Shown here: positions 1 to 64,000 of the stretch, piece by piece
Layout of the letters: each line of letters opens with the position of its first letter
How positions within the stretch are numbered: the first letter of the stretch is position 1
Assembly: GCA_035544015.1 (NCBI GenBank)
Contig: DATKIP010000076.1
Location: 299-64,298, forward strand
Reading direction: 5' to 3'
Origin: Candidatus Saccharimonadia bacterium
GTDB lineage: Bacteria > Patescibacteriota > Saccharimonadia > UBA4664
DNA length: 64,000 bases
Position numbers and translations under genes: made by a program
Notes under the pieces: generated by a model
Told to the model about the DNA's origin: nothing
Database searches by the model: none
Seen by the model: only the letters and a program-made list of their open reading frames with translations

Positions 1-20
1 AAGCCCTTTCGACAGCTACA

Positions 21-845
21 ATGAGCCTCGGATTTATTCGTCCGTCTAGCATAGTGGCCTGCGACCACTCCGACTTCAACGGCCTCATGGCCTTCGTCGG
101 TGCCGTCCAAACCCATCGCGGCCGAGCCATTCCCTGCCTGGTCGAAACAACGTACTCGCCGCGTTTGCCGGCGCGCGGCGATGATATACCGATACGCAAG
201 CGAAAACTGCGTCAGGCGTATCGCCAGCAGGGCTACAATCTGTACGACCAAGCCGAAATGGCTCTTGAGGACTTTGCGGACAAGCTCGGATTTTGGCCGC
301 GGCTGGTGTTCGACCGTGGGTTTGGAGGCAAGCACTTCGTGCATACTTTAATGCGACATAAAGCCATATTCTACATCCGGCTCAAGGCTCGACGATTCGT
401 AGATTTCGGAGTAGAGCACGTGCGAGTGAGCGAACTGACCAGCTTAGACGAGCAGGTTCAGCTGGATGGTATGAAGTTGCGGATTGTCCGCAGCGACGAC
501 CCCGAAACGGGTGAACCCTGGTACATTTTGACTTCAGATATGGGCAGCCGGCGGCAGAAAATCGTCCGAATCTACTACCGCCGGTTTGAGATTGAAGAGA
601 CATTTAAGGATCTCAAGCACATCCTCGACCTCGACCAATCCAAGCTCAACCGGCCGCTCAGTCTCAAAGTGGTATTGTGGTTTACAAGTTTGAGCGTGAT
701 TTTGTCATTTCTGGTCGGTTGGTGGACCCGAAAACCAGACAAAACACGACATACCAAGAAGACTCTGTCGTGGTTTCGGCAATTCTTTGAGGCTCTGGAG
801 AGGGAAATGTTGCAACCAGCCTGTCAGGTGATTACGGGAGGGTGA
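21..845 (+). CDS. IS4-family (DDE) transposase, probably the 3' part of an IS element truncated by the window edge
   Basis: The translation carries a DDE-transposase-like segment (FDRGF...YRRFEIEETFKDLK) typical of the IS4/IS701 C-terminal catalytic region. The ORF runs from the window start. The terminal inverted repeat was not identified. Confidence 0.7.
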   Translation: MSLGFIRPSSIVACDHSDFNGLMAFVGAVQTHRGRAIPCLVETTYSPRLPARGDDIPIRKRKLRQAYRQQGYNLYDQAEMALEDFADKLGFWPRLVFDRGFGGKHFVHTLMRHKAIFYIRLKARRFVDFGVEHVRVSELTSLDEQVQLDGMKLRIVRSDDPETGEPWYILTSDMGSRRQKIVRIYYRRFEIEETFKDLKHILDLDQSKLNRPLSLKVVLWFTSLSVILSFLVGWWTRKPDKTRHTKKTLSWFRQFFEALEREMLQPACQVITGG

Positions 846-928
846 GCAAGTGAGGGTGGGTCAGACGAGGGATTTTGACAATTGCAGAAATTATATTATT
901 ATAACAAAACGTACGTCCCTACATCGAG

Positions 929-1612
929 ATGGAGTGGCACATGACCACGAGTACGCGCACCCCCTTATCGCCGGCCGCACTGCGAGTGTGGGGCGACCTG
1001 CTCCGCGCCGCCAACGGCGTCGAGCAGCCGGGCCACGCGGTCTTCCAGAAGCTGCTCGACTTCGGCTTCCAGCCGGCGGACCTGCCGGCCACGATTGGCG
1101 AGTTCGTGGCCAAGGTGGTCGGCGGCGAGCTGGGCCGTGACCTCGGCCCACTGCAGCAGGGTCTGGCCGCCGCCCGGGCCCTCACCCCGGAGGAGCTCAC
1201 CGCCCGCGTCGACGCGCGCCACCAGCGGCAGCTCGAGGACTATCGGCAGCAGCTCACCGAGCTGAACGAGGCCCGGTCCCGGCTGCAGAAAATCACGGCC
1301 GCCGAACCGCCGACCCCCGAGCCGGGCGACCCCACCACGGTCGTGTTCCTGTACACCACCTGGGAGCAGGCGCTCGGGCACGCCCGGGGAATCGTGCGGG
1401 AGCTCGAGGAGGCGCTCCCGGCCTCCGAGCCGGTTCGGCAGAGCGAGGCCGCCTACGAGGAGGCGCTCGTCCACCGGCTGGAGGAGGACCTCCGCGCCAA
1501 CGAGTACCAGAACACCCAGACCGCCATGGGCTGGGCCACGGCCTACCAGAACGCCCTGGCCATCGCAGCCTGGGTCCTCACCCTCAAGCTCGATGACGGC
1601 GGAGCCGACTGA
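929..1612 (+). CDS. hypothetical protein (orphan ORF, about 70% GC, immediately after the IS fragment)
   Basis: Long ORF with a strong GC3 skew and no recognisable motif. An equally long antisense ORF (965..1708) exists, so the strand call relies on neighbour orientation. Confidence 0.4.
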   Translation: MEWHMTTSTRTPLSPAALRVWGDLLRAANGVEQPGHAVFQKLLDFGFQPADLPATIGEFVAKVVGGELGRDLGPLQQGLAAARALTPEELTARVDARHQRQLEDYRQQLTELNEARSRLQKITAAEPPTPEPGDPTTVVFLYTTWEQALGHARGIVRELEEALPASEPVRQSEAAYEEALVHRLEEDLRANEYQNTQTAMGWATAYQNALAIAAWVLTLKLDDGGAD

Positions 1613-1698
1613 ACAACCCATCCTGTCCGCCCTAGCGGCGCCTCCCCACACCCGGGGAGGCGCCGCTCGACACGTTAAATCCCTGCTACAATAGCCCC

Positions 1699-2256
1699 AT
1701 GATTGCAACTCTGCGTGGCGTCGTCACCGAAAAGCTCGAAACCAGCCTCGTACTCGAAGCGGGCGGCGTCGGCTACGAATTATTCGTCACGGTCGACGAA
1801 TGGGGGAGTGCCGAGCTTGGTGCCGTGGCCACGTATTACATCTCCGAGCAAATTCGCGAAGATGCGCACAATCTCTACGCCTTTAGCGCCCGCGCCTCCA
1901 AGCAACTCTTCGCCCAACTCATCGCCGTCAACGGCGTCGGCCCCAAAGTGGCGCTGCAAATTCTCTCGGCCGCCGGCGAATCGCGCCTTCGCCAAGCCAT
2001 TAACTCCAACGACCCCGCACTGCTCAAGGGCATCACCGGCGTCGGTCCCAAAACCGCCCACCGCGTCATCATGGAGCTGCGCGGTAAAGTAGAGGAGGGG
2101 AGCGCCGGCCTCGCGCCGGTGGCCGACCCCACCTACCAGGGCCTCGTGGCGCTCGGTTACACGCCCGCGCAGGCCACCGCCGCCGTCGCGCAGATTCCCG
2201 CCGACATCTCAGGTGACCAATCCCGCCTCAAAGCCGCCCTCAAGCAGGTCAAATAA
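1699..2256 (+). CDS. ruvA: Holliday junction branch-migration protein RuvA
   Basis: N-terminal OB-fold region (MIATLRGVV...GVGYEL). Tandem HhH motifs (NGVGPKVALQIL and GITGVGPKTAHRVIMEL). C-terminal RuvB-interaction domain. Confidence 0.9.
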   Translation: MIATLRGVVTEKLETSLVLEAGGVGYELFVTVDEWGSAELGAVATYYISEQIREDAHNLYAFSARASKQLFAQLIAVNGVGPKVALQILSAAGESRLRQAINSNDPALLKGITGVGPKTAHRVIMELRGKVEEGSAGLAPVADPTYQGLVALGYTPAQATAAVAQIPADISGDQSRLKAALKQVK

Positions 2257-2679
2257 ATGCCGGTACCAATCCTCAAAGTCGCCGCCAAAGCCGTCATCCT
2301 AGACCCCGCCGGCCAAGTGCTCATCCTGCGCGAAGGCCCGGCCGGCGACGGCAACACTAATGTCGGCCGCTACCAACTACCCGGCGGCAAGCTCGAACCC
2401 GGCGAGGCCTTCGCCGACGGCTTGGCGCGCGAGATCAAAGAGGAGACCGGCCTCACCGTCGAGGTCATCCGGCCGCTGCATGTCGGCGAGTGGCGGCCGC
2501 ATGTCCATGGCCAAACCCTGCAGATTGTTGGTATATTTATGCTCTGCCGCACCGAGGTTACAGACATTACCCTCAGCGACGAACACGACGATCATCAATG
2601 GATCGATCCCGCCCAGCGTCACCATTACGACCTCATGCCCCCGGAAGACGCCGTGATCGATCAGCTTATATCAGAATAG
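2257..2679 (+). CDS. NUDIX hydrolase
   Basis: Nudix box GGKLEPGEAFADGLAREIKEETGL, matching GX5EX7REUXEEXGU. Confidence 0.85.
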   Translation: MPVPILKVAAKAVILDPAGQVLILREGPAGDGNTNVGRYQLPGGKLEPGEAFADGLAREIKEETGLTVEVIRPLHVGEWRPHVHGQTLQIVGIFMLCRTEVTDITLSDEHDDHQWIDPAQRHHYDLMPPEDAVIDQLISE

Positions 2680-2716
2680 ACGCCAGCTACCCCCGTACGG
2701 TACGCTAAACACACCC

Positions 2717-3442
2717 ATGTCACCCAAGCCATCAGCCCCCAACCCTAGCGCCCGCCGCCTCCTCGACGCCCTCAGTATCGTCGCCAATGTTTCGGCTGTC
2801 GTCGGCGTGTTTCAGAACAAGTCGCATATCATTATCATTATCGCCGCCTCCCTGGCGCTTGCGACCGGCGCATACCTGCTGATCGGGCGCTGGGGCAAGC
2901 CGCTCGGTCGCCAAGCCGCCTTCGTCATCCTCATGATGCTCGCGGGCAGTTCCACGCTGGCCGTCTCCATCGACCGCCTCGTTCTCGGCACGCCGTCTCA
3001 GCCCATTTTCGGCCCCCCAGCGAGCCCCACGCCGTCGGTCGCTCCCAGTTCTTCCCCCAGTCCCACGCCCAAACCCCTCTTCAGCGGCGCCATCACGCTC
3101 ACTAGCGGAGACGCCATCGACCTCGAAGCCGGCGGACGGATCACGCCCAATCAATCCCTCGCCACCGGCTCAAATGACCTATTCCTCAATGACACCAACG
3201 GCCTCGCCGCCAACGCCGACCACGCCGACTTTTACAGCGCGACCAACACATCCGAAAGCGAGGCCTATGCCCGCTGTGTATATCTCATTACCAACGACAA
3301 ATACCGTTCACTTGGTGCGTATTATGTGAGCGCCAACGACCAATATTGTTTCAAAACCTCCGACGGCCACATCGCCTGGTTTCGCAGCGTTCAGTCCGAA
3401 ACCCACAAGAAAGTTTTGAGCATTCGCGTTTGGGATAAATAA
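2717..3442 (+). CDS. hypothetical membrane-anchored protein with a Pro/Ser/Thr-rich linker
   Basis: N-terminal hydrophobic segments, a PSPTPSVAPSSSPSPTP linker, and a C-terminal globular part with Cys residues. Confidence 0.55.
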   Translation: MSPKPSAPNPSARRLLDALSIVANVSAVVGVFQNKSHIIIIIAASLALATGAYLLIGRWGKPLGRQAAFVILMMLAGSSTLAVSIDRLVLGTPSQPIFGPPASPTPSVAPSSSPSPTPKPLFSGAITLTSGDAIDLEAGGRITPNQSLATGSNDLFLNDTNGLAANADHADFYSATNTSESEAYARCVYLITNDKYRSLGAYYVSANDQYCFKTSDGHIAWFRSVQSETHKKVLSIRVWDK

Positions 3443-3534
3443 TCCGGCCCCACCCACCCGTTGCATATTCGCTTTTTGTTCGGTATAATGGACTCAGTCC
3501 ATAAGATATACTGACATTCAGAAGGGGTAGAAAT

Positions 3535-3783
3535 ATGTCTCTCACACGCGAAGACCTAGGCCAAATCCAAACCATCATCAACGATGCCACCAAGGGGCTG
3601 GCAACGCGAGAAGAGCTCAAGGCAGTCACTGCAAAGCTGGCTACCAAAGCCGATTTGAGGATAGAGCTCGATCGCATGGAGTCTCGGATCACCACTAGTA
3701 TGGGCTTGCTCGAACGCGACACCCTGAGCCGCCTCGACCAGCACGAAGCCCGCATCGCCCGACTGGAGCAGGCGCGCAGCTAG
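3535..3783 (+). CDS. small coiled-coil protein (hypothetical)
   Basis: 82 aa ORF with heptad-like charged repeats (DLRIELDRMESRITT...). Similar in style to the ORF at 56931..57200. Confidence 0.5.
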   Translation: MSLTREDLGQIQTIINDATKGLATREELKAVTAKLATKADLRIELDRMESRITTSMGLLERDTLSRLDQHEARIARLEQARS

Positions 3784-3853
3784 CCCCGCGCCACGCCAGG
3801 AATCTTCAACGCATCCCACTATCGATAGTAACCCGGTTTTTGGTAAGGTAATT

Positions 3854-4624
3854 TTGCGTAGTCATCCGAGTCCTGTAGGAGGACGCATGTCAGTAGGTCT
3901 GCTCGAACGCCCGGGTCCGGACGCCCTCCCGCGTCCCGAGACCTGGGCGGAATGGCTCACCGATCGCGCCGCCCGGCTCGAGGACTTTCTGCGCCGGCGC
4001 TCCGAGGAGCTGTTCGTCGGCGATCAGTTCGTCGCCCTGTGGCTCCCGGCTCGCCCGGGAATCACCTTCCACTACAAGTCCCGAGCCACGCTCGACCGGT
4101 TCAAGGAGGCGCCAGCCCCGCGGGCGGTCATCGCGGCCCATCGCCAGCAGTACGGCCTCACCGAGGCGGCCGCCCAGCTCCACTGGCGCGAGCTCATGCG
4201 CTACTTCGCCCTGGGCACCGTGTTCTCGTTCCCCTTCGGCATGACCTCGGAGGTGATCGACCACATCTGGCACGAGCTAGTGGAGCGCGACAACCACGGC
4301 GCGTGGGCTCGACAGGTCAGCCGCGTCGGCATCGGCCACCAACCCAGTGGCTCCGGCGACCCCGACCTCAACACCGACGGGCTCTTCCGGCTGGCCTACC
4401 GGCTGACCTTCAAGGAGGAGGCGCCGCATCACCTCTGGCCGCGCGATGGAGCATCATCGTGCTTCTTCTGTCCCAGCCCGGACGAGCCGGCGCCGCCTCG
4501 GCGACCGATCGAACCAGCTCCCTGGCCGTCGCAGTCGGCCGGCGAGGCGCTCTGCGGTCGCGTAAGCCGCGGGCTGACCAATGACTGGTGGCGGCACGTT
4601 CCGCCGCTTTCGGCCACGGCCTAG
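3854..4624 (+). CDS. hypothetical protein (GC-rich orphan; true start may be the internal Met near 3887)
   Basis: About 70% GC ORF between ruvA and ruvB with no recognisable motifs. Several antisense ORFs overlap it. Confidence 0.4.
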   Translation: MRSHPSPVGGRMSVGLLERPGPDALPRPETWAEWLTDRAARLEDFLRRRSEELFVGDQFVALWLPARPGITFHYKSRATLDRFKEAPAPRAVIAAHRQQYGLTEAAAQLHWRELMRYFALGTVFSFPFGMTSEVIDHIWHELVERDNHGAWARQVSRVGIGHQPSGSGDPDLNTDGLFRLAYRLTFKEEAPHHLWPRDGASSCFFCPSPDEPAPPRRPIEPAPWPSQSAGEALCGRVSRGLTNDWWRHVPPLSATA

Positions 4625-4735
4625 CCCATGCGGCCCGGCCCCTCGAGTGGGGGCCGGGCCGTAAAACCAACAAAATCACCAATCTCCTGCGGCGACCCCG
4701 GCCCCCAGATCGCTCGCGCCTGATACAATACTGGT

Positions 4736-5755
4736 ATGATCGAGCGCATCGTCAATCCCGAAGTCCCCGAATCGCCCGCGGCCGAGGCCGAAGAGCGGAC
4801 GCTCGAGACGTTGCGCCCCAAGTCCTTCGCCGCCTACGTGGGCCAAAACCTGCTCAAGCAAAACCTCAAACTCGCCATCGACGCCGCCAAGCACCGGGGC
4901 GAGCCGGTCGACCACATCCTGCTCTACGGCCCGCCCGGCCTCGGCAAAACCACCATGGCCGGCGTCATCGCCACCGAGCTGGGCGCCAATCTGCGCGTCA
5001 CGAGCGGCCCCGCCATCGAGCGCGCCGGCGACCTCGCCAGCCTCCTCACCAACCTGGCCGACGGCGATGTGCTGTTCATCGACGAGATCCACCGCCTCCC
5101 CAAAACCGTCGAAGAAGTGATGTACCCCGCCATGGAAGACTTCGGCCTCGACGTCATGCTCGGCAAGGGCCCGTCCGCCAAATCCATTCGCCTCGACCTC
5201 CCGCGCTTCACCATCATCGGCGCCACCACCCGCGCCGGCGCCCTCAGCGCCCCCCTGCGCGACCGTTTCGGCCATGTCCACCGGCTCGAGTACTACTCGC
5301 CACCCGAAATGATCGAGGTCATCGAGCGCGCCGCCGGCATCCTAGGCGTCAAGCTGGCTCGCGACGCCTCCGAAGAAATCTCCACCCGCGCCCGCCTCAC
5401 CCCGCGTATCGCCAATCGCCTCCTCAAGCGCGTGCGCGACTACGCGCAGGTCAACCAGGTCGACACTATCACGCGCAAAGAGGCCCGCGCCGCCCTCCAC
5501 CTCCTCGAAATTGATGACCTCGGCCTCGACAACGCCGACCGCCAGCTCCTCCAGGCCATCATCACCCACTACGCCGGCGGCCCGGTCGGCCTCACCACGC
5601 TAGCCGCCATCTGCTCCGAGGAAGCCACCACCATCGAGGACGTCTACGAACCCTACCTCATGCAAATCGGCATGCTTGAGCGCACCTCGCGCGGCCGCCG
5701 TGTCACCCCCAAAGCTTACACGCACCTCGGCCTCACCCCGCCGGCCGCACCGTGA
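4736..5755 (+). CDS. ruvB: Holliday junction DNA helicase RuvB
   Basis: AAA+ Walker A ([12 protein letters not shown]), Walker B ([10 protein letters not shown]), sensor regions and a C-terminal winged helix. Classic RuvB length. Confidence 0.93.
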
Positions 5756-6333
5756 AGCTCAAAAACGTCGAGTCAATCGCAAAATACGGCGGCATCATCG
5801 CCGTAGTATTTGAATGGTCGGCCTTGCTGTCTTTCTATCTCAGCCAACCGTCGGCTTTCAACGGTGCGCACCCCATCAGCTACTTCGCCTCATTACCGCA
5901 GACAAGATTCATCTTTAGTCTCTGTTACTGCGTTGCTGCCCTAAGCTTCTGGGTTTTTACCAAATACCATCTCAATAAATATTTGCAGACGCCCGTTAGA
6001 TTATTCACGGTGTCCATGCTCGGTTTTGCCGCCGTAGCTCTGTTGCCGTTCAATCCTGATAGCCGACTCTTAATGGGTCTACATAATTTCGCATTTCTCA
6101 TATTCGCAACCACATTCCTGGCCGGCATGTATCTAATGGCAAAACGTAGTAAAGATCGAGTATTTAGTACGGTGTCATTCGCACTTATAGCGTTGGGCTG
6201 CCTCTTGCTCGCGACGTTCGCGACGCTGCAAAGTACTTCGTTTGTCTTAATGAGTGAAGTTGGATGGGGGCTCGTCTGCCAATTATGGATATTATGGGTA
6301 AGTTACCATAGCTACCGGCTCGGACCTCGCTAA
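5752..6333 (+). CDS. hypothetical polytopic membrane protein (AT-rich codon usage)
   Basis: Five to six predicted TM segments. Local GC is about 47% against a roughly 60% background. The start overlaps the ruvB stop (GTGA). Confidence 0.55.
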
Positions 6334-6421
6334 CCCCCAACTCTCACGCCCGACCCTCACCGCGCACCCCAAACATTCGCCAAAATCTCGCTTCACCTGT
6401 ATCCTTCAGCCAGGAGCTCCA

Positions 6422-6850
6422 ATGAAGATCGACCACATCAACATCGTTGTCCGAGACCTCGATACCGCAGCAGATTTCTTCGCGGATATTGGCTTTGAGG
6501 TCATCAAACGAGACCAGCTCGAGGGACAGTGGATCGATCAAATAGTCGACTTGCGGGGCGTCAAAGCCGAGTTTATCGCCATGGCAATCCCCGGCGCCGA
6601 AACCAAGCTTGAGCTTATCCGCTACGACGCCCCGGCCGGGACCGGCGATCCTCTCATCGGCCAAGCCAATCAAATCGGACTCAGGCACCTGGCCTTCGAA
6701 GTAAAGGGCATCGAGGGCATAGTAGCGAAGCTTAAGTCGAAAAACGTGACATTCCTAAGTGATATCCAGGTCTATAACGTCACCAAAAAACTGTGCTATT
6801 TTTACGGACCGGAAGGTATTTTGCTCGAACTGGCAGAGTATTCCAAATAA
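6422..6850 (+). CDS. VOC family protein (glyoxalase/bleomycin-resistance/dioxygenase fold)
   Basis: MKIDHINIVVRDLDTAADFFADIGFEV is a typical VOC N-terminus. The protein is about 140 aa. Confidence 0.8.
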   Translation: MKIDHINIVVRDLDTAADFFADIGFEVIKRDQLEGQWIDQIVDLRGVKAEFIAMAIPGAETKLELIRYDAPAGTGDPLIGQANQIGLRHLAFEVKGIEGIVAKLKSKNVTFLSDIQVYNVTKKLCYFYGPEGILLELAEYSK

Positions 6851-6852
6851 GT

Positions 6853-7044
6853 ATGAGCAAACCCACCCTTACCCAAAACCTCGCCCATGCCGAAGCCATC
6901 AAGCGCGAGATGACAGAGCTGTTGCGCGAGCTCGAATCCCGCGCGACTGGCAAATCAGTGCCCGGCAAACCTGGCGGCTGGCGCCACCATCCCGTCGAGT
7001 GGGCGGCCCAAAACCTGTCCCAAACCCCGGTACCGCCTACTTAA
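6853..7044 (+). CDS. small hypothetical protein (possibly translationally coupled to the VOC gene)
   Basis: An ATG lies 3 nt after the VOC stop. The product is a 63 aa charged peptide. Confidence 0.3.
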   Translation: MSKPTLTQNLAHAEAIKREMTELLRELESRATGKSVPGKPGGWRHHPVEWAAQNLSQTPVPPT

Positions 7045-7324
7045 ACGGGTCGCTCTTGCCCAGATCGCCCACCGGCACGCCACCCTCCACCACATCCAGG
7101 CTCTTCACCGCGTCAATCGTCGCCTTGTCGAACACCACCTTCGTCGCCGGATTGGCCGTAGCCACCGGAGTAGGGTCGGGGCCAACATTGAGGGCCGCAT
7201 TCAGCACGTATGCGGTATACGCAAACACCCCCACCAGCGCCAGCCCAAAGATGTACGGCTGCAGCCGCCGCACGATCGGCAGCCACTTCTTAAAATCCAA
7301 ATCGAGCTTAAGGTTCATGTTCAT
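7037..7324 (-). CDS. small single-pass membrane protein at the distal end of the pilus operon (PilP-like?)
   Basis: N-terminal TM (FGLALVGVFAYTAYVL) followed by a periplasmic tail. It directly follows pilO. Confidence 0.45.
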   Translation of the reverse strand: MNMNLKLDLDFKKWLPIVRRLQPYIFGLALVGVFAYTAYVLNAALNVGPDPTPVATANPATKVVFDKATIDAVKSLDVVEGGVPVGDLGKSDPFK

Positions 7325-7875
7325 GGCTTTATATAGGCATTAAGTGCAATCGCGTACACGATCGGTTTTGATTTATCAGGCCGGCTAATGGCGAGGTTGG
7401 TGATGTTGGTGAAACGGTTGAGTTTCTCAACCTTGGCCGTAAAATTCTGCAATTGATCGTACGACCCCGACAGCTGAAAACTAATCGGCAGCGCCAGCAC
7501 CGTCCCGCTCTTCACCGTCTGCGAAGTCCCGGTGGGCAGACCCACGGGGCTGGGCATATTCACACTCGCAATCGCCAGCCCCTGCTGGGCCGCGATGTTT
7601 TGCAGCTGAGCCAAAATCTCGGTTTGCTTCTTGTCGCGCGGCAAGGCTTCGTCAAGCAGCGACAAAATCGGCACAATGTCGCGGTCGTATTGGCGTTTAA
7701 GCCGGCTGAGCGTCTCGATCTGCCGATCGGCGTCGGCCTGCGCCGCCAATCCCACCGAAAGTTGCTGCGAGCTAGCCGTCACTTGCTGCAAAGCAAAGTA
7801 GTAGCCCACCCCGGCCAGCAGCACCGTCCCGCCAAAAACCCCGAGCAATACCAAGAAAAACTGCTTCGGTTTCAT
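7321..7875 (-). CDS. pilO: type IV pilus assembly protein PilO
   Basis: N-terminal TM, coiled coil, and a PilO-like C-terminal domain. It sits after pilN with overlapping stop/start. Confidence 0.75.
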   Translation of the reverse strand: MKPKQFFLVLLGVFGGTVLLAGVGYYFALQQVTASSQQLSVGLAAQADADRQIETLSRLKRQYDRDIVPILSLLDEALPRDKKQTEILAQLQNIAAQQGLAIASVNMPSPVGLPTGTSQTVKSGTVLALPISFQLSGSYDQLQNFTAKVEKLNRFTNITNLAISRPDKSKPIVYAIALNAYIKP

Positions 7876-8417
7876 TTGGCTTGCCCCGGCTTAAACGCCA
7901 CCACCACACTGGTCTGATAACTGCCGCTGGTGTTGGAGCTGATCGTTTCCAGGTCGGCGTTGGCGATCCGCGGCGAGGTGATGAGCGCGTTGCGAAACGC
8001 CAGCGCGCCGGCGTAGCTGGCCGCCGTCACCGTGATCCGCACCGCCGTCTTGTCGTCGCCCGTGAGCGTCATGCTGTCGATCGACACCCCCTGCGGCACC
8101 ACCTTGGCGATATCCGCCACCACCGACGAAAACCGCGTCTGGCTCACCTGCACGTACTTGATCGCCGCCAGCCGGTCGCTCGCGTCCTTGGCCTTGGGCG
8201 TGAAGGTCTTGTTGAGAGCCGCAATCGTGGCCTGCTTTTCGGCCACATCATTCGCCACGGCGGTAGTTTGCTGGTGGAGCAGGTAGAGGCTGCCCGCAAA
8301 GATTACCCCGAGCACCACCGCCACCGCCACCGATGTCCGCACATACACAATTGCAATCCGGTTGAGCTTGGCGTAGCGAATCTGCTCTTTTTGATCGGGC
8401 GGCAAGAGGTTGATCAC
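7872..8417 (-). CDS. pilN: type IV pilus assembly protein PilN
   Basis: Characteristic MINLLP start, a single TM and a periplasmic domain. It overlaps pilM. Confidence 0.8.
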   Translation of the reverse strand: MINLLPPDQKEQIRYAKLNRIAIVYVRTSVAVAVVLGVIFAGSLYLLHQQTTAVANDVAEKQATIAALNKTFTPKAKDASDRLAAIKYVQVSQTRFSSVVADIAKVVPQGVSIDSMTLTGDDKTAVRITVTAASYAGALAFRNALITSPRIANADLETISSNTSGSYQTSVVVAFKPGQAK

Positions 8418-9469
8418 AGCTTGCCCTCCAGCCGCGCCAGCCCGATCGCCGAGGTGTACATGGGCGCGTCATACTTCGATACCGGCTCCACATGCTTCAT
8501 ATCGAGGCCCATCCACGGATCGGCCAGCACCACCGGCACGTTAATTTCCGCCGCCATATACTCCAAAAATCCCGGCATGCTGGCGCTGCCGCCGCCCACG
8601 ATGATCGCCTCAATCTTGCGCTTCTGAGCACCCCGGTCCTGGTAAAACTTCATCACCCGCCGCATCTCGTCGCACATCTTCTTCAGCGGCACGCCCAGAC
8701 TGGCCATCACTTTGGGCTGCAGTCCCGACGGCCCCAGCCCAAATTTATATTTAATTTCATTGGCCTGCTCGCGGCCCACTCCCAGGTCCTTCACGAGCTG
8801 CTGGGTGAGGCTGTCGCCCCCCAGTGGCACCGTATCGGTCAGCCGGATCACCTTGTCGTGCACCGTCAGGTCGATCGAGGTCGAGCCGATGTCGGCCACC
8901 AGCGTCGGCTTGCCCAGCTGCGTCGAGGCCACGATCGCGCGCGTCGTGGCTGCCATACTCGAATCTACCAGCGCCACCTCCAGCCCCAGCAGATCAAACA
9001 ATTTGATGTAGCTATCCACGATCGCCCGCGGCGCCGCTACCATCAGCACCTCATTGCGCTCGGCGCCCGCTTCGATCGTTTCGTAGTCGATGTAGAGGTC
9101 GGGCAGCGGCACCGGAATGTACTGCTCCGCCTCCAACCGCACCGCCTGCCCCAAATCCGCCGGGTTCATCGGCGGCAGCTCTAGCACGCGTGTAAACACT
9201 TTGGCCACCGGCAAGCTAGCCGCCACCCGCGTGGCCGTGATTTGGCCGTAGGTGGTTTTCTTGAGCAACGGCTTGATCGCTTTCACGATCTCCTGGGGGT
9301 CCACCACAATGCCTTCCACGATCGCGTCATCGGGGAATTGCGCGTAGCCGTAGCCCATCACCTCCATCGTTTTGCCGCTGGGCCGCAGCTGAATCATCTT
9401 GGCCGTGCGCGTTCCCAGATCAAACCCGAAAATCGGCCGTTCCCGGTACACCAAGGGCACCCGCATCAT
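8414..9469 (-). CDS. pilM: type IV pilus assembly ATPase-like protein PilM (actin/FtsA fold)
   Basis: FGFDLGTRTAKMIQL (phosphate-1 of the actin fold) plus downstream DIGSTSIDLTV and GGGS motifs. Confidence 0.85.
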   Translation of the reverse strand: MMRVPLVYRERPIFGFDLGTRTAKMIQLRPSGKTMEVMGYGYAQFPDDAIVEGIVVDPQEIVKAIKPLLKKTTYGQITATRVAASLPVAKVFTRVLELPPMNPADLGQAVRLEAEQYIPVPLPDLYIDYETIEAGAERNEVLMVAAPRAIVDSYIKLFDLLGLEVALVDSSMAATTRAIVASTQLGKPTLVADIGSTSIDLTVHDKVIRLTDTVPLGGDSLTQQLVKDLGVGREQANEIKYKFGLGPSGLQPKVMASLGVPLKKMCDEMRRVMKFYQDRGAQKRKIEAIIVGGGSASMPGFLEYMAAEINVPVVLADPWMGLDMKHVEPVSKYDAPMYTSAIGLARLEGKL

Positions 9470-9516
9470 ACTGATATAACCATAGCCATTATGCGTATTG
9501 TATCACTTTGCCCTTG

Positions 9517-10923
9517 TCATGGGTTATACAGCTGCTCGCGCCAATTTAAAATCGAATAATTCCCCGTGGTTGGATATTGCGGCGGAGGAGCATAAATAAG
9601 GTTCGAGTCGAAATTTGTCGCTGTGGTGCCCCAGCCCGAAACCAGCGTCCCCGACCCATTCACATACCCCCACGTCCAAAACAAGAACGTCGCAATCGCA
9701 CCATAAAACGTCAACGTACCCGTTTTAGCCGCGGCGTTCCCGGTAGAATAGACATGCCCGTTTTGAGCCAGCAAAGCCGCGTCGATCTCCACCGCGTTCG
9801 GAGCATAATCCGACACGATCACGTCGGCTTGGGCGATCAATCCAATTGCCGCCGAGCCGTCTTTGGCCGCATACGTCAGATTGCTCGTGATGTTGACGCT
9901 GCGCGCAGTCCCACCCAGCGTGGCTGCCACAATCGTGATGCGGCCCGGAAAACTCGTGCCGCTCACCCACACGTTATCATCCACGAACAACACGCCGTTG
10001 GCCGGCGCCGCGAGGTCGCTGAAGCAGTTCGACGTGGTGATACCCGTGGCGCGCGACCCGCTAAAGGTCTCGTTGGTGACTTTGCAGCGGTCGTATTTGC
10101 CGTTGCTTTTGAGCGTAATCGAATAACCCTTCGAACCACTGCCGGCCGTGTACGTGCCGCCGCTCTGAGCGCTCGCCTTCATGGTGGTGAGGTTGGCCGA
10201 CACTTGGGCAAAGTTCACCACACTCACCGGGTCCGTGCAATTCGGCGGCGTAGCGTTAAAGGGCGCTACCTCCACCGGCTTCCATTGGCTGCTCGGGCCG
10301 CCGGAGCCCCACACCCCGCAGTGGAAGGTGGTCCCATTGCCGCCGAATTGCGAGGTCGGTTTGTAGGTTTTTTGGCCGGCCGAGACAGTCCCGTTATTGA
10401 CCCCATCCATGTGCACGCCCACATTCGACATCACCGGCCCATTTGACGCTTCCGAGGAGCCAAACCACACCTCCGATTGCGACAGCAAGCCATAATTAGC
10501 AAACGACGGCTGCCCCAGCTGAGCCAAAATCGTGCGCGTCCCCGAAAAGTGCGGCACCTGCCCGATCGACTTCACGGTCGTAATCGTCGAACCCCCGCTC
10601 GGCGGCGTGATGTAGAGCGTGTAGCTGCCGAGCAGGTTGCCATCGGTGTCGTAGGAGTTGTGCACGTACGGCCCATACGGCGCCGTACTCGGCGTGGTGC
10701 CGCCATCCTTGTAATCCGTCGGGTTGTGCGCCAAATGCCACAAGTAGTAATTAACCCCCGCCTCCGCCACGTTCATTGCCTCGGCGCTACGGCCCTCGTA
10801 CTGATTAAACCGCGCGTTGCTGATCAACAGTTGCGCGCCCACCATCCCCAAAAACGACAGCAAAAAGGCCATAATCAAAACCGTGAGCATGATGAACCCA
10901 GATTGAGTGGTGCGCTGATTCAT
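9517..10923 (-). CDS. PilX-like minor pilin / pilus-associated protein with a large C-terminal domain (468 aa)
   Basis: The N-terminal hydrophobic segment plus ARFNQYEGRSAEAMNVAEAGVNYYLW resembles the PilX_N domain. A long Gly/Thr/Ser-rich extracellular part follows. Confidence 0.6.
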   Translation of the reverse strand: MNQRTTQSGFIMLTVLIMAFLLSFLGMVGAQLLISNARFNQYEGRSAEAMNVAEAGVNYYLWHLAHNPTDYKDGGTTPSTAPYGPYVHNSYDTDGNLLGSYTLYITPPSGGSTITTVKSIGQVPHFSGTRTILAQLGQPSFANYGLLSQSEVWFGSSEASNGPVMSNVGVHMDGVNNGTVSAGQKTYKPTSQFGGNGTTFHCGVWGSGGPSSQWKPVEVAPFNATPPNCTDPVSVVNFAQVSANLTTMKASAQSGGTYTAGSGSKGYSITLKSNGKYDRCKVTNETFSGSRATGITTSNCFSDLAAPANGVLFVDDNVWVSGTSFPGRITIVAATLGGTARSVNITSNLTYAAKDGSAAIGLIAQADVIVSDYAPNAVEIDAALLAQNGHVYSTGNAAAKTGTLTFYGAIATFLFWTWGYVNGSGTLVSGWGTTATNFDSNLIYAPPPQYPTTGNYSILNWREQLYNP

Positions 10924-11513
10924 AGATTCGTCTTAAAATTACGCAATGTTACACGCGTCGTTAGCGACACCGGTACACTCAGCTGCTTGGCTTTGGGGTT
11001 GGCCGCCACATAAATCCCGATCGCCCGCACCTGGCTCGTCGCAAAGCCCGGGGAAAGCACGTTGCCGGCATCATCGTAATACGTAAACATGGTATTGGAC
11101 CCCATCGCCAAATCCACGCGCGTAATCGTCGGCTTCTCGGGATTGTTGTTGTAGGTGGCCGGGATCGCCGCGCTATCCGGGTCGGTGACGCCGATCACCA
11201 GGTTGTTGCCGCTGATGTAGTAGCGAATCTTCTTGATCACCGTGTCGGCCGGCGAGAAATAGCCGTAAACCGTAACCGTATTGGGCTGAGCACTGAGCAC
11301 CCCGGTCGTCCCCCGGAGCACCTTGCCGATCCGCGCCGACAGCGTCGAGAGCTCGGTCGAGGTGTCCGATTGAGCCTGCAAAAACGCATACGACGTCAGC
11401 CCCTTGTAGCTAAACATCACGAGCGGCACCGCGATCATCGCCGTCAGCGTCATCACCACGAGCAATTCAATGAGGCTGTACCCCCCCTGATCGAGCCGTT
11501 TACGGAGTAACAT
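10920..11513 (-). CDS. prepilin-type N-terminal cleavage/methylation domain minor pilin
   Basis: GYSLIELLVVMTLTAMIAV is a class III signal with Glu at +5. Confidence 0.8.
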   Translation of the reverse strand: MLLRKRLDQGGYSLIELLVVMTLTAMIAVPLVMFSYKGLTSYAFLQAQSDTSTELSTLSARIGKVLRGTTGVLSAQPNTVTVYGYFSPADTVIKKIRYYISGNNLVIGVTDPDSAAIPATYNNNPEKPTITRVDLAMGSNTMFTYYDDAGNVLSPGFATSQVRAIGIYVAANPKAKQLSVPVSLTTRVTLRNFKTNL

Positions 11514-12879
11514 TCAAGCCTCCTGTCTGTGTCGCCGTATTCCCGCTGTTCGTCACCGCAAGGTCCCATGCACCGGTTGCCGCTCCCGTGAGACTCACAT
11601 TGCAAGTGATGATCGTGTTGCCCACGCTCGAAGCGCAGCCGGTAGCCGCAATGTCCGATTGACCGGCCTTCTTGAGCTTTACGCTCGTGCCGGTCGGAAC
11701 GTTGGCCCCAGTAATTTTGAGCGAAAAGGTGCTCGTGCCGGTCTGTTGCGTCAGCGGCGTCGCTTGGCTGATGCGCGGATACGAGCTGGAGGTGCTCACC
11801 ACCAGATTGGCCGTCGACGACGAATTCGCTCCCAGCGCCAGGGGCGCATAGGGCGACACCGTGACCACGTAATACCCCGTCGGAACCGCAAAATTATAAC
11901 CCGTCAGATCAAATTCCATCCCGCTGAGCGTGATATCGCCGGTCGCGTTGGTGGCCGTAGCCTGCGAATATTTGTACACTGTGGGGCTCTGCTTAATCGG
12001 TTTGGTGCCCGAAGTCGTGACGCTCAGAGCATTCATCGGATTGCCGCTCGTATCCGTCACATGCACGTAAAAGGTCGAGAGCCGATCGATCGTCAGCGTA
12101 ATCGGATTAATTTGTTGTGCCAAAACATTCATATTGAGCTTCACCGCCGTCTGCGCGCCCGGCGGCTCCGGAATCGTACCGTCCGTCGAGTAACCCGGCA
12201 GGCTGGCCGTAATTTGATAATTGTTGTTCGAGTCCGGCGGCAGTTTCGGAATCACCACTACGCCCAAATTATCGGTCGTGGTAGCAATATTCACATCCGG
12301 GTTGGGCACCGTATTCACGATCGTCACGTTCGCGTTCGGCACCGGCTGGCCGTTCGCATCGAGCACCGTGATGCTCAAAATACCCGTGTTCGACGACGTC
12401 TCGGCCGCTTTGCCCGCAATATCCGTCGACAGCGTCGAAACCACCTTGCCGCTCGACACCAGCTTCACCGTTATTTGCGCCTTTTTATAATCATACGGAT
12501 ACAAATCCTTGGGTTTGCCCGCCGCCGGCCCGCTCCCGCACGGGCACGAAATAAACCCGTCATACGGATCGTCCACAAAATTGAGGTCGGTGTGGACGCT
12601 GAATTTAAAATTGCCCCGCGTCACCGTTTCGTTGTCGAGGATATTGCCCGGCGGATAAATCGTCCCGCTCTGCGTCGCCAATGAATCGTACGGTAGGTCA
12701 CGCAGCGTCTCCATTTTCTCATTGGCCAGCGCCACCCCGATAGCTCGCGACTTACCAAGCACAACCGTGTTGATATTCGAGATATACAGCTCGCCAATAG
12801 CCGCCACCATCAGCGCCATAATCACAGCCCCAAACACTACTTCGACCAGCGTAAACCCACCTTCGTTTGCGCGCTTCAT
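11500..12879 (-). CDS. large minor pilin (about 460 aa) with a prepilin N-terminus and beta-rich, probably Ig-like, extracellular domains
   Basis: The start was reassigned to MKRANEGGFTLVEVVFGAVIMALM (prepilin signal, Glu at +5). The track ORF extends further upstream through a non-coding-looking Arg/Pro/Thr-rich stretch. Confidence 0.7.
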   Translation of the reverse strand: MKRANEGGFTLVEVVFGAVIMALMVAAIGELYISNINTVVLGKSRAIGVALANEKMETLRDLPYDSLATQSGTIYPPGNILDNETVTRGNFKFSVHTDLNFVDDPYDGFISCPCGSGPAAGKPKDLYPYDYKKAQITVKLVSSGKVVSTLSTDIAGKAAETSSNTGILSITVLDANGQPVPNANVTIVNTVPNPDVNIATTTDNLGVVVIPKLPPDSNNNYQITASLPGYSTDGTIPEPPGAQTAVKLNMNVLAQQINPITLTIDRLSTFYVHVTDTSGNPMNALSVTTSGTKPIKQSPTVYKYSQATATNATGDITLSGMEFDLTGYNFAVPTGYYVVTVSPYAPLALGANSSSTANLVVSTSSSYPRISQATPLTQQTGTSTFSLKITGANVPTGTSVKLKKAGQSDIAATGCASSVGNTIITCNVSLTGAATGAWDLAVTNSGNTATQTGGLNVTP

Positions 12880-12982
12880 GTCCCCATTATAACGCTTATG
12901 CTGAAGAAAGCACCGCGGCCTTCGCTCGGGCAATACCAAAACCGACCCCGTAGGGTCGGTCTCAGAAATTTGCGGCAGGGGA

Positions 12983-13447
12983 CTAGTTGCCGTTGACGAC
13001 TTCGAACTTCTTCGCACTCGCCGATCCGCAACTGCTATCGGTCGATACGCTGGCACCACTGTCCTGGTCATTCTCCAAGCAAGCCTTAAGCGTGTAGGTC
13101 GAGTCCGAGTTGGCCGGGGTGTAGGTGTAGACATACACACCAGTATTCTTCGGGTCGGTGGGCAACGTCTTAACGATGGGTGCGGTACCACTGCTCAATT
13201 CCGAAAGAACAGTGCCCGAGCCTACGGCTCCACTACTAGCGGGGTACACATTATTATTAACAAAATATTCTTCCAGACCTTTGCGCAAAGTCGTAATGTC
13301 GGTCTTGCGCTTCGTGTCGCGGGCCTTCTTGGGCGCGGACGTAATATTCGGGATGATCAACAACGCCAAGATGCCAATGATCACAATCACGATCAAAAGC
13401 TCGAGGAGGGTAAATCCGCCCTGTTTCTTTAATGATGCAATGGACAC
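12983..13447 (-). CDS. pilA: type IV major pilin (PilA-like)
   Basis: KKQGGFTLLELLIVIVIIGILA prepilin signal. The C-terminus has a Cys pair (disulfide D-region). An AGGAGGTG RBS lies upstream. Confidence 0.85.
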   Translation of the reverse strand: MSIASLKKQGGFTLLELLIVIVIIGILALLIIPNITSAPKKARDTKRKTDITTLRKGLEEYFVNNNVYPASSGAVGSGTVLSELSSGTAPIVKTLPTDPKNTGVYVYTYTPANSDSTYTLKACLENDQDSGASVSTDSSCGSASAKKFEVVNGN

Positions 13448-13504
13448 GAGTGCTCACCTCCTTAAAATTTGTGGACGAATAAAGTCTAGCTCTATTTAGC
13501 CCAA

Positions 13505-13533
13505 ATCATAAAGCGCTTAAGGTTTAATGTCAA
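13505..13533 (-). promoter_or_regulatory. sigma70-like promoter for pilA (TTGACA-17 bp-TATGAT on the minus strand)
   Basis: On the minus strand, TTGACAttaaaccttaagcgctttATGAT lies about 60 nt upstream of the pilA ATG, ahead of the AGGAGGTG RBS. Confidence 0.45.
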
Positions 13534-13540
13534 TGACACC

Positions 13541-13578
13541 CGCAAGGCCAAAGTCCCGCCCCGGCAAGTGCGCCGGAG
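13541..13578 (-). terminator. GC-rich hairpin downstream of the GH26 gene (possible attenuator/terminator between the pilBC-GH26 and pilA units)
   Basis: gtcccgccccggcaagtgcgccggagcgggac is a nested perfect inverted repeat followed by a short T tract on the minus strand. Confidence 0.35.
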
Positions 13579-13591
13579 CGGGACAGGCCTC

Positions 13592-14677
13592 CTAGGAGGC
13601 GAAGACGGACACGTACTGCCGGAAGGCAGCCCGCGAAGCGGTTGCGGTCGAGAGTGGGACCGGGTAGATGCGCCAGTCGTTCGGGTTGTCGGCGGTGGCC
13701 GGATGGTCGAAGTAGTTCACGAGGATCACGTTGTACGCCGGGGCCACGGTGCGCATCCACTCGCCCAGCTGCTGGTCCCACTGGGCCTTGCTGTGGCCGT
13801 TCTGGGCCGCACCCGAGGCCGGCTCGCTGCTGCCGGTCTCCCCGACGATGTACGGCTTGTCGAGCGGAGCTAGCGCCCGAATCGCCGTGATCGTGGCCTG
13901 CCGCACGTTGGTGGGCGTGCGCCAGGAGTACGGGTCGCTCGCGCCGTCCGACGTCGACCGGTTGTAGCCGTCGTCGCCGACGTACTCCGTATTGTCGTTG
14001 CCGGGATAGAAGTTGGCGAACGAGGTTTTGCCGTCCCGAAGAATATTCGGGCACCAGTAGAAGGACAGCCCCGGGAACGCCGTGCGCATGGTGTTGCGAA
14101 TGCGCTGCCACGCCGGCCCGAATTGCGCGGGCGTGTTGTGGTTCGGATTATCGCCCCCGAATGTCCAGGGGTAGAAGGTCCCGTTGGCCTCGTGCAGCGG
14201 CCGCACGATGATCTCGTGGCCGGGGTGGGCTGCTACCCATGTCTTCATCTGGCCGGCGATCCGACTCATGTTCGCGTCTTGGGCGCCGGCGCCGATGTGG
14301 GCCAGCGTGTCCCACGTCTCGATCGTGACGATGTGGTGGTTGATCCACCGCGCCGCCTCGCCGTTGAGCAGAGCCGTGTCGAGGTCCTGGCTCTGACTCA
14401 TGTAGCTGGTGTTCCAGTCGAGACGTGCCACACCCATGGCACTCAGGGTGGCGTCGAGCGAGCCGAGGTTGTCGGCGTCGGTGCCGAGCACGGCCGGCAG
14501 ATACGCCGCCGCCGTGGCCGCCGTGGCCGCCGTGGCCGCCGTGGCGGCAGCCGGAACCGCTGTGGCTGCCAGCACCGCCGGAACGATACCCGCCGCCGCT
14601 AGCGTCGCGGCGACGAGCAGCCGGACAAACCGTCCTTGCCGTAATCCTTGCATGGTATTCCCCCGTCTCGGTGCCAA
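13592..14677 (-). CDS. secreted glycoside hydrolase, GH26 (mannanase)-like
   Basis: Signal peptide, then an (AAT)n tract. RPLHEANGTFYPW resembles the GH26 acid/base region (..HE.N). IVGETG resembles the nucleophile region. GC is about 68%. The likely start is the Met near 14653. Confidence 0.6.
   Translation of the reverse strand: MAPRRGNTMQGLRQGRFVRLLVAATLAAAGIVPAVLAATAVPAAATAATAATAATAAAYLPAVLGTDADNLGSLDATLSAMGVARLDWNTSYMSQSQDLDTALLNGEAARWINHHIVTIETWDTLAHIGAGAQDANMSRIAGQMKTWVAAHPGHEIIVRPLHEANGTFYPWTFGGDNPNHNTPAQFGPAWQRIRNTMRTAFPGLSFYWCPNILRDGKTSFANFYPGNDNTEYVGDDGYNRSTSDGASDPYSWRTPTNVRQATITAIRALAPLDKPYIVGETGSSEPASGAAQNGHSKAQWDQQLGEWMRTVAPAYNVILVNYFDHPATADNPNDWRIYPVPLSTATASRAAFRQYVSVFAS
14510..14548. 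repeat. tandem 9-bp repeat (ccgtggccg x about 4) encoding (Ala-Ala-Thr)n in the GH26 signal region
   Basis: A direct tandem repeat is visible in the sequence. It corresponds to AATAATAATAAT in the protein. Confidence 0.8.
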
Positions 14678-14784
14678 CAGGCACCGTGGTGTGCCTGTTG
14701 GTAGGGCTAAGGGTCAGGAGCCCAGGAGACCAACAGGTAGGTCTTTATACCACAATATATTTCCTTGTACAAGGCAAACGGGGC

Positions 14785-16011
14785 TTAGATCGAATTCCCA
14801 ATGCTCGAAATCGGTCCAAATACACTAATCACAATGAATCCCACCATACCCCCCAGCACAATGATCAAAATCGGCTCAATGATCGAGGTAATGCCCGACA
14901 CCACCGTATCCACCTCTTTTTCATAGAATTCCGCCAGCTTCAGCAAAATCGAATCCAGCTGCCCCGTCTCCTCGCCCACGCTCAGCATCTGGCCTACGAT
15001 CGCCGGGAAGTTTTTCGAAGCCCGGATGTGCTCGCTCATCGGCCGGCCGTTTTTCACCTTTTGTGCCACTTCCGCCAGCTCGTCTTGGTACACACTATTG
15101 CCCAGCGCCGTCTTGGTCGCATTAATCGCGTCGAGCACCGAAATCCCCGAGGCCATCAGCGAGCCAAAGGTGCGCGAAAACCGCGCAATGTTGACCTTCA
15201 CGATGATCGGCCCAAAAATCGGCGCCTTCAAAATCAATCGGTCAATCGTGCGCTTGCCCCCCGGCGTCTTGCGCCAGCGAATAAACAGCACCACTGCCGC
15301 CACAAACCCGCCAATCACAAAATACCAGTCGTTTACCAAAAAATGCGAAATCGCCAGCATGATTTTGGTGTAAATCGGCAGCTGTGCCCCCGCGTCTTCA
15401 AAAATGCTCGAAAGCTTCGGCACGATCACCGTCATCAAAAAGAAAAACGCGCTCACCGTGGCCGTCGTAATGACCGCCGGATAAATCATGGCGCTGCGCA
15501 CCTTGCTCACCACCTCGGCGTCTTTTTCTTGCTGCGTCGCCAGCCGGTCGAGCACCTGATCCAAAATACCGCCGGTCTCCCCGGCCTTCACCATGTTCAC
15601 GTAGATCGGATTGAACACCTCCGGGTGTACCGCCAGTGCGCTGGCCAGCGTCGAGCCCCCTTCCACCTGTTTCGACACCTCCGCCACCGTTTTTTTAAGT
15701 TTTTGGCTCTCCGTTTGTTCGCGCAAAATGTTCAGCGATTGCACGATCGGCACGCCGGCGTTAATCATGGTGGCAAACTGGCGGCTGAAGACCACTTTGT
15801 CTTGGAGGCGCACCCCTTTGCCAAGCGATAATCCGCCGGTCAGGAGGCCTTTGAGCCCGGGCCCTTTTTCGCCCGCAGCTTCTTTGACAAGAATCGGCGT
15901 CAGGCCCTTTTCCACCAGGCTGGCCGTAGCTGCTGGGCGGTCCGCCGCAAAGACCGAGCCCTTCGTGATGGCGCCGCTTTTATCCCGCGCGCTGTAGCTA
16001 AATTGCCCCAT
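14785..16011 (-). CDS. pilC: type IV pilus assembly protein PilC (GspF family platform protein)
   Basis: Two GspF repeats and three TM segments. It sits next to the pilB ATPase. Confidence 0.88.
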   Translation of the reverse strand: MGQFSYSARDKSGAITKGSVFAADRPAATASLVEKGLTPILVKEAAGEKGPGLKGLLTGGLSLGKGVRLQDKVVFSRQFATMINAGVPIVQSLNILREQTESQKLKKTVAEVSKQVEGGSTLASALAVHPEVFNPIYVNMVKAGETGGILDQVLDRLATQQEKDAEVVSKVRSAMIYPAVITTATVSAFFFLMTVIVPKLSSIFEDAGAQLPIYTKIMLAISHFLVNDWYFVIGGFVAAVVLFIRWRKTPGGKRTIDRLILKAPIFGPIIVKVNIARFSRTFGSLMASGISVLDAINATKTALGNSVYQDELAEVAQKVKNGRPMSEHIRASKNFPAIVGQMLSVGEETGQLDSILLKLAEFYEKEVDTVVSGITSIIEPILIIVLGGMVGFIVISVFGPISSIGNSI

Positions 16012-18026
16012 TATTCGCGCGTTACCCGCAGGATTTCTTCGATCGTCGTTTTGCCCTGCAGCGCCTTTACAAAGCCGTCTTGCTGCATCGTGAGCATGCC
16101 GGCGCGCACCGCCGCCATCTGGATGTCGTCCGAAGTAGCGCGGCCCACGATCATCTTCGACACCGTATCGTCTACCTCGAGCACCTCATAGATGCCCATG
16201 CGCCCCTGATACGCTGCGCCGCCGCATGCCTCGCAGCCGGGGCCAGGCTTAAACAACATAAACTGCCCGGCCTTCAAATCTTTGGGGCTAGCGGCAGGCT
16301 GGGCGGGCTTGGCCGGTTCCGTTGCGGCCGTCGTCGCCACCGCTACCGGCAGCGCCGCCGGCTTGGGCTTGCCCGCATCGGCGGCGCTGCGGTTGATGAT
16401 GTTTGGATCGGCGGCGATTTTATCCAAAATGCTTTTGGCCGTGTCGATGTCGTGCTCGGGGTTGATCACCCGGCCCTTTTTATGCTCTGTCGGCACCATC
16501 ACCTGCGGCACAGGCGCCAGCGGCGCCGCATCGGGGGCAGCCGCGGCTACCAACGGCTTCTCGGGCGCGCCCTTCAGGTCGTTGAAGCGCTTCAGCGCTG
16601 CGTCAAGCGCAAAATCGCGCTTGACGTTCGTCAGCTCCACGCCCTCGGGAATGTACCCGATACGGCACACCTGGCACAGCCGCCGCACCAGCCGCTGCCC
16701 GATCACCGTGTTGACCGTGCTCGCGATCAAAAACGCCTCCAGCCCCATGTCGAGCAAGCGGGGGAGCGTGGTAGCCGCATTATTCGTGTGCAGTGTCGAG
16801 AGCACCACATGCCCCGTCAGCGCCGCCTGCACCGCCAGGTCGGCCGTCTCGCCGTCGCGAATCTCACCCACCATGATGATGTTCGGGTCCTGCCGCAGCA
16901 ACGCGCGCAGTCCCGCCGCAAACGTCATGCCCGTCTTCGGATTCACCTGCGTCTGGTTTACCCCCTGCACCCGGTACTCCACCGGGTCTTCCACCGTGGA
17001 AATATTCACCCCCGGCGTATTGAGCAGGCTCAGTATGGAATACAGCGTGGTCGATTTACCCGATCCCGTCGGCCCCGTCACGAGCGTCATGCCGTGCGGT
17101 TTGTGCAGATTGCGTACGATCGCCTCCAGCGCGTGGCCGGTAAAGCCCAGCTCCTCGAGCGTCAGCGCCCGCGCGCTCTCGTCCAAGATACGCATCACCA
17201 CCTTTTCGCCGTCCATGATCGGCAGCGTGCTCACCCGCAACGCCACCTGCTTGCTGCCCATCGCAAACTTAAACCGCCCGTCTTGCGGCACCCGGTGCTC
17301 ATCTATTTTCAAATTCGCCAAAATCTTAATGCGGCTCACCACCGCGGCCAAAATCGGCTTCGGTAGCGTCATCGTCTCGCGCAGCACCCCATCCACCCGG
17401 TAGCGCACCTGCACAATGTTCTCGCGCGGCTCCAGATGAATATCCGAGGCGCGGCTCTTAATGGCGTACTCCAAAATCACGTTCACCGTCTTGGCGATCG
17501 GCGCGTCCTCAGCCAGGTCCTTGGCCGAAATTTTTTCCTCCGAAGCGCTCGCGTCCGCCGAAGAATCCTTGATAGCCTTGGTAATCTCGTTCGAAATGTT
17601 GCCTTTGTACTGATCGATCGCTGCCAAAATATCCGCGGCCGTCGCGATGTAGGTCTTGAGCTTGCCACCCACCTGCTTCGTGATGAAGTCTGCCGCCTGA
17701 AAGTCTTCCGGGTCGGCCATCGCCAGCTGCAGCGCATCCTCTTCGGCGCCAAACAGCACCACCTGGTACTTGCGCGCAATCCGCTCCGGAATCTTCAGCA
17801 GCTGCTCTCGCGGAATCTTGATCTCCGATAGTTCCACAAACGGCACATCGATACTCTTGGCGTACAGCTTCACCAGGTCTTTATCGCTGATGAGCTTCTT
17901 TTTGAGCACCGCCGTCTGCAGCGATTCACTCCCTTCGCTCTTGGGCATCGCATCTTCAATCACCTCCGGCTTCACTAAACCAGAGTCGAGCAACAACTTT
18001 TTGAGCTCACCGTCAGATATGCGCAT
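16011..18026 (-). CDS. pilB: type IV pilus assembly ATPase PilB (GspE family)
   Basis: N-terminal GspII_E N domains, Walker A GPTGSGKSTT, Asp/His boxes, and a C-terminal tetracysteine (CQVC...CEAC) interrupted by an Ala/Pro-rich insertion of about 90 aa. Confidence 0.92.
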   Translation of the reverse strand: MRISDGELKKLLLDSGLVKPEVIEDAMPKSEGSESLQTAVLKKKLISDKDLVKLYAKSIDVPFVELSEIKIPREQLLKIPERIARKYQVVLFGAEEDALQLAMADPEDFQAADFITKQVGGKLKTYIATAADILAAIDQYKGNISNEITKAIKDSSADASASEEKISAKDLAEDAPIAKTVNVILEYAIKSRASDIHLEPRENIVQVRYRVDGVLRETMTLPKPILAAVVSRIKILANLKIDEHRVPQDGRFKFAMGSKQVALRVSTLPIMDGEKVVMRILDESARALTLEELGFTGHALEAIVRNLHKPHGMTLVTGPTGSGKSTTLYSILSLLNTPGVNISTVEDPVEYRVQGVNQTQVNPKTGMTFAAGLRALLRQDPNIIMVGEIRDGETADLAVQAALTGHVVLSTLHTNNAATTLPRLLDMGLEAFLIASTVNTVIGQRLVRRLCQVCRIGYIPEGVELTNVKRDFALDAALKRFNDLKGAPEKPLVAAAAPDAAPLAPVPQVMVPTEHKKGRVINPEHDIDTAKSILDKIAADPNIINRSAADAGKPKPAALPVAVATTAATEPAKPAQPAASPKDLKAGQFMLFKPGPGCEACGGAAYQGRMGIYEVLEVDDTVSKMIVGRATSDDIQMAAVRAGMLTMQQDGFVKALQGKTTIEEILRVTRE

Positions 18027-18153
18027 AATATACCCCTATTTTAGCATAACCGTAATAACGCAAGGCTCGTAAAAAGCCCGTGCTTGCTCTACGGCTTTTG
18101 TTCGCTTATTCTTCAGGAGGTTCTCAGGAGGGTGCACAACATAACTAAGGGGA

Positions 18154-19932
18154 GTGCTCACTATGCGGTTTCGGATTGCGGTTTGCGTTAGTGTCTTGGT
18201 TGGTTATTTATTCGCTCAAACGGGGCTCATATCCTCGGTCGCCGCAGCCTCGAGCAGCGGCATTGTTATTTCCGGGCTGCAGCAGGCCGGCAGCGCCAAG
18301 GCCACCGATGAATACGTCGAGCTCCTCAATACTTCCGGCAGCACCGTCTCGCTGTCTGGCTGGAAGCTCCAATACCGCGCCGCTTCCAGCGCCAATGGCA
18401 CCGACTGCACCAAAGGCTGGGCCACCAAAACCACTATCACCGATGGGATCATTCCGGCCGGCGCACACTTCCTGCTTGCTTCTAGCGGCTATCTCGCTGC
18501 CGACGCCGGCTTTGCCTCCGGTTTGGCGTCCGTTGGCACGGTGCGGATCGTAAATGACGCGCAGGTCACCGACGACGCAGTGGCGTGGGGCGCCGCTAGC
18601 TGCGGTACCGGGCAACCCGCCGCCGTGCCACCGGCCGGCTCCAGCCTCGAGCGCCACGCCGGCACCGAGGGCGCCCATGGTGACAACGCACTCGATTTCT
18701 TTGTGCAGACCCAGCCGTCGCCTCGCGCTTTGTCGGCAGCCGCGGCGCCGCCTGTCGCTACACCACCCGCCGCCGGGTCGTCCGGCCCAGCCGCGCTCGA
18801 GCTCAGCGAACTGCTCGTCGACCCGGTCGCACCGAGCACCGACAGCCGTGACGAATTCATCGAGCTTCACAATGGCGGCGACGTGCCGATCGAGCTGGGC
18901 GGCTACGTCATCCGGACCGGCACCCACAATTACCCGCTACCGGCTGGCACCCTCGAAGCCGACGGCTACTACGTCGTCACCTCCGGCGGCTCCACCATCT
19001 CACTTTCAAATTCCGGGGGCGTGGCCAACCTCATTGACCCCTCCGGGACCGTCATCGATACCGCCGCCACCTGGGAAACCGCCGTGCCTGGCGCCAGCTG
19101 GGCCTTTGTGGACGACGCGTGGCGCTGGACGCTCACGCCCACGCCCGGCGCCGCCAACGAGTACACGCCCGTACCCGGCACCGCCGGCGCCGAAGGCTCG
19201 GCCGATTACGCCGTCGTGGAGCTCAATGAGCTTCTACCCGACCCCGTAGCGCCCCTCACCGATGCCTCCGACGAATTCATTGAGATTTACAACCCCGGTG
19301 ATACTGAGGTCGATCTTACCGGATACGTTCTCAAGACCGGCCACGATCTTACGAGCAAATATGTCATAAAAGACGTCACGGTCGGCCCCGGAGGCTACAT
19401 AGCCCTCAAATCTGCCGACACCAAGCTCTCACTCGCCAATACCGGCAGCTCCGTGGCACTCTACACCCCCGACGGCGCCCAGCTGGGCGCCACAGCGACG
19501 TACCCCAAGACCACCACCGGCGACGCCTGGGCCCGCTTCGACGACGGCTGGCATTGGACCGGCCAGCCCACGCCCGGCGCCGCCAACCTCCTCGCCGCAC
19601 CCGGTACCGCCGCAGCCGCCGCCAAAACCGCGGCCGCCAAAGCTACCAAGCCCAAAGCCGCCGCGGCCGCCAAGCCCAAAGCCGCCGCCAAACCCAAAGC
19701 CACCAAATCGGTCACGACCCCGCTCACCAATGCCGCCAGCACGCCGGCCGGCCGCTGGTTGCTATTTGTCTTGGCCGGGCTCACGATTGCCTATATCATG
19801 TATGAATTCCGCTATGACCTACGAAACTACTACCACAAACTCCGAGGGTACCCAATCGGTCGCCCGGCGCCTGTCCCGGCTCTTGTCGGGCGGGGAGGTG
19901 GTGGAGTTGGCAAGCGATCTGGGCGGGGGTAA
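18154..19932 (+). CDS. cell-surface protein with three lamin-tail (LTD) domains, a Lys/Ala-rich tract and a C-terminal TM anchor
   Basis: Signal peptide, then three repeats of the LTD signature (DEYVELLNTSGSTVSLSGWKL; DEFIELHNGGDVPIELGGYVIRTG; DEFIEIYNPGDTEVDLTGYVLKTG). An AAAKTAAAKATKPKAAAAAKPKAAAKPKATK tract follows, then a TM segment WLLFVLAGLTIAYIMY. Confidence 0.75.
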   Translation: MLTMRFRIAVCVSVLVGYLFAQTGLISSVAAASSSGIVISGLQQAGSAKATDEYVELLNTSGSTVSLSGWKLQYRAASSANGTDCTKGWATKTTITDGIIPAGAHFLLASSGYLAADAGFASGLASVGTVRIVNDAQVTDDAVAWGAASCGTGQPAAVPPAGSSLERHAGTEGAHGDNALDFFVQTQPSPRALSAAAAPPVATPPAAGSSGPAALELSELLVDPVAPSTDSRDEFIELHNGGDVPIELGGYVIRTGTHNYPLPAGTLEADGYYVVTSGGSTISLSNSGGVANLIDPSGTVIDTAATWETAVPGASWAFVDDAWRWTLTPTPGAANEYTPVPGTAGAEGSADYAVVELNELLPDPVAPLTDASDEFIEIYNPGDTEVDLTGYVLKTGHDLTSKYVIKDVTVGPGGYIALKSADTKLSLANTGSSVALYTPDGAQLGATATYPKTTTGDAWARFDDGWHWTGQPTPGAANLLAAPGTAAAAAKTAAAKATKPKAAAAAKPKAAAKPKATKSVTTPLTNAASTPAGRWLLFVLAGLTIAYIMYEFRYDLRNYYHKLRGYPIGRPAPVPALVGRGGGGVGKRSGRG

Positions 19933-20290
19933 AACTACCTTCGTGCAAGGCCTCGCCCGGGCCCTGGGCTACACCGGCGCCGTCACCAGTCCGACCTTTA
20001 CGCTAAGCAACATCTACGCGTTGCCGGACGGACGCGAAATACATCACTACGATCTCTACCGCCTAGGCGAAGCCGGCGTAGTGGGCGCCGAGCTCGGCGA
20101 AGACATCGGCGAGCCGACCATAATCACGGTCATCGAATGGGCCGGTGTCGCCGAGACTCGGCTTCCGGCCGACCATCTCACCATTAGGTTCGAAGTCACC
20201 AGCGACACCGGCCGCAAGCTGATATTCTCCGGCAGCGGCCCGCTCTCAGACAAAATCGTTCATCAACTCAGTCCGGAACCACCAGTATGA
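19814..20290 (+). CDS. tsaE: tRNA threonylcarbamoyladenosine biosynthesis ATPase TsaE
   Basis: GGEVVELASDLGGGKTTFVQG is a P-loop of the YjeE family. The start was chosen at MTYETTT. It overlaps the 3' end of the LTD ORF by about 119 nt in another frame. Confidence 0.8.
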   Translation: MTYETTTTNSEGTQSVARRLSRLLSGGEVVELASDLGGGKTTFVQGLARALGYTGAVTSPTFTLSNIYALPDGREIHHYDLYRLGEAGVVGAELGEDIGEPTIITVIEWAGVAETRLPADHLTIRFEVTSDTGRKLIFSGSGPLSDKIVHQLSPEPPV

Positions 20291-20679
20291 TTCTCGCCAT
20301 CAAAACCTCGGACGACGCCGCTTGCCTCCAGCTCTATCCGGCCAAAGGCGGCGCGCCCCTCGCTGAGGACGCCTGGACCAGCGGACGCGCCCTGGCCGAT
20401 CAGCTGCTCGCTCGCATTGCCAGGTTCACCGAGCCCCATGGCGGCGAAGCGGCACTGAGTGGCATCATCGTCTTTAGTGGCCCCGGGTCGTTCACATCGC
20501 TGCGCATCGGTCACACCGTCGCCAACGCTCTGGCCGATAGCCTCGGACTCCCCGTCGTCGGCGCTATGGGCGAAGATTGGCCCCAGGCAGCCATAAAAAG
20601 CCTCGCAGATACTCCGCCGGGCCGTCCGGCGCTGCCCCATTACGGGGCCGAAGCCAATATCACCAAGCCCAAAACTTGA
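20287..20679 (+). CDS. tsaB: short TsaB/YeaZ-like protein (N-terminal ASKHA half only)
   Basis: ILAIKTSDDAACLQL plus GPGSFTSLRIG motifs. The protein is only 130 aa. Confidence 0.65.
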   Translation: MILAIKTSDDAACLQLYPAKGGAPLAEDAWTSGRALADQLLARIARFTEPHGGEAALSGIIVFSGPGSFTSLRIGHTVANALADSLGLPVVGAMGEDWPQAAIKSLADTPPGRPALPHYGAEANITKPKT

Positions 20680-20809
20680 CCAGGAATCAAATCTCACGTT
20701 TAATGGGATTGTTCCCTACTACTGTTGATACCCGCTTCGCCGCTTACTCCGAATCCATCTATTGCTATCTCCGTTTTCTCCGGCTCGGCGAGCTGAAAAG
20801 GCCAAACAA

Positions 20810-22333
20810 ATGTTCTACACTGTTTTCTCTATGTTCGCGGCGTTTCTCATTGGAGGCGGCGCGGTCGTCGGTTACACCCAATATTCCACCAAACGCAGAG
20901 GCAAGTCGGCTGTTGATCAGGCCGGCAAAATTGTCGAAGAGGCCCGTGTCGCGGCCAAGGAGCTCACCCTCGAGGCCAAAACCGAAGCCTTGCGCGTAGC
21001 CGAAGCCGCCAAACGCGACGAAAAAGAGCGTCGCCAGCAGATCACCCAAACCGAGCAGCAGCTCCTGCAGCGTCAATCCAACCTCGATCAAAAGCTCGAG
21101 GACCTCGACCGCCGCAGCGACAAGCTCCGCAAACACGAAGTTGACCTCGATAACCTCAAAGAGGAGCTGCGTGAAATCCGCGGAAAACAGCAGACAAACC
21201 TCGAGAAAATCGCCGGCCTGAGCAAAGATGAGGCCAAAGACAAACTCATCAAGATGACCGAGCGCGACATCAAGGGCGATCTCGTGAAGCTCGTTCAAAA
21301 ACTCCAAAACGAAGCCAAAGAAGAGGCCGAAGACAACGCCAAGATGATCATTGTCTCCGCCATGGAGCGCATGGCTTCTGACCAAACCACCGAGCGCACC
21401 ATCACCACCGTGCCACTGCCGTCCGACGAACTCAAAGGCCGCGTGATCGGCAAAGAGGGCCGCAACATCCAAGCCCTCGAGCGCGCCACCGGTGTCGACG
21501 TCATTATCGACGAGACTCCCGGCGCCATCGTGCTCTCCAGTTTCGACCCCATGCGCCGCCAGATTGCCCGCGTCGCGCTCGAAAAGCTGCTGGCCGACGG
21601 CCGCATCCACCCCGCGCGCATCGAGGAGGTGGTAGAGAAAGCCAAGTCCGAAATCGACCGCACGGTCAAAGAGGCGGGGGAGAAGGCGCTCAAAGAAACC
21701 GGCGTCGTCGGCGTGCCCACGGAAATGGTCAAACTGCTCGGCCAGCTCAAGTACCGCACCAGCTTCTCGCAAAACGTCCTCAAGCACTCCGTCGAAATGG
21801 CCAACCTGGCCGGCATGATCGCCAGTGACATCGGCGCCGACGTCCGCATTGCCAAAACCGCCACCCTGCTCCACGACATCGGCAAAGCCGTCACGCACGA
21901 AATCGAAGGCGGTCACCACCACATCGGCGCCGAGCTGGCCCAAAAATACGGCATGGAAGACGCCATCGTGCACGCCATCGAAGCGCACCACGACGATGTC
22001 GAGGCCACCACCCCCGAAGCCCTCGTGGTACGCGTGTGCGACGCCCTCTCCGCCGGCCGCCCCGGCGCCCGTGGCGACACCCTCGAAAACTACGCCAAAC
22101 GCATGACCGAGCTCGAAAACCTCGCCAATGCCTTCCCCGGCGTCACCAAGTGCTACGCCATCTCCGCCGGCCGCGAGATTCGCATCATCGTCCAGCCCGA
22201 GCGGGTCGATGACCTCCAGGCCATCCAAATGGCCCGCGACATCGCCACCAAAGTCGAAGCCACGCTCAAATACCCCGGCGTCATCAAGGTCAATGTGATC
22301 CGCGAAACCCGCGCCGTCGAGTTTGCCAAATAA
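20810..22333 (+). CDS. rny: ribonuclease Y
   Basis: N-terminal TM (MFYTVFSMFAAFLIGGG), a long coiled coil, a KH domain (GKEGRNIQALERATGVDVIIDETPGAIVLSSFDP) and an HD domain (LLHDIGKA...HH). Confidence 0.92.
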   Translation: MFYTVFSMFAAFLIGGGAVVGYTQYSTKRRGKSAVDQAGKIVEEARVAAKELTLEAKTEALRVAEAAKRDEKERRQQITQTEQQLLQRQSNLDQKLEDLDRRSDKLRKHEVDLDNLKEELREIRGKQQTNLEKIAGLSKDEAKDKLIKMTERDIKGDLVKLVQKLQNEAKEEAEDNAKMIIVSAMERMASDQTTERTITTVPLPSDELKGRVIGKEGRNIQALERATGVDVIIDETPGAIVLSSFDPMRRQIARVALEKLLADGRIHPARIEEVVEKAKSEIDRTVKEAGEKALKETGVVGVPTEMVKLLGQLKYRTSFSQNVLKHSVEMANLAGMIASDIGADVRIAKTATLLHDIGKAVTHEIEGGHHHIGAELAQKYGMEDAIVHAIEAHHDDVEATTPEALVVRVCDALSAGRPGARGDTLENYAKRMTELENLANAFPGVTKCYAISAGREIRIIVQPERVDDLQAIQMARDIATKVEATLKYPGVIKVNVIRETRAVEFAK

Positions 22334-22351
22334 TCGAAAGGCCCCGGCTGC

Positions 22352-22951
22352 GTGCTCGATCCCCGCTTCGTCATCCTAGCCTCCATCATCGACCTCTTCG
22401 GCACCGCCGCCTATGCCCTCGACACCCTCCGCGGCCGCACGCAGCCCAACCGCGTGTCCTGGCTGCTATGGACTGTCATCCCGTTCATTACCTTCGCGGC
22501 CCAGCTCAGCGAGCATGTTGGCTGGTCAGCGCTCTTCACGCTCGTGGTCGCCGTCGGGCCGGGCGCCGTGTTGATCGCATCGTTTCTCGATCGCAAGGCC
22601 TACTGGAAAATCACCCAATTCGACATTGTCTGCGGCCTACTCTCGGTCCTGGCCATCATCCTGTGGCTCATCACCCAAACCGGCCTCATCGCCATCCTGC
22701 TGAGCCTTGCCGCCGACTTCCTGGCCGGCATCCCCACGCTCGTCAAATCCTACCGCGAGCCCCACACCGAAAGCTCTAGCGCCTACTTCGCCGGCATTTT
22801 TAGCAGTGGCCTCACGCTGCTCACCATCCATACCTGGAATTTTGCTACCTATAGCTTCCCCGTCTACATACTGATATTCTGCCTCGTGCTGTTCACGCTC
22901 GTCCAATTTCCTCGCTTCCGCCCCTCGCATCAACCGAAAGTCTCATCGTGA
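22352..22951 (+). CDS. hypothetical polytopic membrane protein
   Basis: Five to six hydrophobic helices and no motif. Confidence 0.5.
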   Translation: MLDPRFVILASIIDLFGTAAYALDTLRGRTQPNRVSWLLWTVIPFITFAAQLSEHVGWSALFTLVVAVGPGAVLIASFLDRKAYWKITQFDIVCGLLSVLAIILWLITQTGLIAILLSLAADFLAGIPTLVKSYREPHTESSSAYFAGIFSSGLTLLTIHTWNFATYSFPVYILIFCLVLFTLVQFPRFRPSHQPKVSS

Positions 22952-23487
22952 AGCCCAAAATCATCCTCATCCACGGCAATGGCGGCAGCACCTCGGCCGA
23001 TTGCTGGCTACCCTACGTAGAGCATGAACTCGCGCGTGCCGGGCTCGAGGTGGTCAACCGCAGCTTCCCCGACGCCGTCAAAGCCCGGGCCGCCTACTGG
23101 CTCCCGTTCATCGACGAGCTCGGCGCCGATGCCCACACGGTCCTCATCGGCCACAGCTCCGGTGCCGTGGCCGCTCTGCGCTATGCCGAGACCCACCGGC
23201 TGCTCGGCAGCGTGCTCGTGGGCGCCTGCCACACCGATCTCGGCGAGGCCAGCGAGCGCGTCAGCGGCTATTACGGAGCGCCCTGGGATTGGGACGCCAT
23301 CCGCACCAATCAACAGTGGATTCTCCAATACGCCTCGCCCACCGACCCCTTTATTCCCATCGCCGAGGCTCGTTACATCCAAAAACACGCACGCACCAAA
23401 TATTTCGAGCTTGCCAGCCGCGGTCACTTCCAGGATAATACGTTCCCGGAACTCGTCAGCGCAGTCAAGAAGCAATTAAACCTCTAA
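22948..23487 (+). CDS. alpha/beta hydrolase of the YdeN/RBBP9-like serine hydrolase family
   Basis: IILIHGNGGS start and a GHSSG nucleophile elbow. About 180 aa. Confidence 0.7.
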   Translation: MKPKIILIHGNGGSTSADCWLPYVEHELARAGLEVVNRSFPDAVKARAAYWLPFIDELGADAHTVLIGHSSGAVAALRYAETHRLLGSVLVGACHTDLGEASERVSGYYGAPWDWDAIRTNQQWILQYASPTDPFIPIAEARYIQKHARTKYFELASRGHFQDNTFPELVSAVKKQLNL

Positions 23488-23491
23488 AGCT

Positions 23492-24286
23492 ATGAAAATT
23501 CTCTACATCGGCGACATTATGGGCAAGCCCGGCCGCCAAATGGTCAAAAAAGTACTACCCAATCTCATTCGCGAAGAAGGGATTGATTTTGTGATTGCCC
23601 AAGGCGAAAACCTCTCCAGCGGTAAAGGGCTGCAGATCAAAGCCGTCGAAGACATGATGGCTGCCGGCATCAACTTCTTCACCGGCGGCGATTGGACGCT
23701 GCACCGCGAAGAGATCCATCCCTGGCTCGACGACCCTGCCCGTCCGCTCATTCGCCCCGCCAACTATCCCGCCGGTACACCCGGCCGCGGCTACAAGCTG
23801 GCCGACACCCCGTTTGGCAAAATTCTCGTCATCAGCCTGCTCGGTCAGACCGTTGGCTACCGCGCGCCGGTCGTTGATAACCCTCTTGAGGTCGTCGATC
23901 GCATCCTCGAGGAGACAAAATCCCAAAAAATAATCGCCTCAGTTGTGAATTTTCACGGTGACTTCTCCTCCGAAAAAATAGTAATCGGCCAATACCTCGA
24001 CGGACGCGTCACGGCGGTAGTGGGCGACCACTGGCATATTCCCACTGCAGACGCACGAATCCTACCTGGGGGCACCGCTCACATCACCGATGTGGGCATG
24101 GTCGGCAGCCGTGATTCCAGCCTCGGCATCAAAACGAGTATCATCGTGAACCGTTGGAAAACTGGCCAGCTTAGCCGTAATGAGCTCGAAATCGGGGGCC
24201 AAATGCAGTTCTGTTCTTTGCTCATCGACCTCCCTATGGGCAAATCACACGTCCAAGCGGCAAAACAGATAATAATCTTTGGATAA
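23492..24286 (+). CDS. ymdB: YmdB-like metallophosphoesterase (2',3'-cyclic-nucleotide phosphodiesterase family, TIGR00282-like)
   Basis: MKILYIGDIMGKPGR and GENLSSGKG motifs. It is downstream of rny, as in Firmicutes rny-ymdB. Confidence 0.8.
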   Translation: MKILYIGDIMGKPGRQMVKKVLPNLIREEGIDFVIAQGENLSSGKGLQIKAVEDMMAAGINFFTGGDWTLHREEIHPWLDDPARPLIRPANYPAGTPGRGYKLADTPFGKILVISLLGQTVGYRAPVVDNPLEVVDRILEETKSQKIIASVVNFHGDFSSEKIVIGQYLDGRVTAVVGDHWHIPTADARILPGGTAHITDVGMVGSRDSSLGIKTSIIVNRWKTGQLSRNELEIGGQMQFCSLLIDLPMGKSHVQAAKQIIIFG

Positions 24287-24294
24287 ATGCCGAC

Positions 24295-24324
24295 TTTACC
24301 TTGGCGAAGCCGCCCGGGTAATAT
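24295..24324 (+). promoter_or_regulatory. possible sigma70-like promoter upstream of hup (TTTACC-18-TAATAT)
   Basis: Hexamers read directly about 30 nt upstream of the hup RBS (GGGAG). The match to consensus is weak. Confidence 0.25.
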
Positions 24325-24355
24325 AGGTTAGGTAAACTCTGGGAGTACAGAATAG

Positions 24356-24628
24356 ATGACCAAACAGCACCTCATAGAAACGCTGGCCGCCGAGACCAAT
24401 ACTACCAAACGCCAGACCGAAAAAATGCTTGCAACCCTCGTCGCGATAGTAGAGCGCACGGTGGCGAATGGCGAAAAGGTCTCGATCACCGGCTTCGGAA
24501 CGTTTGATCTCGGTAAGCGCGCCGCCCGCCGCGGGGTAAATCCCCAAACCGGCGACGAGATCCAGATACCCGAAATGGCCATGCCGCGTTTCCGTGCCGG
24601 CAAGCGTCTCAAAGAAACCATTCGTTAG
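24356..24628 (+). CDS. hup: DNA-binding protein HU
   Basis: 90 aa with the GFGTF and RNPQTG arm signature of the HU/IHF family. Confidence 0.93.
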   Translation: MTKQHLIETLAAETNTTKRQTEKMLATLVAIVERTVANGEKVSITGFGTFDLGKRAARRGVNPQTGDEIQIPEMAMPRFRAGKRLKETIR

Positions 24629-24635
24629 CAAAAAA

Positions 24636-24657
24636 GACCCCAACCGGGGTCTTTTTT
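24636..24657 (+). terminator. rho-independent terminator after hup (bidirectional with tRNA-Arg)
   Basis: gaccccaaccggggtc hairpin followed by TTTTTT, with an A-run on the other side. Confidence 0.8.
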
Positions 24658-24667
24658 AGATCATGCC

Positions 24668-24744
24668 TGGTGCCCCGGGTAGGACTCGAACCTACGACCC
24701 TTGGCTTAGAAGTCCACTGCTCTATCCAACTGAGCTACCGGGGC
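24668..24744 (-). tRNA. tRNA-Arg (anticodon TCT)
   Basis: Cloverleaf read by hand: acceptor GCCCCGG/CCGGGGC, D arm, T arm GTAGG-TTCGAGT-CCTAC, CCA encoded. Anticodon loop CTTCTAA. The anticodon stem has only three Watson-Crick pairs. Confidence 0.7.
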
Positions 24745-24767
24745 AGGTCCAGAGCCCGATCATTGTA

Positions 24768-25766
24768 TCAGATGTGGTTTTCGCCACCAAAAATTTTGGA
24801 CACCGACTCGTCCAAATAAATCGCCTTAATCGCCGCCGCCACCAAAGGAACCACCGACACCACTTCGACCTTGTCGAGATTTTTGCCTTCCGGAAGGGGC
24901 AAAGTATCAGTCACAACGATCCGATCAATCGGCGACGCCGCCAACCGCTCCAGCGCCGGGTCGGACAAAATCCCGTGCGTCGCCATCGCATAAATTTCCG
25001 CCGCGCCCGATTCTTTGAGCAGCTGCGCCGCCGCACAAATCGTGCCGGCCGTGTCGATCATGTCATCGATCAGCACGCATCGCCGGCCCGCCACCTCGCC
25101 GATCACATTTTTGGCCTCTACGGTGTTGGCCTGCGTCTTCGAGCGCGTCTTGTGAATAATCGCAAAATCCGCCCCCAGCCGGCGCACATACCGCTCCGAG
25201 GTCTTCACGCGCCCAGCGTCCGGCGACACGATCACTACGTCACCACCCAGCTGATCGCGAATATAATCCGATAGCACCGGCAGCGCCGTGAGGTGGTCAA
25301 ACGGTCCGTCAAAAAAGCCCTGAATCTGGCCGGTGTGCAAATCCACGCTCACAATCCGGTCGGCCCCCGCCGCCGTCAGCATATCCACGAGCAGCTTGGC
25401 CGTAATCGGCTCCCGGCCGCTCGATTTGCGGTCCTGCCGCGCGTACCCAAAATACGGGCATACCGCCGTGATCCGCTTGGCCGAAGCCCGCTTGGCCGCG
25501 TCGATAATAATCAATTGCTCCATAATGGCGTCGTTGACTGGCTGGTCGTGGGTCGAAAACACAAACACATCTGCCCCCCGTGCCGACTCACCCAGCTTCA
25601 CCGAAATTTCACCATTCGCAAATCGGTCCAGCTTCATATCTGACAGCGGCACATCAATATGTTTCGCCACCGCCTGGGCCAGCTTGCCATTATGCGATCC
25701 GGACAGAATTTGCAATCGCTTTTTGGTCGTAATTTCCATCGCCATATCAGCCCCACTGTACCACAC
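24768..25766 (-). CDS. prs: ribose-phosphate pyrophosphokinase (PRPP synthetase)
   Basis: KLDRFANGEISVKLGESARGADVFV and a PRPP-binding loop (VLIDDMIDTAGT). The likely start is MAMEITTKK, near 25745. Confidence 0.92.
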   Translation of the reverse strand: MWYSGADMAMEITTKKRLQILSGSHNGKLAQAVAKHIDVPLSDMKLDRFANGEISVKLGESARGADVFVFSTHDQPVNDAIMEQLIIIDAAKRASAKRITAVCPYFGYARQDRKSSGREPITAKLLVDMLTAAGADRIVSVDLHTGQIQGFFDGPFDHLTALPVLSDYIRDQLGGDVVIVSPDAGRVKTSERYVRRLGADFAIIHKTRSKTQANTVEAKNVIGEVAGRRCVLIDDMIDTAGTICAAAQLLKESGAAEIYAMATHGILSDPALERLAASPIDRIVVTDTLPLPEGKNLDKVEVVSVVPLVAAAIKAIYLDESVSKIFGGENHI

Positions 25767-25855
25767 CCTATCTTATGTAAAAACCACCAATGCCCGAAGC
25801 CCGCAAATATCATTTCATAATTACGGCCATTCTCTCGAAGAAAGCAGGGTAGGCA

Positions 25856-26230
25856 ATGCGAAGAGGGCTACGAGTTTCACTCGCCGCCGCCGGCCTTATG
25901 GCCGCCGCCTGTGGGTCAAACGCCGGCACGCCATCTACCCCGTCCGACACCGACGCTCAGTCCGGCTACACGATCAGCGTTCAGGATGAATGCATCCGGC
26001 TCCACGGGCAGGACTCCAACGCCCGCGGCCGAGACGGGCAAGGCTCCACCGGCTGGTTCTGCCAACTGCCGGGCGGCACCGAGGTGCCGTTCACCGCTGC
26101 CGACATGCAGTCGGCCTGCGACCACCAGCACCCCGGGCGCACCCGTGCCGTTCAGCTGTCCACCACACCGCCGCCCGGCGGCAACTCCGTCTGGGTCTGC
26201 CGGCCGACCAAGCCGGTGCCAACCCCTTAG
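25856..26230 (+). CDS. putative lipoprotein (hypothetical)
   Basis: Signal peptide with a lipobox-like AAC at the cleavage site, and four further Cys residues. GC-rich. Confidence 0.5.
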   Translation: MRRGLRVSLAAAGLMAAACGSNAGTPSTPSDTDAQSGYTISVQDECIRLHGQDSNARGRDGQGSTGWFCQLPGGTEVPFTAADMQSACDHQHPGRTRAVQLSTTPPPGGNSVWVCRPTKPVPTP

Positions 26231-26288
26231 CCGCACTACCGGAGCAAGAAAGCCGCCCCGGTAGGCGGCTTTCTTGCAGAATAATTCC

Positions 26289-26365
26289 TGGAGCGGGTGA
26301 GGGGAATCGAACCCCTATAGCCTGCTTGGAAGGCAGGAACATTAACCGTTATGCTACACCCGCGC
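26289..26365 (-). tRNA. tRNA-Gly (anticodon TCC)
   Basis: Acceptor GCGCGGG/CCCGCTC, anticodon arm CCTGC-CTTCCAA-GCAGG, T loop TTCGATT, CCA encoded. Confidence 0.85.
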
Positions 26366-26410
26366 ACATATCTAGGCAGCAAATCCATCTCATTATACAA
26401 TAGTCACAAG

Positions 26411-27340
26411 ATGGCAACCCCACAATCCGCTCAAACTGTACTTATGGTCCGACCCACCAGTTTTGGCTACGACACCCAAACCGCTCTCACGAACGCGTTT
26501 CAAAACCTGCCCACCGCCGAGGCCGAGGCCGTCCAACAGCTCGCCGCGGCCGAATTCCAGGCCTACATCGAAATCCTGCGCGCCCACGATATCGACACGA
26601 TCATCATCGACGACCAGCCGCATCCGCCCAAGCCCAACGGCGTGTTCCCCAACAATTGGCTCACCACCACTGCCGACGGCCGGGTATATCTCTACCCCAT
26701 GGCCACCCCCAGCCGGCGCATCGAGCGCGACCCGGCGATCTTGGCCCGCCTGGCCGAGACGCACCACGTCGCCGCCATCCATGATCTCTCCGAAGCCGAA
26801 GCCCGCGAAGAATTCCTCGAGAGCACCGGCGTGATCATCTTCGATCACGCGCACAAAATCGCCTATGCCTGCATCTCTCCGCGCTGCCACGAAGACCTAT
26901 TCGTGCGCCACGCCGCCGAAATCGGCTACACGCCGGTAGCGTTTCGGGGTTTCGTGAACGATCTGCCGCTCTATCACACCAATCTCATGCTGGGCATCCA
27001 AAGCACCACCGCCGTCATCTGCAGTGCGGCCATCACCGCTCCGGCCGAACGCGAGCGCGTACTCCAATCGCTCCGCACCACCGGTCACGAAGTGGTCGAC
27101 ATCACACCCGATCAACTCGCGCAATATTGCGGCAACATCCTCGAAGTTCAAAACCGGCAGGGCCGCCGCTATCTGGTACTGTCTACCTCCGCGCAGGCCG
27201 CCTTCACGCCCCGGCAGCTCAAAATCCTCAGCCGCGACAAAACCCTGCTGCCCGTAGCCCTGCCCACCATCCAAGCCGTCGGCGGCGGAAGCGCCCGGTG
27301 TATGGTGGCCGAAATCTTCTTACCGCGGTCGCTACAATAA
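26411..27340 (+). CDS. amidinotransferase-superfamily hydrolase (CtlX/DDAH/arginine-deiminase-like)
   Basis: N-terminal LMVRPTSFGYD and a C-terminal GGGSARCMVAE, consistent with the catalytic Cys of the superfamily. About 310 aa. Confidence 0.6.
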   Translation: MATPQSAQTVLMVRPTSFGYDTQTALTNAFQNLPTAEAEAVQQLAAAEFQAYIEILRAHDIDTIIIDDQPHPPKPNGVFPNNWLTTTADGRVYLYPMATPSRRIERDPAILARLAETHHVAAIHDLSEAEAREEFLESTGVIIFDHAHKIAYACISPRCHEDLFVRHAAEIGYTPVAFRGFVNDLPLYHTNLMLGIQSTTAVICSAAITAPAERERVLQSLRTTGHEVVDITPDQLAQYCGNILEVQNRQGRRYLVLSTSAQAAFTPRQLKILSRDKTLLPVALPTIQAVGGGSARCMVAEIFLPRSLQ

Positions 27341-27344
27341 TTCC

Positions 27345-27420
27345 TGGTCGGGGTGAAAGGACTCGAACCTTCGACCTCATGCTCCCAAAGCACGCGCGCT
27401 ACCAGCTGCGCCACACCCCG
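27345..27420 (-). tRNA. tRNA-Pro (anticodon TGG)
   Basis: Acceptor CGGGGTG/CACCCCG, anticodon arm CGTGC-TTTGGGA-GCATG, T loop TTCGAGT, CCA encoded. Confidence 0.85.
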
Positions 27421-27558
27421 ATAACTTGACAATTATAGGCGAGCGCAACCTAATTGGTCAAACCGTAATCGCCCGCCTAAAGTATTGCAATATTTCAAAA
27501 ATTATGGTATAAAACCTTAGTTGCTCATCCACAAACCAGCCGGTTCCCGGAGGAATCA

Positions 27559-28071
27559 ATGCTCGGCTCGCACGGCCGCCACCGTCGCCCGCGTGGTCAC
27601 AAAGCCAACCCCGCGACTATCGCAATCCTCGCGCTCCTCGCCGCCGCCGTCCTCGGCGTCGCGAGTGGTGCCGGGTTCGCGAACACCCGCAACACGGCTC
27701 CCGGTCCGGGTATCGTCACGTCGGCTCCCCATCCCGGGCCGACCGAAACGGTCACCCAGGTGATGATGGTTCCGGAGCCGCCCAAGCCGGCGACAACCAC
27801 CAGCACCTACCGCCCCTTCCCGATCCGACCGCGGACCGCCGCCCCGTCCACGGCCGCACCGACTCCCGAGCCTTCCGCGACCGCCGCGCCGGCCGGCACC
27901 CCCAGTCCGCGCTCGCCGGCGACACCCCCGCTCGCTCCGCGGGCCAGCTCGCCGCCTATCGCGGCCAGCCCCACGGCCGAGCCCACGACACCCCCGGCGA
28001 CCCCAACCTCCGATCCGACCAGTGCCAGCCCTACGCCAACCGACCCCAGCGCACCGGTCGCAACCGGCTGA
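27559..28071 (+). CDS. Pro/Ala/Thr-rich low-complexity secreted or membrane-anchored protein (hypothetical)
   Basis: N-terminal hydrophobic segment followed by a PTPEPSATAAPAGTPSP-type low-complexity region. About 72% GC. The coding status is moderately uncertain. Confidence 0.4.
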   Translation: MLGSHGRHRRPRGHKANPATIAILALLAAAVLGVASGAGFANTRNTAPGPGIVTSAPHPGPTETVTQVMMVPEPPKPATTTSTYRPFPIRPRTAAPSTAAPTPEPSATAAPAGTPSPRSPATPPLAPRASSPPIAASPTAEPTTPPATPTSDPTSASPTPTDPSAPVATG

Positions 28072-28180
28072 GCAACAACCATCCGCCCCGCGAGCCGGCC
28101 CATCAGGGCCGGCTCCCCAACTCTGGATTTATCCCCCAAAATAAGGTAAAGTACCAAGGTCAAAAACCAAATACCGTCAT

Positions 28181-28258
28181 GGCGGGCGTAGCTCAGTTGG
28201 TTAGAGCGACTGGTTGTGGTCCAGTAGGTCGTGGGTTCAAGTCCCATCGCTCGCCCCA
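28181..28258 (+). tRNA. tRNA-His (anticodon GTG) with genomically encoded G-1
   Basis: An extra 5' G pairs with discriminator C73. Anticodon arm ACTGG-TTGTGGT-CCAGT, T loop TTCAAGT, CCA encoded. Confidence 0.85.
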
Positions 28259-28345
28259 TTTGCGCTTATGCTTATAACGGCTCTACAGAGTCGTTATTTT
28301 GTTATTACTGAACAAAACCAAAAAGTTGTTTCGAACATTTGGCAC

Positions 28346-28996
28346 TTAAAGCTCTGCCAAAGTATTTAAGCTCAGCTCTTCAAGCGAATCAACCACCAGG
28401 TCAGCTTCCGAGAACAATTTCCGGTCAATGTGTCGGTTCGGCACCGCAACCACTTTCATGCCCGCTCGTTTCGCCGCCGCTACCCCAGTCGGAGCATCTT
28501 CCAAAACTACGCACTCATCAGGCTTAACGCCAATTTCTTCTGCTGCTCGTAAGAAAATGTCTGGCTCTGGTTTGCCACGCTTCACCTGATCCCCGGAAAT
28601 AATTGCATCGAAATGATGACCCGCTTGAAGCTGCTCGATAACGATAATTATATGGTGACGCGCCGAGGATGAGGCAATTGCCTTCTTAATGCCTTGCTCC
28701 GATAAGTGGTCGAGCAAGGTCATAAGTCCTGGCATCGGCTGCATCCCCTTTGCTAATAGCTCCTCATAGACCTGTTGCTTTTTGTCGTACAAAACATCAA
28801 CGCTCTCGGAGAGCTGATGCACTTGTTTAAGACGTTCCCAATTATCCCTTGCCCCAACCCCCACTTCTTGCACGAGGCCACCATGAAGAACGGGAGTAAC
28901 CCCGTACTCCTGTAGCACCGCTTCAAACGACTTCGATTGAAGATGCTCGCTATCAATCATCAGGCCGTCCATGTCGAAAATAACTGCTTTTATCAT
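28346..28996 (-). CDS. HAD-IA family hydrolase (beta-phosphoglucomutase-like)
   Basis: MIKAVIFDMDGLMIDSE (motif I DxDG), later S/T and K motifs, and a GD motif near the C-terminus. The start was reassigned to the internal Met. The track ORF extends to 29137. Confidence 0.8.
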   Translation of the reverse strand: MIKAVIFDMDGLMIDSEHLQSKSFEAVLQEYGVTPVLHGGLVQEVGVGARDNWERLKQVHQLSESVDVLYDKKQQVYEELLAKGMQPMPGLMTLLDHLSEQGIKKAIASSSARHHIIIVIEQLQAGHHFDAIISGDQVKRGKPEPDIFLRAAEEIGVKPDECVVLEDAPTGVAAAKRAGMKVVAVPNRHIDRKLFSEADLVVDSLEELSLNTLAEL

Positions 28997-29044
28997 GCGC
29001 TCAATAATATCACCTCGAAACCACTTCTGAGCTATAATCCGATC

Positions 29045-29563
29045 ATGCCAACTGATCGAATCACCATTGTGAACGAAGCCGATAGCGTCATCGGCTCCGA
29101 AGACAGGAGCATTGCGCGCGCCCAGGGACTTCGGCATCGTATTGTGCGGGTCTTTTTGGTGAATTCAGAAGGTAAAGTGTTGCTCCATCGACGGTCAGAA
29201 AAGCTCAAGGATAATCCTGGAAAATGGGATCAGTCAGTCGGTGGTCATGTGGATGAAGGCGAAGACTACATCACGGCTGCCCGTCGAGAGACGCAGGAAG
29301 AGCTGGGAATTGCAGTAGAAAAATTTGAAGAAATCGGGAAATTCTATATCGAGCGCGAAGCTCCGGGCGGCTTCGTCAGAAGGTTTCAGGCCGTATTCAT
29401 CGCCAGAGGAGACGGCCCGGTCAAACTTGACGAGAGTGAAATTGCCGAGATTCGCTGGTTTGATATAGCGGAAGCAGCGGAGTTCTACTCGCAAAAACCC
29501 GACGCATTCACAAAGAATTTTGCTAGAGCCTTTGAGCTGCTCCAGAAGGCATTAGCGACCTGA
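29045..29563 (+). CDS. NUDIX hydrolase (second paralogue)
   Basis: Nudix box GGHVDEGEDYITAARRETQEELGI. The start was chosen at MPTDRITIV. The track ORF starts at a TTG at 28937. Confidence 0.8.
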   Translation: MPTDRITIVNEADSVIGSEDRSIARAQGLRHRIVRVFLVNSEGKVLLHRRSEKLKDNPGKWDQSVGGHVDEGEDYITAARRETQEELGIAVEKFEEIGKFYIEREAPGGFVRRFQAVFIARGDGPVKLDESEIAEIRWFDIAEAAEFYSQKPDAFTKNFARAFELLQKALAT

Positions 29564-29625
29564 ACTTAATATCATTAACCATCGCGCAAACCGCACCACA
29601 ACATTCTGTTCGAAACTTGAACTTA
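29563..29625. repeat. direct repeat copy 1 (about 60 bp) flanking the AlbA_2-ATPase cassette
   Basis: tgaacttaatatcattaaccatcgcgcaaaccgcaccacaacattctgttcgaaacttgaac. It recurs at 31361..31425 with roughly 85-90% identity. Confidence 0.8.
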
Positions 29626-29726
29626 CAAAGGGCCACTCGAAATAAAAATCAGCGCAGGCAAAACCCCAGTCGGCGTGACATTTGAGATTGCTTCGGCCAG
29701 TATTTAGCCACCAATGGAGGTCAGCT

Positions 29727-29800
29727 ATATCGTTAAATATCGTAAAAAAGGCGCTCTATTTTTGAGGTTAAGCGCAGCGAATCGTTAAATATCGTAAAAT
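29727..29800. repeat. two copies of a roughly 19-bp motif (atcgttaaatatcgtaaaa) about 54 bp apart, each with an internal ATCGT-N4-ATCGT sub-repeat
   Basis: Read directly in the 3' flank of the AlbA_2 gene. Confidence 0.7.
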
Positions 29801-29852
29801 GCTTAAGCTGGCATCTACAGATAAGAAATCACTATTGGTAAACAAAAACAAC

Positions 29853-31286
29853 CTAATGATTGCCGATTTCGTATGTGGTGCTAGGGCCTTGGCCGCGCTG
29901 AGCCACCAGGTCTAATTCTATAAGCTTATTGATGTCGGCGATGACCGTAGGGCGGGTAATCGAGCCAATGGTCTGAACTATGTCTCGCGACGTTGCAGAA
30001 GACTTGTTAAGAATAATCTGCCAAATAGCGAGCTGGCGCTCTGTTAACTCTGAATATGTCGGCCCAAGTAGTGTCACGGTGAACATATTGGCGACATTTC
30101 TAAAGATAGGCCGAGAAAGATTTACTTGGCGCATATAGTCATAAACAAGGTCAATACCGCGGCCATACTCCTCAAGATAACCCAAATCTTTCATCAGGGC
30201 AGCAATAACTGAATTTCTGCTAAACTGCGCCTCTCGAATGTTATCGACGGTAATTCGCGGAGGAAGAGTGCCGGGGTTGGAAATCTCGATTCGATCGGGG
30301 AAAACTCGTACCTGAATATAAGATTCGATGATGCTGTAGTCTCGATGAATAACAGCATTTGCGGCGATTTCACGAATAGCCTTTTCGGGGTAAGCGTATG
30401 TTTCCACCCGACGAGTACCCTCGATAGTGGCGCTTCTGGCAATATTTCTCAGTACAAACGAGTTCATGGTATCAATTTGTTCTTCAAGAGTCCCATGAAG
30501 GTCTTGCTTGTCGATTATTTCGCTTGCCGTAGTCGGGCCTGCGTATCGGACACAGCGAATAACGTACCGGTCTAGCTCAGGATTCCGCTGAGGCGGGTTG
30601 CTACTAAAGATCATTGCCCCAGCCAAGGTAGCCACCCTTTCGGACTCACAGATGGCAAGAATCTTCATGTTTAGGAGGGTGTCATCATGAATGGCATTCT
30701 CTCGCCCGGTTCTCTCGCCGAGTTCATGAATGAGGTGTTGAATCTTATCTTGGCTGAGATCGGCTTCATGTATCGAGCGAATTTGGGTCAAATCATATTT
30801 GAAACCCGATGAATTACGAATGAACTGCCTCAGCTCATCATCGGTAATGGGCCGATTACTATTCCCGACACGGATATAAGCACCACGATCCATGCCGAGC
30901 TTTCGGTCATAGCAGGGCTTCCTCTCGTCCGGTACTGCATCAATAACCACGGCAAGTAGAGTCTTCCCATCGATTGTAATCGCTCGATATTCTGGCCTCT
31001 CAGCGTTGATGATCCGATCGCTAAAGAAGTTTGTCGTTCGTTCGGTCATTTCATGGACATTTGTAACGCCAACCGGCGCAAACGTGCGCGTAACAGGGTC
31101 TTCGACTACACCGTATACAATTAAGCCTCCATCAGCGGCCTTGTTACTAAATGCGGTTATGCTACGCCAGATAATATCCGGTAAGCCACCCCGTGTATCT
31201 TTGAACTCGACTAAATTGGTCTCTCCGTTGGATTGGATAGCTTCTTGCACCAGTGATGTGAGTTCGGCTTCGGATATGCCTCTCAT
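29853..31286 (-). CDS. AlbA_2 (divergent AAA-4 / Schlafen-like) domain ATP-binding protein with a C-terminal wHTH domain (putative DNA-binding regulator or defence-type ATPase)
   Basis: N-terminal LVEFKDTRGGLPDIIWRSITAFSNKAADGGLIVYGV is typical of the AlbA_2 domain. The middle region is HATPase_c_4-like. The C-terminus (QLAIWQIILNKSSATSRDIVQTIGSITRPTVIADINKLIELDLV) is HTH-like. Confidence 0.65.
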   Translation of the reverse strand: MRGISEAELTSLVQEAIQSNGETNLVEFKDTRGGLPDIIWRSITAFSNKAADGGLIVYGVVEDPVTRTFAPVGVTNVHEMTERTTNFFSDRIINAERPEYRAITIDGKTLLAVVIDAVPDERKPCYDRKLGMDRGAYIRVGNSNRPITDDELRQFIRNSSGFKYDLTQIRSIHEADLSQDKIQHLIHELGERTGRENAIHDDTLLNMKILAICESERVATLAGAMIFSSNPPQRNPELDRYVIRCVRYAGPTTASEIIDKQDLHGTLEEQIDTMNSFVLRNIARSATIEGTRRVETYAYPEKAIREIAANAVIHRDYSIIESYIQVRVFPDRIEISNPGTLPPRITVDNIREAQFSRNSVIAALMKDLGYLEEYGRGIDLVYDYMRQVNLSRPIFRNVANMFTVTLLGPTYSELTERQLAIWQIILNKSSATSRDIVQTIGSITRPTVIADINKLIELDLVAQRGQGPSTTYEIGNH

Positions 31287-31360
31287 ATTTCCTCGGAATA
31301 AGTCCTTATAATATAACAGCTCATCTGGGATAGCGCCTGAATTTAAGCAGCCAGCACCGA

Positions 31361-31425
31361 TCTGAACTTAATATCATTCACCATCGCGCAAACTGCGGCG
31401 TAGCACTCTGTTCGAAACTTGAACC
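31361..31425. repeat. direct repeat copy 2, followed by a 12-bp copy of the tRNA-His 3' end (gctcgccccatt)
   Basis: ctgaacttaatatcattcaccatcgcgcaaactgcggcgtagcactctgttcgaaacttgaacc, then ctagctcgccccatt. The tRNA-His 3' end at 28247..28260 is catcgctcgccccatt. Confidence 0.75.
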
Positions 31426-31449
31426 CTAGCTCGCCCCATTGCAATTGTC

Positions 31450-31479
31450 TTGACGACCAAATTTATCATCTGATATTAT
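31450..31479 (+). promoter_or_regulatory. strong sigma70-like promoter (TTGACG-18-TATTAT)
   Basis: Near-consensus hexamers. No protein-coding ORF follows within 170 nt. Confidence 0.5.
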
Positions 31480-31485
31480 CAAACT

Positions 31486-31660
31486 CGGAAGACATGGGAG
31501 GATATAAAGAAGCTCCTAGATGTAGCCTGTCGAGTTAAGAATGTTTTGTTCAATGTCCGCCGTCCGAGTTCGATGCTTTGTTAGTTAGTAAGCTGCATCA
31601 CCGCGACGTCTTCCATCCAGTCCGTAAAATAAGAGGCATTTAAATGCCTCTTATTTTTTT
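31486..31660 (+). ncRNA. candidate small RNA (about 170 nt) bounded by the promoter at 31450 and an intrinsic terminator
   Basis: A promoter and terminator bracket a region that contains only ORFs of 14 aa or less and no RBS. Confidence 0.3.
31627..31660 (+). terminator. rho-independent terminator (aagaggcatttaaatgcctctt + T8)
   Basis: Perfect 9-bp stem with a 4-nt loop, followed by TATTTTTTT. Confidence 0.85.
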
Positions 31661-31908
31661 GTTTCCCCATCTTCGACCCTAAATTAGCATTAGAACAAGA
31701 GGGGCAAGATGCGGCGGCTCCATTGCATGCCGGGCTAAGCCCCTGGGATATGCCTTGTTTGATAAAGGAAAATGCTAAACAGAATTGGAACAAGCTAGAG
31801 CAGCTACTTGCCAACCAGAACGGCAGACATAAATTTTGGCAGGCTATTTTTTTGCGAGCCAGGCCAGCACATGCTTTAATTAAGCATAAGCAGTAATGAA
31901 GGGCTTCA

Positions 31909-32487
31909 ATGCCGAAACAGTCTCGCCGCAGAATCAATTCTCGACTTATTTTCTCTATCCTTGGCGGATTCGCGGTTTTAGCGCTCCTCGCACAGGCCAT
32001 GTTGATAATGCAGCTCTACGCTCGTACCGACCAGCTAAAGACCCAAGAACTAAAAGCCACCCTAATCGATGCCGTTCGCAGCCTAAACACTGAGCCTGCG
32101 ATTGACCCCCAAACCGGACGCCGATTTATCCCTTCCGCTCGCGTGGTTTTTCCTGCCAGGATCGACAGCCACCTTTATTACCGCGACCCCGGCAACGAGC
32201 CCACCCTATGGCTAACCGACGCGAATAATCAATCGCAGGCCGTCACCAAGGTCCGGACCGCTGAATCGCTCTCAGACATGTTTAAAGAAGTCGATGCGTT
32301 GCAGCTGTGTAGCCGGCAGGTAGTAGTGAGCTTTAATACTCCCAATCCCCAAGATAATACCGACAAGCTAACTTTAAAAAGCACGAAAAAGCTAAAAGAC
32401 GGCCGCATAGCCTACGTATATCAGAATGAATGCCCATACGGCGCCGAGCCTCTCCTGAGGTCCGTCGATCAAATGGAAAGCTATTAA
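31909..32487 (+). CDS. hypothetical N-terminally anchored extracellular protein
   Basis: TM/signal segment LIFSILGGFAVLALLAQAMLI and a C-terminal Cys pair. Confidence 0.5.
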   Translation: MPKQSRRRINSRLIFSILGGFAVLALLAQAMLIMQLYARTDQLKTQELKATLIDAVRSLNTEPAIDPQTGRRFIPSARVVFPARIDSHLYYRDPGNEPTLWLTDANNQSQAVTKVRTAESLSDMFKEVDALQLCSRQVVVSFNTPNPQDNTDKLTLKSTKKLKDGRIAYVYQNECPYGAEPLLRSVDQMESY

Positions 32488-32533
32488 GGTCGTCCCTCGC
32501 TCAACATTATGGATCTCGCTCCGACCAGACCCC

Positions 32534-32728
32534 CTACCGGTCGCGGCTCATCCAGGCCATGGCAAGCAGACCCACGCCCAGGCCAATCACGGCGCCCGCA
32601 GTCAAGCCCAGCCACAGTGGTTTGACGAACAGCCCGGCGCCCAGTCCGACCATGAAACAGCCGGCCAGCGCGATCCCGCCGGATTCGTAGTCTTTAAAAG
32701 GGTTGGTAGGGTGTTGTTCGTTTGACAT
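32534..32728 (-). CDS. small two-TM glycine-zipper membrane protein (64 aa)
   Basis: GxxxG-rich helices (GIALAGCFMVGLGAGLFV; GLTAGAVIGLGVGLLAMAW). Confidence 0.45.
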   Translation of the reverse strand: MSNEQHPTNPFKDYESGGIALAGCFMVGLGAGLFVKPLWLGLTAGAVIGLGVGLLAMAWMSRDR

Positions 32729-32744
32729 GATTACTCCTTAAAAA

Positions 32745-33260
32745 TTAGATATCTAAATATTCCACCGGCGCTTCATCGCGGCTTTGCGCCTGGTGCATGA
32801 GCTTGAGCAGCGCACTCGGTAGCTTACCCTCGGCCTCTTCCAATGATGCAAATACAACGAGCTGAGTGTCGGGTGTGTATTCAAAGTAATCCGCCGTCCG
32901 CCAAAAGTCGCGCTGGCGAAAAACATCAAGATTGGGCTGCTTGGTGATCTCCACCGCCCACTGGTTCTTGGCTGTTTTAAACACCCGAGCCGTAAACCAG
33001 TCATTATGATCGCCCGCCCCCTGCCACTTAATGAGCAAACGGCCGTTAAATCGCTTCTCCTGCTGCAGGCCCTTGGTGCCCGTTTGCACCACGATCTCTT
33101 TAAGGCCCTTGGTCTGGGCTTCGCTCCGAGTAATAAACTCCTTGAGCGCCCGCAACAGCACCGCCGAAAGGTTGTCCCCGGCTAATTGCTGAGCCTGCTC
33201 ATAAACAGCCTGGTCTTCATTTGAGACGTAAATAGTCTTGTTTGGCATCATGCTAATCAC
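32745..33260 (-). CDS. ribbon-helix-helix (CopG/Arc-like) N-terminal domain protein with an uncharacterised C-terminal domain
   Basis: KTIYVSNEDQAVYEQAQQLAGDNLSAVLLRALKEFI fits a beta-strand, helix, G-x-S turn, helix RHH pattern. It lies 17 nt upstream of the glycine-zipper ORF on the same strand. Confidence 0.45.
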   Translation of the reverse strand: MISMMPNKTIYVSNEDQAVYEQAQQLAGDNLSAVLLRALKEFITRSEAQTKGLKEIVVQTGTKGLQQEKRFNGRLLIKWQGAGDHNDWFTARVFKTAKNQWAVEITKQPNLDVFRQRDFWRTADYFEYTPDTQLVVFASLEEAEGKLPSALLKLMHQAQSRDEAPVEYLDI

Positions 33261-33525
33261 TTATACATACAAGTATACATATAGTTAAAGATTATGCAAC
33301 TCAAACAAAAATCTAGATTCAAATTTTTAGCAAAGCGTGAATCTGAGACTAGCATGAAAGTTTTGAATAAACTCTACTCCCGGCCCGTAGTTTCAAGTGC
33401 CATGATTAGGGCATGGACTGGGTTTACCAGGGCCGGGTCGCAGCAGGTGATTGTACCGGCGCTACCTCGATCTATTCACTCCATAGTCCACTATTCGGCT
33501 CCTTCTCGCCTCTGAACACCGCCGC

Positions 33526-34548
33526 TCAAGATCGGGGCACCAGAGAGCCCAGCGGTCGACCGCCCCATTTGCCATCCATGATGTCAAACATCTGACGGCC
33601 CATGACATCTTCAGCCTCCACGGCAGGATTGGTCGAACCGTAATTGTCGATATCGCCTACCCCGTCGTTCATAAACGCGTAGATCAGCGCCGGCTTGCCC
33701 GCAGCGTCGAACATAATGCCTACCTCGTGCCGCGAATCCTCAAACGCACCGTATTTGGTAGCTACCTGGGCACGCTCCGTTGAGCTCATATTGCGGCGCA
33801 CGCCATCATTGTAGCCGTTGACCCAGCGCATAATATTAAGCACAAAAGTTGACGATTTTTCCGACACCAGCGAGTGGTTCGCCAATCCTGCCAGCAAGGT
33901 ATTCATCTCCCGCGGCGTGGTCTGACCCAAGAAGAACCGACTCGAACCCGCCACCGGGTCCACGTGGGTAGCCGTAAAGCCCTTGGCCGCCAATGTTTGA
34001 TTTATCTCGGTGCCCGACGCCACCTGGCTGAGCATTCGAACCGCCGTATTATCCGACACCAGCAGCATTGCGGTCATGAGGTTGGCGACCGTCAAATTGT
34101 CGCCATACACTGTTTGCAGAAAATAAATCCCGCTACCAGACGCAATAATATCAGGCGTGAGTGTCAGCTTTTGGTCCAGTTTGACCTCGCCCTTGTCCAC
34201 CTTGTCCATCACCGTCATCGCCACTGCCAGCTTATTTACGCTGTACGCCCACATTGGGGTGTCGGCTTGATCGTCCACCGCCGGTTTGAGCGCACCGGTT
34301 GAATCCGCCACGGTCACGTAAGAATGCCAATTGCCGGGCACTCCCGCGGTATCGGCATGGTAAATCGCCGCCACTTGTTGCGAAGCTATCAGCCACGGGA
34401 TATCAGGTGCCGCGAACTGAGCCGCCCCCGGGGTAGGGGATGGCGTGGTCTCGGCAAGTACCGCTCCACCCGGCATCAAAACAGCCATACCCATCACGAG
34501 GCTAGTCAAGCCGAGTTTGGCGCGGTAGACAAATAATTCTTTAAGCAT
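33526..34548 (-). CDS. secreted serine hydrolase, class A beta-lactamase-like
   Basis: Signal peptide, then an SxxK motif (AYSVNKLAV) and an SDN motif (LLVSDNTAV). The start was reassigned to MLKELFVYRAKLG. Confidence 0.6.
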   Translation of the reverse strand: MLKELFVYRAKLGLTSLVMGMAVLMPGGAVLAETTPSPTPGAAQFAAPDIPWLIASQQVAAIYHADTAGVPGNWHSYVTVADSTGALKPAVDDQADTPMWAYSVNKLAVAMTVMDKVDKGEVKLDQKLTLTPDIIASGSGIYFLQTVYGDNLTVANLMTAMLLVSDNTAVRMLSQVASGTEINQTLAAKGFTATHVDPVAGSSRFFLGQTTPREMNTLLAGLANHSLVSEKSSTFVLNIMRWVNGYNDGVRRNMSSTERAQVATKYGAFEDSRHEVGIMFDAAGKPALIYAFMNDGVGDIDNYGSTNPAVEAEDVMGRQMFDIMDGKWGGRPLGSLVPRS

Positions 34549-34667
34549 AGAAACCTCATTAAATACACAGCCAATATATACACCCAAACATCCATCTCCT
34601 TTGGTTCTTCTTCCAAATCGCCTCCCCAAGCAAATCGATAATAATATATTGCAAAACGATAAAAACT

Positions 34668-35174
34668 ATGGTAAAAACAAACCATCAATGCGTTAAGAGA
34701 ATGCCTTCAATGAAACGAAGCTCAACAATTTTCCTCCGCGGGGTAGTTTTGGCCATCGGGCTAGTCGTCCTTGGCTTGTGCATCTTTGCCCTGCCCGCCG
34801 AGATCAGAACCCCGGGCACCGAAGACTACCGCCCCATTTTCTTCGGTATGTACATAACGGCCATACCGTTTTTCGTGGCTCTCTATCACACCCTGAAACT
34901 CCTGAGCTATATCGATAACGGTCAAGCTTTCTCCCAGCTTTCCGTCGGTGCCCTCAAGCACATAAAGTATTGCGCAGTCACCATCAGTGCATTGTTTGCG
35001 GCCGGTCTGCCCTACCTCTACTTCGTGGCAGAAAAAGACGACGCCCCAGATGTCGTAGCGCTCGGATTGGTCGTTATTTTTGCCTCAATTGCGATTGCGA
35101 CCTTTGCGGCCGTACTCCAAAAAATTCTAGGCGACGCCATAGCCATAAAAACGGAGAATGACCTAACGGTCTGA
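34668..35174 (+). CDS. DUF2975-like membrane protein
   Basis: Four TM helices. It is immediately followed by a short XRE-type HTH gene, the typical DUF2975 plus YozG-type regulator pairing. Confidence 0.55.
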   Translation: MVKTNHQCVKRMPSMKRSSTIFLRGVVLAIGLVVLGLCIFALPAEIRTPGTEDYRPIFFGMYITAIPFFVALYHTLKLLSYIDNGQAFSQLSVGALKHIKYCAVTISALFAAGLPYLYFVAEKDDAPDVVALGLVVIFASIAIATFAAVLQKILGDAIAIKTENDLTV

Positions 35175-35182
35175 GGCATACT

Positions 35183-35413
35183 ATGGCAATCGTAATTAAC
35201 CTAGATGTGATGCTGGCGAAGCGAAAAATGAGCGTCACCGAACTTTCAGACCGAGTCGGGATAACGATGGCTAATCTTTCTATCCTGAAAAATGGCAAGG
35301 CCAAGGCGGTGCGGCTATCGACGCTGGAGGCGGTTTGCAAGGCGCTAGAATGTCAGCCTGGAGATATTTTAGAGTACAGACATGACGATGAAAGCCTAGT
35401 GGCAACTCGATGA
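35183..35413 (+). CDS. XRE/Cro-type HTH transcriptional regulator (YozG-like)
   Basis: MAIVINLDVMLAKRKMSVTELSDRVGITMANLSILKNGKAKAVRLSTLEAVCKALECQPGDIL is a canonical short HTH_XRE sequence. Confidence 0.85.
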   Translation: MAIVINLDVMLAKRKMSVTELSDRVGITMANLSILKNGKAKAVRLSTLEAVCKALECQPGDILEYRHDDESLVATR

Positions 35414-36870
35414 AGCCAAACGTATCAACCAGCCCGACCGCCCAAACCACCGCCCTGGCCGGCGTCTCGCTCGCCTTGGGTCTGCTATTTGACTGGCTCT
35501 TTTACGGCAAGATTCCCGGCATCTCGGTTGTAATCTATGTCGTTGCCATCATGGGCGGCCTCTTTGCGCTCGCCGCCTACCTGGGCCGTCGCCTGCCGGC
35601 GCCGGCCCTCTGGTTGCTCTTGCCGCTCGGATTCTTCGCTGCCATGGTCGCCGTCAGGGCCAGTCATCTGCTCGCATTGCTCAATATTCTCGCCAGCCTG
35701 GCCCTGTTGCTGCTCGTGGCACGCCTCACCTTCCGTGACGATCTCCGAAGATTCAACCTCGCTGACTATGCCAAAATTCCATTCCTGCCGCTGAAGTTCC
35801 TCAGGCCGCTAACTCGCACGGTCGCCGAGTTTTTCGCACTCCGATCGGCGGTAAAGAATCATCCTTTGGCCGTCCAGATCACCAGGGGCGTCCTGCTGGC
35901 CATCCCGGTCCTGATCGTCTTCGTGACCCTTTTTGCCTCGGCCGATCTGGTTTTTCAAAAATACGCCATCGATGCCTTCAACCTAAAATTAAACTCCACG
36001 GCCGTGGCGCAGACACTTCTGGTCACTTTCGTCACGCTTGCATTTACGGGAGCCTACTCGTATATCTTTCGACAACCAGAGGATGAGTCGCCCGACGCCG
36101 CACCCGCGACGGCCCGGCTGCGCCTTGGTAAGATCGAGATCGCTATTCTACTCGGCGCCGTCAATGTTCTCTTCTTTCTTTTTATCCTGGTCCAGTTGGC
36201 CTACCTGTTTGGCGGTCTCAGCAACATTTCGGGCCAAGGCTTCACCTACGCCGAATACGCCCGCAAAGGTTTCTTTGAGCTCTTGGCCGTGGCCATGGTA
36301 GCCTTCGGAATGCTCTGGGCGGCAGACAAAACGGTCGCCAAAACTACCGCCGGCCATAGCCTCGCCTTTCGCCTTCTGAGCAGTGCGCTGATTACCCAGG
36401 TGATCCTCATTATGGTTTCCGCTTTCAAACGGCTATACCTCTACGAGCAGGCTTACGGGTTCACCACGTTGCGCCTCTACAGCCACGGTTTTGTAATTTT
36501 TCTAGCGGTCATATTTGTCCTATTGCTGGTCAAGATCTTAAGAAATCAGGCCGAAAACCACTTTGCCTTTCCGGCCTTCATTACCGCCATTGTGTTTCTC
36601 GCCGCCCTGAATGTGCTCAACCCCGATGCCTTCATTGCGCGCCAAAACCTCGATCGCTTCCATCAAACCGGCAAGCTCGATGGTGTCTATTTTGGCGGGC
36701 TCTCCGAGGATGCCCTTCCGGAGGTTAAAACCGCCATCGATGTCACCACGGGCGATACCAAGCAGCAGCTGATCGACTCCCTCGCCACGCGTTCTGAGCC
36801 CTCCGACTGGCAATCCTGGAACCTAGCCCGCAGTCGGGCCGGGTCCATAATTGACAATTACCCGGAGTAA
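35410..36870 (+). CDS. large polytopic membrane protein (DUF4153/DUF4173-like)
   Basis: About 12 predicted TM helices. The start overlaps the HTH gene stop. Confidence 0.5.
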   Translation: MKPNVSTSPTAQTTALAGVSLALGLLFDWLFYGKIPGISVVIYVVAIMGGLFALAAYLGRRLPAPALWLLLPLGFFAAMVAVRASHLLALLNILASLALLLLVARLTFRDDLRRFNLADYAKIPFLPLKFLRPLTRTVAEFFALRSAVKNHPLAVQITRGVLLAIPVLIVFVTLFASADLVFQKYAIDAFNLKLNSTAVAQTLLVTFVTLAFTGAYSYIFRQPEDESPDAAPATARLRLGKIEIAILLGAVNVLFFLFILVQLAYLFGGLSNISGQGFTYAEYARKGFFELLAVAMVAFGMLWAADKTVAKTTAGHSLAFRLLSSALITQVILIMVSAFKRLYLYEQAYGFTTLRLYSHGFVIFLAVIFVLLLVKILRNQAENHFAFPAFITAIVFLAALNVLNPDAFIARQNLDRFHQTGKLDGVYFGGLSEDALPEVKTAIDVTTGDTKQQLIDSLATRSEPSDWQSWNLARSRAGSIIDNYPE

Positions 36871-36877
36871 TAATAGT

Positions 36878-37135
36878 ATGAAAAGTATTACAAGCGAACT
36901 CACCATGCTACCCAAAATCTATGGCACCACTACCCTCAATGAAAAAGGCCAAGCCGTCATCCCGGCCGACGCTCGCAACGCCATGGGGCTCACCGCCGGC
37001 AGTAAGCTGCTGGTGATGGGGCACCCGAACGGCAAGGGCTTGTTTTTGATCACGACCGAGCAGGCCGAACACATGCTCAAGCATTTTGCCGATCTATCCA
37101 CAGCCATTAAAGAATCAAGGAGCACAGGTGAGTAG
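36878..37135 (+). CDS. AbrB/MazE/SpoVT-type (looped-hinge helix) DNA-binding protein
   Basis: TTLNEKGQAVIPADARNAMGLTAGSKLLVMG matches the SpoVT_AbrB signature. The start is ambiguous between Met at 36878 and 36905. Confidence 0.55.
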   Translation: MKSITSELTMLPKIYGTTTLNEKGQAVIPADARNAMGLTAGSKLLVMGHPNGKGLFLITTEQAEHMLKHFADLSTAIKESRSTGE

Positions 37136-37829
37136 TATTCTCGAAGTCCAAGGTCTTACCAAATCCTACGGCAAAGGCGCCAACGCTTTTACGGCTTTGC
37201 ATGACGTTTCGATAGCTGTAGAAAAAGGCGAAAGTCTGGCCATTTTGGGCAAGAGCGGTTCGGGCAAGTCTACGCTCATGCACCTCATGGCCCTGCTCGA
37301 CAAGCCCACCGCCGGCACGGTCAGCATCGACGGCCAAGACGCGAGCAAAATCGCTGCGCGCAAACTCAACGCCCTGCGCAACAAGACCTTTGGCTTCGTC
37401 TTTCAGCAATTTTTCCTCAACGCCAACGCCAACGTCCTCGAAAACACCATATTGCCCCTCAAGATCGCCGGCGTAAGGAGCCGCAAACGCAAACAGCTCG
37501 GACTAGAGGCGCTCCGGCAAGTCGAGCTCGACGACAAGGCCCGCAACAAGGCCAAGGACCTCTCGGGCGGCCAGAAGCAGCGTGCCGTGATTGCTCGCGC
37601 GCTCATCAACCAGCCCCAGATCATCTTTGCTGACGAACCCACCGGCAACCTCGACAGCACCACTGGACGCAAAATCGAAGATTTGCTGTTCTCGCTCAAC
37701 AAACAGCACGGCATCACGCTTATTCTCGTGACCCACGACGAAGACCTGGCCGCCCGGTGCGACCGCCAAATTCACATTAAAGACGGCCTGGTTGTCGGGG
37801 CCAAGGAAAAGGAATTGGTCCGGCTATGA
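37128..37829 (+). CDS. ABC transporter ATP-binding protein (MacB/LolD/FtsE-like)
   Basis: Walker A GKSGSGKST, signature LSGGQKQR, Walker B IIFADEPT. A GTG start has an AGGAG RBS. Confidence 0.9.
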   Translation: MSSILEVQGLTKSYGKGANAFTALHDVSIAVEKGESLAILGKSGSGKSTLMHLMALLDKPTAGTVSIDGQDASKIAARKLNALRNKTFGFVFQQFFLNANANVLENTILPLKIAGVRSRKRKQLGLEALRQVELDDKARNKAKDLSGGQKQRAVIARALINQPQIIFADEPTGNLDSTTGRKIEDLLFSLNKQHGITLILVTHDEDLAARCDRQIHIKDGLVVGAKEKELVRL

Positions 37830-39124
37830 GACTCATCGACATCTTCACCACTGCCAGCGGCAACATGTTTCGGAGCAAATTACGCACCTCGCTCACCATT
37901 CTCGCCATTTTCATCGGCTCCTTCACGCTGACCCTCACCAGCGGGCTCGGCACCGGCATTTCCAGCTATATCGACAAGCAGGTCAACAATCTCGGCGCCA
38001 AAGACGTTATGCTCATCCAGGCCGCCGACACCTCGGACGATGGCCCCGGCGGCGGCGATAGCGGCCCCAAGCCCTACAATCCCGCCAAAAAGATTTCCGC
38101 GACCGCTTTCGGTACCGCTACCACGGTTCTTACCAACGCCGACATTGCCAAGGTTAAGCAGGTTCCCGGCATCAAGAGCGTCGAGCCAAACTTGGTCGTG
38201 ACGCCCGATTACATCGTGGGCACCAATAGCAAGAAATACCAAGTGTCGGCCAATCCCTACATCACCGGCACCAATATCGACCTCGCCGCCGGCTCGCAGC
38301 TCAGCAACGCCGCCACCGAGTACGACGCCCTCCTGCCGGTCGAGTACGTGTCGGTGTTGGGCTACGCGAGCAATCAAGCCGCCGTTGGCCAATCCATTAC
38401 GCTTGGCATCTCTGATGGCACCGGCACGCAGCACCAAATTACCGCCACCATCAGGGGCGTGCAGCAAAAGGGCCTCACCAACTCGGGCGGCATGAATACC
38501 AATACCGCCCTCACCAATGCCCTCTTCAAAGCCCAAACCATTGGCCTGCCGGCCGCCGTCACCAACAGCTACCAGGCGCTCATCGCCAAATTCGACTCAG
38601 GCTACACCGACGCCCAAATCACCACCCTCAAAGACGATCTCAAAAAACACGACTACAAAGGCACCACCTTCCAAGACCAAATCGGCACCTTCAAGCAAGT
38701 GATTCGCGGCATCATCCTCGTGCTCGACGCCTTCGCCATCATTGCTCTGCTCGCGGCCAGTTTCGGCATCATCAACACCCTCCTCATGTCGGTCCAAGAG
38801 CGCACCAAAGAAATCGGCCTGATGAAAGCCATGGGCATGAGCGGCCCCCGCATCTTCCTGCTGTTTAGCACCGAGGCCGTCATGCTGGGCCTGTGGGGCA
38901 GCCTGATCGGCGGCGGCGTCGCCATCGTGGTGGGCCACATCGCCAACGCCATCGTCGCCAAGGGCTTCCTCAAGGACCTCGTCGGCCTCCAGCTGCTCAC
39001 CTTCCCGCCGGCCCAGGTCGCCGGTATTGTCGGTATCGTCATGGCCATCGCCTTCCTCGCCGGCACCCTCCCGGCCTTCCGCGCCGCCCGCCAGAGCCCC
39101 ATCGATTCCTTGCGGTACGAGTAG
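37826..39124 (+). CDS. ABC transporter permease, FtsX/MacB family
   Basis: N-terminal TM, a large extracytoplasmic domain and a C-terminal FtsX 3-TM bundle. It overlaps the ATPase stop. Confidence 0.85.
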   Translation: MRLIDIFTTASGNMFRSKLRTSLTILAIFIGSFTLTLTSGLGTGISSYIDKQVNNLGAKDVMLIQAADTSDDGPGGGDSGPKPYNPAKKISATAFGTATTVLTNADIAKVKQVPGIKSVEPNLVVTPDYIVGTNSKKYQVSANPYITGTNIDLAAGSQLSNAATEYDALLPVEYVSVLGYASNQAAVGQSITLGISDGTGTQHQITATIRGVQQKGLTNSGGMNTNTALTNALFKAQTIGLPAAVTNSYQALIAKFDSGYTDAQITTLKDDLKKHDYKGTTFQDQIGTFKQVIRGIILVLDAFAIIALLAASFGIINTLLMSVQERTKEIGLMKAMGMSGPRIFLLFSTEAVMLGLWGSLIGGGVAIVVGHIANAIVAKGFLKDLVGLQLLTFPPAQVAGIVGIVMAIAFLAGTLPAFRAARQSPIDSLRYE

Positions 39125-39151
39125 CGCGCATTTCCCGGAAGAATTAAACTC

Positions 39152-39634
39152 ATGACCCCACTGATCATCTTCACCGCCCAATACCTCCACCTCGCCATCC
39201 TCGCAGTGGCTGCGGTGGTGTGGCTGACCCTACCCCGCGAAGATAAGCGAAAACTAGCCCTCACCGCGCTCCTTGCCGCAGTCATTGGTTTTGCCTTAAC
39301 CAAGGTGGCGGGCGCGCTTTACTACAACCCGCGACCCTTTGTCGCCGATCACGTCGTGCCGCTCATTTACCATGCCGCCAATAATGGCTTCCCGTCGAAC
39401 CACACGGTGCTCGCGATGTTGGTAGCCCTCTTGGTCCTGCAGGTGTCGAAACGCTGGGGCATAGTGCTGGTCGCCGCCGCCCTCGTGGTCGGCGCTGCCC
39501 GCGTAGCGGCCGGGGTTCACTCCCCGCTCGATATCGCTGGAGCGGTTATCGTTGCGACCGTTGCGGTCCTCGTAGCCCGAGAAGGGGTCGGCCGAATCTG
39601 GCCAAATGGGCGAAACATCGGACGGGCGTCCTAG
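39152..39634 (+). CDS. PAP2-family phosphatase (undecaprenyl-diphosphatase/BcrC-like)
   Basis: PAP2 motifs KxxxxxxRP (YNPRPF), PSNH and SRxxxxxHxxxD (ARVAAGVHSPLD). Confidence 0.75.
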   Translation: MTPLIIFTAQYLHLAILAVAAVVWLTLPREDKRKLALTALLAAVIGFALTKVAGALYYNPRPFVADHVVPLIYHAANNGFPSNHTVLAMLVALLVLQVSKRWGIVLVAAALVVGAARVAAGVHSPLDIAGAVIVATVAVLVAREGVGRIWPNGRNIGRAS

Positions 39635-41325
39635 CTCTCCTGAAACGCCTCGGGCCGAATATGGCGCGGGAGCAAAAAGCTCAGTCCAAACACAATCACC
39701 AACAATCCCAGCGCATACTCGACACCCACCTTGAACGCATGGGTGAAGTTCGCGTTGTTCACCTGCTTGGCCGCGTCGGTGAATGCCGTCGTGAGCACTT
39801 GATTGACCGGACCGGCCTCAGACTGCTTGCAGCTGTCGGGCGTCACATTGGCGTCGGTCTCGTTCACGCGGTCTTCGTAGCAGGCCTTAAAGCCCGCGAC
39901 AATCGCCGTCTGCGCCTCGGCCGGCACGTGCTGCTCGGTGAGCTTGGCCTGGAGCTGCGGCGTCACCTGGTCGACACTCGCCGCCGCGTGTGCCGTGAGC
40001 TGACCAAAGAACACCACGCCAATGGCCGCCACGCCAATGGCACCGCCCAGCTGCTGCACGGCGTTGAGCACGCCCGAGGCGGAGCCGGCGTGGTTGTGGT
40101 CCACGTCGTTGAGCACCACCGCAAACACCGGCATCATGATGAGGCCCATGCCCACGCCGATCGGCACCAGGCCAGGCGCGATCACCCAAGGGCTCGTGGC
40201 CAGGCCAAAGTGGTTCATCACCCACGCCAGGTAAATCAGGCCTGAGCTCATCACGAATGTCCCGAGCGTCATCGAATACCGCCCCAGTTTCGGAATCACC
40301 ACCGGCGCCAACACCGCAAACGTGACCGCAATTCCGATCGAGGTCGGAATACCCGTCAACGCGGCCTTCACCACGCTATACCCCAGCCCCACTTGCAGCA
40401 TCAGCGTCGAAATCAAGAAGTAGCCGATCATTACGCCCTCGAACACTACATTGGTGAGCAGGCCCAAGCTAAACGACCGCTTAGCAAACAGCGCCGGCAG
40501 CACCAGTGGCGAGCCGTCGACCCGCTGCTTGCGCATCTGCCACCAAGCAAACAGCGCAAACGCCGGCAGCGAGGCCGCCATCGACCAAAACGTCCAAGCC
40601 GGCCACCCCAATTCACGCCCCTCGATGAGCGGGAACACGATCAGCGTCAGCGCCACCATCACAATGCCGGTTCCCACCAAATCCAGCTTCAGCGGATGCG
40701 CGCTCTTGCCGGCCGGCAGGTACTTGCGTGCGGCCCAAAAGGCAAACACGCCCACCGGAATATTAATGAGAAAGATCGGCCGCCAGTCGAGGCCAAAAAT
40801 ATTGGCTTTGATGAGCAAACCACCCACCACCGGCCCCAGCGAGGCCGCGATGCCCGCCATGCCGCCAAACAGTCCGTTGACCTGCCCCCGCTCCTCCGGC
40901 GGGTACATCACTTGCATCATGCTCATCACCTGGGGCACCATCAGCGCCGCCATCGCGCCCTGCAGCAAGCGCGCTACGACCAGCACCACCGGCGTCCAGG
41001 CCACGCCGCTGAGCAGCGACGCCACCGTAAACCCGGCCACGCCCCACATAAACACCTTACGGTAGCCAAAAACATCGCCCATCCGCCCGCCGGTAATCAG
41101 CAGGAGCGCAAAGCTCAGTGCATACCCCGCGATCAACCATTGAATCGTCGTGTAGCTCGCGCCCAAATTAGCCTGGATCGACGGAATCGCGATGTTCACA
41201 ATCGTAGAGTCCAGCAGATCCATAATGAACGCCAGCGCCACCACAAACATAGCAATTTTGCGATGCTTCACGGATAGATTTTGCGAATGCTCGCGGGCCG
41301 AGAGGGGAGTAGCTTCGGGGGACAT
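39631..41325 (-). CDS. MFS transporter, DHA2 (EmrB/QacA, 14-TM) drug:H+ antiporter family
   Basis: 14 TM segments. MFS motif A GRMGDVFGYRK. Long C-terminal tail. Confidence 0.85.
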   Translation of the reverse strand: MSPEATPLSAREHSQNLSVKHRKIAMFVVALAFIMDLLDSTIVNIAIPSIQANLGASYTTIQWLIAGYALSFALLLITGGRMGDVFGYRKVFMWGVAGFTVASLLSGVAWTPVVLVVARLLQGAMAALMVPQVMSMMQVMYPPEERGQVNGLFGGMAGIAASLGPVVGGLLIKANIFGLDWRPIFLINIPVGVFAFWAARKYLPAGKSAHPLKLDLVGTGIVMVALTLIVFPLIEGRELGWPAWTFWSMAASLPAFALFAWWQMRKQRVDGSPLVLPALFAKRSFSLGLLTNVVFEGVMIGYFLISTLMLQVGLGYSVVKAALTGIPTSIGIAVTFAVLAPVVIPKLGRYSMTLGTFVMSSGLIYLAWVMNHFGLATSPWVIAPGLVPIGVGMGLIMMPVFAVVLNDVDHNHAGSASGVLNAVQQLGGAIGVAAIGVVFFGQLTAHAAASVDQVTPQLQAKLTEQHVPAEAQTAIVAGFKACYEDRVNETDANVTPDSCKQSEAGPVNQVLTTAFTDAAKQVNNANFTHAFKVGVEYALGLLVIVFGLSFLLPRHIRPEAFQES

Positions 41326-41466
41326 AACGAACCAGATTCCTTGATTTTTATTATTACGAAATAAGTTAATTATCTTAGATAGATTACGGGATCAACTGTG
41401 GAGCGTCAATGTTAAAAAGCAATCCCAGACAGGATTGCTTTTTAACGTATCCGAACTCCAGCCGGA

Positions 41467-41778
41467 TTACATCGGCAGCGTTTCGTATACCCGCACCGCA
41501 CCGCCGGGCACATCCAGCACCGGGCAGCCTTGAGCCAGCGCCACGGCGTCGTCCATGCTGGCAGCCTTTACGATGGTGTAGCCGGTGGCCGGATGGTTTT
41601 CGATCGTGCTCACACCGCTCTTCTCTACGGCCTGACCACCATCCGCAAACGGATTGCCGGCGTCTACGAGGCTCGCACCGAGCTCACCAAACCAAGCTTT
41701 CCAAACCTTCGCCACCTCTTTCATGGGCATGTCGCCCGAAATCGGCTCATTGTAATACACGAATACATAATTCTTCAT
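41467..41778 (-). CDS. small alpha+beta protein (YciI/Dabb-like?), hypothetical
   Basis: 103 aa, MKNYVFVYYNEP start. Weak resemblance only. Confidence 0.35.
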   Translation of the reverse strand: MKNYVFVYYNEPISGDMPMKEVAKVWKAWFGELGASLVDAGNPFADGGQAVEKSGVSTIENHPATGYTIVKAASMDDAVALAQGCPVLDVPGGAVRVYETLPM

Positions 41779-41817
41779 CTATGTACTCCTCTCTGCCCCA
41801 CGCGGGGGCGATAAAAA

Positions 41818-42156
41818 TTATGGTTGCTGTAGGCCGGCAATGTAGTTTTCCAACGTTTCCTCGTCGTTGCCCCACTCCGTCCGGTATTGCATCATCCAAT
41901 CCTGGGTGGTGCGCAACGTTTGCTTATTGAGCGCGATGAAATTGGTGCGGCCGGCTTTTTTGCGAATGATCAGTCCGGCGGCCTCAAGCGCACGAATGTG
42001 CTTATGAATGGCCGGCAGTGACAGATCATGCTCGCGCGCTAGTCCCGCGATGGTCGCCGGACGAAACGACAGATCGTGCAGCATGTCGCGGCGCTTTTGG
42101 TGCGCCAGCGCGCCAAAAATCTGGTCAAGCTGGATGGGGATATTTGAGTCGTACAT
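41818..42156 (-). CDS. ArsR/SmtB-family HTH transcriptional regulator
   Basis: ALAHQKRRDMLHDL...ATIAGLAREHDLSLPAIHKHIRALEAAGLI is a winged-HTH of the ArsR type. Confidence 0.8.
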   Translation of the reverse strand: MYDSNIPIQLDQIFGALAHQKRRDMLHDLSFRPATIAGLAREHDLSLPAIHKHIRALEAAGLIIRKKAGRTNFIALNKQTLRTTQDWMMQYRTEWGNDEETLENYIAGLQQP

Positions 42157-42226
42157 AAAGTTAACCTACGAGTTAAGTTTATGGAACAAACCCATTGCTG
42201 TCAATCCTCAATCTCGACAGTGTATT

Positions 42227-42898
42227 ATGACCATAAGCATTACAAAGGAGCGCCAGCCTATCGTGAACAAGCGTTATCTCATTATGATTTACCGGGTCGC
42301 ATTTGCCCTGCTGTGCCTCTACGCTATCGGCGTGCAATATCGGTATGGAATGCAGGGGCAAGGAATTGATTTTATCCCCGCCAACTTTTTTAGTTTTTTC
42401 ACCATCGAAAGCAATCTCCTCGCTATTCTCATCTTCCTCATCGCCGGCCTACTAGCGGTAAAATTACCCAAACCAACCACGGCTTGGGTGCAGCTGCGCG
42501 GAGCCGCCGTGCTGTACATGACGATCACCGGCATTGTGTACGTCACGCTCCTTTCAGGTCTCGAGGAATCGCTGCAGACGCCTATCCCCTGGATCAACTT
42601 CGTGCTGCATTATCTGATGCCGGTGGTGGTGTTGGCCGACTGGTTCCTCGATTTGCCGCGCCTGCGGCTGAGCTTTAAGCAGGGATTGGTATGGCTGATT
42701 TTCCCCGCCGCGTATTTGGTGTATAGCTTGGTGCGCGGTCCCGTTGTTGGCTGGTACCCGTACCCGTTTCTTGATCCCCAGGCGCAAAATCAAGGCTACG
42801 CGGGTATTGCCGTGACGGCCGCCGTGATGCTGGGCATAACCCTTGGCTTCATCGCTGCCCTCACCTGGACCACCCGGCTGCGCGCCCGCCGGGCCTAG
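42227..42898 (+). CDS. Pr6Pr-family (FAR-17a/AIG1-like) membrane protein
   Basis: Six TM helices with the Pr6Pr pattern. The start was reassigned to MTISITKERQ. Confidence 0.55.
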   Translation: MTISITKERQPIVNKRYLIMIYRVAFALLCLYAIGVQYRYGMQGQGIDFIPANFFSFFTIESNLLAILIFLIAGLLAVKLPKPTTAWVQLRGAAVLYMTITGIVYVTLLSGLEESLQTPIPWINFVLHYLMPVVVLADWFLDLPRLRLSFKQGLVWLIFPAAYLVYSLVRGPVVGWYPYPFLDPQAQNQGYAGIAVTAAVMLGITLGFIAALTWTTRLRARRA

Positions 42899-42977
42899 GG
42901 CGGACCCGTCGATGAAGATTAACCGCCCTTAATTAAGCTGGTTAATCTTCATCGGTTCGAGATATAATCAACCCATC

Positions 42978-43745
42978 ATGCCCATATCCACCCCCACCCT
43001 CAAACCGCCCACTGCGTATGCCCTCCACGACCACGACGTCGTCATTGGCGAGCGTGTCGACCACTACATCCTCAAAGTCAAAGACCTCCCCAGCGAGCAA
43101 AAACCCCGCGAAAAACTCCAACGCATGGGCCCCGAAACCCTCAATGTGGCCGAGCTCGTCGCGGTGCTTTGGGGCGTCGGCACCAAAAAGGAAGAGGTCC
43201 TCGCCATGGCCCGCCGCATCACCCGCGAGTACGGCGAAAAATCCATCGCCACCGAAACCAACCCCGAAAAAATGGCCAGCGCCCTCGGCATCCCGCTGCA
43301 CAAGGCCTGCCAGATCATCGCCGGATTCGAGCTTGGCCGCCGGTTCTTTGCGCATCAGGCCGGCCGCCAGATCTACGTCCGCAATGCCCGGCAAGCCTAC
43401 GAGTATCTCCACGACATCGGCGACAGCAAAAAAGAGCGCCTCCGCGGCCTCTACCTCAACAGCCGCTACCAGGTCGTTCATGACGAGGTCATCTCTGTCG
43501 GCAGTCTCACGGCCAACATCGTCCACCCCCGCGAAGTCTTCCAGCCGGCCATCGAGCATGGCGCAGTCGCGATCATCATCGCGCACAATCACCCGTCCGG
43601 CAGCCTCGAGCCCACCGCCGCCGATCGCCAAGTCACCCGCCAGCTACAGGAGGCCGGCCGGCTGCTCGGCATCGATGTGCTCGACCACCTCATCATCGCC
43701 GGCGCCCAATACATAAGAATCACGGAGGACCAACTCTCACAATGA
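42978..43745 (+). CDS. radC: RadC-like JAB/MPN domain protein
   Basis: The N-terminal part is HhH-like. The C-terminal JAMM motif reads AIIIAHNHPSGSLEPTAADRQVT. Confidence 0.85.
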   Translation: MPISTPTLKPPTAYALHDHDVVIGERVDHYILKVKDLPSEQKPREKLQRMGPETLNVAELVAVLWGVGTKKEEVLAMARRITREYGEKSIATETNPEKMASALGIPLHKACQIIAGFELGRRFFAHQAGRQIYVRNARQAYEYLHDIGDSKKERLRGLYLNSRYQVVHDEVISVGSLTANIVHPREVFQPAIEHGAVAIIIAHNHPSGSLEPTAADRQVTRQLQEAGRLLGIDVLDHLIIAGAQYIRITEDQLSQ

Positions 43746-44026
43746 GTACAGCAGTCTATCAATTACCACTCGCCGGCGGCCTCATCTTCCACGCCGGCTA
43801 TCAAGCCGAATTACTCCAAGACGGCGACATCGACACCAGTCAGTTGGAGATCGACGCCCAAGTGCGCTCCGGGTACTACTTTGTCACTCTCGCCACCACC
43901 CTCGAGGCCATTGCCCAAAAGCTGCCCCATGAGCAACTCTCCTCGCGTGTCATGCTCGATAAGCTGACCCAAGATCTCGAATACCTGCACCAAAATTACG
44001 TCATCATTAAGGAGCCGCGCGCCTAA
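43742..44026 (+). CDS. hypothetical protein
   Basis: 94 aa ORF overlapping the radC stop. No motif. Confidence 0.4.
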   Translation: MSTAVYQLPLAGGLIFHAGYQAELLQDGDIDTSQLEIDAQVRSGYYFVTLATTLEAIAQKLPHEQLSSRVMLDKLTQDLEYLHQNYVIIKEPRA

Positions 44027-44073
44027 TCACCGCATCACAGCTCGCTATCAGCAAAAACCGTTACGGTACCCTC

Positions 44074-44493
44074 ATGAACCGCCTCGCCCGCAACGCCCAC
44101 TATCTGGCCTGGACCATTGTGGCGCTTTCGGTGGCTATGAGTTTATATTTTTCCGATATTCGCGGGTTTGTGCCCTGCAATTTGTGCTGGTACGCGCGCA
44201 TCCTCATGTACCCGCTGGTTGTCATCATTGGCGTGGGCATCCTGCGGCGTGAGCGGCATTGGGTCGCCTATGCCGTCCCGCTCGTGGGTGCCGGCTGGCT
44301 GCTCGAGCTCTACCATTCGTTGCTCCAATGGGGGATTGTGCCCGAGACTCTCGCTCGTTGTATTGCGACAGTGCCGTGTACTACCAAGTACATCAACTAT
44401 TTCGGCTTCATCACCATTCCATTTCTGGGGCTGCTGGCTTTCACCGCCATAGGTGTATGTTTGTGGCTCTATCATAGGGCAAACATCGATTAA
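44074..44493 (+). CDS. disulfide bond formation protein B (DsbB/BdbC family)
   Basis: Four TM segments with Cys pairs PCNLCWY and CIATVPC in the two periplasmic loops. Confidence 0.8.
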   Translation: MNRLARNAHYLAWTIVALSVAMSLYFSDIRGFVPCNLCWYARILMYPLVVIIGVGILRRERHWVAYAVPLVGAGWLLELYHSLLQWGIVPETLARCIATVPCTTKYINYFGFITIPFLGLLAFTAIGVCLWLYHRANID

Positions 44494-44545
44494 ATTCGGG
44501 CCATCACGGCTGCGGAAGCGGGGCCTCGTTACCGAGGCCCCGTCC

Positions 44546-45157
44546 CTAACCTCCCGACTCGTGGCCCCCAATCGAGGTAGCTACTTCGCTCCAGAGTGCC
44601 CGGCCGGTCGGACCGAGCTCTCTCAGGGTCACCTGCACCATCACGCAGAGCGCGGCCACGCCGATATATCCCGCCGCCCGAGCAAAGTAGGGCACGGCGA
44701 GCGCCGCCACCATGATGGCGACAGCTCCCACTGTATCGGCCAGCAAATGTGCCGAAAGTCCGACATGGCCATGGCAGTGGGTGAGGCGATAACACGCAAC
44801 GTTGACCACCAGGCTCCCAAAACCCAGGAGAAAGAGCAGACTGGTCTCCCGGCCTCCCGGCTCAATCATCCCGATGGTGAGATCACTCTGCGTGACCAGC
44901 CCGCCGGCATACGCTGCGGGTGCGGATACACCCAGCAGAAGGCGGGTAATTTTTTGACCTCCACCGCGCACGAACGGATGCCTCGAAGTAGCCAGGGCCT
45001 CCTCTATAAGGTAGGCCACGCACAGCACGAGTGCGTCCATGAGATTGTGTATGCCGTCGGCTGCCACGAGACTGCCGTGGGACTGTACGCCCGAAACCAG
45101 GATCTCACCGGTTCCCAGGAGCATAAAACCGACCACGGCCACGAGCACGGCCATCAC
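44546..45157 (-). CDS. cation diffusion facilitator (CDF) family transporter, short form lacking the cytosolic C-terminal domain
   Basis: TM2 and TM5 HxxxD motifs (HNLMDALV; HLLADTVGAVAIMVAAL). Confidence 0.65.
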   Translation of the reverse strand: MMAVLVAVVGFMLLGTGEILVSGVQSHGSLVAADGIHNLMDALVLCVAYLIEEALATSRHPFVRGGGQKITRLLLGVSAPAAYAGGLVTQSDLTIGMIEPGGRETSLLFLLGFGSLVVNVACYRLTHCHGHVGLSAHLLADTVGAVAIMVAALAVPYFARAAGYIGVAALCVMVQVTLRELGPTGRALWSEVATSIGGHESGG

Positions 45158-45326
45158 CTCCAGAGGTGTCGATGTAGGGGGTTAAGCTTGAGGCCCGGCA
45201 TTACGCCGACCCCCAAGCGCCCAATGTACGTGGTCCCTCGCGTTTATGCAAAAAAACTGCATATACAACAAAAACTGCAACACCCGTCGATACTCACGCC
45301 GGCCCAAATCCTGTAACCTAGAAGCA

Positions 45327-46181
45327 ATGATCACCATCTTTCAAGCCATCGTCCTCGGCCTGCTCCAAGGTGCCTCCGAACTCTTCCCCGTCTCGAGCCT
45401 CGGCCACAGTGTAGTGCTGCCGCAGCTGCTCGGCTGGAACATTCGCCCGAGTGACAACGCCTTTATCGTATTTCTGGTAGCCACCCATGTGGCCACCGCG
45501 CTCGTGCTCATCGGATTCTACTGGCGGACCTGGCTGGGCGTGGTGCGGGGCCTGCTGCGGTCGGTGCGCCAGCGCGCAATCCGCGCCGACGACGCCGAGG
45601 CCAAGCTGGGCTGGCTGCTCATCGTGGGCACGCTGCCGGCTGGCCTGCTCGGCTTGCTGTTTGAGCGCCAAATCCGCGACACTTTCGTGAGCGCTCGATC
45701 AGCGGCGCTGTTTCTGATGCTCAATGGCCTCCTGTTGCTCGGCGCCGAATACCTCCGCCGCCGCGCCCACTCCAGCGACAGCCGCCGCCCCGCCGACGAG
45801 CGCATCGCCCGCGTCGGCGGGGGACAGGCGCTCGCGGTGGGGGCTTCGCAGGCGTTGGCGCTCATCCCGGGTCTGTCGCGCTCCGGCGCCACCATGGGCG
45901 GCGGTTTGCTCGCGGGCTTGTCGCACGAAGACGCCGCCCGCTTCGCTTTTTTGCTCGCCACGCCCATCATTTTGGCGGCGGGCGTCCTCAAATTGCCCGC
46001 CCTGGCGCGGCCCGAAAACCATGCCCTGCTCGGCCCGGCACTCGTGGGTGGCCTCTGCGCCGCACTCTCGGCCTACGCGACGGTTAAATTCCTCACGCGC
46101 TACTTCCACTCGGGCAGTCTGCGGCCATTTGGCATCTATTGCCTCGCCGCCGGCCTGCTCGCCACCCTCGCCTTTTTGTAA
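45327..46181 (+). CDS. uppP: undecaprenyl-diphosphatase UppP (BacA)
   Basis: MITIFQAIVLGLLQGASELFPVSSLGHS is the canonical BacA N-terminus. A second conserved region reads GLSRSGATM. Confidence 0.9.
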   Translation: MITIFQAIVLGLLQGASELFPVSSLGHSVVLPQLLGWNIRPSDNAFIVFLVATHVATALVLIGFYWRTWLGVVRGLLRSVRQRAIRADDAEAKLGWLLIVGTLPAGLLGLLFERQIRDTFVSARSAALFLMLNGLLLLGAEYLRRRAHSSDSRRPADERIARVGGGQALAVGASQALALIPGLSRSGATMGGGLLAGLSHEDAARFAFLLATPIILAAGVLKLPALARPENHALLGPALVGGLCAALSAYATVKFLTRYFHSGSLRPFGIYCLAAGLLATLAFL

Positions 46182-46246
46182 TTCTGCCCAAGGCCACTCG
46201 TCCTCGATTTGGCATAATAGCTCTAGCCAATAAAGGAGATAAACTC

Positions 46247-46402
46247 ATGGCCAAATATAGCCCTGCAGCCTCAAGAGAGATCGAGAAAACGATGCACGAG
46301 CACAAACATGAAGGCAAATTTTCCAGCGACAAGCAGGCTGTCGCCGTGGGCCTCAGCAAAGCGCGCCAAAAAGGCGCCAAAGTCCCGCGCAAGAAGCCTT
46401 AG
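46247..46402 (+). CDS. small basic protein (51 aa), hypothetical
   Basis: An AGGAG RBS sits 7 nt upstream of the ATG. The product is a Lys/His-rich peptide. Confidence 0.45.
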   Translation: MAKYSPAASREIEKTMHEHKHEGKFSSDKQAVAVGLSKARQKGAKVPRKKP

Positions 46403-47133
46403 CGGCTGCGACGCAACGTGGCCGCTCCCAGCAGCAACGCCCCCACGATAAACGCCGCAATCACTACCAGGTCGCGCACCAGGTCGTCGGTCCAACCGCT
46501 ATAATTCGTAATCTGCTTCATGGCGTCCACCAAATACGTCAGCGGCATCACGTTGGCAAACCACTGGAGCGGCTCACCCATGGCATCACGCGCCACAAAC
46601 AGGCCACAGGTGAGCAGCTGTGGCAGCACAAACGCGGGCAAAAATTGCACCGCCTGGAATTCACTTCGTGCAAACGCGCTCAAAAACAGTCCCAGCGACA
46701 TACCCAATACCCCCGCCAGCACCGCCACGAGCAACAGCCGGCCGGCCCCGCCCTGCACCGTTACGTCCAGCCATCCCAGCGTTACCGAGCTCACGAGCAC
46801 GCCTTGCACAATGGTAAGTCCCGCGAACGCCAGCGCATAACCCAGCAGCAAATCCAGCTTGGCAATCGGCAGCGTCAGCAGCCGCTCCAGCGTGCCGGCC
46901 GTGCGTTCGCGCAAGGTGGCCACCGATGTCACCACAAACATCACGGTAAACGGGAACACTCCCAGCACCATCGGCGCCAGATGCGAGAACGTGGTGGTAG
47001 CGTCATTAAACACATACCGCATCACGAGCATCAGCATCGTGGGCACGAGCAGCATCAGGGCAATGGTGCGGTGATCATGGCGCAACTGCCGCAGCACCCG
47101 CGCAGCAGTGGCAAACGTGCGGCGGGGGCTCAC
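46399..47133 (-). CDS. ABC-2 type transporter permease
   Basis: Six TM segments with ABC-2 topology. It overlaps the upstream ATPase gene. Confidence 0.8.
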   Translation of the reverse strand: MSPRRTFATAARVLRQLRHDHRTIALMLLVPTMLMLVMRYVFNDATTTFSHLAPMVLGVFPFTVMFVVTSVATLRERTAGTLERLLTLPIAKLDLLLGYALAFAGLTIVQGVLVSSVTLGWLDVTVQGGAGRLLLVAVLAGVLGMSLGLFLSAFARSEFQAVQFLPAFVLPQLLTCGLFVARDAMGEPLQWFANVMPLTYLVDAMKQITNYSGWTDDLVRDLVVIAAFIVGALLLGAATLRRSR

Positions 47134-47840
47134 GACGCCGCTCCCACGAGCCGCAAAAACGCCGCTTCCATGTCGTGCGTGTCGGTTTGGCCCATCAACT
47201 GGGCCGGCGTACCCGTAGCCAGCACAGCACCTTCACGCAGGAGTACGAGGTTATCGCATCGCCTGGCTTCGTCCATGACATGGCTCGATACCAACAGCGT
47301 CACGCCGGCGCGCGCCAGCTCATGAAATTGCTCCCACAGCTCCTGGCGCAGCACGGGGTCGAGTCCCACAGTGGGCTCGTCGAGCACCAACACCTTGGGA
47401 GAGCCCAGCAATGCCACCGCCAGCGACACCCGCGCGCGCTGCCCGCCACTCAATCGCCCCACCAGTTGAGTAGACTGTGCCTCCAGCCGCACCCGGGTCG
47501 TCACCTCGCGCACTCGCGCCCCACCTGCGCCCACCATGGCGCCAAAGTAGCGCAGGTTTTCGTGCACGGTCAGATCCGGATACACCGCCGGCGCTTGCGT
47601 CACGTAGCCCACGAGCGGCCGCAGCTGGGCCGCCCCCGCCGATAGGCCGAGCACTCGCGACGCCCCGCTGCCCGGCCGCTGCAAGCCCACGAGCACGCGC
47701 ATCAGCGTGGTCTTGCCCGCCCCCGATGGCCCCAGCAGACCAGTGACCTTCGCTTCCGGTATCGCCACCGAAACGTCGCGCAATACCACATCGTGTTCCA
47801 ATTTCACCGTCACATGGTCAAATTCAACAGCCGCTTTCAT
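47130..47840 (-). CDS. ABC transporter ATP-binding protein
   Basis: Walker A GPSGAGKTT, signature LSGGQRARV, Walker B VLVLDEPT. Confidence 0.9.
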   Translation of the reverse strand: MKAAVEFDHVTVKLEHDVVLRDVSVAIPEAKVTGLLGPSGAGKTTLMRVLVGLQRPGSGASRVLGLSAGAAQLRPLVGYVTQAPAVYPDLTVHENLRYFGAMVGAGGARVREVTTRVRLEAQSTQLVGRLSGGQRARVSLAVALLGSPKVLVLDEPTVGLDPVLRQELWEQFHELARAGVTLLVSSHVMDEARRCDNLVLLREGAVLATGTPAQLMGQTDTHDMEAAFLRLVGAAS

Positions 47841-47903
47841 GTTCCCATAGTACTCCCGCTACGAGGTTCTGCCGAATCTCGGCGACCGGTGTATCATGAG
47901 GCA

Positions 47904-48449
47904 ATGCCGCACATCCACACCCAGCCCGGACATCACGACCTCACCACCTCGGCCTTCATCATCCGCACCGACGGCCCCGAACCTACGGTGGTGTTGCACG
48001 TCCACCGCAAACGGCCCAAATTATTCCAATTTGGTGGCCACGTTGAATTAGACGAAAACCCCTGGCAAGCGCTCGTGCGCGAACTCCAGGAAGAATCCGG
48101 CTACGACATCGCGCAATTGACGGTGCTGCAGCCGCCGGGCTCGTTTCGTGAGCGTTTTTCCGGCACTGCCAACCACCCCCTGCCGTTTTATTTCAACACC
48201 CATCACGCCGAAAACCCCGATCACCTTCACTACCACTCCGACCTCAGCCACGCCATGTTGGCCGCCGGGGAGCCGGCGCATCCCATCGACCCGCGCGAAT
48301 CCCAGGCCATCCACCGCTTCACCGCCGCCGACGTGCGCGCGCTGCCGACCACCGACATTTTCGACCAAACCCGCACCAATGCGCTCTATATTCTCGAGCA
48401 TCTCATGCACCACTGGGAAGCGGTGCCTGCCAGTCGGTGGCCCGTCTGA
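47904..48449 (+). CDS. NUDIX hydrolase (third paralogue)
   Basis: Nudix box GGHVELDENPWQALVRELQEESGY. The start was reassigned to MPHIHTQPG. Confidence 0.8.
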   Translation: MPHIHTQPGHHDLTTSAFIIRTDGPEPTVVLHVHRKRPKLFQFGGHVELDENPWQALVRELQEESGYDIAQLTVLQPPGSFRERFSGTANHPLPFYFNTHHAENPDHLHYHSDLSHAMLAAGEPAHPIDPRESQAIHRFTAADVRALPTTDIFDQTRTNALYILEHLMHHWEAVPASRWPV

Positions 48450-48461
48450 TACAGTAGAATC

Positions 48462-49805
48462 ATGAAGATTGTTTGGCGCTGGATCGCCTATAGCCTGCTG
48501 GCCGCTCATTTTGCCGTGGTCCTCACCATTTGGCTCACCACCTCGCTCGAGCTGTTTCGCGCCGGCGCCGGCAGCACGCTGCTTTCCCTGGCACAGCTCG
48601 CCGGCCTGCTCGCGGCCGCCTGCGCGCTGCTGCAATTCATGCTCATGGGCCGCTCGCCGTGGATCGAGCGAGCCTTTGGCCTCGAACGCATCGCCAAGCT
48701 CCATCGCCTCAACGGCTATGCCACCATCAGCCTCATCCTCACCCACACCACGCTCGTCACGCTCGGCTACGCAGCGCTCACCGGCAGCGGCCTCATTCCC
48801 CAATTCACCACCTTCCTTACCAAATTCAACGACGTTATCTACGCCTTTATCGCCGAGCTACTATTCCTCACCATAGTTGGCAGTTCCATCTACATCGTCC
48901 GGCGCCGGCTGCCCTACGAGCGCTGGTATTGGGTGCATCTCATGGTGTATCTGGCCATCGTTCTGGCGTTTTTCCACCAAACCAAAGTGGGCGGCAGCTT
49001 CCTCAGCCAGCCGGCCTACATCGTCTACTGGTACGCGCTCTACGGCTTCGTGGCGCTCAACGTGTTCACCGGCCGGTTGTTCCTGCCCGCCTACAACTAC
49101 TGGCGTTTTCGCTTTGCCATCGATGAAATCGTGCCTGAAACCGCCGATACAGTTTCAATTTACATCCACGGCCGTGGCCTCGAACGATTTCGGGCTCGGC
49201 CGGGGCAGTTTGTCATAATTTGGCTACCCCAAGCCAAATTATGGCTAGAAGAACATCCTTTTTCGCTCTCCGGTCTGCCGCATGACGGCCGCCTGCGTCT
49301 CACCGTCAAAGCCGTCGGTGATTACACCTCTCGGCTGCCAAAATTGCTCAAATCCGGCGCACCGGTCGTAATTGCCGGTCCGTACGGCCAATTTACCCCC
49401 GCGCCCACTGCCCGCCCCCGCCGGCTCTATCTCGCTGGAGGTGTCGGCATCACGCCGCTGCGTACCCTGCTCGAGGCGCAGACGCCGGAGCAGGAGAGCG
49501 TGCTCATCTACGGCAACAAAACTCCGGCCGACACCATATTTGCAGATGAGCTCGCTCAGCTAGCCACCCGTATAAAGCTTCGAATTCACCACGTATACTC
49601 CGAAGCTCCCACCTACGCCGGCGAAACCGGCCGCATCGACACCGCCCGCATCGAGCGGCTGGTGCCCGATTTCCGCGACCGCGAGGTCTACCTGTGCGGC
49701 CCGCCGCCCATGATGGCCGGTCTCGCCAAAGGCCTCATCGCCGCCGGCCTAGCGCCCGCTCGTCTCCACTACGAACGTTTTGCGCTCCACCCCGTTTCGA
49801 GTTGA
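48462..49805 (+). CDS. ferric-reductase-like transmembrane oxidoreductase with a C-terminal FAD/NAD(P)-binding (FNR-like) domain
   Basis: Six TM segments with paired His (WYWVHLMVYLAIVLAFFH). FAD motif RPGQFVIIW. NAD motif LYLAGGVGITPL. Confidence 0.8.
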   Translation: MKIVWRWIAYSLLAAHFAVVLTIWLTTSLELFRAGAGSTLLSLAQLAGLLAAACALLQFMLMGRSPWIERAFGLERIAKLHRLNGYATISLILTHTTLVTLGYAALTGSGLIPQFTTFLTKFNDVIYAFIAELLFLTIVGSSIYIVRRRLPYERWYWVHLMVYLAIVLAFFHQTKVGGSFLSQPAYIVYWYALYGFVALNVFTGRLFLPAYNYWRFRFAIDEIVPETADTVSIYIHGRGLERFRARPGQFVIIWLPQAKLWLEEHPFSLSGLPHDGRLRLTVKAVGDYTSRLPKLLKSGAPVVIAGPYGQFTPAPTARPRRLYLAGGVGITPLRTLLEAQTPEQESVLIYGNKTPADTIFADELAQLATRIKLRIHHVYSEAPTYAGETGRIDTARIERLVPDFRDREVYLCGPPPMMAGLAKGLIAAGLAPARLHYERFALHPVSS

Positions 49806-50344
49806 GCCGCTCGTAGTCGCGCGATCATCAGAGCCGTCCCCATGTATGCTGGTACCAGCACGAGGTTGCCCACGAGCATGGTGCGGTAAAATGGCAAACC
49901 GGCCACGTAGCACTCCGTGAGCCCCGCCCACGTCTTAGCGTAAAGCGTCCCGTCACCCAGCAGCCACACTCCAAAGTTGGTCCAAACGAAGAAAAACACC
50001 GATCCACCGACCGCCATGCCGACCGACGCCGCCAGCAGCCGCGCCGGTCGGCCCGTGAACCGTCGCAGTACGAGCCCGGCCAGCCCGATCAGCGCAAACG
50101 CCGACCACGTAAACAGCAAAATATTCGAATTACCAATCAAAATATCGCTGACCGCCATGATCGCCAGCGGCACCACGACCGCCGTTCGGCGCCCCAAAAA
50201 CGCCGCTGCCACCAGCGCCGAAGCCGTCACAATCTCCAAATTCGGCGCGATCGAATACTGCCAATTCACCAGCCGCCACACCACTGCCGTCGCAATAAGC
50301 CCCGCCGCCACCAACCAAGTTGCCGAAAATCTCTTCATAGCCAC
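49769..50344 (-). CDS. hypothetical six-TM membrane protein, possibly a vitamin or corrinoid substrate-binding (S) component
   Basis: Hydrophobic profile only. It is adjacent to and co-oriented with the adenosyltransferase gene. Confidence 0.4.
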   Translation of the reverse strand: MAMKRFSATWLVAAGLIATAVVWRLVNWQYSIAPNLEIVTASALVAAAFLGRRTAVVVPLAIMAVSDILIGNSNILLFTWSAFALIGLAGLVLRRFTGRPARLLAASVGMAVGGSVFFFVWTNFGVWLLGDGTLYAKTWAGLTECYVAGLPFYRTMLVGNLVLVPAYMGTALMIARLRAAQLETGWSAKRS

Positions 50345-50365
50345 CCCTTTACAAGTTTCCCCATT

Positions 50366-50923
50366 TTAGTAATCTATCGACTTTTTAGCAATGATTCCCG
50401 AATCATAGGGGTGTTTAATCTTAACCATTTCCGTAATGAGGTCCGCCCGCTCGAGCAATTCCGGCAGCTCTTTGCCGCGGTGGCCGGTGAGCACCAGATC
50501 CAGATCGCGCGGTTTGCTATCTACCAGCTCCAGCACCGGCGCGAGCTCAAGCAGCCCGCCGACCACCGAGCCGATGATTTCATCGAGCACCACCACGTCG
50601 TACTCGCCGGAGGCCACTTTGACGCTCGCCAGAGCCAGCGCCTCCTGGGCCGCCTCCACATGCTCATCCGGCGGCAGATTATCGCCCAGAATCTGATAAA
50701 ACCCCTTGCCCGCCTGCAAAAACTCCACATTCGGCAGCGCGTCAAACCCACCCTTTTCGCCCGTAAACCACGTCTTCACAAACTGGATCACGAGCACCCG
50801 CTTGCCATACCCCGCCGCCCGCAGCGCCAGCCCCATCGCGGCCGTCGTCTTGCCCTTGCCGTCGCCGGTGTACACAATCACCAAGCCGTGATCCGCTTCG
50901 CGCAGTTCTTGGTTTTCCATCAC
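50366..50923 (-). CDS. cobO: ATP:cob(I)alamin adenosyltransferase, CobA/CobO/BtuR family
   Basis: GLVIVYTGDGKGKTTAAMGLALRAAGYGKRVLVIQFVK is a P-loop with the CobO signature. Confidence 0.85.
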   Translation of the reverse strand: MMENQELREADHGLVIVYTGDGKGKTTAAMGLALRAAGYGKRVLVIQFVKTWFTGEKGGFDALPNVEFLQAGKGFYQILGDNLPPDEHVEAAQEALALASVKVASGEYDVVVLDEIIGSVVGGLLELAPVLELVDSKPRDLDLVLTGHRGKELPELLERADLITEMVKIKHPYDSGIIAKKSIDY

Positions 50924-51011
50924 GCTCCTTAATTGATTATTAATCTAAAATATGATATAAAAACCTCGTTTGTAACCACCTCGCCCAACCATCGAGCGAA
51001 AGCGGGTTGAT

Positions 51012-51362
51012 GTGCCTTCAAACAGTGCCCCTCGTTATGTCACCAGCCGGCAAATGAACCGCATCAAGCGCAATGAGAGGTTAGCGGTAGCGGCCCTGCT
51101 GGCGTGTCTAGCAGGAGTAGGAGCCTTAGCGATCGTGGGCAGCCGTACCTCAATCGTCCAAGAGGGCTCGATCGATGGCTGGTGGAGCACGCCGGATCAA
51201 GGCACGTGCAGATTCCACCTGGTTCCTGACGTTGGCCCTGGGGCGAAGCACTGGTCCGACGCCCAACGTGGGGACATCTGCCAAGGTGGCCAGCCGCACT
51301 CCTACATTATTCGCAAGGATGCCAACGGCGTCCTCAAGCTCGAAGTAGCCGACCGCCGCTAG
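51012..51362 (+). CDS. hypothetical membrane-anchored protein
   Basis: N-terminal TM and a Cys-containing C-terminal domain. Confidence 0.45.
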   Translation: MPSNSAPRYVTSRQMNRIKRNERLAVAALLACLAGVGALAIVGSRTSIVQEGSIDGWWSTPDQGTCRFHLVPDVGPGAKHWSDAQRGDICQGGQPHSYIIRKDANGVLKLEVADRR

Positions 51363-51593
51363 CCGGCCCCAAAGACGGAGCCTGGTTGCACCGGACAGTC
51401 AGGCTCAGCGCGATCTAGATCACTAGGTCGCGTTTAGCTTTTTAGAGAGTGAAAGAGCAGCTAGCGCGTAGAGCGGAGGGAAAACTCTCCGACAGGCGAG
51501 TGTCGGTTCTGATATCGGATCTCGCGAAGAGACGGATAGCGTTCGTTCGCCCGAGGGGAGTTTCCCCGCAGCTAAAAACTCAGCGGAAGGATC

Positions 51594-54275
51594 TTAGCAC
51601 TTACTAAACCCGCAAATCTCACACTTCTGGCAGCCCTCAATGAACCGCAGGCTCGCATTGCCGCACTCCGGGCACAGATCGGTCTGGGCCTTGGCGCCCA
51701 GGTTGACGCTCGCCGCCACGGCCGTGCTGGCCGGCGCCGCTACCGCAGCCGGTCCCATCGGCGCGTCGGCTACGTTGGCGCTGCTAGCCGCCGTGCTGTC
51801 GGCTACTCCCGCTCCTGCGACCACCGCGGCCTGCTCGCCGGCCTTCGTTGACTCGTGCTCGCGCAGCACCTTGGCCACCGCGTCAGCCAGCGAGCGCACC
51901 CGCTGCGGGCCAAATCCGGCCGCCCCCGAGCCGCCGATACCGTTGAGCTGCTCCACCACATTTTGCGCAATGCGATCACTCGAGTACACGCTGGGGATTC
52001 TGAAGGCCAGCGAAATGAGGCGGCCCATCGCCTCGGCGTCGGCCATGATGTCTGATCCCGCCCGGCCCAAGTTCACGAATACCTCGAAAATGTTGCCTTC
52101 ATCGTCCTCGTTGATCGAGATGAAAGCCGTACCGATCGGCGTGGCCACTTTGTAGGTGTGCCCCGCCAATACTCCTGGCCGCGGTTTCATTTCTACCGGC
52201 ACGCCCACCAGTGCCGCTTCGCCGGCCGCCAGCTTCTTGCCGGCCAGCTGGTCGTAGTACGAACCATCCTTCTTCACCTCCAAGATTTGCTTTTGGCGGC
52301 TCCCGTCGCGGTAAATCGTGATGCCCTTGCAGCCCGACTCGTACGCCATCCAGTAAGCATCGCGCACGTCTTGCACCGTGGCTTCGTTGTTGAAGTTAAT
52401 CGTCTTGGAAATGGCGTTGTCGGTGTATTTCTGGAAGGCCGCTTGAGCCTTCAGGTGCCACTCCGGCGTAATGTCGCCGGCCACCACGAAGGTGCGCCGC
52501 AGGTCTTCCGGCAGCTCGTCCATATTCTGGATCGATCCGCCGTTGGCCTGAATCTTCTCGAGCAACTCCTCCGAATACAACCCGCGCTCTTCCAGTGCGC
52601 GCACAAAATACGGGCTGCTCTGGAACATGCGCTTGCCCTCAATGGTGTTCTTGGAGTAGGTGAGCGCAAACAACGGCTCACACCCGCTCGAGCAGTCGGC
52701 CAGCATGGCTGTGGTGCCCGTGGGCGCGATGGTGGTGCGGGCGCCGTTGCGGGGGCGAATCTCGCCAGCCTTGTCGTAGATGGAGCCCTTAAAGGCCGGG
52801 AATACGCCGCGCACCCGCGCCAGGTCGATTGAAGCATTGTCAGATTCAGCCTGCACAAATTTCATCACGCGCTCGGCGGCTGCGTTGCCTTCGGGCGTGT
52901 TGTAGCCAATGTTCATCTGGAGCAGCGCGTCGGCGTAACCCATGATGCCCAGGCCAATCCGGCGGATGGCGCGCGTGGTGATGCGCACCGCCTCGATCGG
53001 GTACTCATTCATGTCGAGCACGTCATCGAGGAAGCGCGTGCCATTGTGCACCACGGCCCGCAGGCGCTCCCAGTCAAAATCATCGCCGGCCTCGTTCACG
53101 AATTTTGCCAGGTTGATTTGGCCCAGGGTGCAGGCGTCGTAGGGGAGCAGGGGCTGCTCGCCACACGGATTGGTGGCCTCAATCATCCCCAGCTGCGGCG
53201 TCGGGTTGGCACGCGAATTGTTGATGCGGTCGATCATGATCATCCCCGGGTCGCCGTACTGGTAAGCCAGGCGGGTGATGAGGTCGTACATTTTCTTGGC
53301 GTTGAGGCGGCCGGTTTCTTGCTTGGTGTGAGGATTTACCAGCGCGTAACCACGGTTCGGATCGCTCTCGTCGGCCCATTCGTGCAGTTTTTTCACCACC
53401 GCGTCTAGCCGCACCAGCTTCAGATCGAGGTCGCGGGTTTGGTGAGCTTCGCGCACCTCCTCCATGAGGCCCTCAAAGTCCAAAGCGTCTTCGTAATCGG
53501 CCGGCAGATGCTCTCCGTCACGCTTCACCGCCTCGTAAAACGCCTCGTCTACCGTCACCGAAATATTAAAGTTGGTCAGCGAAAACTCGTCCACTTTGTA
53601 GATCGCAAACAGCAAAATGTCCGGGTGATTGTAGTGCAAAATGCCCATGTTGGCCCCGCGCCGCACGCCGCCCTGGCGAATGCTAGAGGTCACGTCGTTG
53701 TAGGTCTGCATAAACGCCACCGGCCCAGTCGTGGTGCCGCCAGAGCTTTGGATGACGTCGCCCTTGGGGCGCAGCCGCGAAAAACTAAACCCAGTGCCGC
53801 CGCCGCTCTTGTGAATGCGCGCCATATCGGTGGCCGTATCCAGGATGCCGTTCAGGTCGTCGGGTACCGGCAGCACGAAGCAGGCCGAGAGCTGCTCATT
53901 GGGCTTGCCGGCGTTGAGCATCGTGGGCGTATTGGCTACGTACTCCTGGCGCGCCATCATGCCATAAAACACGCGGGCCACCTCGAGGTGCTGCTGGCGG
54001 GGATTCTCGCTGTAGAGTCGCTCGGCCGTGGCGATGTTGTAGCAAATCCGCCACAGCATTTGCCGCGGGCTCTCGATCGGCGTGCCGTCTTTATCGCGAA
54101 ACGCGTAGCGCGTGCGGCCAATGTACCAGGCGTTGTCCGAGTAATTTGGATCGGGCAGGTCCTCGGGCACCGGCGGTATTTCTTTGCCGATGGCGTACAG
54201 CTCTTCGAGGCGCTCTCGGTCTTCCGGCGTCTCGGCCTCGATGTTACTTGCTTTAATGGCTTGCGGCGTGCTCAT
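51594..54275 (-). CDS. nrdJ: ribonucleotide reductase, class II (adenosylcobalamin-dependent NrdJ-type) with a C-terminal zinc ribbon
   Basis: NPCGEQPLLPYDACTLGQINL active-site region. Ten-stranded barrel motifs. C-terminal CPECG...CQKCEICG. It is a single large chain with no beta subunit or glycyl radical domain, and a cobO gene is nearby. Confidence 0.8.
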   Translation of the reverse strand: MSTPQAIKASNIEAETPEDRERLEELYAIGKEIPPVPEDLPDPNYSDNAWYIGRTRYAFRDKDGTPIESPRQMLWRICYNIATAERLYSENPRQQHLEVARVFYGMMARQEYVANTPTMLNAGKPNEQLSACFVLPVPDDLNGILDTATDMARIHKSGGGTGFSFSRLRPKGDVIQSSGGTTTGPVAFMQTYNDVTSSIRQGGVRRGANMGILHYNHPDILLFAIYKVDEFSLTNFNISVTVDEAFYEAVKRDGEHLPADYEDALDFEGLMEEVREAHQTRDLDLKLVRLDAVVKKLHEWADESDPNRGYALVNPHTKQETGRLNAKKMYDLITRLAYQYGDPGMIMIDRINNSRANPTPQLGMIEATNPCGEQPLLPYDACTLGQINLAKFVNEAGDDFDWERLRAVVHNGTRFLDDVLDMNEYPIEAVRITTRAIRRIGLGIMGYADALLQMNIGYNTPEGNAAAERVMKFVQAESDNASIDLARVRGVFPAFKGSIYDKAGEIRPRNGARTTIAPTGTTAMLADCSSGCEPLFALTYSKNTIEGKRMFQSSPYFVRALEERGLYSEELLEKIQANGGSIQNMDELPEDLRRTFVVAGDITPEWHLKAQAAFQKYTDNAISKTINFNNEATVQDVRDAYWMAYESGCKGITIYRDGSRQKQILEVKKDGSYYDQLAGKKLAAGEAALVGVPVEMKPRPGVLAGHTYKVATPIGTAFISINEDDEGNIFEVFVNLGRAGSDIMADAEAMGRLISLAFRIPSVYSSDRIAQNVVEQLNGIGGSGAAGFGPQRVRSLADAVAKVLREHESTKAGEQAAVVAGAGVADSTAASSANVADAPMGPAAVAAPASTAVAASVNLGAKAQTDLCPECGNASLRFIEGCQKCEICGFSKC

Positions 54276-54326
54276 CGCATGTCCCCTAAAATCTTATTTG
54301 TTGTATTGATCGAACGCGTACCGCTC

Positions 54327-54785
54327 CTACTTTTTCCCATCATGGAGCAATTCTTTCACCTCGCTCTGGAATGAGCGCACGTCGGTGAAGTCGCGGTAGA
54401 CGCTGGCAAATCGGATGTACGCCACGTGGTCGAGCTGCTTAAGCCGTGGCATCACGAGCTCGCCGATGTCGTGGGCCTTTACTTCGCGCGTCTTGGCACT
54501 GCGAAGCTCGGCCTCCACTTCCTGCACAATCTGATCGACTTGCGCGCTCGTGACCGGCCGCTTGGCCGCCGCCAAGGTGATGCCGGTGCGGAGCTTGTCG
54601 GGATTGAACGATTCGCGCCGTCCGTCGTGCTTGGCCACCATGAGGTCCATCTGCTCCACCCGCTCATAGGTCGTGAAGCGCTGATGGCAGCCCAAGCACT
54701 CCCGGCGCCGCCGGGTGCTCACGGCGTCGGCTTCGCGCTTGTCGACCACTTTGGTGTCACAGCTGGCGCACATTGGGCAAACCAT
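54327..54785 (-). CDS. nrdR: transcriptional repressor NrdR
   Basis: N-terminal zinc ribbon (CPMCASCDTKV...CLGC) plus an ATP-cone (DGRRESFNPDKL...). Confidence 0.92.
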   Translation of the reverse strand: MVCPMCASCDTKVVDKREADAVSTRRRRECLGCHQRFTTYERVEQMDLMVAKHDGRRESFNPDKLRTGITLAAAKRPVTSAQVDQIVQEVEAELRSAKTREVKAHDIGELVMPRLKQLDHVAYIRFASVYRDFTDVRSFQSEVKELLHDGKK

Positions 54786-54875
54786 CGACACTCCCTTCCT
54801 GTCGGAATCACGCTCGCCATCGTCCCATGGCTTGCATCCTTCCGCCTACCTGCACATAATGATGTAGTTGCTGCA

Positions 54876-54891
54876 CCACAACGAGTTGTGT
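54876..54891. promoter_or_regulatory. candidate NrdR box (cCACAACgagTTGTGt palindrome) in the nrdR/trxA divergent promoter region
   Basis: Inverted repeat ACAAC-N4-GTTGT. It matches the outer arms of the acaCwAtATaTwGtgt consensus at 11 of 16 positions. Confidence 0.35.
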
Positions 54892-54977
54892 TACGTTAGC
54901 ATTATGGACGCTGTATGTTGTGTTCGTCAACAGAAAAGCGCAAGAACAATAAACGAAACCATCAAAGGAGCTCACCC

Positions 54978-55298
54978 ATGATTAAGACCGTTTCCGAATC
55001 CAACTTCCAAGCCGAAGTTGTCAAAAATGAGCGTCCGGTGCTGGTGGATTTGTGGGCGCCGTGGTGCGGTCCTTGCATTGCCATGGAGCCTGCCATCAAA
55101 GAGCTCGCCGCGGAGTTTGAAGGCAAAGTGGACGTCGCCAAACTCAACGTCGACGACAACCCCGCCATCGCCCAATCGCTCGACGTCATGAGTATCCCTA
55201 CGCTTATGCTCTTCAAGGGTGGCAAGCCCGTAGAGCGCATCGTCGGCCTCACTGCCAAAGACAAGCTCGCGGGGGTAATGTCGGCGGCCATCGCGTGA
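54978..55298 (+). CDS. trxA: thioredoxin
   Basis: WAPWCGPC active site. AGGAG RBS. Confidence 0.93.
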   Translation: MIKTVSESNFQAEVVKNERPVLVDLWAPWCGPCIAMEPAIKELAAEFEGKVDVAKLNVDDNPAIAQSLDVMSIPTLMLFKGGKPVERIVGLTAKDKLAGVMSAAIA

Positions 55299-56299
55299 GT
55301 CACCGTCGTCTCATCATCATCGGCTCCGGTCCCGCCGGCCTCACTGCTGCCCTGTACGCTGCCCGCGGCAACCTCGAGCCCCTCGTGTTCGAGGGCGACA
55401 CGTCGGTGGCCAACGACTTGCCGGGCGGCCAGCTCATGTTTACCACCGAAATCGAAAACTTTCCCGGCGTACTCGGCCTGCAAGGCCCTGAGCTCATGGC
55501 CAAAATGCGCGAGCAAGCCATCAGTTTCGGCGCCGAAATCACCACCCTGCGCGTCACCAAAGTCGACTTCAGCCGCCGGCCGTTTCGAATGTGGGTGGGG
55601 GAGCGCGAATACACCGCCGACGCCGTCATAGCTTCCACCGGCGCCAAGCCGGTCATGCCGGGCCTGCCCCATGAATGGGAGCTCATGGGCCGCGGCGTCT
55701 CCGCCTGCGCTACCTGCGACGGCTTCTTTTTCCGCGGCAAAGACATCGCCGTGGTGGGTGGGGGAGACAGCGCCATGGAAGAAGCCATCTTCCTCACCAA
55801 TTTCGCGAGTTCCGTCACGGTCATTCACCGCCGCGACAAGCTGCGCGCCAGCCAGGTCATGCAAGACCGCGCCCGGGCCAATCCCAAGATCAAATTTTTG
55901 TGGAATACCCAAATCACCGAGCTCGAAGGCACCGAGCGGCTCATGGGCCTGGGCTTGCGCGACACTGTCACGGGCGACACTTCGCGCCGCGACATCGCCG
56001 GCCTGTTTATCGCCATCGGCCACCAGCCCAACTCCGAACTGTTCGCCGGCCAGCTCGACCTGCGCCCCGACGGCTATGTAGTCACCAGCGGCGTAGCCAC
56101 CAGCGTGCCGGGCGTGTTTGCCGCCGGCGACCTCCAGGACTCTCGTTACCGCCAGGCCGTTACTTCGGCTGGCACCGGCTGCATGGCTGCGCTTGATGCG
56201 CAGAAATTTCTCGAAGAGCATCCCGGCGAGAACGCCGTACCAGCCAAGCCTGCCGCCAAAGCTCTCGCCTCCGATTCCCCCAAAGCACCTACCCGCTAG
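55295..56299 (+). CDS. trxB: thioredoxin-disulfide reductase
   Basis: FAD motif GSGPAG, redox CATCDG, NADPH motif GGGDSAMEEA. Confidence 0.92.
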   Translation: MSHRRLIIIGSGPAGLTAALYAARGNLEPLVFEGDTSVANDLPGGQLMFTTEIENFPGVLGLQGPELMAKMREQAISFGAEITTLRVTKVDFSRRPFRMWVGEREYTADAVIASTGAKPVMPGLPHEWELMGRGVSACATCDGFFFRGKDIAVVGGGDSAMEEAIFLTNFASSVTVIHRRDKLRASQVMQDRARANPKIKFLWNTQITELEGTERLMGLGLRDTVTGDTSRRDIAGLFIAIGHQPNSELFAGQLDLRPDGYVVTSGVATSVPGVFAAGDLQDSRYRQAVTSAGTGCMAALDAQKFLEEHPGENAVPAKPAAKALASDSPKAPTR

Positions 56300-56549
56300 A
56301 TCAGCCCGCTCTTTCCGCGAAGGCATCGGCCAAGCCCCTAGCTAACCGTTATTTCTCGACCAATTTCGGCCTTGCTATGGCCGGCTCACCACGGCACCAG
56401 GCTTCTCCGATTATCCCGGGTAGATGCGCGTAGGAAATCGTGAATTCCTGTTTATTGGGAGGTCTCTCAACTACCGGTTTACTTGGGCGCAGTGTCCGTT
56501 TTTATTCCGATGATTGTTGCGTCTCGGTGTGCAATGCAAGAGCGAAACC

Positions 56550-56578
56550 TTGACAAAACATAAGAATTATAGTATACT
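56550..56578 (+). promoter_or_regulatory. consensus sigma70 promoter (TTGACA-17-TATACT)
   Basis: Perfect -35 and near-perfect -10 hexamers with a 17-bp spacer, about 60 nt upstream of a small ORF that has an AAGGAG RBS. Confidence 0.6.
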
Positions 56579-56637
56579 CATTCAGCCTAGTAAAAGGCAC
56601 CCGACAGAGTAGCCGATCGCAACCGAAGGAGCCGAAG

Positions 56638-56775
56638 ATGGACGATATCGTGAACGAATTCCTGCACGGGCCCGTAGCTACGCAGGCGGGAATCGCCGCC
56701 ATGATCATCGCTGCCCTCGTGGTGGTCTCCCTGATGGTCAAGTGGCTCATCGCGTACAACCGCGAAGACCGCTAG
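56638..56775 (+). CDS. small single-TM protein (45 aa)
   Basis: AAGGAG RBS 6 nt upstream. TM segment AGIAAMIIAALVVVSLMV. Below the ORF-track length cutoff. Confidence 0.5.
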   Translation: MDDIVNEFLHGPVATQAGIAAMIIAALVVVSLMVKWLIAYNREDR

Positions 56776-56930
56776 CCCAGCGCCCCCACCCCTTCTACCC
56801 GGCGACTACTCTGTCGCCAACCTGAGCCTTTAATGGCGTATTAAAATCTCGGGTTGGACTCAAAAAATCATATTGACCAAACAAAAACCGCACACTATCC
56901 TATGATAAAATTACCTCACAGGAGCTAGCC

Positions 56931-57200
56931 ATGACCACACCCGACCTCACCACTATCAGTACTGTCGCCTCCACCGTCGCCGTTGTGATGGGGGGATTCT
57001 TGTGGCTTGCCAGTCGCATTTTTGGTCTAGGTAAAAACGCCGAACGGCTCGACACCACCATTGAGCGGCTCGATTCCATCGAATCCGACATCGCCTCCCT
57101 CAAATCCGAAATGCGTACCGATATCAATGCCGTCCGCAACGACCTCAATCAGCGCATGGACAAGCTTATCCTCACCATTGCCGATTCTCGGAAGAAATAA
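56931..57200 (+). CDS. small N-terminal-TM coiled-coil protein (89 aa)
   Basis: AGGAGCTAGCC then ATG. TM segment, then ERLDTTIERLDSIESDIASLKSEMRTDINAVRNDLNQRMDKL. The 3' end overlaps murB convergently. Confidence 0.5.
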   Translation: MTTPDLTTISTVASTVAVVMGGFLWLASRIFGLGKNAERLDTTIERLDSIESDIASLKSEMRTDINAVRNDLNQRMDKLILTIADSRKK

Positions 57201-58221
57201 ACAGCGGCTCCGGCTCCAGCCTCACGCCAAATTTGTCATCCACCTTGGCCACGATAAACTCCACCAGTTTCACCAGGTCCGCGTACCCCGCGTGGTGCGG
57301 ATTAGTGATCACGAGGGCGTGGTCGGCATGCAGTCGCAGGCCAAAATATTCCGCGCCCTTCAGTCCGCATTGATCCAGCAGCCACCCCGCCGCCAACTTG
57401 TAGCCGTCGCCATATTCGTAGGCCGGCATATCCGGATATCGCCGCCGCAGCCGCTCCAGCACGTATGGCTCCACGATCGGATTCTTGAAAAACGATCCCG
57501 CATTTGGCACCACGCTCGGATCGGGCAAAATCTTCGACCGAACGCTCATCACCGCGCTCCGAATCTGCGCCAGTGTTGGGCGGGGCGTCTCATGCGCCTC
57601 CAAATACCGCTTGAGAGAGGCATACGTCGGTTCGGCCGGCGCTTTCTTCGAGAGCCGCAGCGTGATGCCCACAATTACGTACCGCCCCGCCAGTTCGTGC
57701 TTAAATGCGCTGTCGCGATACCCAAAACCGCAACTCCCGGGCGCCAACGTCACCACTCGGTGTTCCTGCCGGTCGTACGCCTCCACCAACACCAGGGTGT
57801 CGGCGATCTCCTGGCCGTAAGCCCCCGCGTTTTGCACCGGCGTAGCCCCGGCCGTCCCCGGTATCATCGACATCGCCTCGATGCCGGCCCAGCCGCGCTT
57901 CACCGCCCGGTCCACCACCCCATCCCAATGCTCACCGGCGCCGATCTCAACCGTGGCGCTCTCGTCATCCTCGGCCACCACCTCAAACCCTGGAATCTCC
58001 ACCTTGATCACGAGGCGGTGGAGGGGCTCGTCGCTCACGATCACATTGGACCCCTCGCCGAGCACCAGCACCTCCACGCCCTCGTCCTCGGCCCAAGCAC
58101 AGGCCTCCATCACCGTCGCCACATCGCCGGCCGGCACAAAATAATCGCACACCCCTCCCACCTGCATCGTGGTGTAGGGCGCCAGCTCCACGTGTTCCGC
58201 AATTGAAGCAGGCTTTGGCAT
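57172..58221 (-). CDS. murB: UDP-N-acetylenolpyruvoylglucosamine reductase MurB
   Basis: FAD-binding domain (APYTTMQVGG...VLGEGSNV) and a MurB C-terminal domain. Confidence 0.9.
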   Translation of the reverse strand: MPKPASIAEHVELAPYTTMQVGGVCDYFVPAGDVATVMEACAWAEDEGVEVLVLGEGSNVIVSDEPLHRLVIKVEIPGFEVVAEDDESATVEIGAGEHWDGVVDRAVKRGWAGIEAMSMIPGTAGATPVQNAGAYGQEIADTLVLVEAYDRQEHRVVTLAPGSCGFGYRDSAFKHELAGRYVIVGITLRLSKKAPAEPTYASLKRYLEAHETPRPTLAQIRSAVMSVRSKILPDPSVVPNAGSFFKNPIVEPYVLERLRRRYPDMPAYEYGDGYKLAAGWLLDQCGLKGAEYFGLRLHADHALVITNPHHAGYADLVKLVEFIVAKVDDKFGVRLEPEPLFISSENRQW

Positions 58222-58622
58222 CAGAGCGTCTGGCGCGCTTCGGTGAGCAAACCCAGCACCTTCACCAAATCCGCCGCCTCCTGCTCGGTCACGTCCTCGT
58301 CGGGCCGATCGGCAGCGTGCCCCGGCTGGTTGCCGAAGATCATGGCATTCTCGTACTTGGTCATCCGGTGATCGCTAAATATCTGATAACCCGTTTCTTG
58401 CACCCCGCCTTCAACGCGCTCGAGCACCTGTACCTTGATGCGCGGCACGGCGGTCTCCGCCACGTTGCAATGGGTCAGGTACACGAGCCGATTCTCGTTC
58501 GTCAGGTATTTCTTGGTCGCAATCGTCACCACCGGGTCCTGAAGCTTGTCGGCCAAGTACCAGTTCACGGTATTCTCAATATCATTTTTGGTGGCCTCGG
58601 AGGCCGGAGATTGACTGCTCAT
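58221..58622 (-). CDS. hypothetical protein co-transcribed with murB
   Basis: 134 aa. The start was reassigned to MSSQSPASE. No motif. Confidence 0.45.
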   Translation of the reverse strand: MSSQSPASEATKNDIENTVNWYLADKLQDPVVTIATKKYLTNENRLVYLTHCNVAETAVPRIKVQVLERVEGGVQETGYQIFSDHRMTKYENAMIFGNQPGHAADRPDEDVTEQEAADLVKVLGLLTEARQTL

Positions 58623-58740
58623 ATATTTAGCATAACCGACAATTTGACGGCCGTCCAAACGGGGCCGCATACTGAGAATATAATTAAAGTGAGCTTAAGC
58701 CCCATGGACAAGCAGCCGGCAATCTATATTTCCAATCCGT

Positions 58741-59357
58741 TTGAGCTCATCAAACCCTCGTTTCAAGCCTTTAAACTCGTTTGGTGATAGCGATTTTCCT
58801 GGGTGGCCCATCGGCGGGATACTCAGCGTCCTACTGGGCGTTCTGTTAGTTTTTTACGGCATCGGCTACTTTGGCTGGGCGATTACCAAGCTCACCATCG
58901 GTGCCGCCCGGGGCCGGCGGATGTCGTTATCGTGCCCGGCATTATCTTCACGGCCTGGTTCTCGCTGGCAGCCTATGTGATAGTCGAGGAGGGCGCGTGG
59001 GGCACTGCTGCGCTGCGTCGCTCGCGTGAGCTCGTCCGTGGCCGCACCTGGGACGTCATCGGCACCATGTTCCTGTCCTCGAGTCTCAGCGTTATCACGA
59101 TCGTCCCCGTCCTCGGTACGCTGGCATATCTGGCGCTCACCCTCGTCCTCACGCCCGTGTACGCCGTGCGCTACGTGCAGCTCGTAGAGCTCAAGAAGCT
59201 CCCCGACTGGGAGTCCACGCCCACCAGCCCCCTCAACTACCTCGCGCTCGCTGCCGGCCTCATCTTTACCGGCGTCACCTACAACAACGACTTCCAAAAA
59301 TCCCTCCACGACCTGCAGCAAAACTCATCAGTTGAGAAAAGTACCCAACCGTACTAA
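58741..59357 (+). pseudogene. membrane protein gene split across two frames (58741..58980 and 58803..59357): frameshift or sequencing error
   Basis: The N-terminal TM hairpin is encoded in one frame (GGILSVLLGVLLVFYGIGYFGWAI). The remaining TM helices are in the +1 frame with no independent start context. Confidence 0.35.
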
Positions 59358-59384
59358 GATAGCTCGAGTCCAATCTCTCGCTAC

Positions 59385-59460
59385 GCGCCTGTAGCTCAGG
59401 GGATAGAGCACCAGTTTCCGGTACTGGGTGTCGGGGGTTCGAATCCCTCCAGGCGCACCA
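59385..59460 (+). tRNA. tRNA-Arg (anticodon CCG)
   Basis: Acceptor GCGCCTG/CAGGCGC, anticodon arm CCAGT-TTCCGGT-ACTGG, T loop TTCGAAT, CCA encoded. Confidence 0.85.
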
Positions 59461-59525
59461 ATGTTCTTATTTCTGCCCGGCCAAATCGATATTGTAGTAC
59501 GGTAAATGTTCGGTATAATTGCCGC

Positions 59526-59956
59526 ATGACGTACAAAGATTTTGGTGGTTGGAGCGTCCAAAAACTGACTCTTGAGCAATCGACGAACGAGAGGTATTTC
59601 TACGAACGTGAGATATGGTGGGCCAGTATTGGTCACAATATGGCAGCGAAGAAGATGGTAAAGGCGCGAGTTATTCACGACCAGTCCTAGTTTTCAGAAA
59701 GTTCAACAAAGCACTGTTTTACGGCCTACCATTATCGACCACGACCCGATCGGGCAAATACTACTTCGGCATTACCACGTTAGGAATTGACGATAAGGTA
59801 TTGCTCACCCAAATGCGGGCATACGACGCGAAGCGGCTAATAAACAAAATCGGGATTATTACTCTCGAAGAACAAACAGCCATTAAGCGACAGTTCATTG
59901 CAATTATTCGTGATATTCGAAGAGAAAAAATTGAACCCCCGCTTGCGCAGGGGTGA
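59526..59956 (+). pseudogene. MazF/PemK-like toxin gene interrupted by a 1-nt frameshift near 59645
   Basis: Frame A encodes ...YEREIWWASIGHNM, then stops at 59688. The -1 frame continues as GSEEDGKGASYSRPVLVFRKFNK... Together they reconstitute the PemK signature (EIWW...G.E..G..RP.LV.S). No antitoxin ORF lies upstream. Confidence 0.4.
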
Positions 59957-60031
59957 GTCCGAAGACCATTTGTAAATCTATCCTACCGTCATGAGACTTA
60001 ATGGTCAAGTTTTAATGCCCCCGAGCCTCTT

Positions 60032-60799
60032 TTGTTCTGGTATTCTATATGCATGTTAATCACTTTTGTTGATTCGTTAGCCCGGCCGGCCGGTTCGCTA
60101 TGGCAGAGACTTCAGTCTAGCAGTCACGATGACACATTCAATGTTGCCTCTCCCTTGTCGAGTACGCCGTTTCCGATTTATCAATGGATTTTAGAAAACA
60201 GCGGGGATTTTACAAACTGGGATAAAACTAATTTGGTGCTTATGGATGAGCAGGTCGACGGCGATCAGCCACCATACCGTTATATTCCGTTGGAAGATCC
60301 GGCCAGCTATGAAGCGTTTGCTCGTCGCTCGCTGCTTGACCAACTATCCGAAAAAACTGGTGTCAGCATTGATGTCATCAAGCCTAGACTGGAAACCATC
60401 GATTCATTCAATACGAGAATCGACCTACTCGTACTGGCGCTGGGAATCGACGGCAACTATGCCAACGTAATGCCTGGTACGCCAGAGTCAGGCGGCTGGC
60501 ACATCGCGCACCTTACGCCGGCGTTCCGGCAAACACACACCAAAACAGGAAGCAAGTCCTACGAGAACGCCAAGTTTCGCGAATTTGGAATGTCACTCGG
60601 GCCGCAGCAAGTTCTCGAGGCGAAGAATGTCGTAGTTATCATCAGCGGCCCACAAAAACACGATCTAGCTACGCAACTGCTAGCTTATAGGGAGTTCGAC
60701 CCGACGTTCCCATTATCAATTATCTATCATCCCGAAGTGATTGATCGAGTGCAGATCTTTATTGCGAATGATGTTGGAATCGAAGGATCAAAATCCTGA
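60032..60799 (+). CDS. 6-phosphogluconolactonase / glucosamine-6-phosphate deaminase (NagB/Pgl) superfamily protein, divergent
   Basis: DLLVLALGIDGNYANVMPG parallels the DLxLLGxGxDGHTASLFP motif but has His->Asn and Thr->Tyr. A VVIISG motif lies downstream. Confidence 0.45.
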   Translation: MFWYSICMLITFVDSLARPAGSLWQRLQSSSHDDTFNVASPLSSTPFPIYQWILENSGDFTNWDKTNLVLMDEQVDGDQPPYRYIPLEDPASYEAFARRSLLDQLSEKTGVSIDVIKPRLETIDSFNTRIDLLVLALGIDGNYANVMPGTPESGGWHIAHLTPAFRQTHTKTGSKSYENAKFREFGMSLGPQQVLEAKNVVVIISGPQKHDLATQLLAYREFDPTFPLSIIYHPEVIDRVQIFIANDVGIEGSKS

Positions 60800-60824
60800 T
60801 TCGCTCAACGAAGGAATATTAATC

Positions 60825-61562
60825 ATGACCGATCCCGAACACTCAAAATCAGCCGAACTGCCGACGCCCCCCCCGCGCCCTAATCCCGAATACCTAGGGC
60901 CATCCGGCCTGGCCATTGAGCGGATTGAGCAAGCCCGGCTCTTTCCCAAAGAAAAAGTGGATCTTTTGCTGGTAGCTCTCGGTGAAAAACCAGCCACCCT
61001 ACATCGCTTATCATCCCCCGCCTGGGCTCCCGGCGAGACGCAGCAGGGCGTACCCGAAGACGAATTTCAGGCCTACATGACCGCCGCCGAGGCTACCGGT
61101 CTTGCCGTAGAGGTGGGTCCCGACCATGTAGTAAATCCTGCCGCTGAGTACATACGTGGCACCGACGGTGAAGTCGTATATCGACAAAACCCCAGCTATT
61201 GGGACGCCCGAGTTGCCGGGGGCGAGCAGGAAACCTGGCGCACCATTTTCGTGGCCCGCGACCAGCCAACGCTTGAATTCATCAAGGCCGCCGACGCCGC
61301 CAATGATGCTCGTGCGCTCGGCCAGGCCTACGGGTTCCCCGAAACCGCCACCGACGCCTATCTCGCCGGGCATATCGAGCATGCATCGGCCGTCGGCGAG
61401 AGCGACCCAGCCGTGCTGGCATTTGCGGCCTACGGCCTTTCGCCGGAACACGGCGCCGAAGAGCTGGCCGTGGCTCGCCGTTGGGCCGACGCCGTGCGCC
61501 AGGCCAGCCCCCGCATCGCCGACGAACTCATCAACTACGATCCCCGCACGTTCCGAAAATAA
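60825..61562 (+). CDS. hypothetical protein
   Basis: 245 aa acidic protein. The start was reassigned to MTDPEHSKS. No motif. Confidence 0.45.
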   Translation: MTDPEHSKSAELPTPPPRPNPEYLGPSGLAIERIEQARLFPKEKVDLLLVALGEKPATLHRLSSPAWAPGETQQGVPEDEFQAYMTAAEATGLAVEVGPDHVVNPAAEYIRGTDGEVVYRQNPSYWDARVAGGEQETWRTIFVARDQPTLEFIKAADAANDARALGQAYGFPETATDAYLAGHIEHASAVGESDPAVLAFAAYGLSPEHGAEELAVARRWADAVRQASPRIADELINYDPRTFRK

Positions 61563-61635
61563 ATCCCACCCCCTATCCATTTGCCGCGGTATATGCTATA
61601 AATTCCTAAGTTGCGCCGGATGCGCGAACCCGCGT

Positions 61636-61711
61636 GCGCTCGTAGCTCAGTGGATAGAGCACTAGGCTTCGAACCTAGGTGTCGGGGGTTCGAGTCCCTC
61701 CGAGCGCACCA
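61636..61711 (+). tRNA. tRNA-Arg (anticodon TCG)
   Basis: Acceptor GCGCTCG/CGAGCGC, anticodon arm CTAGG-CTTCGAA-CCTAG, CCA encoded. Confidence 0.85.
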
Positions 61712-61722
61712 GTTAACATTTT

Positions 61723-61799
61723 GGGCCATTAGCTCAGTTGGTTAGAGCAGCTGCCTCTTAAGCAGCGTGTCCTGGGTTCGAGTCCCAGATGGCCCTCCA
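61723..61799 (+). tRNA. tRNA-Lys (anticodon CTT)
   Basis: Acceptor GGGCCAT/ATGGCCC, anticodon arm GCTGC-CTCTTAA-GCAGC, T loop TTCGAGT, CCA encoded. Confidence 0.85.
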
Positions 61800-61835
61800 G
61801 GAATTATATTTTGGCTCTGCAAAGGCCTAAACATG

Positions 61836-61870
61836 TCCAACAAAAAGCCCTCAAAACGGGGCTTTTTGTT
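61836..61870 (+). terminator. rho-independent terminator after the tRNA pair
   Basis: aaagccctcaaaacggggcttttt: GC stem followed by a T-run. Confidence 0.6.
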
Positions 61871-61891
61871 TTTGTTATATATAGTGAGATC

Positions 61892-62242
61892 ATGACAGAA
61901 TCCGTAGACATCGCTAAACTCTACTTTGATCTTTCGAACAATAGCGACTTCGAGGGTATCAAAAAGCTCTTCACTGATACGACACAATACGTCTCGCAGA
62001 ATACGGGCCTCCACACTGGCCGTACCAAAATTATGGAAATGCAGCGAGTATTCCATGCCAAGTTTGCTAACCTGCATTGGCATGTTAATAATATCCAGGA
62101 AGTTAGGCGCGGAGTGATACTTGTTGATTATGATTTCACCGGAGTAACGTCAGGTGGCGAGAAAGTTGAAACCTCAGGTTTCGAATACGTCACTGTCCAA
62201 GATGACAAGATTGTGAAAATAGAAATAAAAAACAAATCCTAG
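61892..62242 (+). CDS. SnoaL/NTF2-like fold protein
   Basis: 116 aa with the pattern of a nuclear-transport-factor-2-like cone (LYFDLSNNSDFEGIKKLFTDTTQYV...). AT-rich codon usage. Confidence 0.45.
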   Translation: MTESVDIAKLYFDLSNNSDFEGIKKLFTDTTQYVSQNTGLHTGRTKIMEMQRVFHAKFANLHWHVNNIQEVRRGVILVDYDFTGVTSGGEKVETSGFEYVTVQDDKIVKIEIKNKS

Positions 62243-62552
62243 CTCATCAGGGCTATGCAAACGCAACAATATAAAGCTTGGTCGCGCATCGAACTTGAGT
62301 TGCAACAGCCAGCACGATAGCCCTCCATAGCGCTTATGCTTAGAAAAGACCCCAGTGGGTCTTTTCTTGTTATGACCGATTTATGAACAGCGGCCAGTCG
62401 TTTACATCTTATTGCTTGAGCGGGCAGAATATACCTAGCTGTGACTCATTCTATCTATTCCCAGATCCATGCCTATTTTCGGGAATTATTTTGTTATCTT
62501 ATCCCCATCTAGACTGGCCGTCAGCAGGTCGGCTCCATTATTAAGCGCCTAG

Positions 62553-63614
62553 CTATTGATCGCGCTGCCGCACAAACTCCAGGATGTCGTCTAGTGCGCG
62601 CTGCCCGTCGGCGGTATCGAGGTTGAACTGATATTCATGCGCAAGACTCGGCTGGTGATCGGCTGGATAAAACAGTGAGGTGACGGGTACGCCTAGTGCG
62701 GTCAGGCGTCCTGCCAGCGGTTTGGATTGATGATCAGTCAGCGGATCACCATTACCGCCGCTTATAAAAGTAGGCGGGAAGCTACCCGTGACGTGGTAAT
62801 AAGGAGAAAGCTGCCGGATGAGCGGTCCAGACTTGTCGGGTGATCCACTGAAGGCCCACACTACCCTATCATCCGCCCAGCTAATGATCCTAGGCAGCGA
62901 GGGGGCGGCCTCGGTGAGACCCTCCAATTGATAAATGCCACAAAATAGGATCACGCCCGCTAGCTGTTGCGGCGCAAGGGCGGGCCGTACTCCTACCTCT
63001 TGAGCATAGTCGGGGTTGGTAATGAGGGCGGCCATTTGACTGGATAGTTGAGCTCCGGCTGAGTCGCCGGCCAAGAAAATCTTGTTTGGATCAACGCGAA
63101 AACGCTTGGCGTTGGCCGCTACGTAAGCGTGAGCTGCATTTAACTCAAGAGTCTGAGTTGGCGATGATTTTTCCGGTGCCAAGCTATAATTGAGCGATAC
63201 CACCACCAGGTTGTGAGCGGCAATTGATTTAAAGTAAGGGGCGTCATTGGTTTTGTCACCCGACACCCATGCTCCACCATGCGTCCATATCACTACGGGC
63301 AAGAGTTGACTGCCTTGCTCGGCTGTTTGCGGGATATAGACATCAAGCAGCGCATTTTTGTCGCCGGCCTCGTATGGCTGATCCGATAAAACTGTGATAG
63401 GCGTAGTCGGAGTATATTTTTCGAGTCGGGTCAAAACCGCCTTATCGCTATGGTTAAAGATCGCACGCACCAGCAATGCACCCGGCCATGGATTTACTTG
63501 AAAGGCAATGTAGGCTAACAAAAAAACCAACAAAATACTAAAAGCTATGGCTAGTAGTCGTTTGCTCAACCGGCCCAAAAGGTCTCTAGATGATTTAGAT
63601 TTAACTTTTTTCAT
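62553..63614 (-). CDS. alpha/beta hydrolase-fold esterase/lipase (HSL/fold-3 type), secreted or membrane-anchored
   Basis: N-terminal TM/signal, oxyanion HGGAW motif, nucleophile elbow GDSAG, C-terminal His. The likely start is MKKVKSKSS. Confidence 0.8.
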   Translation of the reverse strand: MKKVKSKSSRDLLGRLSKRLLAIAFSILLVFLLAYIAFQVNPWPGALLVRAIFNHSDKAVLTRLEKYTPTTPITVLSDQPYEAGDKNALLDVYIPQTAEQGSQLLPVVIWTHGGAWVSGDKTNDAPYFKSIAAHNLVVVSLNYSLAPEKSSPTQTLELNAAHAYVAANAKRFRVDPNKIFLAGDSAGAQLSSQMAALITNPDYAQEVGVRPALAPQQLAGVILFCGIYQLEGLTEAAPSLPRIISWADDRVVWAFSGSPDKSGPLIRQLSPYYHVTGSFPPTFISGGNGDPLTDHQSKPLAGRLTALGVPVTSLFYPADHQPSLAHEYQFNLDTADGQRALDDILEFVRQRDQ

Positions 63615-63715
63615 CGCGTATGAATATACGTAATTGTACAAGAATGCGCATCGTATTGGCATGCCGAATCTCAGGGGCAACAGCCGGCACGATTCTTTAT
63701 CTCATTTGCTATACT

Positions 63716-64000
63716 AATGCCGATGAATAAAAACCTTAACCTTCAGGCGCCCGCCGCGGGTGAGCGAGCGTTGGTCCTCGGCGGTGGCGGATCGGCCGGC
63801 AATGCGTGGCTGATCGGCGTGGTCGCCGGCCTGTTTGAGGCCGGGGTGGATGTGACCAACGCCGACGTGATCATCGGGACATCAGCCGGATCGACCGCCG
63901 CGGCCCAGATCACGAGCGCGACCCCGGCCGAACTGCTTGCCGCCACCCTCGCCGCGCCCCCACCGCGGACCGCTCCGGCCGGATCAGGCGGCGGACCTGC
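63716..64000 (+). CDS. patatin-like phospholipase (N-terminal fragment; continues past the window end)
   Basis: GGGGSAGNAW oxyanion glycine-rich loop and GTSAGS nucleophile motif. No stop before the window edge. Confidence 0.65.

Follow-up and report, generated by a model that had tools for sequence, protein, structure and literature searches.

Saccharibacteria find their bacterial hosts and stay attached to them by means of type IV pili (T4P), and for this they also depend on polysaccharides of the host surface. To our knowledge, the proteins that determine their host range are still largely unknown. In the stretch of DNA analysed here (64,000 nucleotides, hereafter the window), a gene for a putative secreted glycoside hydrolase lies among the pilus genes. 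This raises the question of whether the enzyme is part of the conserved pilus machinery or an accessory that was added to the locus. The genes run on the minus strand in the order pilB (16011-18026), pilC (14785-16011), the glycoside hydrolase gene, pilA (12983-13447), and then minor pilins and pilM, all co-oriented. Upstream of the gene, pilC encodes the platform protein (Pfam T2SSF, E = 5e-59). Downstream of it, the major-pilin-like product of pilA has N_methyl and T2SSG domains in Pfam. PilC was identical to HVQ44048.1 of Candidatus Saccharimonadia, in agreement with the Saccharibacteria-type organism suggested in the initial annotation of this DNA.

According to the accessible text on Saccharibacteria, these bacteria need T4P to associate with hosts and to move (PMC11665869; bioRxiv 10.1101/2024.11.25.624915). 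As outlined for T4P-1 and T4P-2 of TM7x (Xie et al. 2022; bioRxiv 10.1101/2024.11.25.624915), the pilB, pilC, pilA, minor pilin and pilMNO genes found here are typical. The same accessible text reports no glycoside hydrolase in such loci, only lectin-like or hydrolase-like folds in the C-terminal domains of minor pilins (bioRxiv 10.1101/2024.11.25.624915). Unlike those minor pilins, the present enzyme is a separate, putatively secreted protein without the pilin N-terminal methylation motif. Pfam found neither N_methyl nor Pil homology in it, whereas N_methyl is present in the neighboring pilins.

The gene occupies positions 13592..14653 of the minus strand and encodes 353 amino acids from an ATG. 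In the ORF list, the ORF extends to a TTG at 14677 (13592..14677, minus strand, 361 amino acids). We preferred the ATG at 14653. The 353-amino-acid version is the one called on the source contig ERZ27251635:k141_318506, and a GGGGG run lies 7-11 nt 5′ of this ATG.

Among the enzymes of the GH26 family are mannanases, β-1,3-xylanases and lichenases. By HMM, fold and catalytic Glu pair, the protein belongs to this family, so its first description as GH26-like was correct. Pfam PF02156 (GH26) matched it with 31.4 bits against a gathering cut-off of 20.2 (E = 1.7e-7), over model positions 134-238, which is only 105 of 311. Seven of the eight subclade members also matched the GH26 model (8e-15 at best); NCBIfam assigned neither the protein nor its homologues to a family. 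The family profile matched CtLic26A, the GH26 lichenase (endo-β-1,3-1,4-glucanase) domain of Clostridium thermocellum CelH ("Endoglucanase H"; PDB 2bv9, 2cip, 2cit), with E = 2.8e-35 over about 235 positions, and RPLHEANGxWYPW was common to both. With the same profile, mannanases reached about 1e-14 at best and β-1,3-xylanases 7e-5 or weaker. All significant sequence matches in the PDB (E ≤ 0.001) were GH26 chains or fusion constructs with the CelH GH26 domain.

The AlphaFold model of the protein (pLDDT 83, pTM 0.81) has alternating strands and helices. Its best Foldseek matches were the CtLic26A entries (E about 1e-21, target-normalised TM 0.84-0.88, 25% identity), and the predicted fold agrees with the (β/α)8 barrel of clan GH-A. 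The motif RPLHEANG (14180..14203, minus strand) aligns with RPLHEANG of CtLic26A. In it, E155 (14189-14191), which follows strand β-4 (model strand 147-150), is predicted to act as the catalytic acid/base. The motif GETG (13832..13843, minus strand) aligns with the AEF Glu of CtLic26A. Its E272 (13838-13840), at the end of strand β-7 (model strand 268-273), is the predicted nucleophile. In the subclade alignment (A1), H154, E155, N157, E272 and T273 were all invariant.

The protein thus resembles CtLic26A in its predicted barrel, in RPLHEANGxWYPW and in the aligned nucleophile Glu, but the two are only 24-25% identical. CtLic26A is a module of a cellulosomal multi-domain enzyme from a cellulolytic Firmicute. 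The present protein, from an ultrasmall epibiont lineage, has a single domain, its own signal-peptide-like start and an (AAT)4 linker. It also has extra loops, with 353 residues against about 280 in CtLic26A. The GH26 β-mannanases (for example Cellvibrio japonicus Man26A, Bacillus subtilis YdhT/ManB and Bacteroides ovatus BoMan26A) share the CAZy family, clan GH-A and the catalytic Glu pair (profile E about 1e-14 to 1e-7, fold about 1e-10). However, they are far more distant than the lichenase branch, with 12-16% identity, an rmsd of 5-6 Å and only the central third alignable by sequence. We see no grounds for predicting mannanase activity. The protein is far nearer to CtLic26A than to the mannanases, although at 25% identity the lichenase specificity could not simply be carried over. 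It is probably a secreted, retaining GH26-family endo-β-glycanase of a lichenase-like (CtLic26A-like) subclade.

The N-terminus is consistent with export. By hydropathy scan and by eye, residues ~1-37 (14543..14653, minus strand) resemble a signal peptide, with an Arg-rich n-region followed by a hydrophobic stretch of about 25 residues, LLVAATLAAAGIVPAVLAATAV. Residues 1-48 had pLDDT below 50 in the AlphaFold model, and this region is variable among the homologues. The signal peptide of the initial annotation can thus be kept as signal-peptide-like. One subclade member has a Tat signal. Where a twin arginine would be needed, the present protein reads RQGRF; we therefore set Tat export aside and assumed Sec export.

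In the stretch that links the signal peptide to the catalytic domain, Tandem Repeats Finder located a perfect 9-bp repeat (14508..14545, minus strand; 4.2 copies, 100% matches, score 76), which find_repeats also recovered as family D2. It is in-frame and encodes (AAT)4, exactly as had been noticed at first sight, and it was missing from every homologue aligned. It would be a low-complexity linker, the length of which may vary by slippage while the gene stays on.

The raised GC content had been taken as the mark of a foreign gene. The gene has 67.3% GC and a GC3 of 86.7%, and the window has 58.3% GC, about 9 points lower. A GC-rich, secreted-type ORF co-oriented between pilC and pilA was therefore described accurately from the start. 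Within the window, 2.1% of sliding windows of the gene's size reach at least its GC. However, the gene for RuvB (4736-5755) is alike in both measures (67.4% GC, GC3 87.9%), and the ORF at 929-1612 is even higher (71.8% GC). Among the 66 ORFs, the gene had a z of about +1.4 for GC and +1.5 for GC3; it ranked 51st in Karlin codon bias and 11th in dinucleotide delta*. Its 67% GC is in the upper tail of the window, though not exceptional. Among these 66 ORFs in 64 kb of genome, we found neither composition nor codon usage of the gene to be outside the native range, and the expected deviation in codon usage did not appear. With sliding GC, GC3, Karlin bias and delta* all within that range, composition was dropped as evidence of transfer. 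The case for horizontal gain is carried by synteny and distribution.

Homology to relatives in blastn stops at the pilC stop codon and restarts at 13533, at the conserved pilA promoter. The segment between (13534..14784, minus strand) is a lineage-specific insert of about 1.25 kb according to blastn and multiple alignment, and it contains a promoter-like module, a leader, the GH26 gene and a hairpin. Judged by PilC, four relatives are nearest (85-88% identity); in each of them, pilA directly follows pilC and no glycoside hydrolase is present. The gene directly after pilC in relatives is 70-81% identical to pilA of the window. A tblastn survey found no glycoside hydrolase in 88 PilC loci (15 close, 73 distant) and no pseudogene remnants in the relatives, and thus no conserved position of the gene in T4P loci. 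The metagenome PilC scan gave only seven close relatives, and the other 73 loci are about 40% identical and serve as negative controls only.

Among the close relatives, the gap between pilC and pilA ranges from 91 to 2011 bp. Three relatives have gaps of 87-123 bp, which are almost wholly pilA promoter and leader. In L086, L095 and L100, the gap is taken up by small ORFs for membrane or secreted proteins; we found these to be unrelated to one another and to the small ORF beside P0002, a homologue discussed below. Therefore, the gap is a variable cargo slot. No junction repeats, transposase or tRNA were found at the insert (the nearest tRNA lies some 10 kb off), and neither leader nor insert matched an Rfam element. 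Cargo carried by a mobile element was therefore rejected. Plasmid carriage was also rejected, as the plasmid homologues (Arthrobacter, Deinococcus and haloarchaeal) are distant and only 28-31% identical. Relative L089 has Y1 transposases beside pilB.

The insert seems to have its own transcription signals. Just past the pilC stop codon, a promoter-like module could be read from the sequence (14744..14772, minus strand), consisting of TTGTAC, 17 nt and the extended -10 TGgTATAAA. It did not pass the consensus promoter scan, with three of six matches in the -35 hexamer. In the alignment, a similar module heads the different insert of L086, and TTGTGGTATAAA was found only in this contig and L086-L088 among 176 loci. 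The 131-nt leader 5′ of the start codon is structured (fold z = -3.8) and contains a perfect 11-bp hairpin (inverted repeat I5; 14674..14701, minus strand). Directly after the GH26 stop codon, a GC-rich hairpin with a 13-bp stem is followed by UUUGG (13553..13584, minus strand; -45.2 kcal/mol, z = -4.9). It is terminator-like with a weak U tract, fell short of the T-run threshold of the terminator scan, and aligns with the terminator hairpin that closes the L086 insert. The right-hand boundary of the insert is the pilA promoter, TTGACA-17-TATGAT (13505..13533, minus strand; 11 of 12 consensus matches), which is conserved in all relatives (invariant columns of alignment A2). The gene had been regarded as embedded in the pilus operon. 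Its place between pilC and pilA stands, but the gap separates the pilBC unit from a separately promoted pilA, the gene has promoter-like and terminator-like signals of its own, and relatives hold unrelated cargo there. Read-through from pilBC, and thus co-expression with the pilus genes, is possible.

Close homologues were rare. Among 5.8 billion proteins, seven matched the GH26 protein. Among 1.84 billion, the subclade had 11 representatives at E ≤ 1e-30, with a sharp fall-off beyond and a neighbor-joining (NJ) bootstrap of 99%. A subclade with about a dozen representatives worldwide is a small one. Its members come from a second Saccharimonadales genome, from contigs of 72-76% GC and from mid-GC proteobacteria-like contigs. 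The second Saccharimonadales copy, P0002 (47% identical), lies between guanylate kinase and hrcA, a place that is empty in L174. It is an independent second insertion, away from pilus genes. Because the gene is lineage-specific and its subclade rare and patchy, horizontal gain is the best reading. The initial annotation had also held the gene to be probably acquired, and in every relative examined it was indeed lacking between pilC and pilA.

The proposed donor, an actinobacterial host, fared less well. Actinobacteria had been expected as the best matches, but the nearest homologue is only 58% identical, and its contig, with 54% GC, was binned as Muproteobacteria; the donor is thus not pinpointed. 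The homologues from named Actinomycetota share 27-35% identity with the protein and group apart from it in the NJ tree. The donor may still be actinobacterial, since two subclade members (P0003 and P0006) are on contigs of 72-76% GC, the taxonomy of which rests on GC only; by tblastn, their neighbors had no matches in the actinobacterial loci in hand. An actinobacterial donor is thus unproven.

The homologues suggest what the enzyme may cut. In about 23 loci of diverse Actinomycetota and a Chloroflexota, a GH26-like homologue lies beside a cellulose-synthase-like GT2. The Actinomycetota genes (Bifidobacterium, Mycobacterium, Gordonia, Arthrobacter and others) are on the same lichenase-like branch, at 27-35% identity and commonly with HExNG.WY.W, but in a clade separate from the window protein and often with extra N-terminal domains. 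They adjoin a synthase that presumably makes their substrate, whereas the Saccharimonadia gene does not; we found no GT2 synthase in the window or in the loci of the relatives. The pairing is analogous in logic to that of BcsZ with BcsA. Within the subclade, P0003 is flanked by a PssD/E-like glycosyltransferase, a FemAB-like acyltransferase and a polysaccharide tyrosine autokinase. By analogy, the GH26-GT2 pairs point to a role on a bacterial β-glucan-type exopolysaccharide (EPS), with the EPS-linked homologues only 27-44% identical to the window protein. Together with the rarity of the subclade, this recurring link to EPS loci points to an uncharacterised GH26 specificity.

On balance, we think it probable that the gene is an accessory that was gained horizontally and does not belong to the conserved pilus machinery. 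It would have arrived as a self-contained unit, with promoter-like module, structured leader, coding sequence and terminator-like hairpin. In one lineage of soil Saccharimonadia, it would have entered the variable slot that separates the pilBC transcription unit from pilA, which has its own promoter. The enzyme would be exported by Sec and would cut a β-linked, glucan-type polysaccharide outside the cell. As homologues in other phyla lie beside cellulose-synthase-like GT2 or in Wzy/BY-kinase EPS loci and the window has no such synthase, the likeliest substrate would be a bacterial EPS of a host or neighbor. The cleavage products may feed a sugar-fermenting epibiont, or the cleavage may thin the glycan layer. 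The glycanase is lineage-specific and putatively secreted, its gene adjoins that of the major pilin, and sister lineages use the slot for other small proteins of secreted or membrane type. This makes it a concrete candidate, open to testing, for an accessory factor that determines host range.

It is possible, though rather less probable, that the role is purely nutritional. The enzyme would then be a secreted β-glucanase that scavenges plant, fungal or lichen-type mixed-linkage β-glucan in soil or rhizosphere, and its position in the pilus locus would be incidental. The closest solved relative is indeed the lichenase of a plant-biomass degrader. Several relatives are from JGI metagenome contigs, which we take to be of soil or rhizosphere origin from their dataset identifiers. 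Patescibacteria are thought to live on and ferment the sugars freed by their many glycoside hydrolases (PMC11665869), and other Saccharimonadales have secreted glycanases that vary, a GH5 cellulase among them. However, homologues of other phyla are in loci for polysaccharide synthesis rather than catabolism, and neither a sugar transporter nor a downstream catabolic gene lies beside the GH26 gene. This reading overlaps with horizontal gain of an EPS-cutting accessory; the two part ways only over where the substrate comes from. Even if the role is only nutritional, the gene is instructive, as its raised GC by itself would have misled.

A recent transfer from an actinobacterial host, followed by co-expression with the T4P genes and trimming of glycans on the host surface where the pilus makes contact, as an aid to attachment, seems unlikely to us. 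Most of the top 80 genome matches to the broader GH26-like family are Actinomycetota, one of the two subclade members on 72-76% GC contigs lies within an EPS locus, the gene is about 9 GC points over the window mean, and its co-orientation between pilC and pilA would permit read-through. Gene transfer between Saccharimonadia and Actinomycetota is known elsewhere (bioRxiv 10.64898/2026.09.16.751625), and host cell-wall polysaccharides matter in TM7x T4P binding according to the accessible text of bioRxiv 10.1101/2024.11.25.624915. Against this, the nearest homologue (58%) is on a proteobacteria-like contig and the named Actinomycetota homologues fall outside the clade of the gene. There is no sign of recent transfer, since the gene does not stand out in codon usage and native RuvB equals it in GC and GC3. 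Promoter-like and terminator-like signals accompany the gene itself, and a conserved promoter serves pilA separately. The unrelated cargo in the slot of relatives implies that the position may be a permissive site and may say little of function, and the second Saccharimonadales copy is away from pilus genes. That the enzyme remodels glycans of the host where the pilus touches it would be speculation, with homologues in EPS loci as the sole indirect support.

As a bolder conjecture, which we consider quite improbable, the pilC-pilA gap in this soil Saccharimonadia clade would be a dedicated swap site for host-interaction cassettes of promoter, gene and terminator that are expressed alongside the pilus. 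The GH26 cargo would ultimately derive from an EPS locus of a high-GC Gram-positive bacterium and would cut the GT2-made β-glucan EPS of the host, so that pili and cell reach the surface. The enzyme would then be a determinant of host range.

It is very improbable that the gene is an ancestral, native part of the locus that was repeatedly lost in relatives. Its codon usage resembles that of the other high-GC3 genes of the genome, and the promoter-like and terminator-like modules common to the window and L086 could be what is left of an older cassette that both once had. However, the 15 close and 73 distant PilC loci have neither the gene nor a pseudogene of it, and the short gaps of three relatives hold almost nothing beyond pilA promoter and leader. 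The subclade is also scattered across unrelated taxa, and the other Saccharimonadales copy, 47% identical, is at a different locus.

Finally, an artefact of assembly or binning that joined a high-GC fragment of another organism to a Saccharimonadia contig is hardly credible: the contig (k141) does come from the short-read assembly of a metagenome and GC steps up locally, but an identical protein is found on three contigs of 0.2-1 Mb with mostly the same neighbors, conserved Saccharimonadia sequence lies on both sides with junctions exactly at intergenic boundaries, the 5′ module is common to the window and L086, and the codon usage fits the genome.

The hydrolase ORF, listed at 13592-14677 on the minus strand, is co-oriented with pilB (16011-18026) and pilC (14785-16011) on one side and with pilA (12983-13447), three more pilin-like genes and pilM on the other. 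Its start is more likely the ATG at 14653; the resulting 353-aa gene is the one called on the source contig ERZ27251635:k141_318506 (a 320-kb ENA metagenome contig). A G-rich stretch lies immediately upstream of this ATG. The tandem repeat at 14508-14545 (minus strand, period 9, 4.2 copies, 100% matches) encodes (AAT)4, which separates a hydrophobic, signal-peptide-like N-terminus from the folded domain. The ORF, the repeat, and the pil neighbours with their orientation were all as the initial annotation described them. Its guess at a Saccharibacteria lineage was also correct: PilB, PilC and PilM of the window match exactly HVQ44049.1, HVQ44048.1 and HVQ44042.1 in NCBI, all named "Candidatus Saccharimonadia bacterium". 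Two other genes of this region deserve mention. At 11500-13191 (minus strand), the listed long ORF over-extends: its N_methyl pilin motif begins at residue 108, and the called gene has 459 aa. The product, a large minor pilin, contains a CarboxypepD_reg domain. Divergent from pilB, 18154-19932 (plus strand) encodes a 592-aa protein that has three repeats of the lamin-tail domain (LTD) and, at its C-terminus, a hydrophobic segment; it is kept in the relatives' loci L086 and L089, replaced in L091 by another protein without a Pfam match, and absent in L093.

PilC has many close relatives in databases, and four lineages with 85-88% PilC identity were retrieved for synteny. The gene order RNase Y, TsaD, TsaE, (LTD protein), pilB, pilC, pilA, minor pilins, pilMNO was kept in all four, with pilA directly after pilC. 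Another 80 loci, seven of them close, came from a metagenome scan with PilC. By tblastn, no hydrolase homologue was found in any of the 88 PilC loci, in keeping with the acquired gene suspected earlier. DNA homology to the relatives ends at the pilC stop codon and restarts at 13533, where a strongly conserved pilA promoter (TTGACA-17-TATGAT, 11/12 consensus matches) and leader begin. Therefore, the ~1.25 kb at 13534-14784 are extra, without counterpart in relatives, and the hydrolase is a lineage-specific insertion. An assembly chimera is unlikely, because the protein recurs unchanged on three contigs (0.2-1 Mb), where most neighbours are also the same.

Horizontal gain had been proposed from base composition, and this argument failed. 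The hydrolase CDS has 67.3% GC and 86.7% GC3, compared with 58.3% GC for the window; it lies about 1.5 sd over the mean of the 66 window ORFs (GC 58.7%, sd 6.1; GC3 71%, sd 10), and 2.1% of sliding windows of its size have a GC as high or higher. The housekeeping gene RuvB equals it (67.4% GC, 87.9% GC3) and several window ORFs exceed it. Measured against the rest of the window, its codon bias is smaller than that of most genes (rank 51 of 66); against other high-GC3 genes it is the fourth lowest of 13 compared (B = 0.319). In dinucleotide signature it stands 11th of 66. From composition, transfer can be neither proved nor disproved. Among the ORFs above the hydrolase are 929-1612 (71.8% GC, 92.5% GC3) and 3854-4624 (69.4% GC), both on the plus strand and without a Pfam match. 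A stronger compositional outlier is the low-GC stretch at 28000-32000 (46-51%), which adjoins a tRNA cluster (Arg, Gly, Pro, His; 24668-28258), encodes a Schlafen AlbA_2 + HATPase_c_4 protein (29853-31286) and may be a genomic island. A second low-GC region at 59600-63700 (42-52%) has tRNA-Arg, tRNA-Arg and tRNA-Lys at 59385-61799 and a BD-FAE / alpha-beta hydrolase esterase at 62553-63680.

The family is rare, with seven matches among 5.8 billion proteins. When 1.84 billion cluster representatives were searched exhaustively with phmmer, eleven matched at E<=1e-30 (38-54% identity); after these came a sharp drop to generic GH26-like proteins (275 matches at E<=1e-10, 1744 at E<=1e-3). In a rough NJ tree, the hydrolase and its homologues P0001-P0006 formed a clade (99% bootstrap) apart from the large Actinomycetota/Chloroflexota group (27-35% identity to the hydrolase). 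The members are taxonomically scattered. P0001 (58% identity; contig 54% GC) is binned as "Candidatus Muproteobacteria" and has periplasmic phosphonate-binding neighbours, and P0005 (39%; 58% GC) has Proteobacteria-like ones. P0003 (44%) and P0006 (40%) are on contigs of 76% and 72% GC, with gene GC3 of 97% and 96%. P0002 (47%; 52% GC) is from Saccharimonadales, its HrcA being 74-85% identical to named Saccharimonadales proteins. Together with a small membrane ORF, P0002 is inserted between guanylate kinase and hrcA, a site without an insert in the close relative L174. Since the members are scattered and this insertion has no counterpart there, horizontal movement of the gene, with two independent arrivals in Saccharimonadia, is well supported. 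Thus, the acquisition proposed initially stands, on synteny and distribution rather than composition. The source was possibly a high-GC, perhaps actinobacterial, genome; the best match, expected in Actinobacteria, was P0001, which does not point there.

In close relatives, pilC and pilA are 91 to 2011 bp apart. This gap holds a membrane protein of 95-111 aa in L086 (7228-7806), a 119-aa protein in L095 (2022-2571) and three membrane or secreted proteins of 84, ~230 and 103 aa within ~2 kb in L100 (970-2979); no kinship was found among these ORFs. In this clade the gap therefore behaves like a slot for variable cargo. This by-product is the more interesting result; the hydrolase itself has an unusual but apparently permissive position. 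Just after pilC, the window and L086 have in common a promoter-like module, TTGnnn-17-TGGTATAAA, despite different cargo; it was found nowhere else among 176 loci. At the distal end of the cargo both have a similar GC-rich hairpin, which in the window follows the hydrolase stop codon (-45 kcal/mol, z = -4.9). Structure is also unusually pronounced in the 131-nt hydrolase leader (14654-14784, minus strand; z = -3.8), which contains a perfect 11-bp hairpin (14674-14701, minus strand) and has no Rfam match. Neither the promoter-like nor the terminator-like element passed strict consensus scans, which makes these signals no more than suggestive. The gene had been described as embedded in the pilus operon. 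It does lie between co-oriented pilC and pilA, but it is best described as a putative self-contained unit with its own signals between two transcription units, not integral to the operon; read-through from pilBC is possible. The whole T4P locus is plastic: in L089, the LTD gene and pilB are separated by two Y1 transposase genes of IS200/IS605 type and a GNAT acetyltransferase (2072-3825), and a Peptidase_S49 gene (11294-12358) separates the last minor pilin from pilM. In L091 (7351-8348), pilC is followed by two tandem pilA-like genes of 146 aa each instead of the usual one.

The Pfam GH26 model scored 31.4 bits against a curated cut-off of 20.2, with only a third of the model covered. A profile of the hydrolase and its seven database homologues matched CtLic26A, the GH26 lichenase domain of C. 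thermocellum "Endoglucanase H", at E=2.8e-35 over ~235 positions, compared with only ~1e-14 for GH26 mannanases. The acid/base motif RPLHEANGxWYPW is common to both, and the GETG Glu aligns with the CtLic26A nucleophile. An AlphaFold model from the family alignment was confident (pLDDT 83, pTM 0.81). Its best structural matches were CtLic26A entries (E ~1e-21, target-normalised TM 0.84-0.88), with the same predicted fold but just 25% identity; GH26 mannanases and beta-1,3-xylanases were far behind. The family alignment shows no variation at H154, E155 and E272; in the model, the first two follow barrel strand 4 and E272 ends strand 7, the arrangement expected of clan GH-A. Therefore, the GH26 assignment, first made from motif context, is borne out by more than motifs. 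The protein is a predicted glycanase of a known family, in a rare lichenase-like subclade.

In about 23 loci, a distant GH26-like homologue adjoins a cellulose-synthase-like GT2 (Pfam Cellulose_synt, Glycos_transf_2). These loci came from Bifidobacterium, Mycobacterium, Mycolicibacterium, Gordonia, Arthrobacter, Lacisediminihabitans, Nitriliruptoraceae, Coriobacteriia and one Chloroflexota. P0003 (L177:193-3892) lies amid a PssD/PssE-type glycosyltransferase, a FemAB-like acyltransferase and a polysaccharide tyrosine autokinase, whose matches are all under curated cut-offs yet point the same way, to an exopolysaccharide-type locus. From these recurring neighbours we infer that the branch may act on bacterial beta-glucan-type exopolysaccharides. 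As no GT2 synthase was found in the window or the relatives' loci, the substrate of the Saccharimonadia enzyme may be a polymer that another cell produces. An equally good fit is a purely nutritional role, with environmental beta-glucans as substrate. Action on another cell's polymer agrees with the dependence of Patescibacteria on secreted glycoside hydrolases (PMC11665869) and with the importance of host cell-wall polysaccharides in T4P-mediated binding of TM7x (bioRxiv 10.1101/2024.11.25.624915). Functional coupling of the enzyme to the pilus, as the initial annotation proposed, is speculative. That the pilC-pilA cassette carries host-interaction cargo and determines host range seems improbable; it would be notable if experiments supported it. 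Beside TatA/TatC genes, two other Saccharimonadales loci encode a Hyaluronidase_1-like protein with a chitin-synthase-like GT2 (L174:1-3113) and a GH5 cellulase (L176:1884-3062), which suggests a variable repertoire of secreted glycanases.

Follow-up and report, generated by a model that had tools for sequence, protein, structure and literature searches.

The gene transcribed divergently from pilB in the analysed window (the whole stretch of DNA studied here, 64,000 nucleotides long) encodes a protein that, from its predicted topology and its orthologues, is a genuine surface protein conserved in Saccharimonadia, best read as a member of an uncharacterised family of type-I envelope proteins. 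Taken together, the results speak for an envelope or contact protein rather than for the pilus-linked DNA receptor proposed in the sequence-only reading of this DNA. In its fuller form, our reading is that of a type-I membrane-anchored envelope protein in which a wall-spanning cationic stalk carries acidic lamin tail domain (LTD) heads with an envelope or contact role, and we give it about an even chance of being correct. The architecture, charge partition, conservation pattern, synteny and promoter blocks of the family were established in the present study; the coordinates of the features are collected in Table 1.

The open reading frame 18154..19932 (592 aa counted from GTG) was confirmed on the plus strand. 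The coding sequence likely begins at the ATG at 18163 rather than at this GTG, because the N-termini of orthologues start with MR[LF]RI and align to MRFR, and because a Shine-Dalgarno sequence (AAGGGGAG, 18147..18154) is located 8 nt 5' of the ATG. The divergent layout with respect to pilB, whose identity was confirmed by its T2SSE and MshEN domains, was therefore retained, but the gap between the two genes, given previously as 127 bp, is likely 136 bp with the ATG start. The proposed signal peptide agreed with hydropathy and with three features preserved in orthologues, namely the MRFR n-region, the hydrophobic core and, immediately ahead of LTD1, an AxA motif, after which cleavage is predicted; in the AlphaFold2 model, this region forms a helix at residues 2–22 followed by a low-confidence stretch.

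Table 1 Features of the LTD gene and its surroundings, in positions of the window
Feature	Position	Strand	Details
Type IV pilus operon, pilB first	7321..18026	-	pilB, pilC, GH26-like gene, pilins, pilM, pilN, pilO
pilB	16011..18026	-	T2SSE (E=5.7e-131) and MshEN
Putative pilB extended -10 box	18038..18046	-	TGCTAAAAT; alignment A4
Putative sigma-70-like promoter of the LTD gene	18084..18112	+	TTGCTC, 17 nt, TATTCT; alignment A3
LTD surface protein CDS	18163..19932	+	589 aa from ATG 18163; 592 aa from in-frame GTG 18154
Signal peptide, residues 1-29	18163..18249	+	MRFR, hydrophobic core, ...VAAA; hydropathy; predicted cleavage
LTD1, residues 30-185	18250..18717	+	net charge -6; Pfam, alignment, AlphaFold2
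Disordered Pro/Ala linker before LTD2	18718..18792	+	
LTD2, residues 211-333	18793..19161	+	net charge -14; Pfam, charge count, AlphaFold2
LTD3, residues 351-476	19213..19590	+	net charge -10; Pfam, charge count, AlphaFold2, Foldseek
Polycationic stalk, residues 477-528	19591..19746	+	52 residues, 9 K/R, 0 D/E, net +9
Lys/Ala core of the stalk	19618..19707	+	AAKTAAAKATKPKAAAAAKPKAAAKPKATK; 9 Lys per 30 residues, 0 acidic
TM helix, residues 529-546	19747..19800	+	AGRWLLFVLAGLTIAYIM; hydropathy; AlphaFold2 continuous helix 528-560
Cytoplasmic juxtamembrane motif	19801..19845	+	YEFRYDLRNYYHKLR; conservation in alignments
Disordered Arg/Gly-rich cytoplasmic tail	19846..19929	+	charge count, AlphaFold2
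tsaE	19814..20290	+	conserved start MTYETTTT inside YEFRYD codons

The three LTD repeats were borne out by Pfam, where PF00932 matched three separate stretches of the protein (E=1.8e-41, 141.4 bits against a gathering threshold of 34.3), so that the repeats do score as LTD. Structure prediction gave the same result: the AlphaFold2 model contains three beta-sandwiches with pLDDT of about 85–95, and Foldseek matched the lamin A/C Ig fold (1ifr, 6rpr_B, 6ghd, 3umn) with a probability of 1.0, TM scores of 0.59–0.70 and rmsd of 2.7–3.9 across about 119 columns. The next-nearest folds were tandem Ig-like arrays, namely FN3 arrays, invasin InvD and transglutaminase C-terminal barrels. LTD1 is a divergent copy that carries a conserved Cys pair (DCTKGW ... 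CGTG). A search of PDB sequences with the protein returned no match; Pfam found LTD alone and no nuclease family, and no helix-hairpin-helix domain (HHH_3 / ComEA) was found with Pfam and NCBIfam. We know of no ligand of bacterial LTDs. The ectodomain has a pI of about 4.2 and is acidic in all 119 homologues examined, with a median net charge of -25 and a pI of at most 5.04; over the whole exposed part of the window protein, the net charge comes to about -22, because the LTD part, which is much the larger, is strongly acidic. With this pI and the domain charges listed in Table 1, DNA binding by the LTD domains is implausible.

The stalk is predicted to be extracytoplasmic because it is flanked by the signal-peptide-exported ectodomain on one side and by the only TM helix on the other. 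The Lys/Ala tract noted previously (AAAKATKPKAAAAAKPKAAAKPKATK) is present, with an H1-like composition and no acidic residues, and no second ORF of the 64-kb window carries such a tract. In about 1.3 Mb of related loci, 29 of the 32 Lys-rich tracts were found on LTD proteins with the anchor, and 3 elsewhere. The region that joins the last LTD to the TM helix, which could be delimited as a linker in 118 of 120 homologues, is usually 47–82 aa long; its net charge lies between +3 and +17 in about 114 of these 118 (about 96%), its sequence and length drift, and its composition is Lys/Ala in high-GC lineages and Lys/Thr/Ser in lower-GC ones. The prediction that a tract absent or variable in orthologues would indicate a simple linker was thus answered in two ways, since the charge is kept and the sequence and length are not.

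This bears directly on the explanation that the tract is an inert flexible spacer, produced by repeat slippage and mutational bias and devoid of binding function. Such an origin would fit the imperfect 18/24-nt tandem repeats that encode the tract (19633..19701) and are prone to slippage, the predicted disorder (AlphaFold2 pLDDT <50 at residues 492–526), the unconserved sequence and length, and the neutral or acidic linkers of four homologues (P0018, P0076, P0084 and P0107), which show that the fold family can do without a cationic stalk. However, this explanation accounts poorly for the near absence of acidic residues and the positive charge kept from high- to lower-GC homologues, for the Pro/Ala/Gly-rich, uncharged nature of the remaining inter-domain linkers of the same protein, and for the restriction of the tract to this one ORF of the window, and we consider an inert spacer unlikely.

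The C-terminal anchor proposed previously corresponds to a hydrophobic helix, which is followed by a highly conserved motif. Y547, E548 and R550 are invariant (alignments A1 and A2), Y544 and D552 occur in at least 90% of sequences, and in 118 of 120 homologues the TM helix leads into YE[FY]R; in a regex scan of about 1.3 Mb of related loci, the combination of TM helix and YE[FYW]R was restricted to LTD proteins. The predicted cytoplasmic tail (547–589, 43 residues, net +7) had been missed in the sequence-only reading. Anchoring by a sortase, exosortase or rhombosortase was rejected, since the conserved motif is on the predicted cytoplasmic side, the helix is preceded by PLTNAASTPAGRW (PL[LV]AG[ST]T in orthologues, never LAxTG) with no LPXTG or class E LAXTG signal in the protein, and the tail comprises 43 residues with a conserved motif, compared to the short basic tail of sortase substrates.

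According to the envelope reading, Sec export and signal-peptide cleavage would lead to the display of three strongly acidic, Ig-like LTD beta-sandwiches outside the cell, borne on a disordered, Lys-rich, acid-free stalk of about 50 residues that would emerge straight from the single TM helix, with this helix running into the cytoplasmic motif YE[FY]RxD... and then into the basic tail. The stalk could act as a wall-spanning tether that threads the peptidoglycan layer and clings electrostatically to anionic polymers of the cell's own envelope or to its lipid head groups, a role that we infer from its charge and position. The acidic heads may then contribute at the surface to envelope organisation or to cell-to-cell or host contact, and the cytoplasmic motif may dock a partner at the inner membrane face. 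To our knowledge, anionic wall polymers have not been chemically demonstrated in the Saccharimonadia lineage. An enzyme of the LCP/TagU type, which links wall glycopolymers to peptidoglycan, is present in Saccharibacteria (Southlakia Table S1/S2).

The "Lamin tail domain-containing protein" entries of Saccharimonadia/Saccharimonadales in the databases (e.g. P0042, P0071, P0076, P0084, P0088) belong to the same family, sharing the signal peptide, 2–5 LTDs, the basic stalk, the TM helix, YE[FY]R and the site upstream of tsaE. The window protein, whose best database hit is 62% identical, falls into a high-GC, three-LTD, Lys/Ala-rich clade, and its database relatives are uncharacterised proteins. 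The window protein has all the features by which the tsaE-linked subfamily is defined here: the TM helix with YE[FY]R, the Lys-rich linker and the overlap with tsaE-tsaB. A paralogous subfamily adjoins comEC (comEC-yebC-LTD-ruvC). It shares the signal peptide, the LTDs, the TM helix and the aromatic-Glu-aromatic-Arg anchor, but differs in having two LTDs, the WEWR form of the anchor, another operon and Cys-rich repeats (C..Q[YE]RNPxTNRCR, net charge 0 to +10) in place of the Lys-rich stalk; these proteins are paralogues, not orthologues, of the window protein.

In Southlakia epibionticum, the LTD protein SEML1_0775 was assigned to Tn-seq class II, essential on the host (Wang et al. 2023, PMC10633639), and comEC was dispensable for growth on the host (PMC10633639). 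Judging from Table S2, which gives its gene order, length and Pfam coordinates, SEML1_0775 corresponds by position to the comEC-yebC-linked paralogue, and these data were therefore not taken as direct evidence for the window protein. At the same time, an essential paralogue next to a dispensable comEC suggests that the wider family functions in the envelope or in contact rather than in competence, and the effect could also be polar on the downstream ruvC or PBP gene. SEML1_0775, by this assignment a member of the comEC-linked subfamily, is the one LTD protein of Southlakia, which is competent and apparently lacks the tsaE-linked subfamily, HIT genes being found upstream of tsaE.

ComEA acts between the membrane and the wall in monoderm bacteria, which is where the stalk is predicted to lie, and the stalk might accordingly hold incoming dsDNA non-specifically for ComEC, replacing the often-missing ComEA. 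We regard such a tether as quite unlikely. Its further elaboration, in which the stalk of the tsaE-linked family would substitute for ComEA as a polycationic ratchet passing dsDNA to ComEC, is very unlikely. What speaks for the tether is the H1-like stalk itself (+9), with a positive charge kept across homologues of a wide GC range and Lys-rich tracts specific to the LTD family in the loci examined, together with the scarcity of ComEA, reported in just 31% of CPR genomes with the suggestion of an alternative DNA-binding mechanism (PMC6744442). No ComEA was found in the Southlakia annotation tables, and no ComEA-type HhH protein among the window ORFs scanned, in agreement with the previous statement on the window. 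Pilus genes, recA/recX and ruvABC are found nearby, as is comEC in the case of the paralogue. If the stalk did bind DNA, this would help to explain DNA uptake by ComEA-less CPR bacteria. However, the LTD part of the exposed protein is far larger than the stalk and strongly acidic, Southlakia is naturally competent, apparently without a tsaE-linked LTD gene, and it is the paralogue, not comEC, that it needs for growth. Further points against the tether are that the LTD gene has a promoter of its own and is part of a housekeeping block, that the pilus cluster beside it corresponds by position to locus two of TM7x, reported not to contribute to competence (PMC12206443), and that in ExeM, the one tested bacterial case, extracellular DNA degradation in vivo did not require the LTD (PMC6085458). 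Judged by the refuting conditions that the sequence-only reading had set (repeats not scoring as LTD, no linkage to pilus or competence genes, an absent or variable tract), the DNA-receptor reading survives, but as a whole it is only weakly supported.

The genomic neighbourhood likewise separates the LTD gene from the pilus. The 3' end of the gene is overlapped out of frame by tsaE (119 nt), and in the window, in most Saccharimonadia loci among L001–L041 and in L081–L086, the LTD gene always abuts or overlaps tsaE-tsaB-rny; tsaE, and not pilB, is thus the invariant partner. pilB is directly divergent from the LTD gene in the window and in L001, L005, L084 and L086, lies no more than 6.5 kb away in most of the remaining Saccharimonadia loci and is absent within 10 kb in L012 and L013. 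The expected co-occurrence with pilB was therefore confirmed in part, in that homologues are often 0–6.5 kb from pilB, and a paralogue lies beside comEC, but direct adjacency is lineage-specific. pilB and the LTD gene are separated in most Saccharimonadia by genes that include recA, recX and a PRC-barrel gene, and elsewhere also by NUDIX genes. Direct adjacency arose in the high-GC, three-LTD, Lys/Ala-rich clade because recA/recX left the site, and a search of the window for recA, recX, the PRC-barrel gene, a second pilB and pilT found none of them. The gene order ruvB-PH-LTD in other CPR groups suggests that the pilus cluster was inserted beside a pre-existing LTD gene. The conserved neighbourhood is rich in genes of DNA uptake and recombination (comEC, ruvABC, recA/recX and pilus genes), which could reflect function instead of frozen synteny.

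The idea that one control region co-regulates the LTD gene and the pilus found no support, since two putative back-to-back promoters, each conserved separately, were recognised between the genes and survive insertions. The putative LTD promoter contains a block (TGCTTGCATTTCGGTTTTTGTTC..TA...T) common to L001, L083, L084 and L085 (alignment A3), and it persists where a transposase or PadR-like gene has been inserted between pilB and the LTD gene (L083, L085). The putative extended -10 box of pilB is situated 11 nt 5' of the pilB ATG, and the pilB mRNA is therefore predicted to be near-leaderless. A possible promoter of tsaE is situated inside the LTD gene, at 19771..19799. A "terminator-like" hairpin at 18078..18094 was discarded because it overlaps the -35 box and spacer of the conserved promoter, and Rfam gave for the intergenic region just a sub-threshold FourU match, located inside pilB. 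The LTD gene would thus be transcribed from its own promoter, within the housekeeping block of tsaE, tsaB and rny and outside the pilus regulon.

By position (recAX adjacent, no pilT), the pilus cluster next to the LTD gene resembles T4P locus two of TM7x, which is reported to serve host binding and not motility or competence (PMC12206443). The LTD protein might be an accessory of a neighbouring host-binding pilus of this "T4P-2" type and cooperate with it physically, for example as a surface partner or adhesion co-factor; its conserved cytoplasmic motif, implying a partner at the inner face, might contact PilM/N/O/C. The direct divergence from pilB in the window and in the four loci named above, and its proximity in most others, fit this proposal, but the lineage-specific adjacency, the intervening genes elsewhere, the two loci without a nearby pilB, the suggested later insertion of the pilus cluster and the independent promoters make it very doubtful.

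Saccharimonadia and other CPR bacteria live attached to host cells, and a role is known for very few of the proteins on their surface. The envelope reading is attached to a family defined here across the class Saccharimonadia by acidic Ig-like heads, a polycationic stalk and a TM helix that runs into a conserved motif on the cytoplasmic side, together with a paralogous subfamily which, by position, includes the gene required for on-host growth in the only genome-wide screen. The family is therefore a concrete genetic target in cultivable strains, and the "DNA receptor" label, attractive but weakly founded, should not be given to it.

Among the known DNA-handling systems, nucleases of the ExeM/Xds type (LTD, OB fold and EEP nuclease) are likewise secreted or envelope-associated and have an N-terminal LTD, but the window protein contains neither a nuclease nor an OB domain, and its match to the ExeM model NF033680 of NCBIfam scored 16.6 bits, where the cut-off is 1300, and spanned only 22 residues in one LTD. 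Like ComEA, the window protein is tethered to the membrane and has a flexible linker placed between the membrane and the wall, and non-specific polyanion binding by the stalk is conceivable; at the same time, it lacks the helix-hairpin-helix, its anchor is C-terminal (N-terminal in ComEA), the bulk of its ectodomain is acidic, and the indirect evidence on dsDNA binding and on a requirement for DNA uptake is negative. Finally, the Lys/Ala/Pro-rich tails of histone H1, mycobacterial HupB, HBHA and Pseudomonas AlgP bind DNA or sulphated glycans electrostatically, and the stalk resembles them in its low complexity and strongly positive charge. Most of these tails act in the cytoplasm or nucleoid, a location that differs from the one predicted for the window stalk, and that of HBHA is distal, whereas the stalk of the window protein would be extracytoplasmic and membrane-proximal, beneath three acidic domains.

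The open reading frame at 18154..19932 of the plus strand was confirmed in the window. The gene was assigned to 18163..19932 (589 aa), because the aligned orthologues start with MR[LF]RI and ATG 18163 is preceded, at a distance of 8 nt, by a Shine-Dalgarno sequence (AAGGGGAG). The Pfam lamin tail domain (LTD) model PF00932 matched the protein three times (score 141 bits, threshold 34.3, E=1.8e-41), and the Pfam scan of the protein detected no other domain; in NCBIfam a single LTD matched exonuclease ExeM, only below threshold, and a sequence search of the PDB returned no relative. The sequence-only reading had described the signal peptide, the three LTDs, the Lys/Ala tract and the TM anchor correctly, omitting only the cytoplasmic tail. 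Structure prediction, which it had proposed as a check, was carried out with AlphaFold2 using 31 homologues as input, and predicted three beta-sandwiches with confidence (pLDDT about 85-95), disorder in the linkers (193-209 and 343-347) and again at 492-526, and an unbroken helix at 528-560 followed by a disordered tail. In Foldseek searches against the PDB, the single domains corresponded to the Ig fold of lamins A/C and B1 (probability 1.0, TM 0.59-0.70), all other matches being Ig-like domains in tandem arrays (fibronectin, invasin InvD, transglutaminase barrels).

Features of the LTD gene region (window positions) and of the encoded protein (residues)
Feature	Position	Strand	Remarks
pilB	16011..18026	-	first gene of complete type IV pilus operon
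pilB extended -10 box, predicted	18038..18046	-	TGCTAAAAT; 11 nt before pilB ATG
Sigma-70-like LTD promoter, predicted	18084..18112	+	TTGCTC, 17 nt, TATTCT; block TGCTTGCATTTCGGTTTTTGTTC..TA...T
Signal peptide	residues 1-29		
LTD1	residues 30-185		contains conserved Cys pair
LTD2	residues 211-333		
LTD3	residues 351-476		
Lys/Ala tract	residues 477-528		
TM helix	residues 529-546		
Cytoplasmic tail	residues 547-589		

Net charges are -6, -14 and -10 for LTD1, LTD2 and LTD3, respectively, and the ectodomain has a pI of 4.2, whereas the Lys/Ala tract holds nine basic and no acidic residues; the net charge of the cytoplasmic tail is +7. An acidic ectodomain was found in 119/119 homologues (median net charge -25, maximum pI 5.04). 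The linker that joins the last LTD to the TM helix, delimitable in 118/120 homologues and usually 47-82 residues long, nearly lacks acidic residues; in about 114 of the 118 its net charge lies between +3 and +17, and it is neutral or acidic only in the database homologues P0018, P0076, P0084 and P0107. The positive charge is a feature of the membrane-proximal stalk, not of the LTDs, and this split is a property of the family. Most homologues keep the basic charge of the tract but not its exact form: high-GC relatives have linkers rich in Lys and Ala, lower-GC relatives ones rich in Lys, Thr and Ser, and linker length drifts because imperfect 18/24-nt tandem repeats encode the tract. No second tract of this kind occurs in the 64-kb window, and of the 32 tracts detected across about 1.3 Mb of related loci, only 3 lie outside anchor-bearing LTD proteins. 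Since the charge is kept across the family and the tract is nearly exclusive to anchored LTD proteins, the positive charge is probably selected rather than accidental; this conservation disfavours a purely inert linker, which we consider improbable.

Conservation in the protein is strongest where the TM helix ends and over the 15 residues that follow (YEFRYDLRNYYHKLR): Y547, E548 and R550 are invariant and Y544 and D552 occur in at least 90% of the aligned sequences. Across every fetched locus, the TM + YE[FYW]R module is restricted to LTD proteins. The tsaE start (ATG 19814, conserved MTYETTTT) falls within the YEFRYD codons, so that the two genes overlap out of frame by 119 nt (19814..19932). 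Because a paralogous subfamily encoded elsewhere in the genome retains the module as WEWR, the conservation of the motif reflects protein-level constraint and is no by-product of the overlapping tsaE start. A sortase-type sorting signal was rejected, as the motif is cytoplasmic and neither LPXTG nor LAXTG is present. Overlaps of about 50-120 nt were also seen in the related loci L001, L003, L005, L081 and L083-L086, and a promoter-like site (19771..19799) lies just 5' of the tsaE start. In most Saccharimonadia loci, tsaE-tsaB-rny-ymdB directly follows the LTD gene.

The most economical reading, to which we give roughly an even chance, is that of an envelope protein with a polycationic stalk carrying acidic Ig-like heads. 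The disordered stalk would leave the membrane and span or grip the anionic wall zone, bringing the three acidic modules to the cell surface for envelope organisation or host/cell contact, and the conserved cytoplasmic helix would dock a partner. An LCP/TagU ligase that acts on wall glycopolymers is encoded in Saccharibacteria.

The surface DNA receptor proposed earlier is favoured by the presence of ComEA in just 31% of CPR genomes, for which another DNA-binding mechanism has been suggested (PMC6744442). The evidence as a whole does not favour this function: the LTDs are acidic, the positive charge is confined to the stalk, and the competent Southlakia epibionticum appears to lack the tsaE-linked subfamily that includes the window protein. 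In this organism comEC is needed for transformation and dispensable for growth, ComEA is not annotated, and Tn-seq places the sole LTD protein, SEML1_0775, among the class II essential genes (PMC10633639). Its gene order, comEC-yebC-LTD-ruvC, shows that it belongs to the paralogous subfamily, and HIT genes, with no LTD gene, lie upstream of tsaE, from which the apparent lack of the tsaE-linked subfamily follows. The same order occurs in L054, L043 and L059, where Cys-rich repeats replace the Lys-rich stalk. Paralogues (L054, 9119..10954; also L043, L049, L058, L059, L063, L064, L067, L073 and L076) comprise a signal peptide, LTD, CxNxxGxQ repeats, LTD, four C..Q[YE]RNPxTNRCR repeats, a TM helix and WEWR, and are encoded co-directionally within comEC-yebC-LTD-ruvC-ruvA-ruvB. 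In Shewanella, ExeM deprived of its LTD degraded extracellular DNA almost unchanged in vivo, and its authors left the LTD role unresolved, with envelope targeting possible (PMC6085458). Narrowed to a stalk acting alone in a ComEA-like manner, the DNA tether is quite unlikely.

Co-regulation with the pilus through a shared control region was not supported at the sequence level. The aligned intergenic DNA of relatives contains two distinct conserved blocks and no sign of a common operator, and the LTD promoter block is retained in L083 and L085 despite genes intervening before pilB; the region appears to be a back-to-back pair of compact promoters that are independent of each other. The pilB -10 box is conserved in L001, L005 and L083-L086, and its closeness to the ATG, together with the lack of a Shine-Dalgarno sequence at the pilB start, predicts a leaderless or near-leaderless mRNA.

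Neighbours were mapped by tblastn in 80 loci from species-representative genomes and six around database homologues. Linkage to pilB held in part: the gene is divergent or nearby in many Saccharimonadia loci, but direct divergence is limited to the high-GC clade of the window (L001, L005, L084, L086), and pilB was not found within 10 kb of the LTD gene in L012 and L013. A PadR-like gene intervenes in L085 of the same clade, and two IS200/IS605-type Y1 transposase genes with an acetyltransferase gene (6132..7885) do so in L083, the locus of P0001, which is the nearest of the relatives that have a long contig. Most other Saccharimonadia have pilC-pilB divergent from recA, followed by recX, a PRC-barrel gene and LTD-tsaE, with pilB 2.7-6.5 kb away; recA, recX, the PRC-barrel gene and pilT were not found in the window. 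That the LTD protein works physically with the adjacent, presumably host-binding pilus is likewise quite unlikely.

After pilB, the operon contains pilC, a GH26-like gene, two or three pilin-like genes, a gene for a 468-aa unknown protein, pilM, pilN and pilO. PilB (671 aa against 585 aa in L081) carries at about residues 470-600 an Ala/Pro/Lys-rich low-complexity insertion of ~130 residues between the Cys pairs CQVC ... CEAC of its C-terminal zinc-binding motif, and its Pfam T2SSE match is split into two stretches. The secreted GH26-like glycoside hydrolase (13592..14677, minus strand; Pfam E=1.7e-07, GC3 0.87), encoded between pilC and the pilin genes, has an (Ala-Thr)n repeat in its signal region; its gene is missing at the equivalent position in L083, L085 and L086. 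A large pilin-like protein (11500..13191, minus strand) with a CarboxypepD_reg/Big_1-like Ig domain may serve this cluster as its tip pilin or adhesin; the real start is probably later, since the N-terminal methylation motif falls at residues 108-132 in the ORF as listed. Elsewhere in the window, 28001..36000 has a GC of 0.47-0.53 against about 0.60 in the rest and may be horizontally acquired; ORF translations revealed tRNA-like sequence near 24.7 kb and 28.2 kb. A DDE transposase (21..845) and an ORF of extreme GC3 (929..1612; 0.93, no Pfam match) occupy the place of comEC-yebC-(LTD)-ruvC, upstream of ruvA in relatives.

The order ruvB, PH-domain (bPH_2-like) gene, LTD was found in L010, L013 and L017 and in the Parcubacteria-like loci L051, L062 and L070, which suggests that the LTD gene is older at this site and that insertion of recAX and the pilus cluster next to it came later. 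This order, recurring in distant CPR lineages (L065 too; L070 at 7875..13393) and followed by yebC-ruvC in the Parcubacteria-like loci, ties a secreted surface protein to Holliday-junction genes in an unexpectedly deep linkage.

The conserved design of acidic LTDs, cationic stalk and TM + YE[FY]R motif, the split into tsaE-linked and comEC/yebC/ruvC-linked subfamilies, and the CPR-wide ruvB-PH-LTD linkage are apparently undescribed, and the LTD-anchor family merits experiments. The literature searched contains no functional treatment of Saccharibacteria LTD proteins. In databases, the window protein groups with the Saccharimonadia entries named "lamin tail domain-containing protein" (best match 62% identical), a family for which no function is described. 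Lacking an HhH domain, it is not a ComEA; unlike ExeM-type nucleases it has neither nuclease nor OB domains, and it is not a sortase substrate. The neighbouring pilus cluster resembles in content "T4P locus two" of Nanosynbacter lyticus TM7x (pilB2, pilC2, pilM2N2O2 and recAX, no pilT), which produces a thin pilus and reportedly serves host binding but neither motility nor competence (PMC12206443); adjacency to recAX is shared in relatives. By this analogy, the two clusters are probably equivalent.

Follow-up and report, generated by a model that had tools for sequence, protein, structure and literature searches.

A probable tRNA-His islet in a Saccharimonadia genome, with an AlbA_2/HATPase_c_4 gene set between two copies of its right end

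The region at 28259–31440 of the window (the whole 64-kb stretch of DNA analyzed here) lies between an intact tRNA-His gene and a displaced copy of that gene's 3' end, and carries genes for a HAD-IA phosphatase, a NUDIX hydrolase and a protein with AlbA_2, ATPase and winged-helix domains, the last of which is bracketed by direct repeats. The features are given below with coordinates and strand.

28182–28258, plus: intact tRNA-His (GTG) gene, at the proximal end (attL side) of the putative islet (ARAGORN; Rfam tRNA, 67.4 bits)
28244–28260, plus: 3' end of tRNA-His plus 2 nt, repeated at 31424–31440 (12 nt exact, 28249–28260; 15/17 overall)
28274–28297, plus: terminator hairpin after tRNA-His, common to the convergent HAD gene
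28346–28996, minus: HAD-IA phosphatase gene (beta-phosphoglucomutase-like), putative islet cargo, GC3 0.52 (Pfam HAD_2, E 1e-37; NCBIfam)
29045–29563, plus: NUDIX hydrolase gene (YfcD/IDI-like), putative islet cargo, GC3 0.53 (Pfam NUDIX, E 3e-24; NCBIfam)
29544–29622, plus: repeat copy 1, with NUDIX tail (29544–29563), block A (29564–29583), spacer (29584–29607) and block B (29608–29622)
29623–29728, no strand: spacer from copy 1 to the AlbA_2 3' element, with no ORF, repeat, Rfam match or similarity to any fetched locus
29729–29842, minus: 3' element of the AlbA_2 gene, recognized by its motifs and box and by the same architecture beside homologues
29853–31286, minus: gene for a 477-aa protein with AlbA_2 (Schlafen-like), GHKL-type HATPase_c_4 and C-terminal winged-helix domains, GC3 0.49 (Pfam, alignment, AF2/Foldseek)
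31287–31345, minus: AlbA_2 upstream region, with a -10-like TATATTAT and the RBS GAGGAA; among homologues only the -10 is conserved
31346–31424, plus: repeat copy 2, with a NUDIX-tail-like stretch (31346–31365), block A (31366–31385), spacer (31386–31409) and block B (31410–31424)
31425–31446, plus: displaced tRNA-His 3' fragment, at the distal end (attR side) of the putative islet, CCTAGCTCGCCCCA (31425–31438) and then TTGCAATT

The domain order that the original prediction had assigned to the gene between the repeats, AlbA_2 followed by an HATPase-like domain and a winged helix, was recovered with Pfam. SLFN_AlbA_2 matched residues 22–147 (E 2e-13, 51.3 bits against a cut-off of 25.3) and HATPase_c_4 residues 322–406 (E 2e-23, 82.5 bits against a cut-off of 26), and the match to the C-terminal winged helix was weak (Penicillinase_R below its cut-off, E 0.008, and TrmB weakly in homologues). 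The AF2 model (pLDDT 81) gave Foldseek matches to 3lmm, 2kyy, the CA domains of histidine kinases and winged helices of the MecI, SmtB and AspA type; SLFN nuclease domains were absent among the PDB matches of the 477-aa protein. Residues ~415–475 of the model superpose on MecI, SmtB, MarR and AspA at about 2 Å, and the rmsd, with AspA, TubR and MecI-type folds taken together, is 2–3 Å over about 65 residues. In 22 aligned sequences the GHKL N-box and G-box residues Glu-306, Asn-310, Asp-331, Asn-337–Pro-338–Gly-339 and Gly-375–Arg-376–Gly-377 are invariant, and within the subfamily Glu-22, Glu-27 and Lys-29 do not vary either. Corynebacterium diphtheriae DIP2311 (PDB 3lmm) and the COG2865-type "RecG-related" proteins have the same domain order and conserve the N-box and G-box residues; 3lmm matches the AlbA_2 protein in sequence with an E value of 4e-11 and in Foldseek with one of 4e-22 over the whole chain, at about 19% identity. 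Most likely the protein binds both ATP and DNA, the latter sequence-specifically.

Directly behind the gene lies a conserved DNA element that is previously undescribed. It contains two full copies of the motif TTTTACGATATTTAACGAT (29781–29799 and 29729–29747), the only two in 64 kb, together with a CTGTAGA box (29814–29820) and a degenerate first motif, TTTACCAATAG (29832–29842). The full motifs are the 19-bp repeats that had been put forward as possible protein-binding sites; they are exact and are kept beside homologues in six other loci. The same architecture was found directly 3' of homologues in L083, L084, L085, L174, L175 and L176–L179, and the element (~75 nt) has 23 invariant columns across seven loci, compared with 4 in upstream regions. 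No RNA consensus structure was found for it. A conserved element 3' of the gene is a feature of the Patescibacteria subfamily, the only one examined for it. Probably the element contains sites to which the winged helix of the same protein binds, the putative target being the direct 10–11-nt repeats (TTTAACGATAG) that always stand just 3' of its own gene, and it offers a concrete candidate DNA target for the protein.

The AlbA_2/HATPase_c_4/winged-helix family is widespread and functionally blank: 761 homologues were retrieved across Patescibacteria, with a patchy distribution and without conserved context, and we found no functional study of AlbA_2 plus HATPase_c_4 proteins in the literature. 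A tentative reading, to which we give a minor share of the probability, is that the gene and its 3' repeats form a single-gene anti-phage or anti-plasmid module, in which the GHKL ATPase would control a Schlafen-like N-terminal domain that senses or cleaves nucleic acid, and that the arrangement reflects defence-island turnover at a tRNA hotspot. The patchy distribution fits such a module, as do the varied neighbours of the homologues, which include TA modules, Phd/ParE, MazE and zeta-toxin-like genes, GmrSD_C, a reverse transcriptase with HTH and SocA. A link to defence had also been raised by the original prediction; at the level of domains it finds PADLOC matches to pAgo and Argonaute-associated (Aga) fusion models, which are partial (E 1e-12 to 2e-20), but no full PADLOC-DB 2.0 system model was matched, the partner genes are absent and the protein carries no NCBIfam name. 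The only solved homologues (3lmm and 2kyy) are uncharacterized, a search of 2.9 million viral contigs gave no relative, and the conserved cis element is more in keeping with a regulator that binds DNA at specific sites than with a generic sensor.

The direct repeats are identical at 65 of 79 positions (82%) and lie 1802 nt apart, start to start. Imperfect repeats of ~60 bp around a single gene had been claimed; the repeats are real and bracket one gene, but they are 79 nt long, starting ~20 nt earlier than claimed and ending at 29622 and 31424, and the start of the repeat falls within the 3' end of the NUDIX ORF. A 32-nt core of the repeat is found in only two copies in the window (0.00 expected in shuffles). 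The repeat is bipartite, with two conserved blocks around a spacer that varies in sequence and is fixed at 24 nt: when four repeat copies were compared, block B was identical at 15/15 positions in all, block A at 17–19/20 and the spacer at 7–17/24. Block A reads TTAATATCrTTnACCATC, and block B (GTTCGAAACTTGAAC) is an imperfect palindrome that abuts the displaced tRNA fragment. This layout of block A, 24 nt and block B is compatible with a protein-binding arm of an attachment site. In copy 1, block B is also GTTCGAAACTTGAAC, and what follows is TTACAAAGG, without the tRNA fragment. Because copy 1 lacks a tRNA core after it, no classical tandem att array is seen, and the repeats are not the simple attL/attR-type internal repeats proposed earlier; rather, the copies duplicate the right end of the islet, including ~20 nt of the NUDIX 3' end. 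The 14 differences among 79 positions imply that the event was not recent.

The arrangement has points in common with an integron cassette (ORF plus attC), being a single gene that goes with a recombination-site-like sequence of ~60–80 nt and is inserted as one unit between two copies of it, and the repeat has conserved ends and a variable centre. Unlike integrons, the locus has no attC-like hairpin, integron integrase, attI or cassette array. We rejected an integron cassette since no tyrosine recombinase was found and the repeat is present in only two copies in the 64 kb, and an attC-like hairpin since on neither strand does the folding of copy 1 surpass that of shuffled sequences (z +0.62 and +1.37) and the repeat ends are not inverse complements. 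An IS or MITE was likewise rejected: the segment ends carry no inverted repeat, the duplication is 79 nt long and diverged, and the sole transposase (DDE_Tnp_1, 21–845) is 29 kb off.

The 12-mer GCTCGCCCCATT is found at 28249–28260 and again at 31429–31440. The exact match to the tRNA-His locus is real, but it comprises the final 10 nt of the gene and 2 nt of its flank rather than 12 terminal nt of the tRNA as first described, and the chance of 1 in 100 attached to it was too generous, with 9 of 722 control segments scoring equally against tRNA-His plus flank. Two other 12-mers in the window match tRNA 3' ends without meaning (at 33561, inside a beta-lactamase-like ORF, and at 21390), so the 12-mer is no better than chance within the window, and the fragment is credible only because comparative data from the related contigs L172 and L090 support it. 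The 29-mer that joins repeat and fragment (31410–31438) is conserved at 29/29 positions in L090 and 28/29 in L172. The flank TTGCAATT resembles what follows tRNA-His, or fragments of it, in L005, L090 and L091, and the terminator at 28274–28297 has homologues in that position in those three and in L172. A decayed second tRNA-His gene at copy 2 was rejected, as ARAGORN and Rfam find none there and the hairpin and fragment are 2 nt out of T-arm/acceptor register; tRNA-His is the only Rfam family in 28100–32000. An occurrence of CTCGCCCCAT in L092 lies inside a coding region and was set aside as chance, and a 22-mer across block B and the core, searched in IMG/VR for a phage attP, had no exact match.

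The close relative L172 (HAD 91% identical in amino acids and 84% in DNA) runs from tRNA-His through its terminator, HAD and a NUDIX tail with an in-frame stop to a single repeat copy, GTTCGAAACTTGAACCATAGCTCGCCCCA and a tRNA-His-type terminator. Its NUDIX gene is a pseudogene of which only the last ~90 nt are left. The fragment matches the tRNA end at 14/15 positions, 0.9 kb from its tRNA-His, which bears out the predicted geometry of a tRNA-His gene with a displaced 3' fragment. With no AlbA_2 segment and one repeat copy L172 resembles an empty site, but not one at strain level: it keeps the islet, is only 84% identical in DNA and spans only 1.6 kb. Equally, recombination of one repeat with the other could have removed the AlbA_2 segment from L172. 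In the nearest GTDB genome, L005, tRNA-Pro adjoins tRNA-His, an arrangement shared with the window; there tRNA-His leads into its terminator and then into unrelated genes, HAD, NUDIX and AlbA_2 being absent and downstream synteny being lost. L090, a third lineage, has the identical 29-mer after a Phd/ParE pair, at the edge of a strain-variable segment; L091, a strain 99% identical to L090, lacks the Phd/ParE segment and starts with CCA-TTGCAAT and the terminator.

Synteny is generally poor in this clade, and several other relatives were discarded. L173 has a HAD 79% identical but differs in context on both sides, and among NUDIX relatives in JGI metagenomes (best 63–66% identical) none shares a second window gene or a repeat-like sequence. 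Homologues of the 192-aa protein of the right flank (57–68% identity) have different neighbourhoods that lack tRNA-His and NUDIX, and are thus not informative for an empty site. A 345-aa ORF of L090 was dismissed as a candidate recombinase, having no Pfam family and a coiled-coil-like sequence.

Composition also sets the three genes apart, with GC3 values of 0.49–0.53 versus 0.75 in the adjacent DDAH gene (GC 0.477 versus 0.60). That the HAD and NUDIX genes would lie inside the island, as proposed, is supported, and their GC3 is 0.52–0.53 versus 0.75 in the native neighbour gene. The reported absence of an integrase was confirmed: HAD, NUDIX and AlbA_2 are the only islet genes, and no integrase or recombinase was found in the islet, in the 10 kb on each side or in 20 further window ORFs (about 30 ORFs scanned).

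Could the region never have been mobile? It would then be a native, fast-evolving region in which the NUDIX 3' end, with the regulatory sequence downstream of it, was duplicated locally in tandem to give the repeat, the AlbA_2 gene arrived by illegitimate recombination and the 12-mer is chance. The 12-mer at chance level in the window with its two meaningless counterparts, the lack of a recombinase and the poor clade-wide synteny favor this account, which we nonetheless regard as very unlikely: two other lineages keep fragment plus block B at 28–29 of 29 positions, the fragment of L172 and L090 is followed by a terminator homologous to that of true tRNA-His genes, the three genes are compositional outliers and L005 has a tRNA-His without the cargo.

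Taken together, the junction and the presence/absence data of the relatives (L172 and L090) make 28259–31440 best read as an old islet integrated at tRNA-His. Probably this is an old recombinase-less tRNA-His islet of the Saccharimonadales (TM7) into whose right end the AlbA_2 segment came later, with a protein that binds its 3' repeats. The original insertion, at the 3' end of tRNA-His, would have brought HAD and NUDIX and restored the tRNA end with its own terminator, displacing the original 3' end (CC[A/C]TAGCTCGCCCCA) to the far side; we infer an integrase-mediated origin. Later, and in this lineage only, a 1.8-kb segment consisting of the AlbA_2 gene, its 3' repeat element and a second right end (with ~20 nt of NUDIX tail) would have entered at the right end. 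The most economical route would be one Campbell-type crossover that joins the resident right end to a homologous one carried by a circular or donor molecule, catalyzed by host recombination or by a recombinase encoded elsewhere, which would yield the order right-end copy 1, AlbA_2, right-end copy 2 and fragment. Points against the islet reading are the lack of a recombinase, the tRNA match of only 12 nt exact and the housekeeping-like HAD/NUDIX cargo.

A different history, and in our view a rather unlikely one, is tandem accretion, in which two related elements, one with HAD-NUDIX and one with AlbA_2 plus a truncated NUDIX, integrated successively at tRNA-His through a trans-acting tyrosine integrase and their junction (after 29622) later lost its att core and left arm. 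L090 shows an apparent array of three tRNA-His-end-like sequences (212–226, 264–270 and 2198–2211) between small cargo blocks, the conserved blocks are common to both repeat copies while the spacers differ, which would be expected of two alleles of a single element end, and copy 2 has its own NUDIX-tail-like 20 nt. However, the sequence after copy 1 (TTACAAAGGGCC...) has no trace of the core and no terminator arm as after every other ...CCCCA, and no integrase is seen. Because HAD-NUDIX abuts the fragment directly in L172, the AlbA_2 part would have entered distally, whereas classical accretion takes place at the tRNA.

With its degraded, recombinase-less form, the islet is of an ordinary kind of genomic island, and if its mobility is only historical it is an ordinary decayed one. 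IMEX elements are non-autonomous and use host XerC/D. The islet resembles these and other non-autonomous or degraded islands in having ends that are conserved across lineages though no recombinase is encoded, and in a block B that is an imperfect palindrome beside the junction, as in core-type recombinase sites; unlike IMEX elements, its target is a tRNA gene and not dif. With the Islander collection of tRNA/tmRNA-gene islands (PMC4383910) it shares an intact tRNA at one end, a displaced 3' fragment at the opposite end that keeps the direct orientation, a 3' end and terminator supplied by the island, variable cargo, deviating composition and tandem arrays at one tDNA (compare L090). It differs from them in having no integrase gene, which the Islander definition requires (PMC4383910), in its size (3.2 kb here and 0.9 kb in L172), in an exact identity block of only 12 nt and in its metabolic cargo (HAD and NUDIX).

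The tRNA-His gene appears as a hotspot of minimal islets, and the conservation of their ends between lineages in the absence of an encoded recombinase points, in this group, to trans-mobilized cassettes or, at the least, to a site where integration recurs. The genomes of Saccharibacteria and other Patescibacteria are tiny, and gene exchange among these bacteria is little understood; we found nothing in the literature on tRNA islands of Saccharibacteria. Movement of the segment in trans may be envisaged. In its boldest version, which we consider quite unlikely, the Saccharimonadales would possess a family of miniature recombinase-less cassettes moved in trans, whose bipartite right end abuts the tRNA-His core and which shuttle single accessory genes or TA pairs into the tRNA-His locus. 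The AlbA_2 gene would then form a self-contained module, in which the conserved 3' iterons, bound by the winged helix, would serve for self-recognition, for autoregulation or for maintaining an excised circle.

A parallel is found in AspA of pNOB8, TubR and the MecI/BlaI-type repressors, on which the C-terminal winged helix superposes, the likeness being limited to that small domain. Unlike the AspA and TubR systems, the AlbA_2 locus has no partner ATPase of the ParA/TubZ type, but its direct 10–11-nt repeats, at helical spacing beside the gene, resemble the iterons or centromere repeats of those systems.

The window sequence recurs unchanged within a 320-kb ENA metagenome contig and also in a Logan contig, and its closest GTDB genomes are Saccharimonadales MAGs, with 55–62% identity for the neighbouring DDAH-like protein. 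NCBI assigns the 477-aa AlbA_2 product to a Candidatus Saccharimonadia MAG. The locus comprises the following genes.

Genes at the tRNA-His locus
Minus strand: tRNA-Arg, tRNA-Gly and tRNA-Pro, in the tRNA-rich stretch before tRNA-His
28182–28258, plus strand: tRNA-His, in the tRNA-rich stretch
28346–28996: HAD gene, confirmed
29045–29563: NUDIX gene, confirmed
29853–31286, minus strand: AlbA_2 gene, the sole gene between the two copies of a direct repeat

The observation behind the original prediction, a repeat-bounded AlbA_2 cassette with a repeated tRNA-His 3' end, was confirmed. Relatives, rather than the 12-mer statistic offered for it, back the island reading, and the cassette reading is backed by a segment that is present here, absent from a relative and flanked by a duplicated islet end, whereas the mechanism of its movement, like the function of the AlbA_2 gene, is something that we infer.

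The 12-mer GCTCGCCCCATT, the final 10 nt of tRNA-His plus two flanking bases, occurs at 28249–28260 and at 31429–31440. The second occurrence lies in the sequence directly after repeat copy 2 (from 31425 on, CCTAGCTCGCCCCA), and, taken past the exact 12-mer, the similarity between the tRNA-His end and the copy-2 region is 15/17. The estimate that such a match is improbable by chance fails a control, as comparable matches are present elsewhere in the same window; for 9 of 722 control segments the alignment to tRNA-His with its flank was no worse than for the copy-2 region. An exact 12-mer of the tRNA-His 3' end (CGCCCCATTTGC) lies at 33561–33572 within a beta-lactamase-like ORF, and one of the tRNA-Arg 3' end (CCGAGCGCACCA) at 21390–21401; both serve as calibration, showing that in a GC-rich window such as this chance alone yields further copies of tRNA-end 12-mers. 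Given these control matches, a displaced tRNA fragment is therefore not establishable from the window alone, and the question is settled by sequence comparison with three related contigs (L172, L090 and L005), which point to such a fragment.

L172 is a 1.6-kb JGI contig, read here in the window's orientation, whose HAD protein is 91% identical to that of the window and whose DNA is 84% identical over 890 nt including tRNA-His. It carries tRNA-His with its terminator, HAD and a NUDIX 3' end that has an in-frame stop; beyond a single repeat copy come GTTCGAAACTTGAACCATAGCTCGCCCCA, a terminator hairpin and then a pilin-like gene, and the contig has neither the AlbA_2 gene nor an intact NUDIX. Of the positions compared with the tRNA 3' end, the L172 fragment agrees at 14/15, and its following terminator shares homology with those after the true tRNA-His of the window, L172 and L005. 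The NUDIX remnant between HAD and the repeat (L172 516–660) retains the last ~90 nt of the gene (FTQNFASVFNLFLKSIPTEI-stop) below the upstream in-frame stop, and NUDIX was therefore present in the ancestor of both lineages and deleted in L172.

L090 belongs to a more distant Saccharimonadales lineage (neighbouring protein 58% identical to its window counterpart), and its 29-mer GTTCGAAACTTGAACCCTAGCTCGCCCCA is 29/29 identical to window 31410–31438. The 1.9-kb block that this 29-mer closes contains a PhdYeFM/ParE pair besides a 345-aa ORF, and a terminator again comes next. L091 and L090 are 99% identical strains from the next gene, an HD-domain gene, onward, but L091 is without the 1.9-kb block and begins with CCA-TTGCAAT and a terminator (L091 1–102). 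In L090 200–2215 a partial ORF, the 345-aa ORF and the PhdYeFM/ParE pair are separated by three tRNA-His-end-like sequences; the two strains compared suggest that mini-elements have lined up in tandem at a site of this same kind. L005, the nearest GTDB genome, keeps the tRNA-Pro/tRNA-His pair, and its tRNA-His is followed by a terminator and then unrelated genes, with HAD, NUDIX and AlbA_2 all absent.

Composition agrees with this reading: GC3 is 0.52 for HAD, 0.53 for NUDIX and 0.49 for AlbA_2 against 0.75 for the DDAH gene immediately left of the tRNA cluster. On these two grounds we accept 28259–31440 as an islet that would have integrated at the 3' end of tRNA-His, with HAD and NUDIX as its probable older cargo. 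No recombinase was found in the islet, in the 10 kb on either side or among the ~30 ORFs scanned. The sole mobile-element enzyme found in the window is a DDE_Tnp_1 transposase-domain ORF at 21–845 (E 5e-10). ORFs with GC3 as low as that of the islet genes (0.44–0.53) also occur at 41409–41930, 60032–60799 and 62553–63680, the last two flanking a tRNA-Arg/tRNA-Lys pair (61636–61799) and encoding a 6-phosphogluconolactonase-like protein and an alpha/beta hydrolase; these ORFs may be further acquired segments adjoining tRNA genes. The right flank of the islet has an intermediate GC of 0.52–0.55 up to about 37 kb, and an EXLDI-family protein (TIGR04342, E 4e-17) is encoded two genes right of the islet, at 32745–33260.

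The direct repeat proved real and longer than claimed, with copy 1 at 29544–29622 and copy 2 at 31346–31424, 1802 nt apart. Its 32-nt core has no further copy in 64 kb, the chance expectation being none. Alignment of the two window copies, the single L172 copy and L090 gave the following anatomy.

Parts of the direct repeat
Part 1: about 20 nt, the NUDIX 3' end
Part 2, block A: ACTTAATATCATTnACCATC, 17–19/20 conserved
Part 3, spacer: exactly 24 nt in all three copies, yet only 7–17/24 identical
Part 4, block B: GTTCGAAACTTGAAC, 15/15 in all four sequences

Block B is an imperfect palindrome (GTTCGA-AAC-TTGAAC) that directly abuts C[C/A]TAGCTCGCCCCA in copy 2, L172 and L090, the junction with the fragment having the pattern GTTCGAAACTTGAACC[CA]TAGCTCGCCCCA; in copy 1 it leads into unrelated sequence, TTACAAAGG... 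Because the blocks are conserved, their spacing fixed and the spacer free, and because the repeat stands at the islet end by the tRNA core, its two blocks look like the protein-binding arms of an attachment site, a conservation pattern not expected from neutral decay of a recent duplication. The window copies are nearer each other (65/79 identical) than to L172 (54 and 50/79), and therefore either the duplication is younger than the separation from L172 or a close relative supplied copy 2; the duplication is not recent, because the spacers differ at 7/24 positions. For both copies an RNA fold or attC-like hairpin was unconvincing and no Rfam family matched. The copy-2 spacer (TGCGGCGTAGCAC, 31392–31440 region) resembles the tRNA-His 5' end (GGCGGGCGTAGCTC; 12/14 with one gap), and pairing with the downstream fragment could give an acceptor-like stem that encloses the hairpin of block B (-18.2 kcal/mol, z -2.7, 0/200 shuffles). 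The 5'-end similarity is absent in copy 1, L172 and L090, and may be chance.

Where the window has repeat, 1.7 kb, repeat and fragment, L172 has repeat and fragment, a difference of the kind that a single crossover classically leaves, whereby the resident site would have recombined with its homologue on a circle or donor molecule coming in. The same difference would arise the other way round if L172 had lost the segment by deletion between the repeats. We favour insertion in the window lineage because AlbA_2 homologues occur one at a time in settings that vary and are unrelated (GmrSD_C and yebC as neighbours; a block that also holds reverse transcriptase, RadC and zeta-toxin-like genes; adjoining SocA; and in polysaccharide clusters, beside Phd/ParE or MazE), and also because AlbA_2 has the lowest GC3 of the three islet genes. 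The main rival to a crossover is a classical tandem array of two elements, of which L090 appears to offer an example, but the junction after copy 1 holds no core remnant. Three further contigs (L176, L177 and L179) encode an identical 481-aa AlbA_2 homologue (P0014) and diverge ~230 nt past its stop codon, with a tRNA-Met gene ~290 nt after the stop in L177 and L179 and none there in L176; this is a further AlbA_2 copy at a strain-variable, tRNA-adjacent site.

The 19-bp repeats originally noted beside AlbA_2 belong to a ~75-nt element found immediately 3' of the stop codon at 7/7 independent loci, in the order TTTAACGATAG, ~11 nt, CCCCTGTTA, ~15 nt, TTTAACrrTATTTAACGATAG.

Positions of the 3' element
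Window: 29729–29842
L083: 7449–7515
L084: 7459–7590
L085: 7494–7559
L174: 5447–5510
L175: 4838–4900
L176: 4380–4440

The homologues bearing it have 55–60% protein identity; the aligned element has 23 invariant columns, and the upstream regions have only a -10-like box in common. Its final unit has an extra duplicate in the window and L085 and is triplicated in L084 as 55-nt tandem units. RNAalifold gave no structure for the element, Rfam does not represent it, and the full motif has no other occurrence in the window. Because the direct 10–11-nt repeats are helically spaced and inherited with the gene whatever stands downstream, they are best explained as predicted binding sites, for which AlbA_2's own winged helix is the natural candidate binder.

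The AlbA_2 product matches SLFN_AlbA_2 and HATPase_c_4 well over the Pfam cut-offs, with a weak winged-helix match at its C-terminus. The family is abundant in Patescibacteria (761 matches at E<=1e-10), the closest relatives being about 60% identical and more distant Patescibacteria homologues ~45%, and the 22 sequences aligned show no variation at the GHKL N-box and G-box residues. Only two solved homologues match the AlphaFold model (pLDDT 81), namely the uncharacterised DIP2311 (3lmm) and 2kyy, an isolated N-terminal domain. The modelled ATPase domain is similar to histidine-kinase CA domains, and the final ~65 residues superpose on MecI, SmtB and MarR and, as modelled, also on the centromere/iteron binders AspA and TubR. 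PADLOC returned only partial matches to pAgo/Aga fusion models, NCBIfam gave no match, and no relative is present in IMG/VR; gene context makes a defence role plausible.

The locus is a degraded, recombinase-less form of the well-known tDNA island. It rises above the routine in that element ends stay conserved between lineages despite the lack of a recombinase gene, and in that an undescribed conserved DNA element is tied to an ATPase family that is widespread and uncharacterised.

To the right of the islet, 31450–31665 contains a strong sigma-70-like promoter (TTGACG, 18 nt, TG-TATTAT; 10/12) and, ~150 nt past it, a perfect 14-bp palindromic terminator (31626–31657). Because promoter and terminator enclose no ORF >15 codons and no Rfam match, a small RNA is the candidate product of this segment. 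Within the palindrome, at window 31655, the Logan contig L002 comes to its end.
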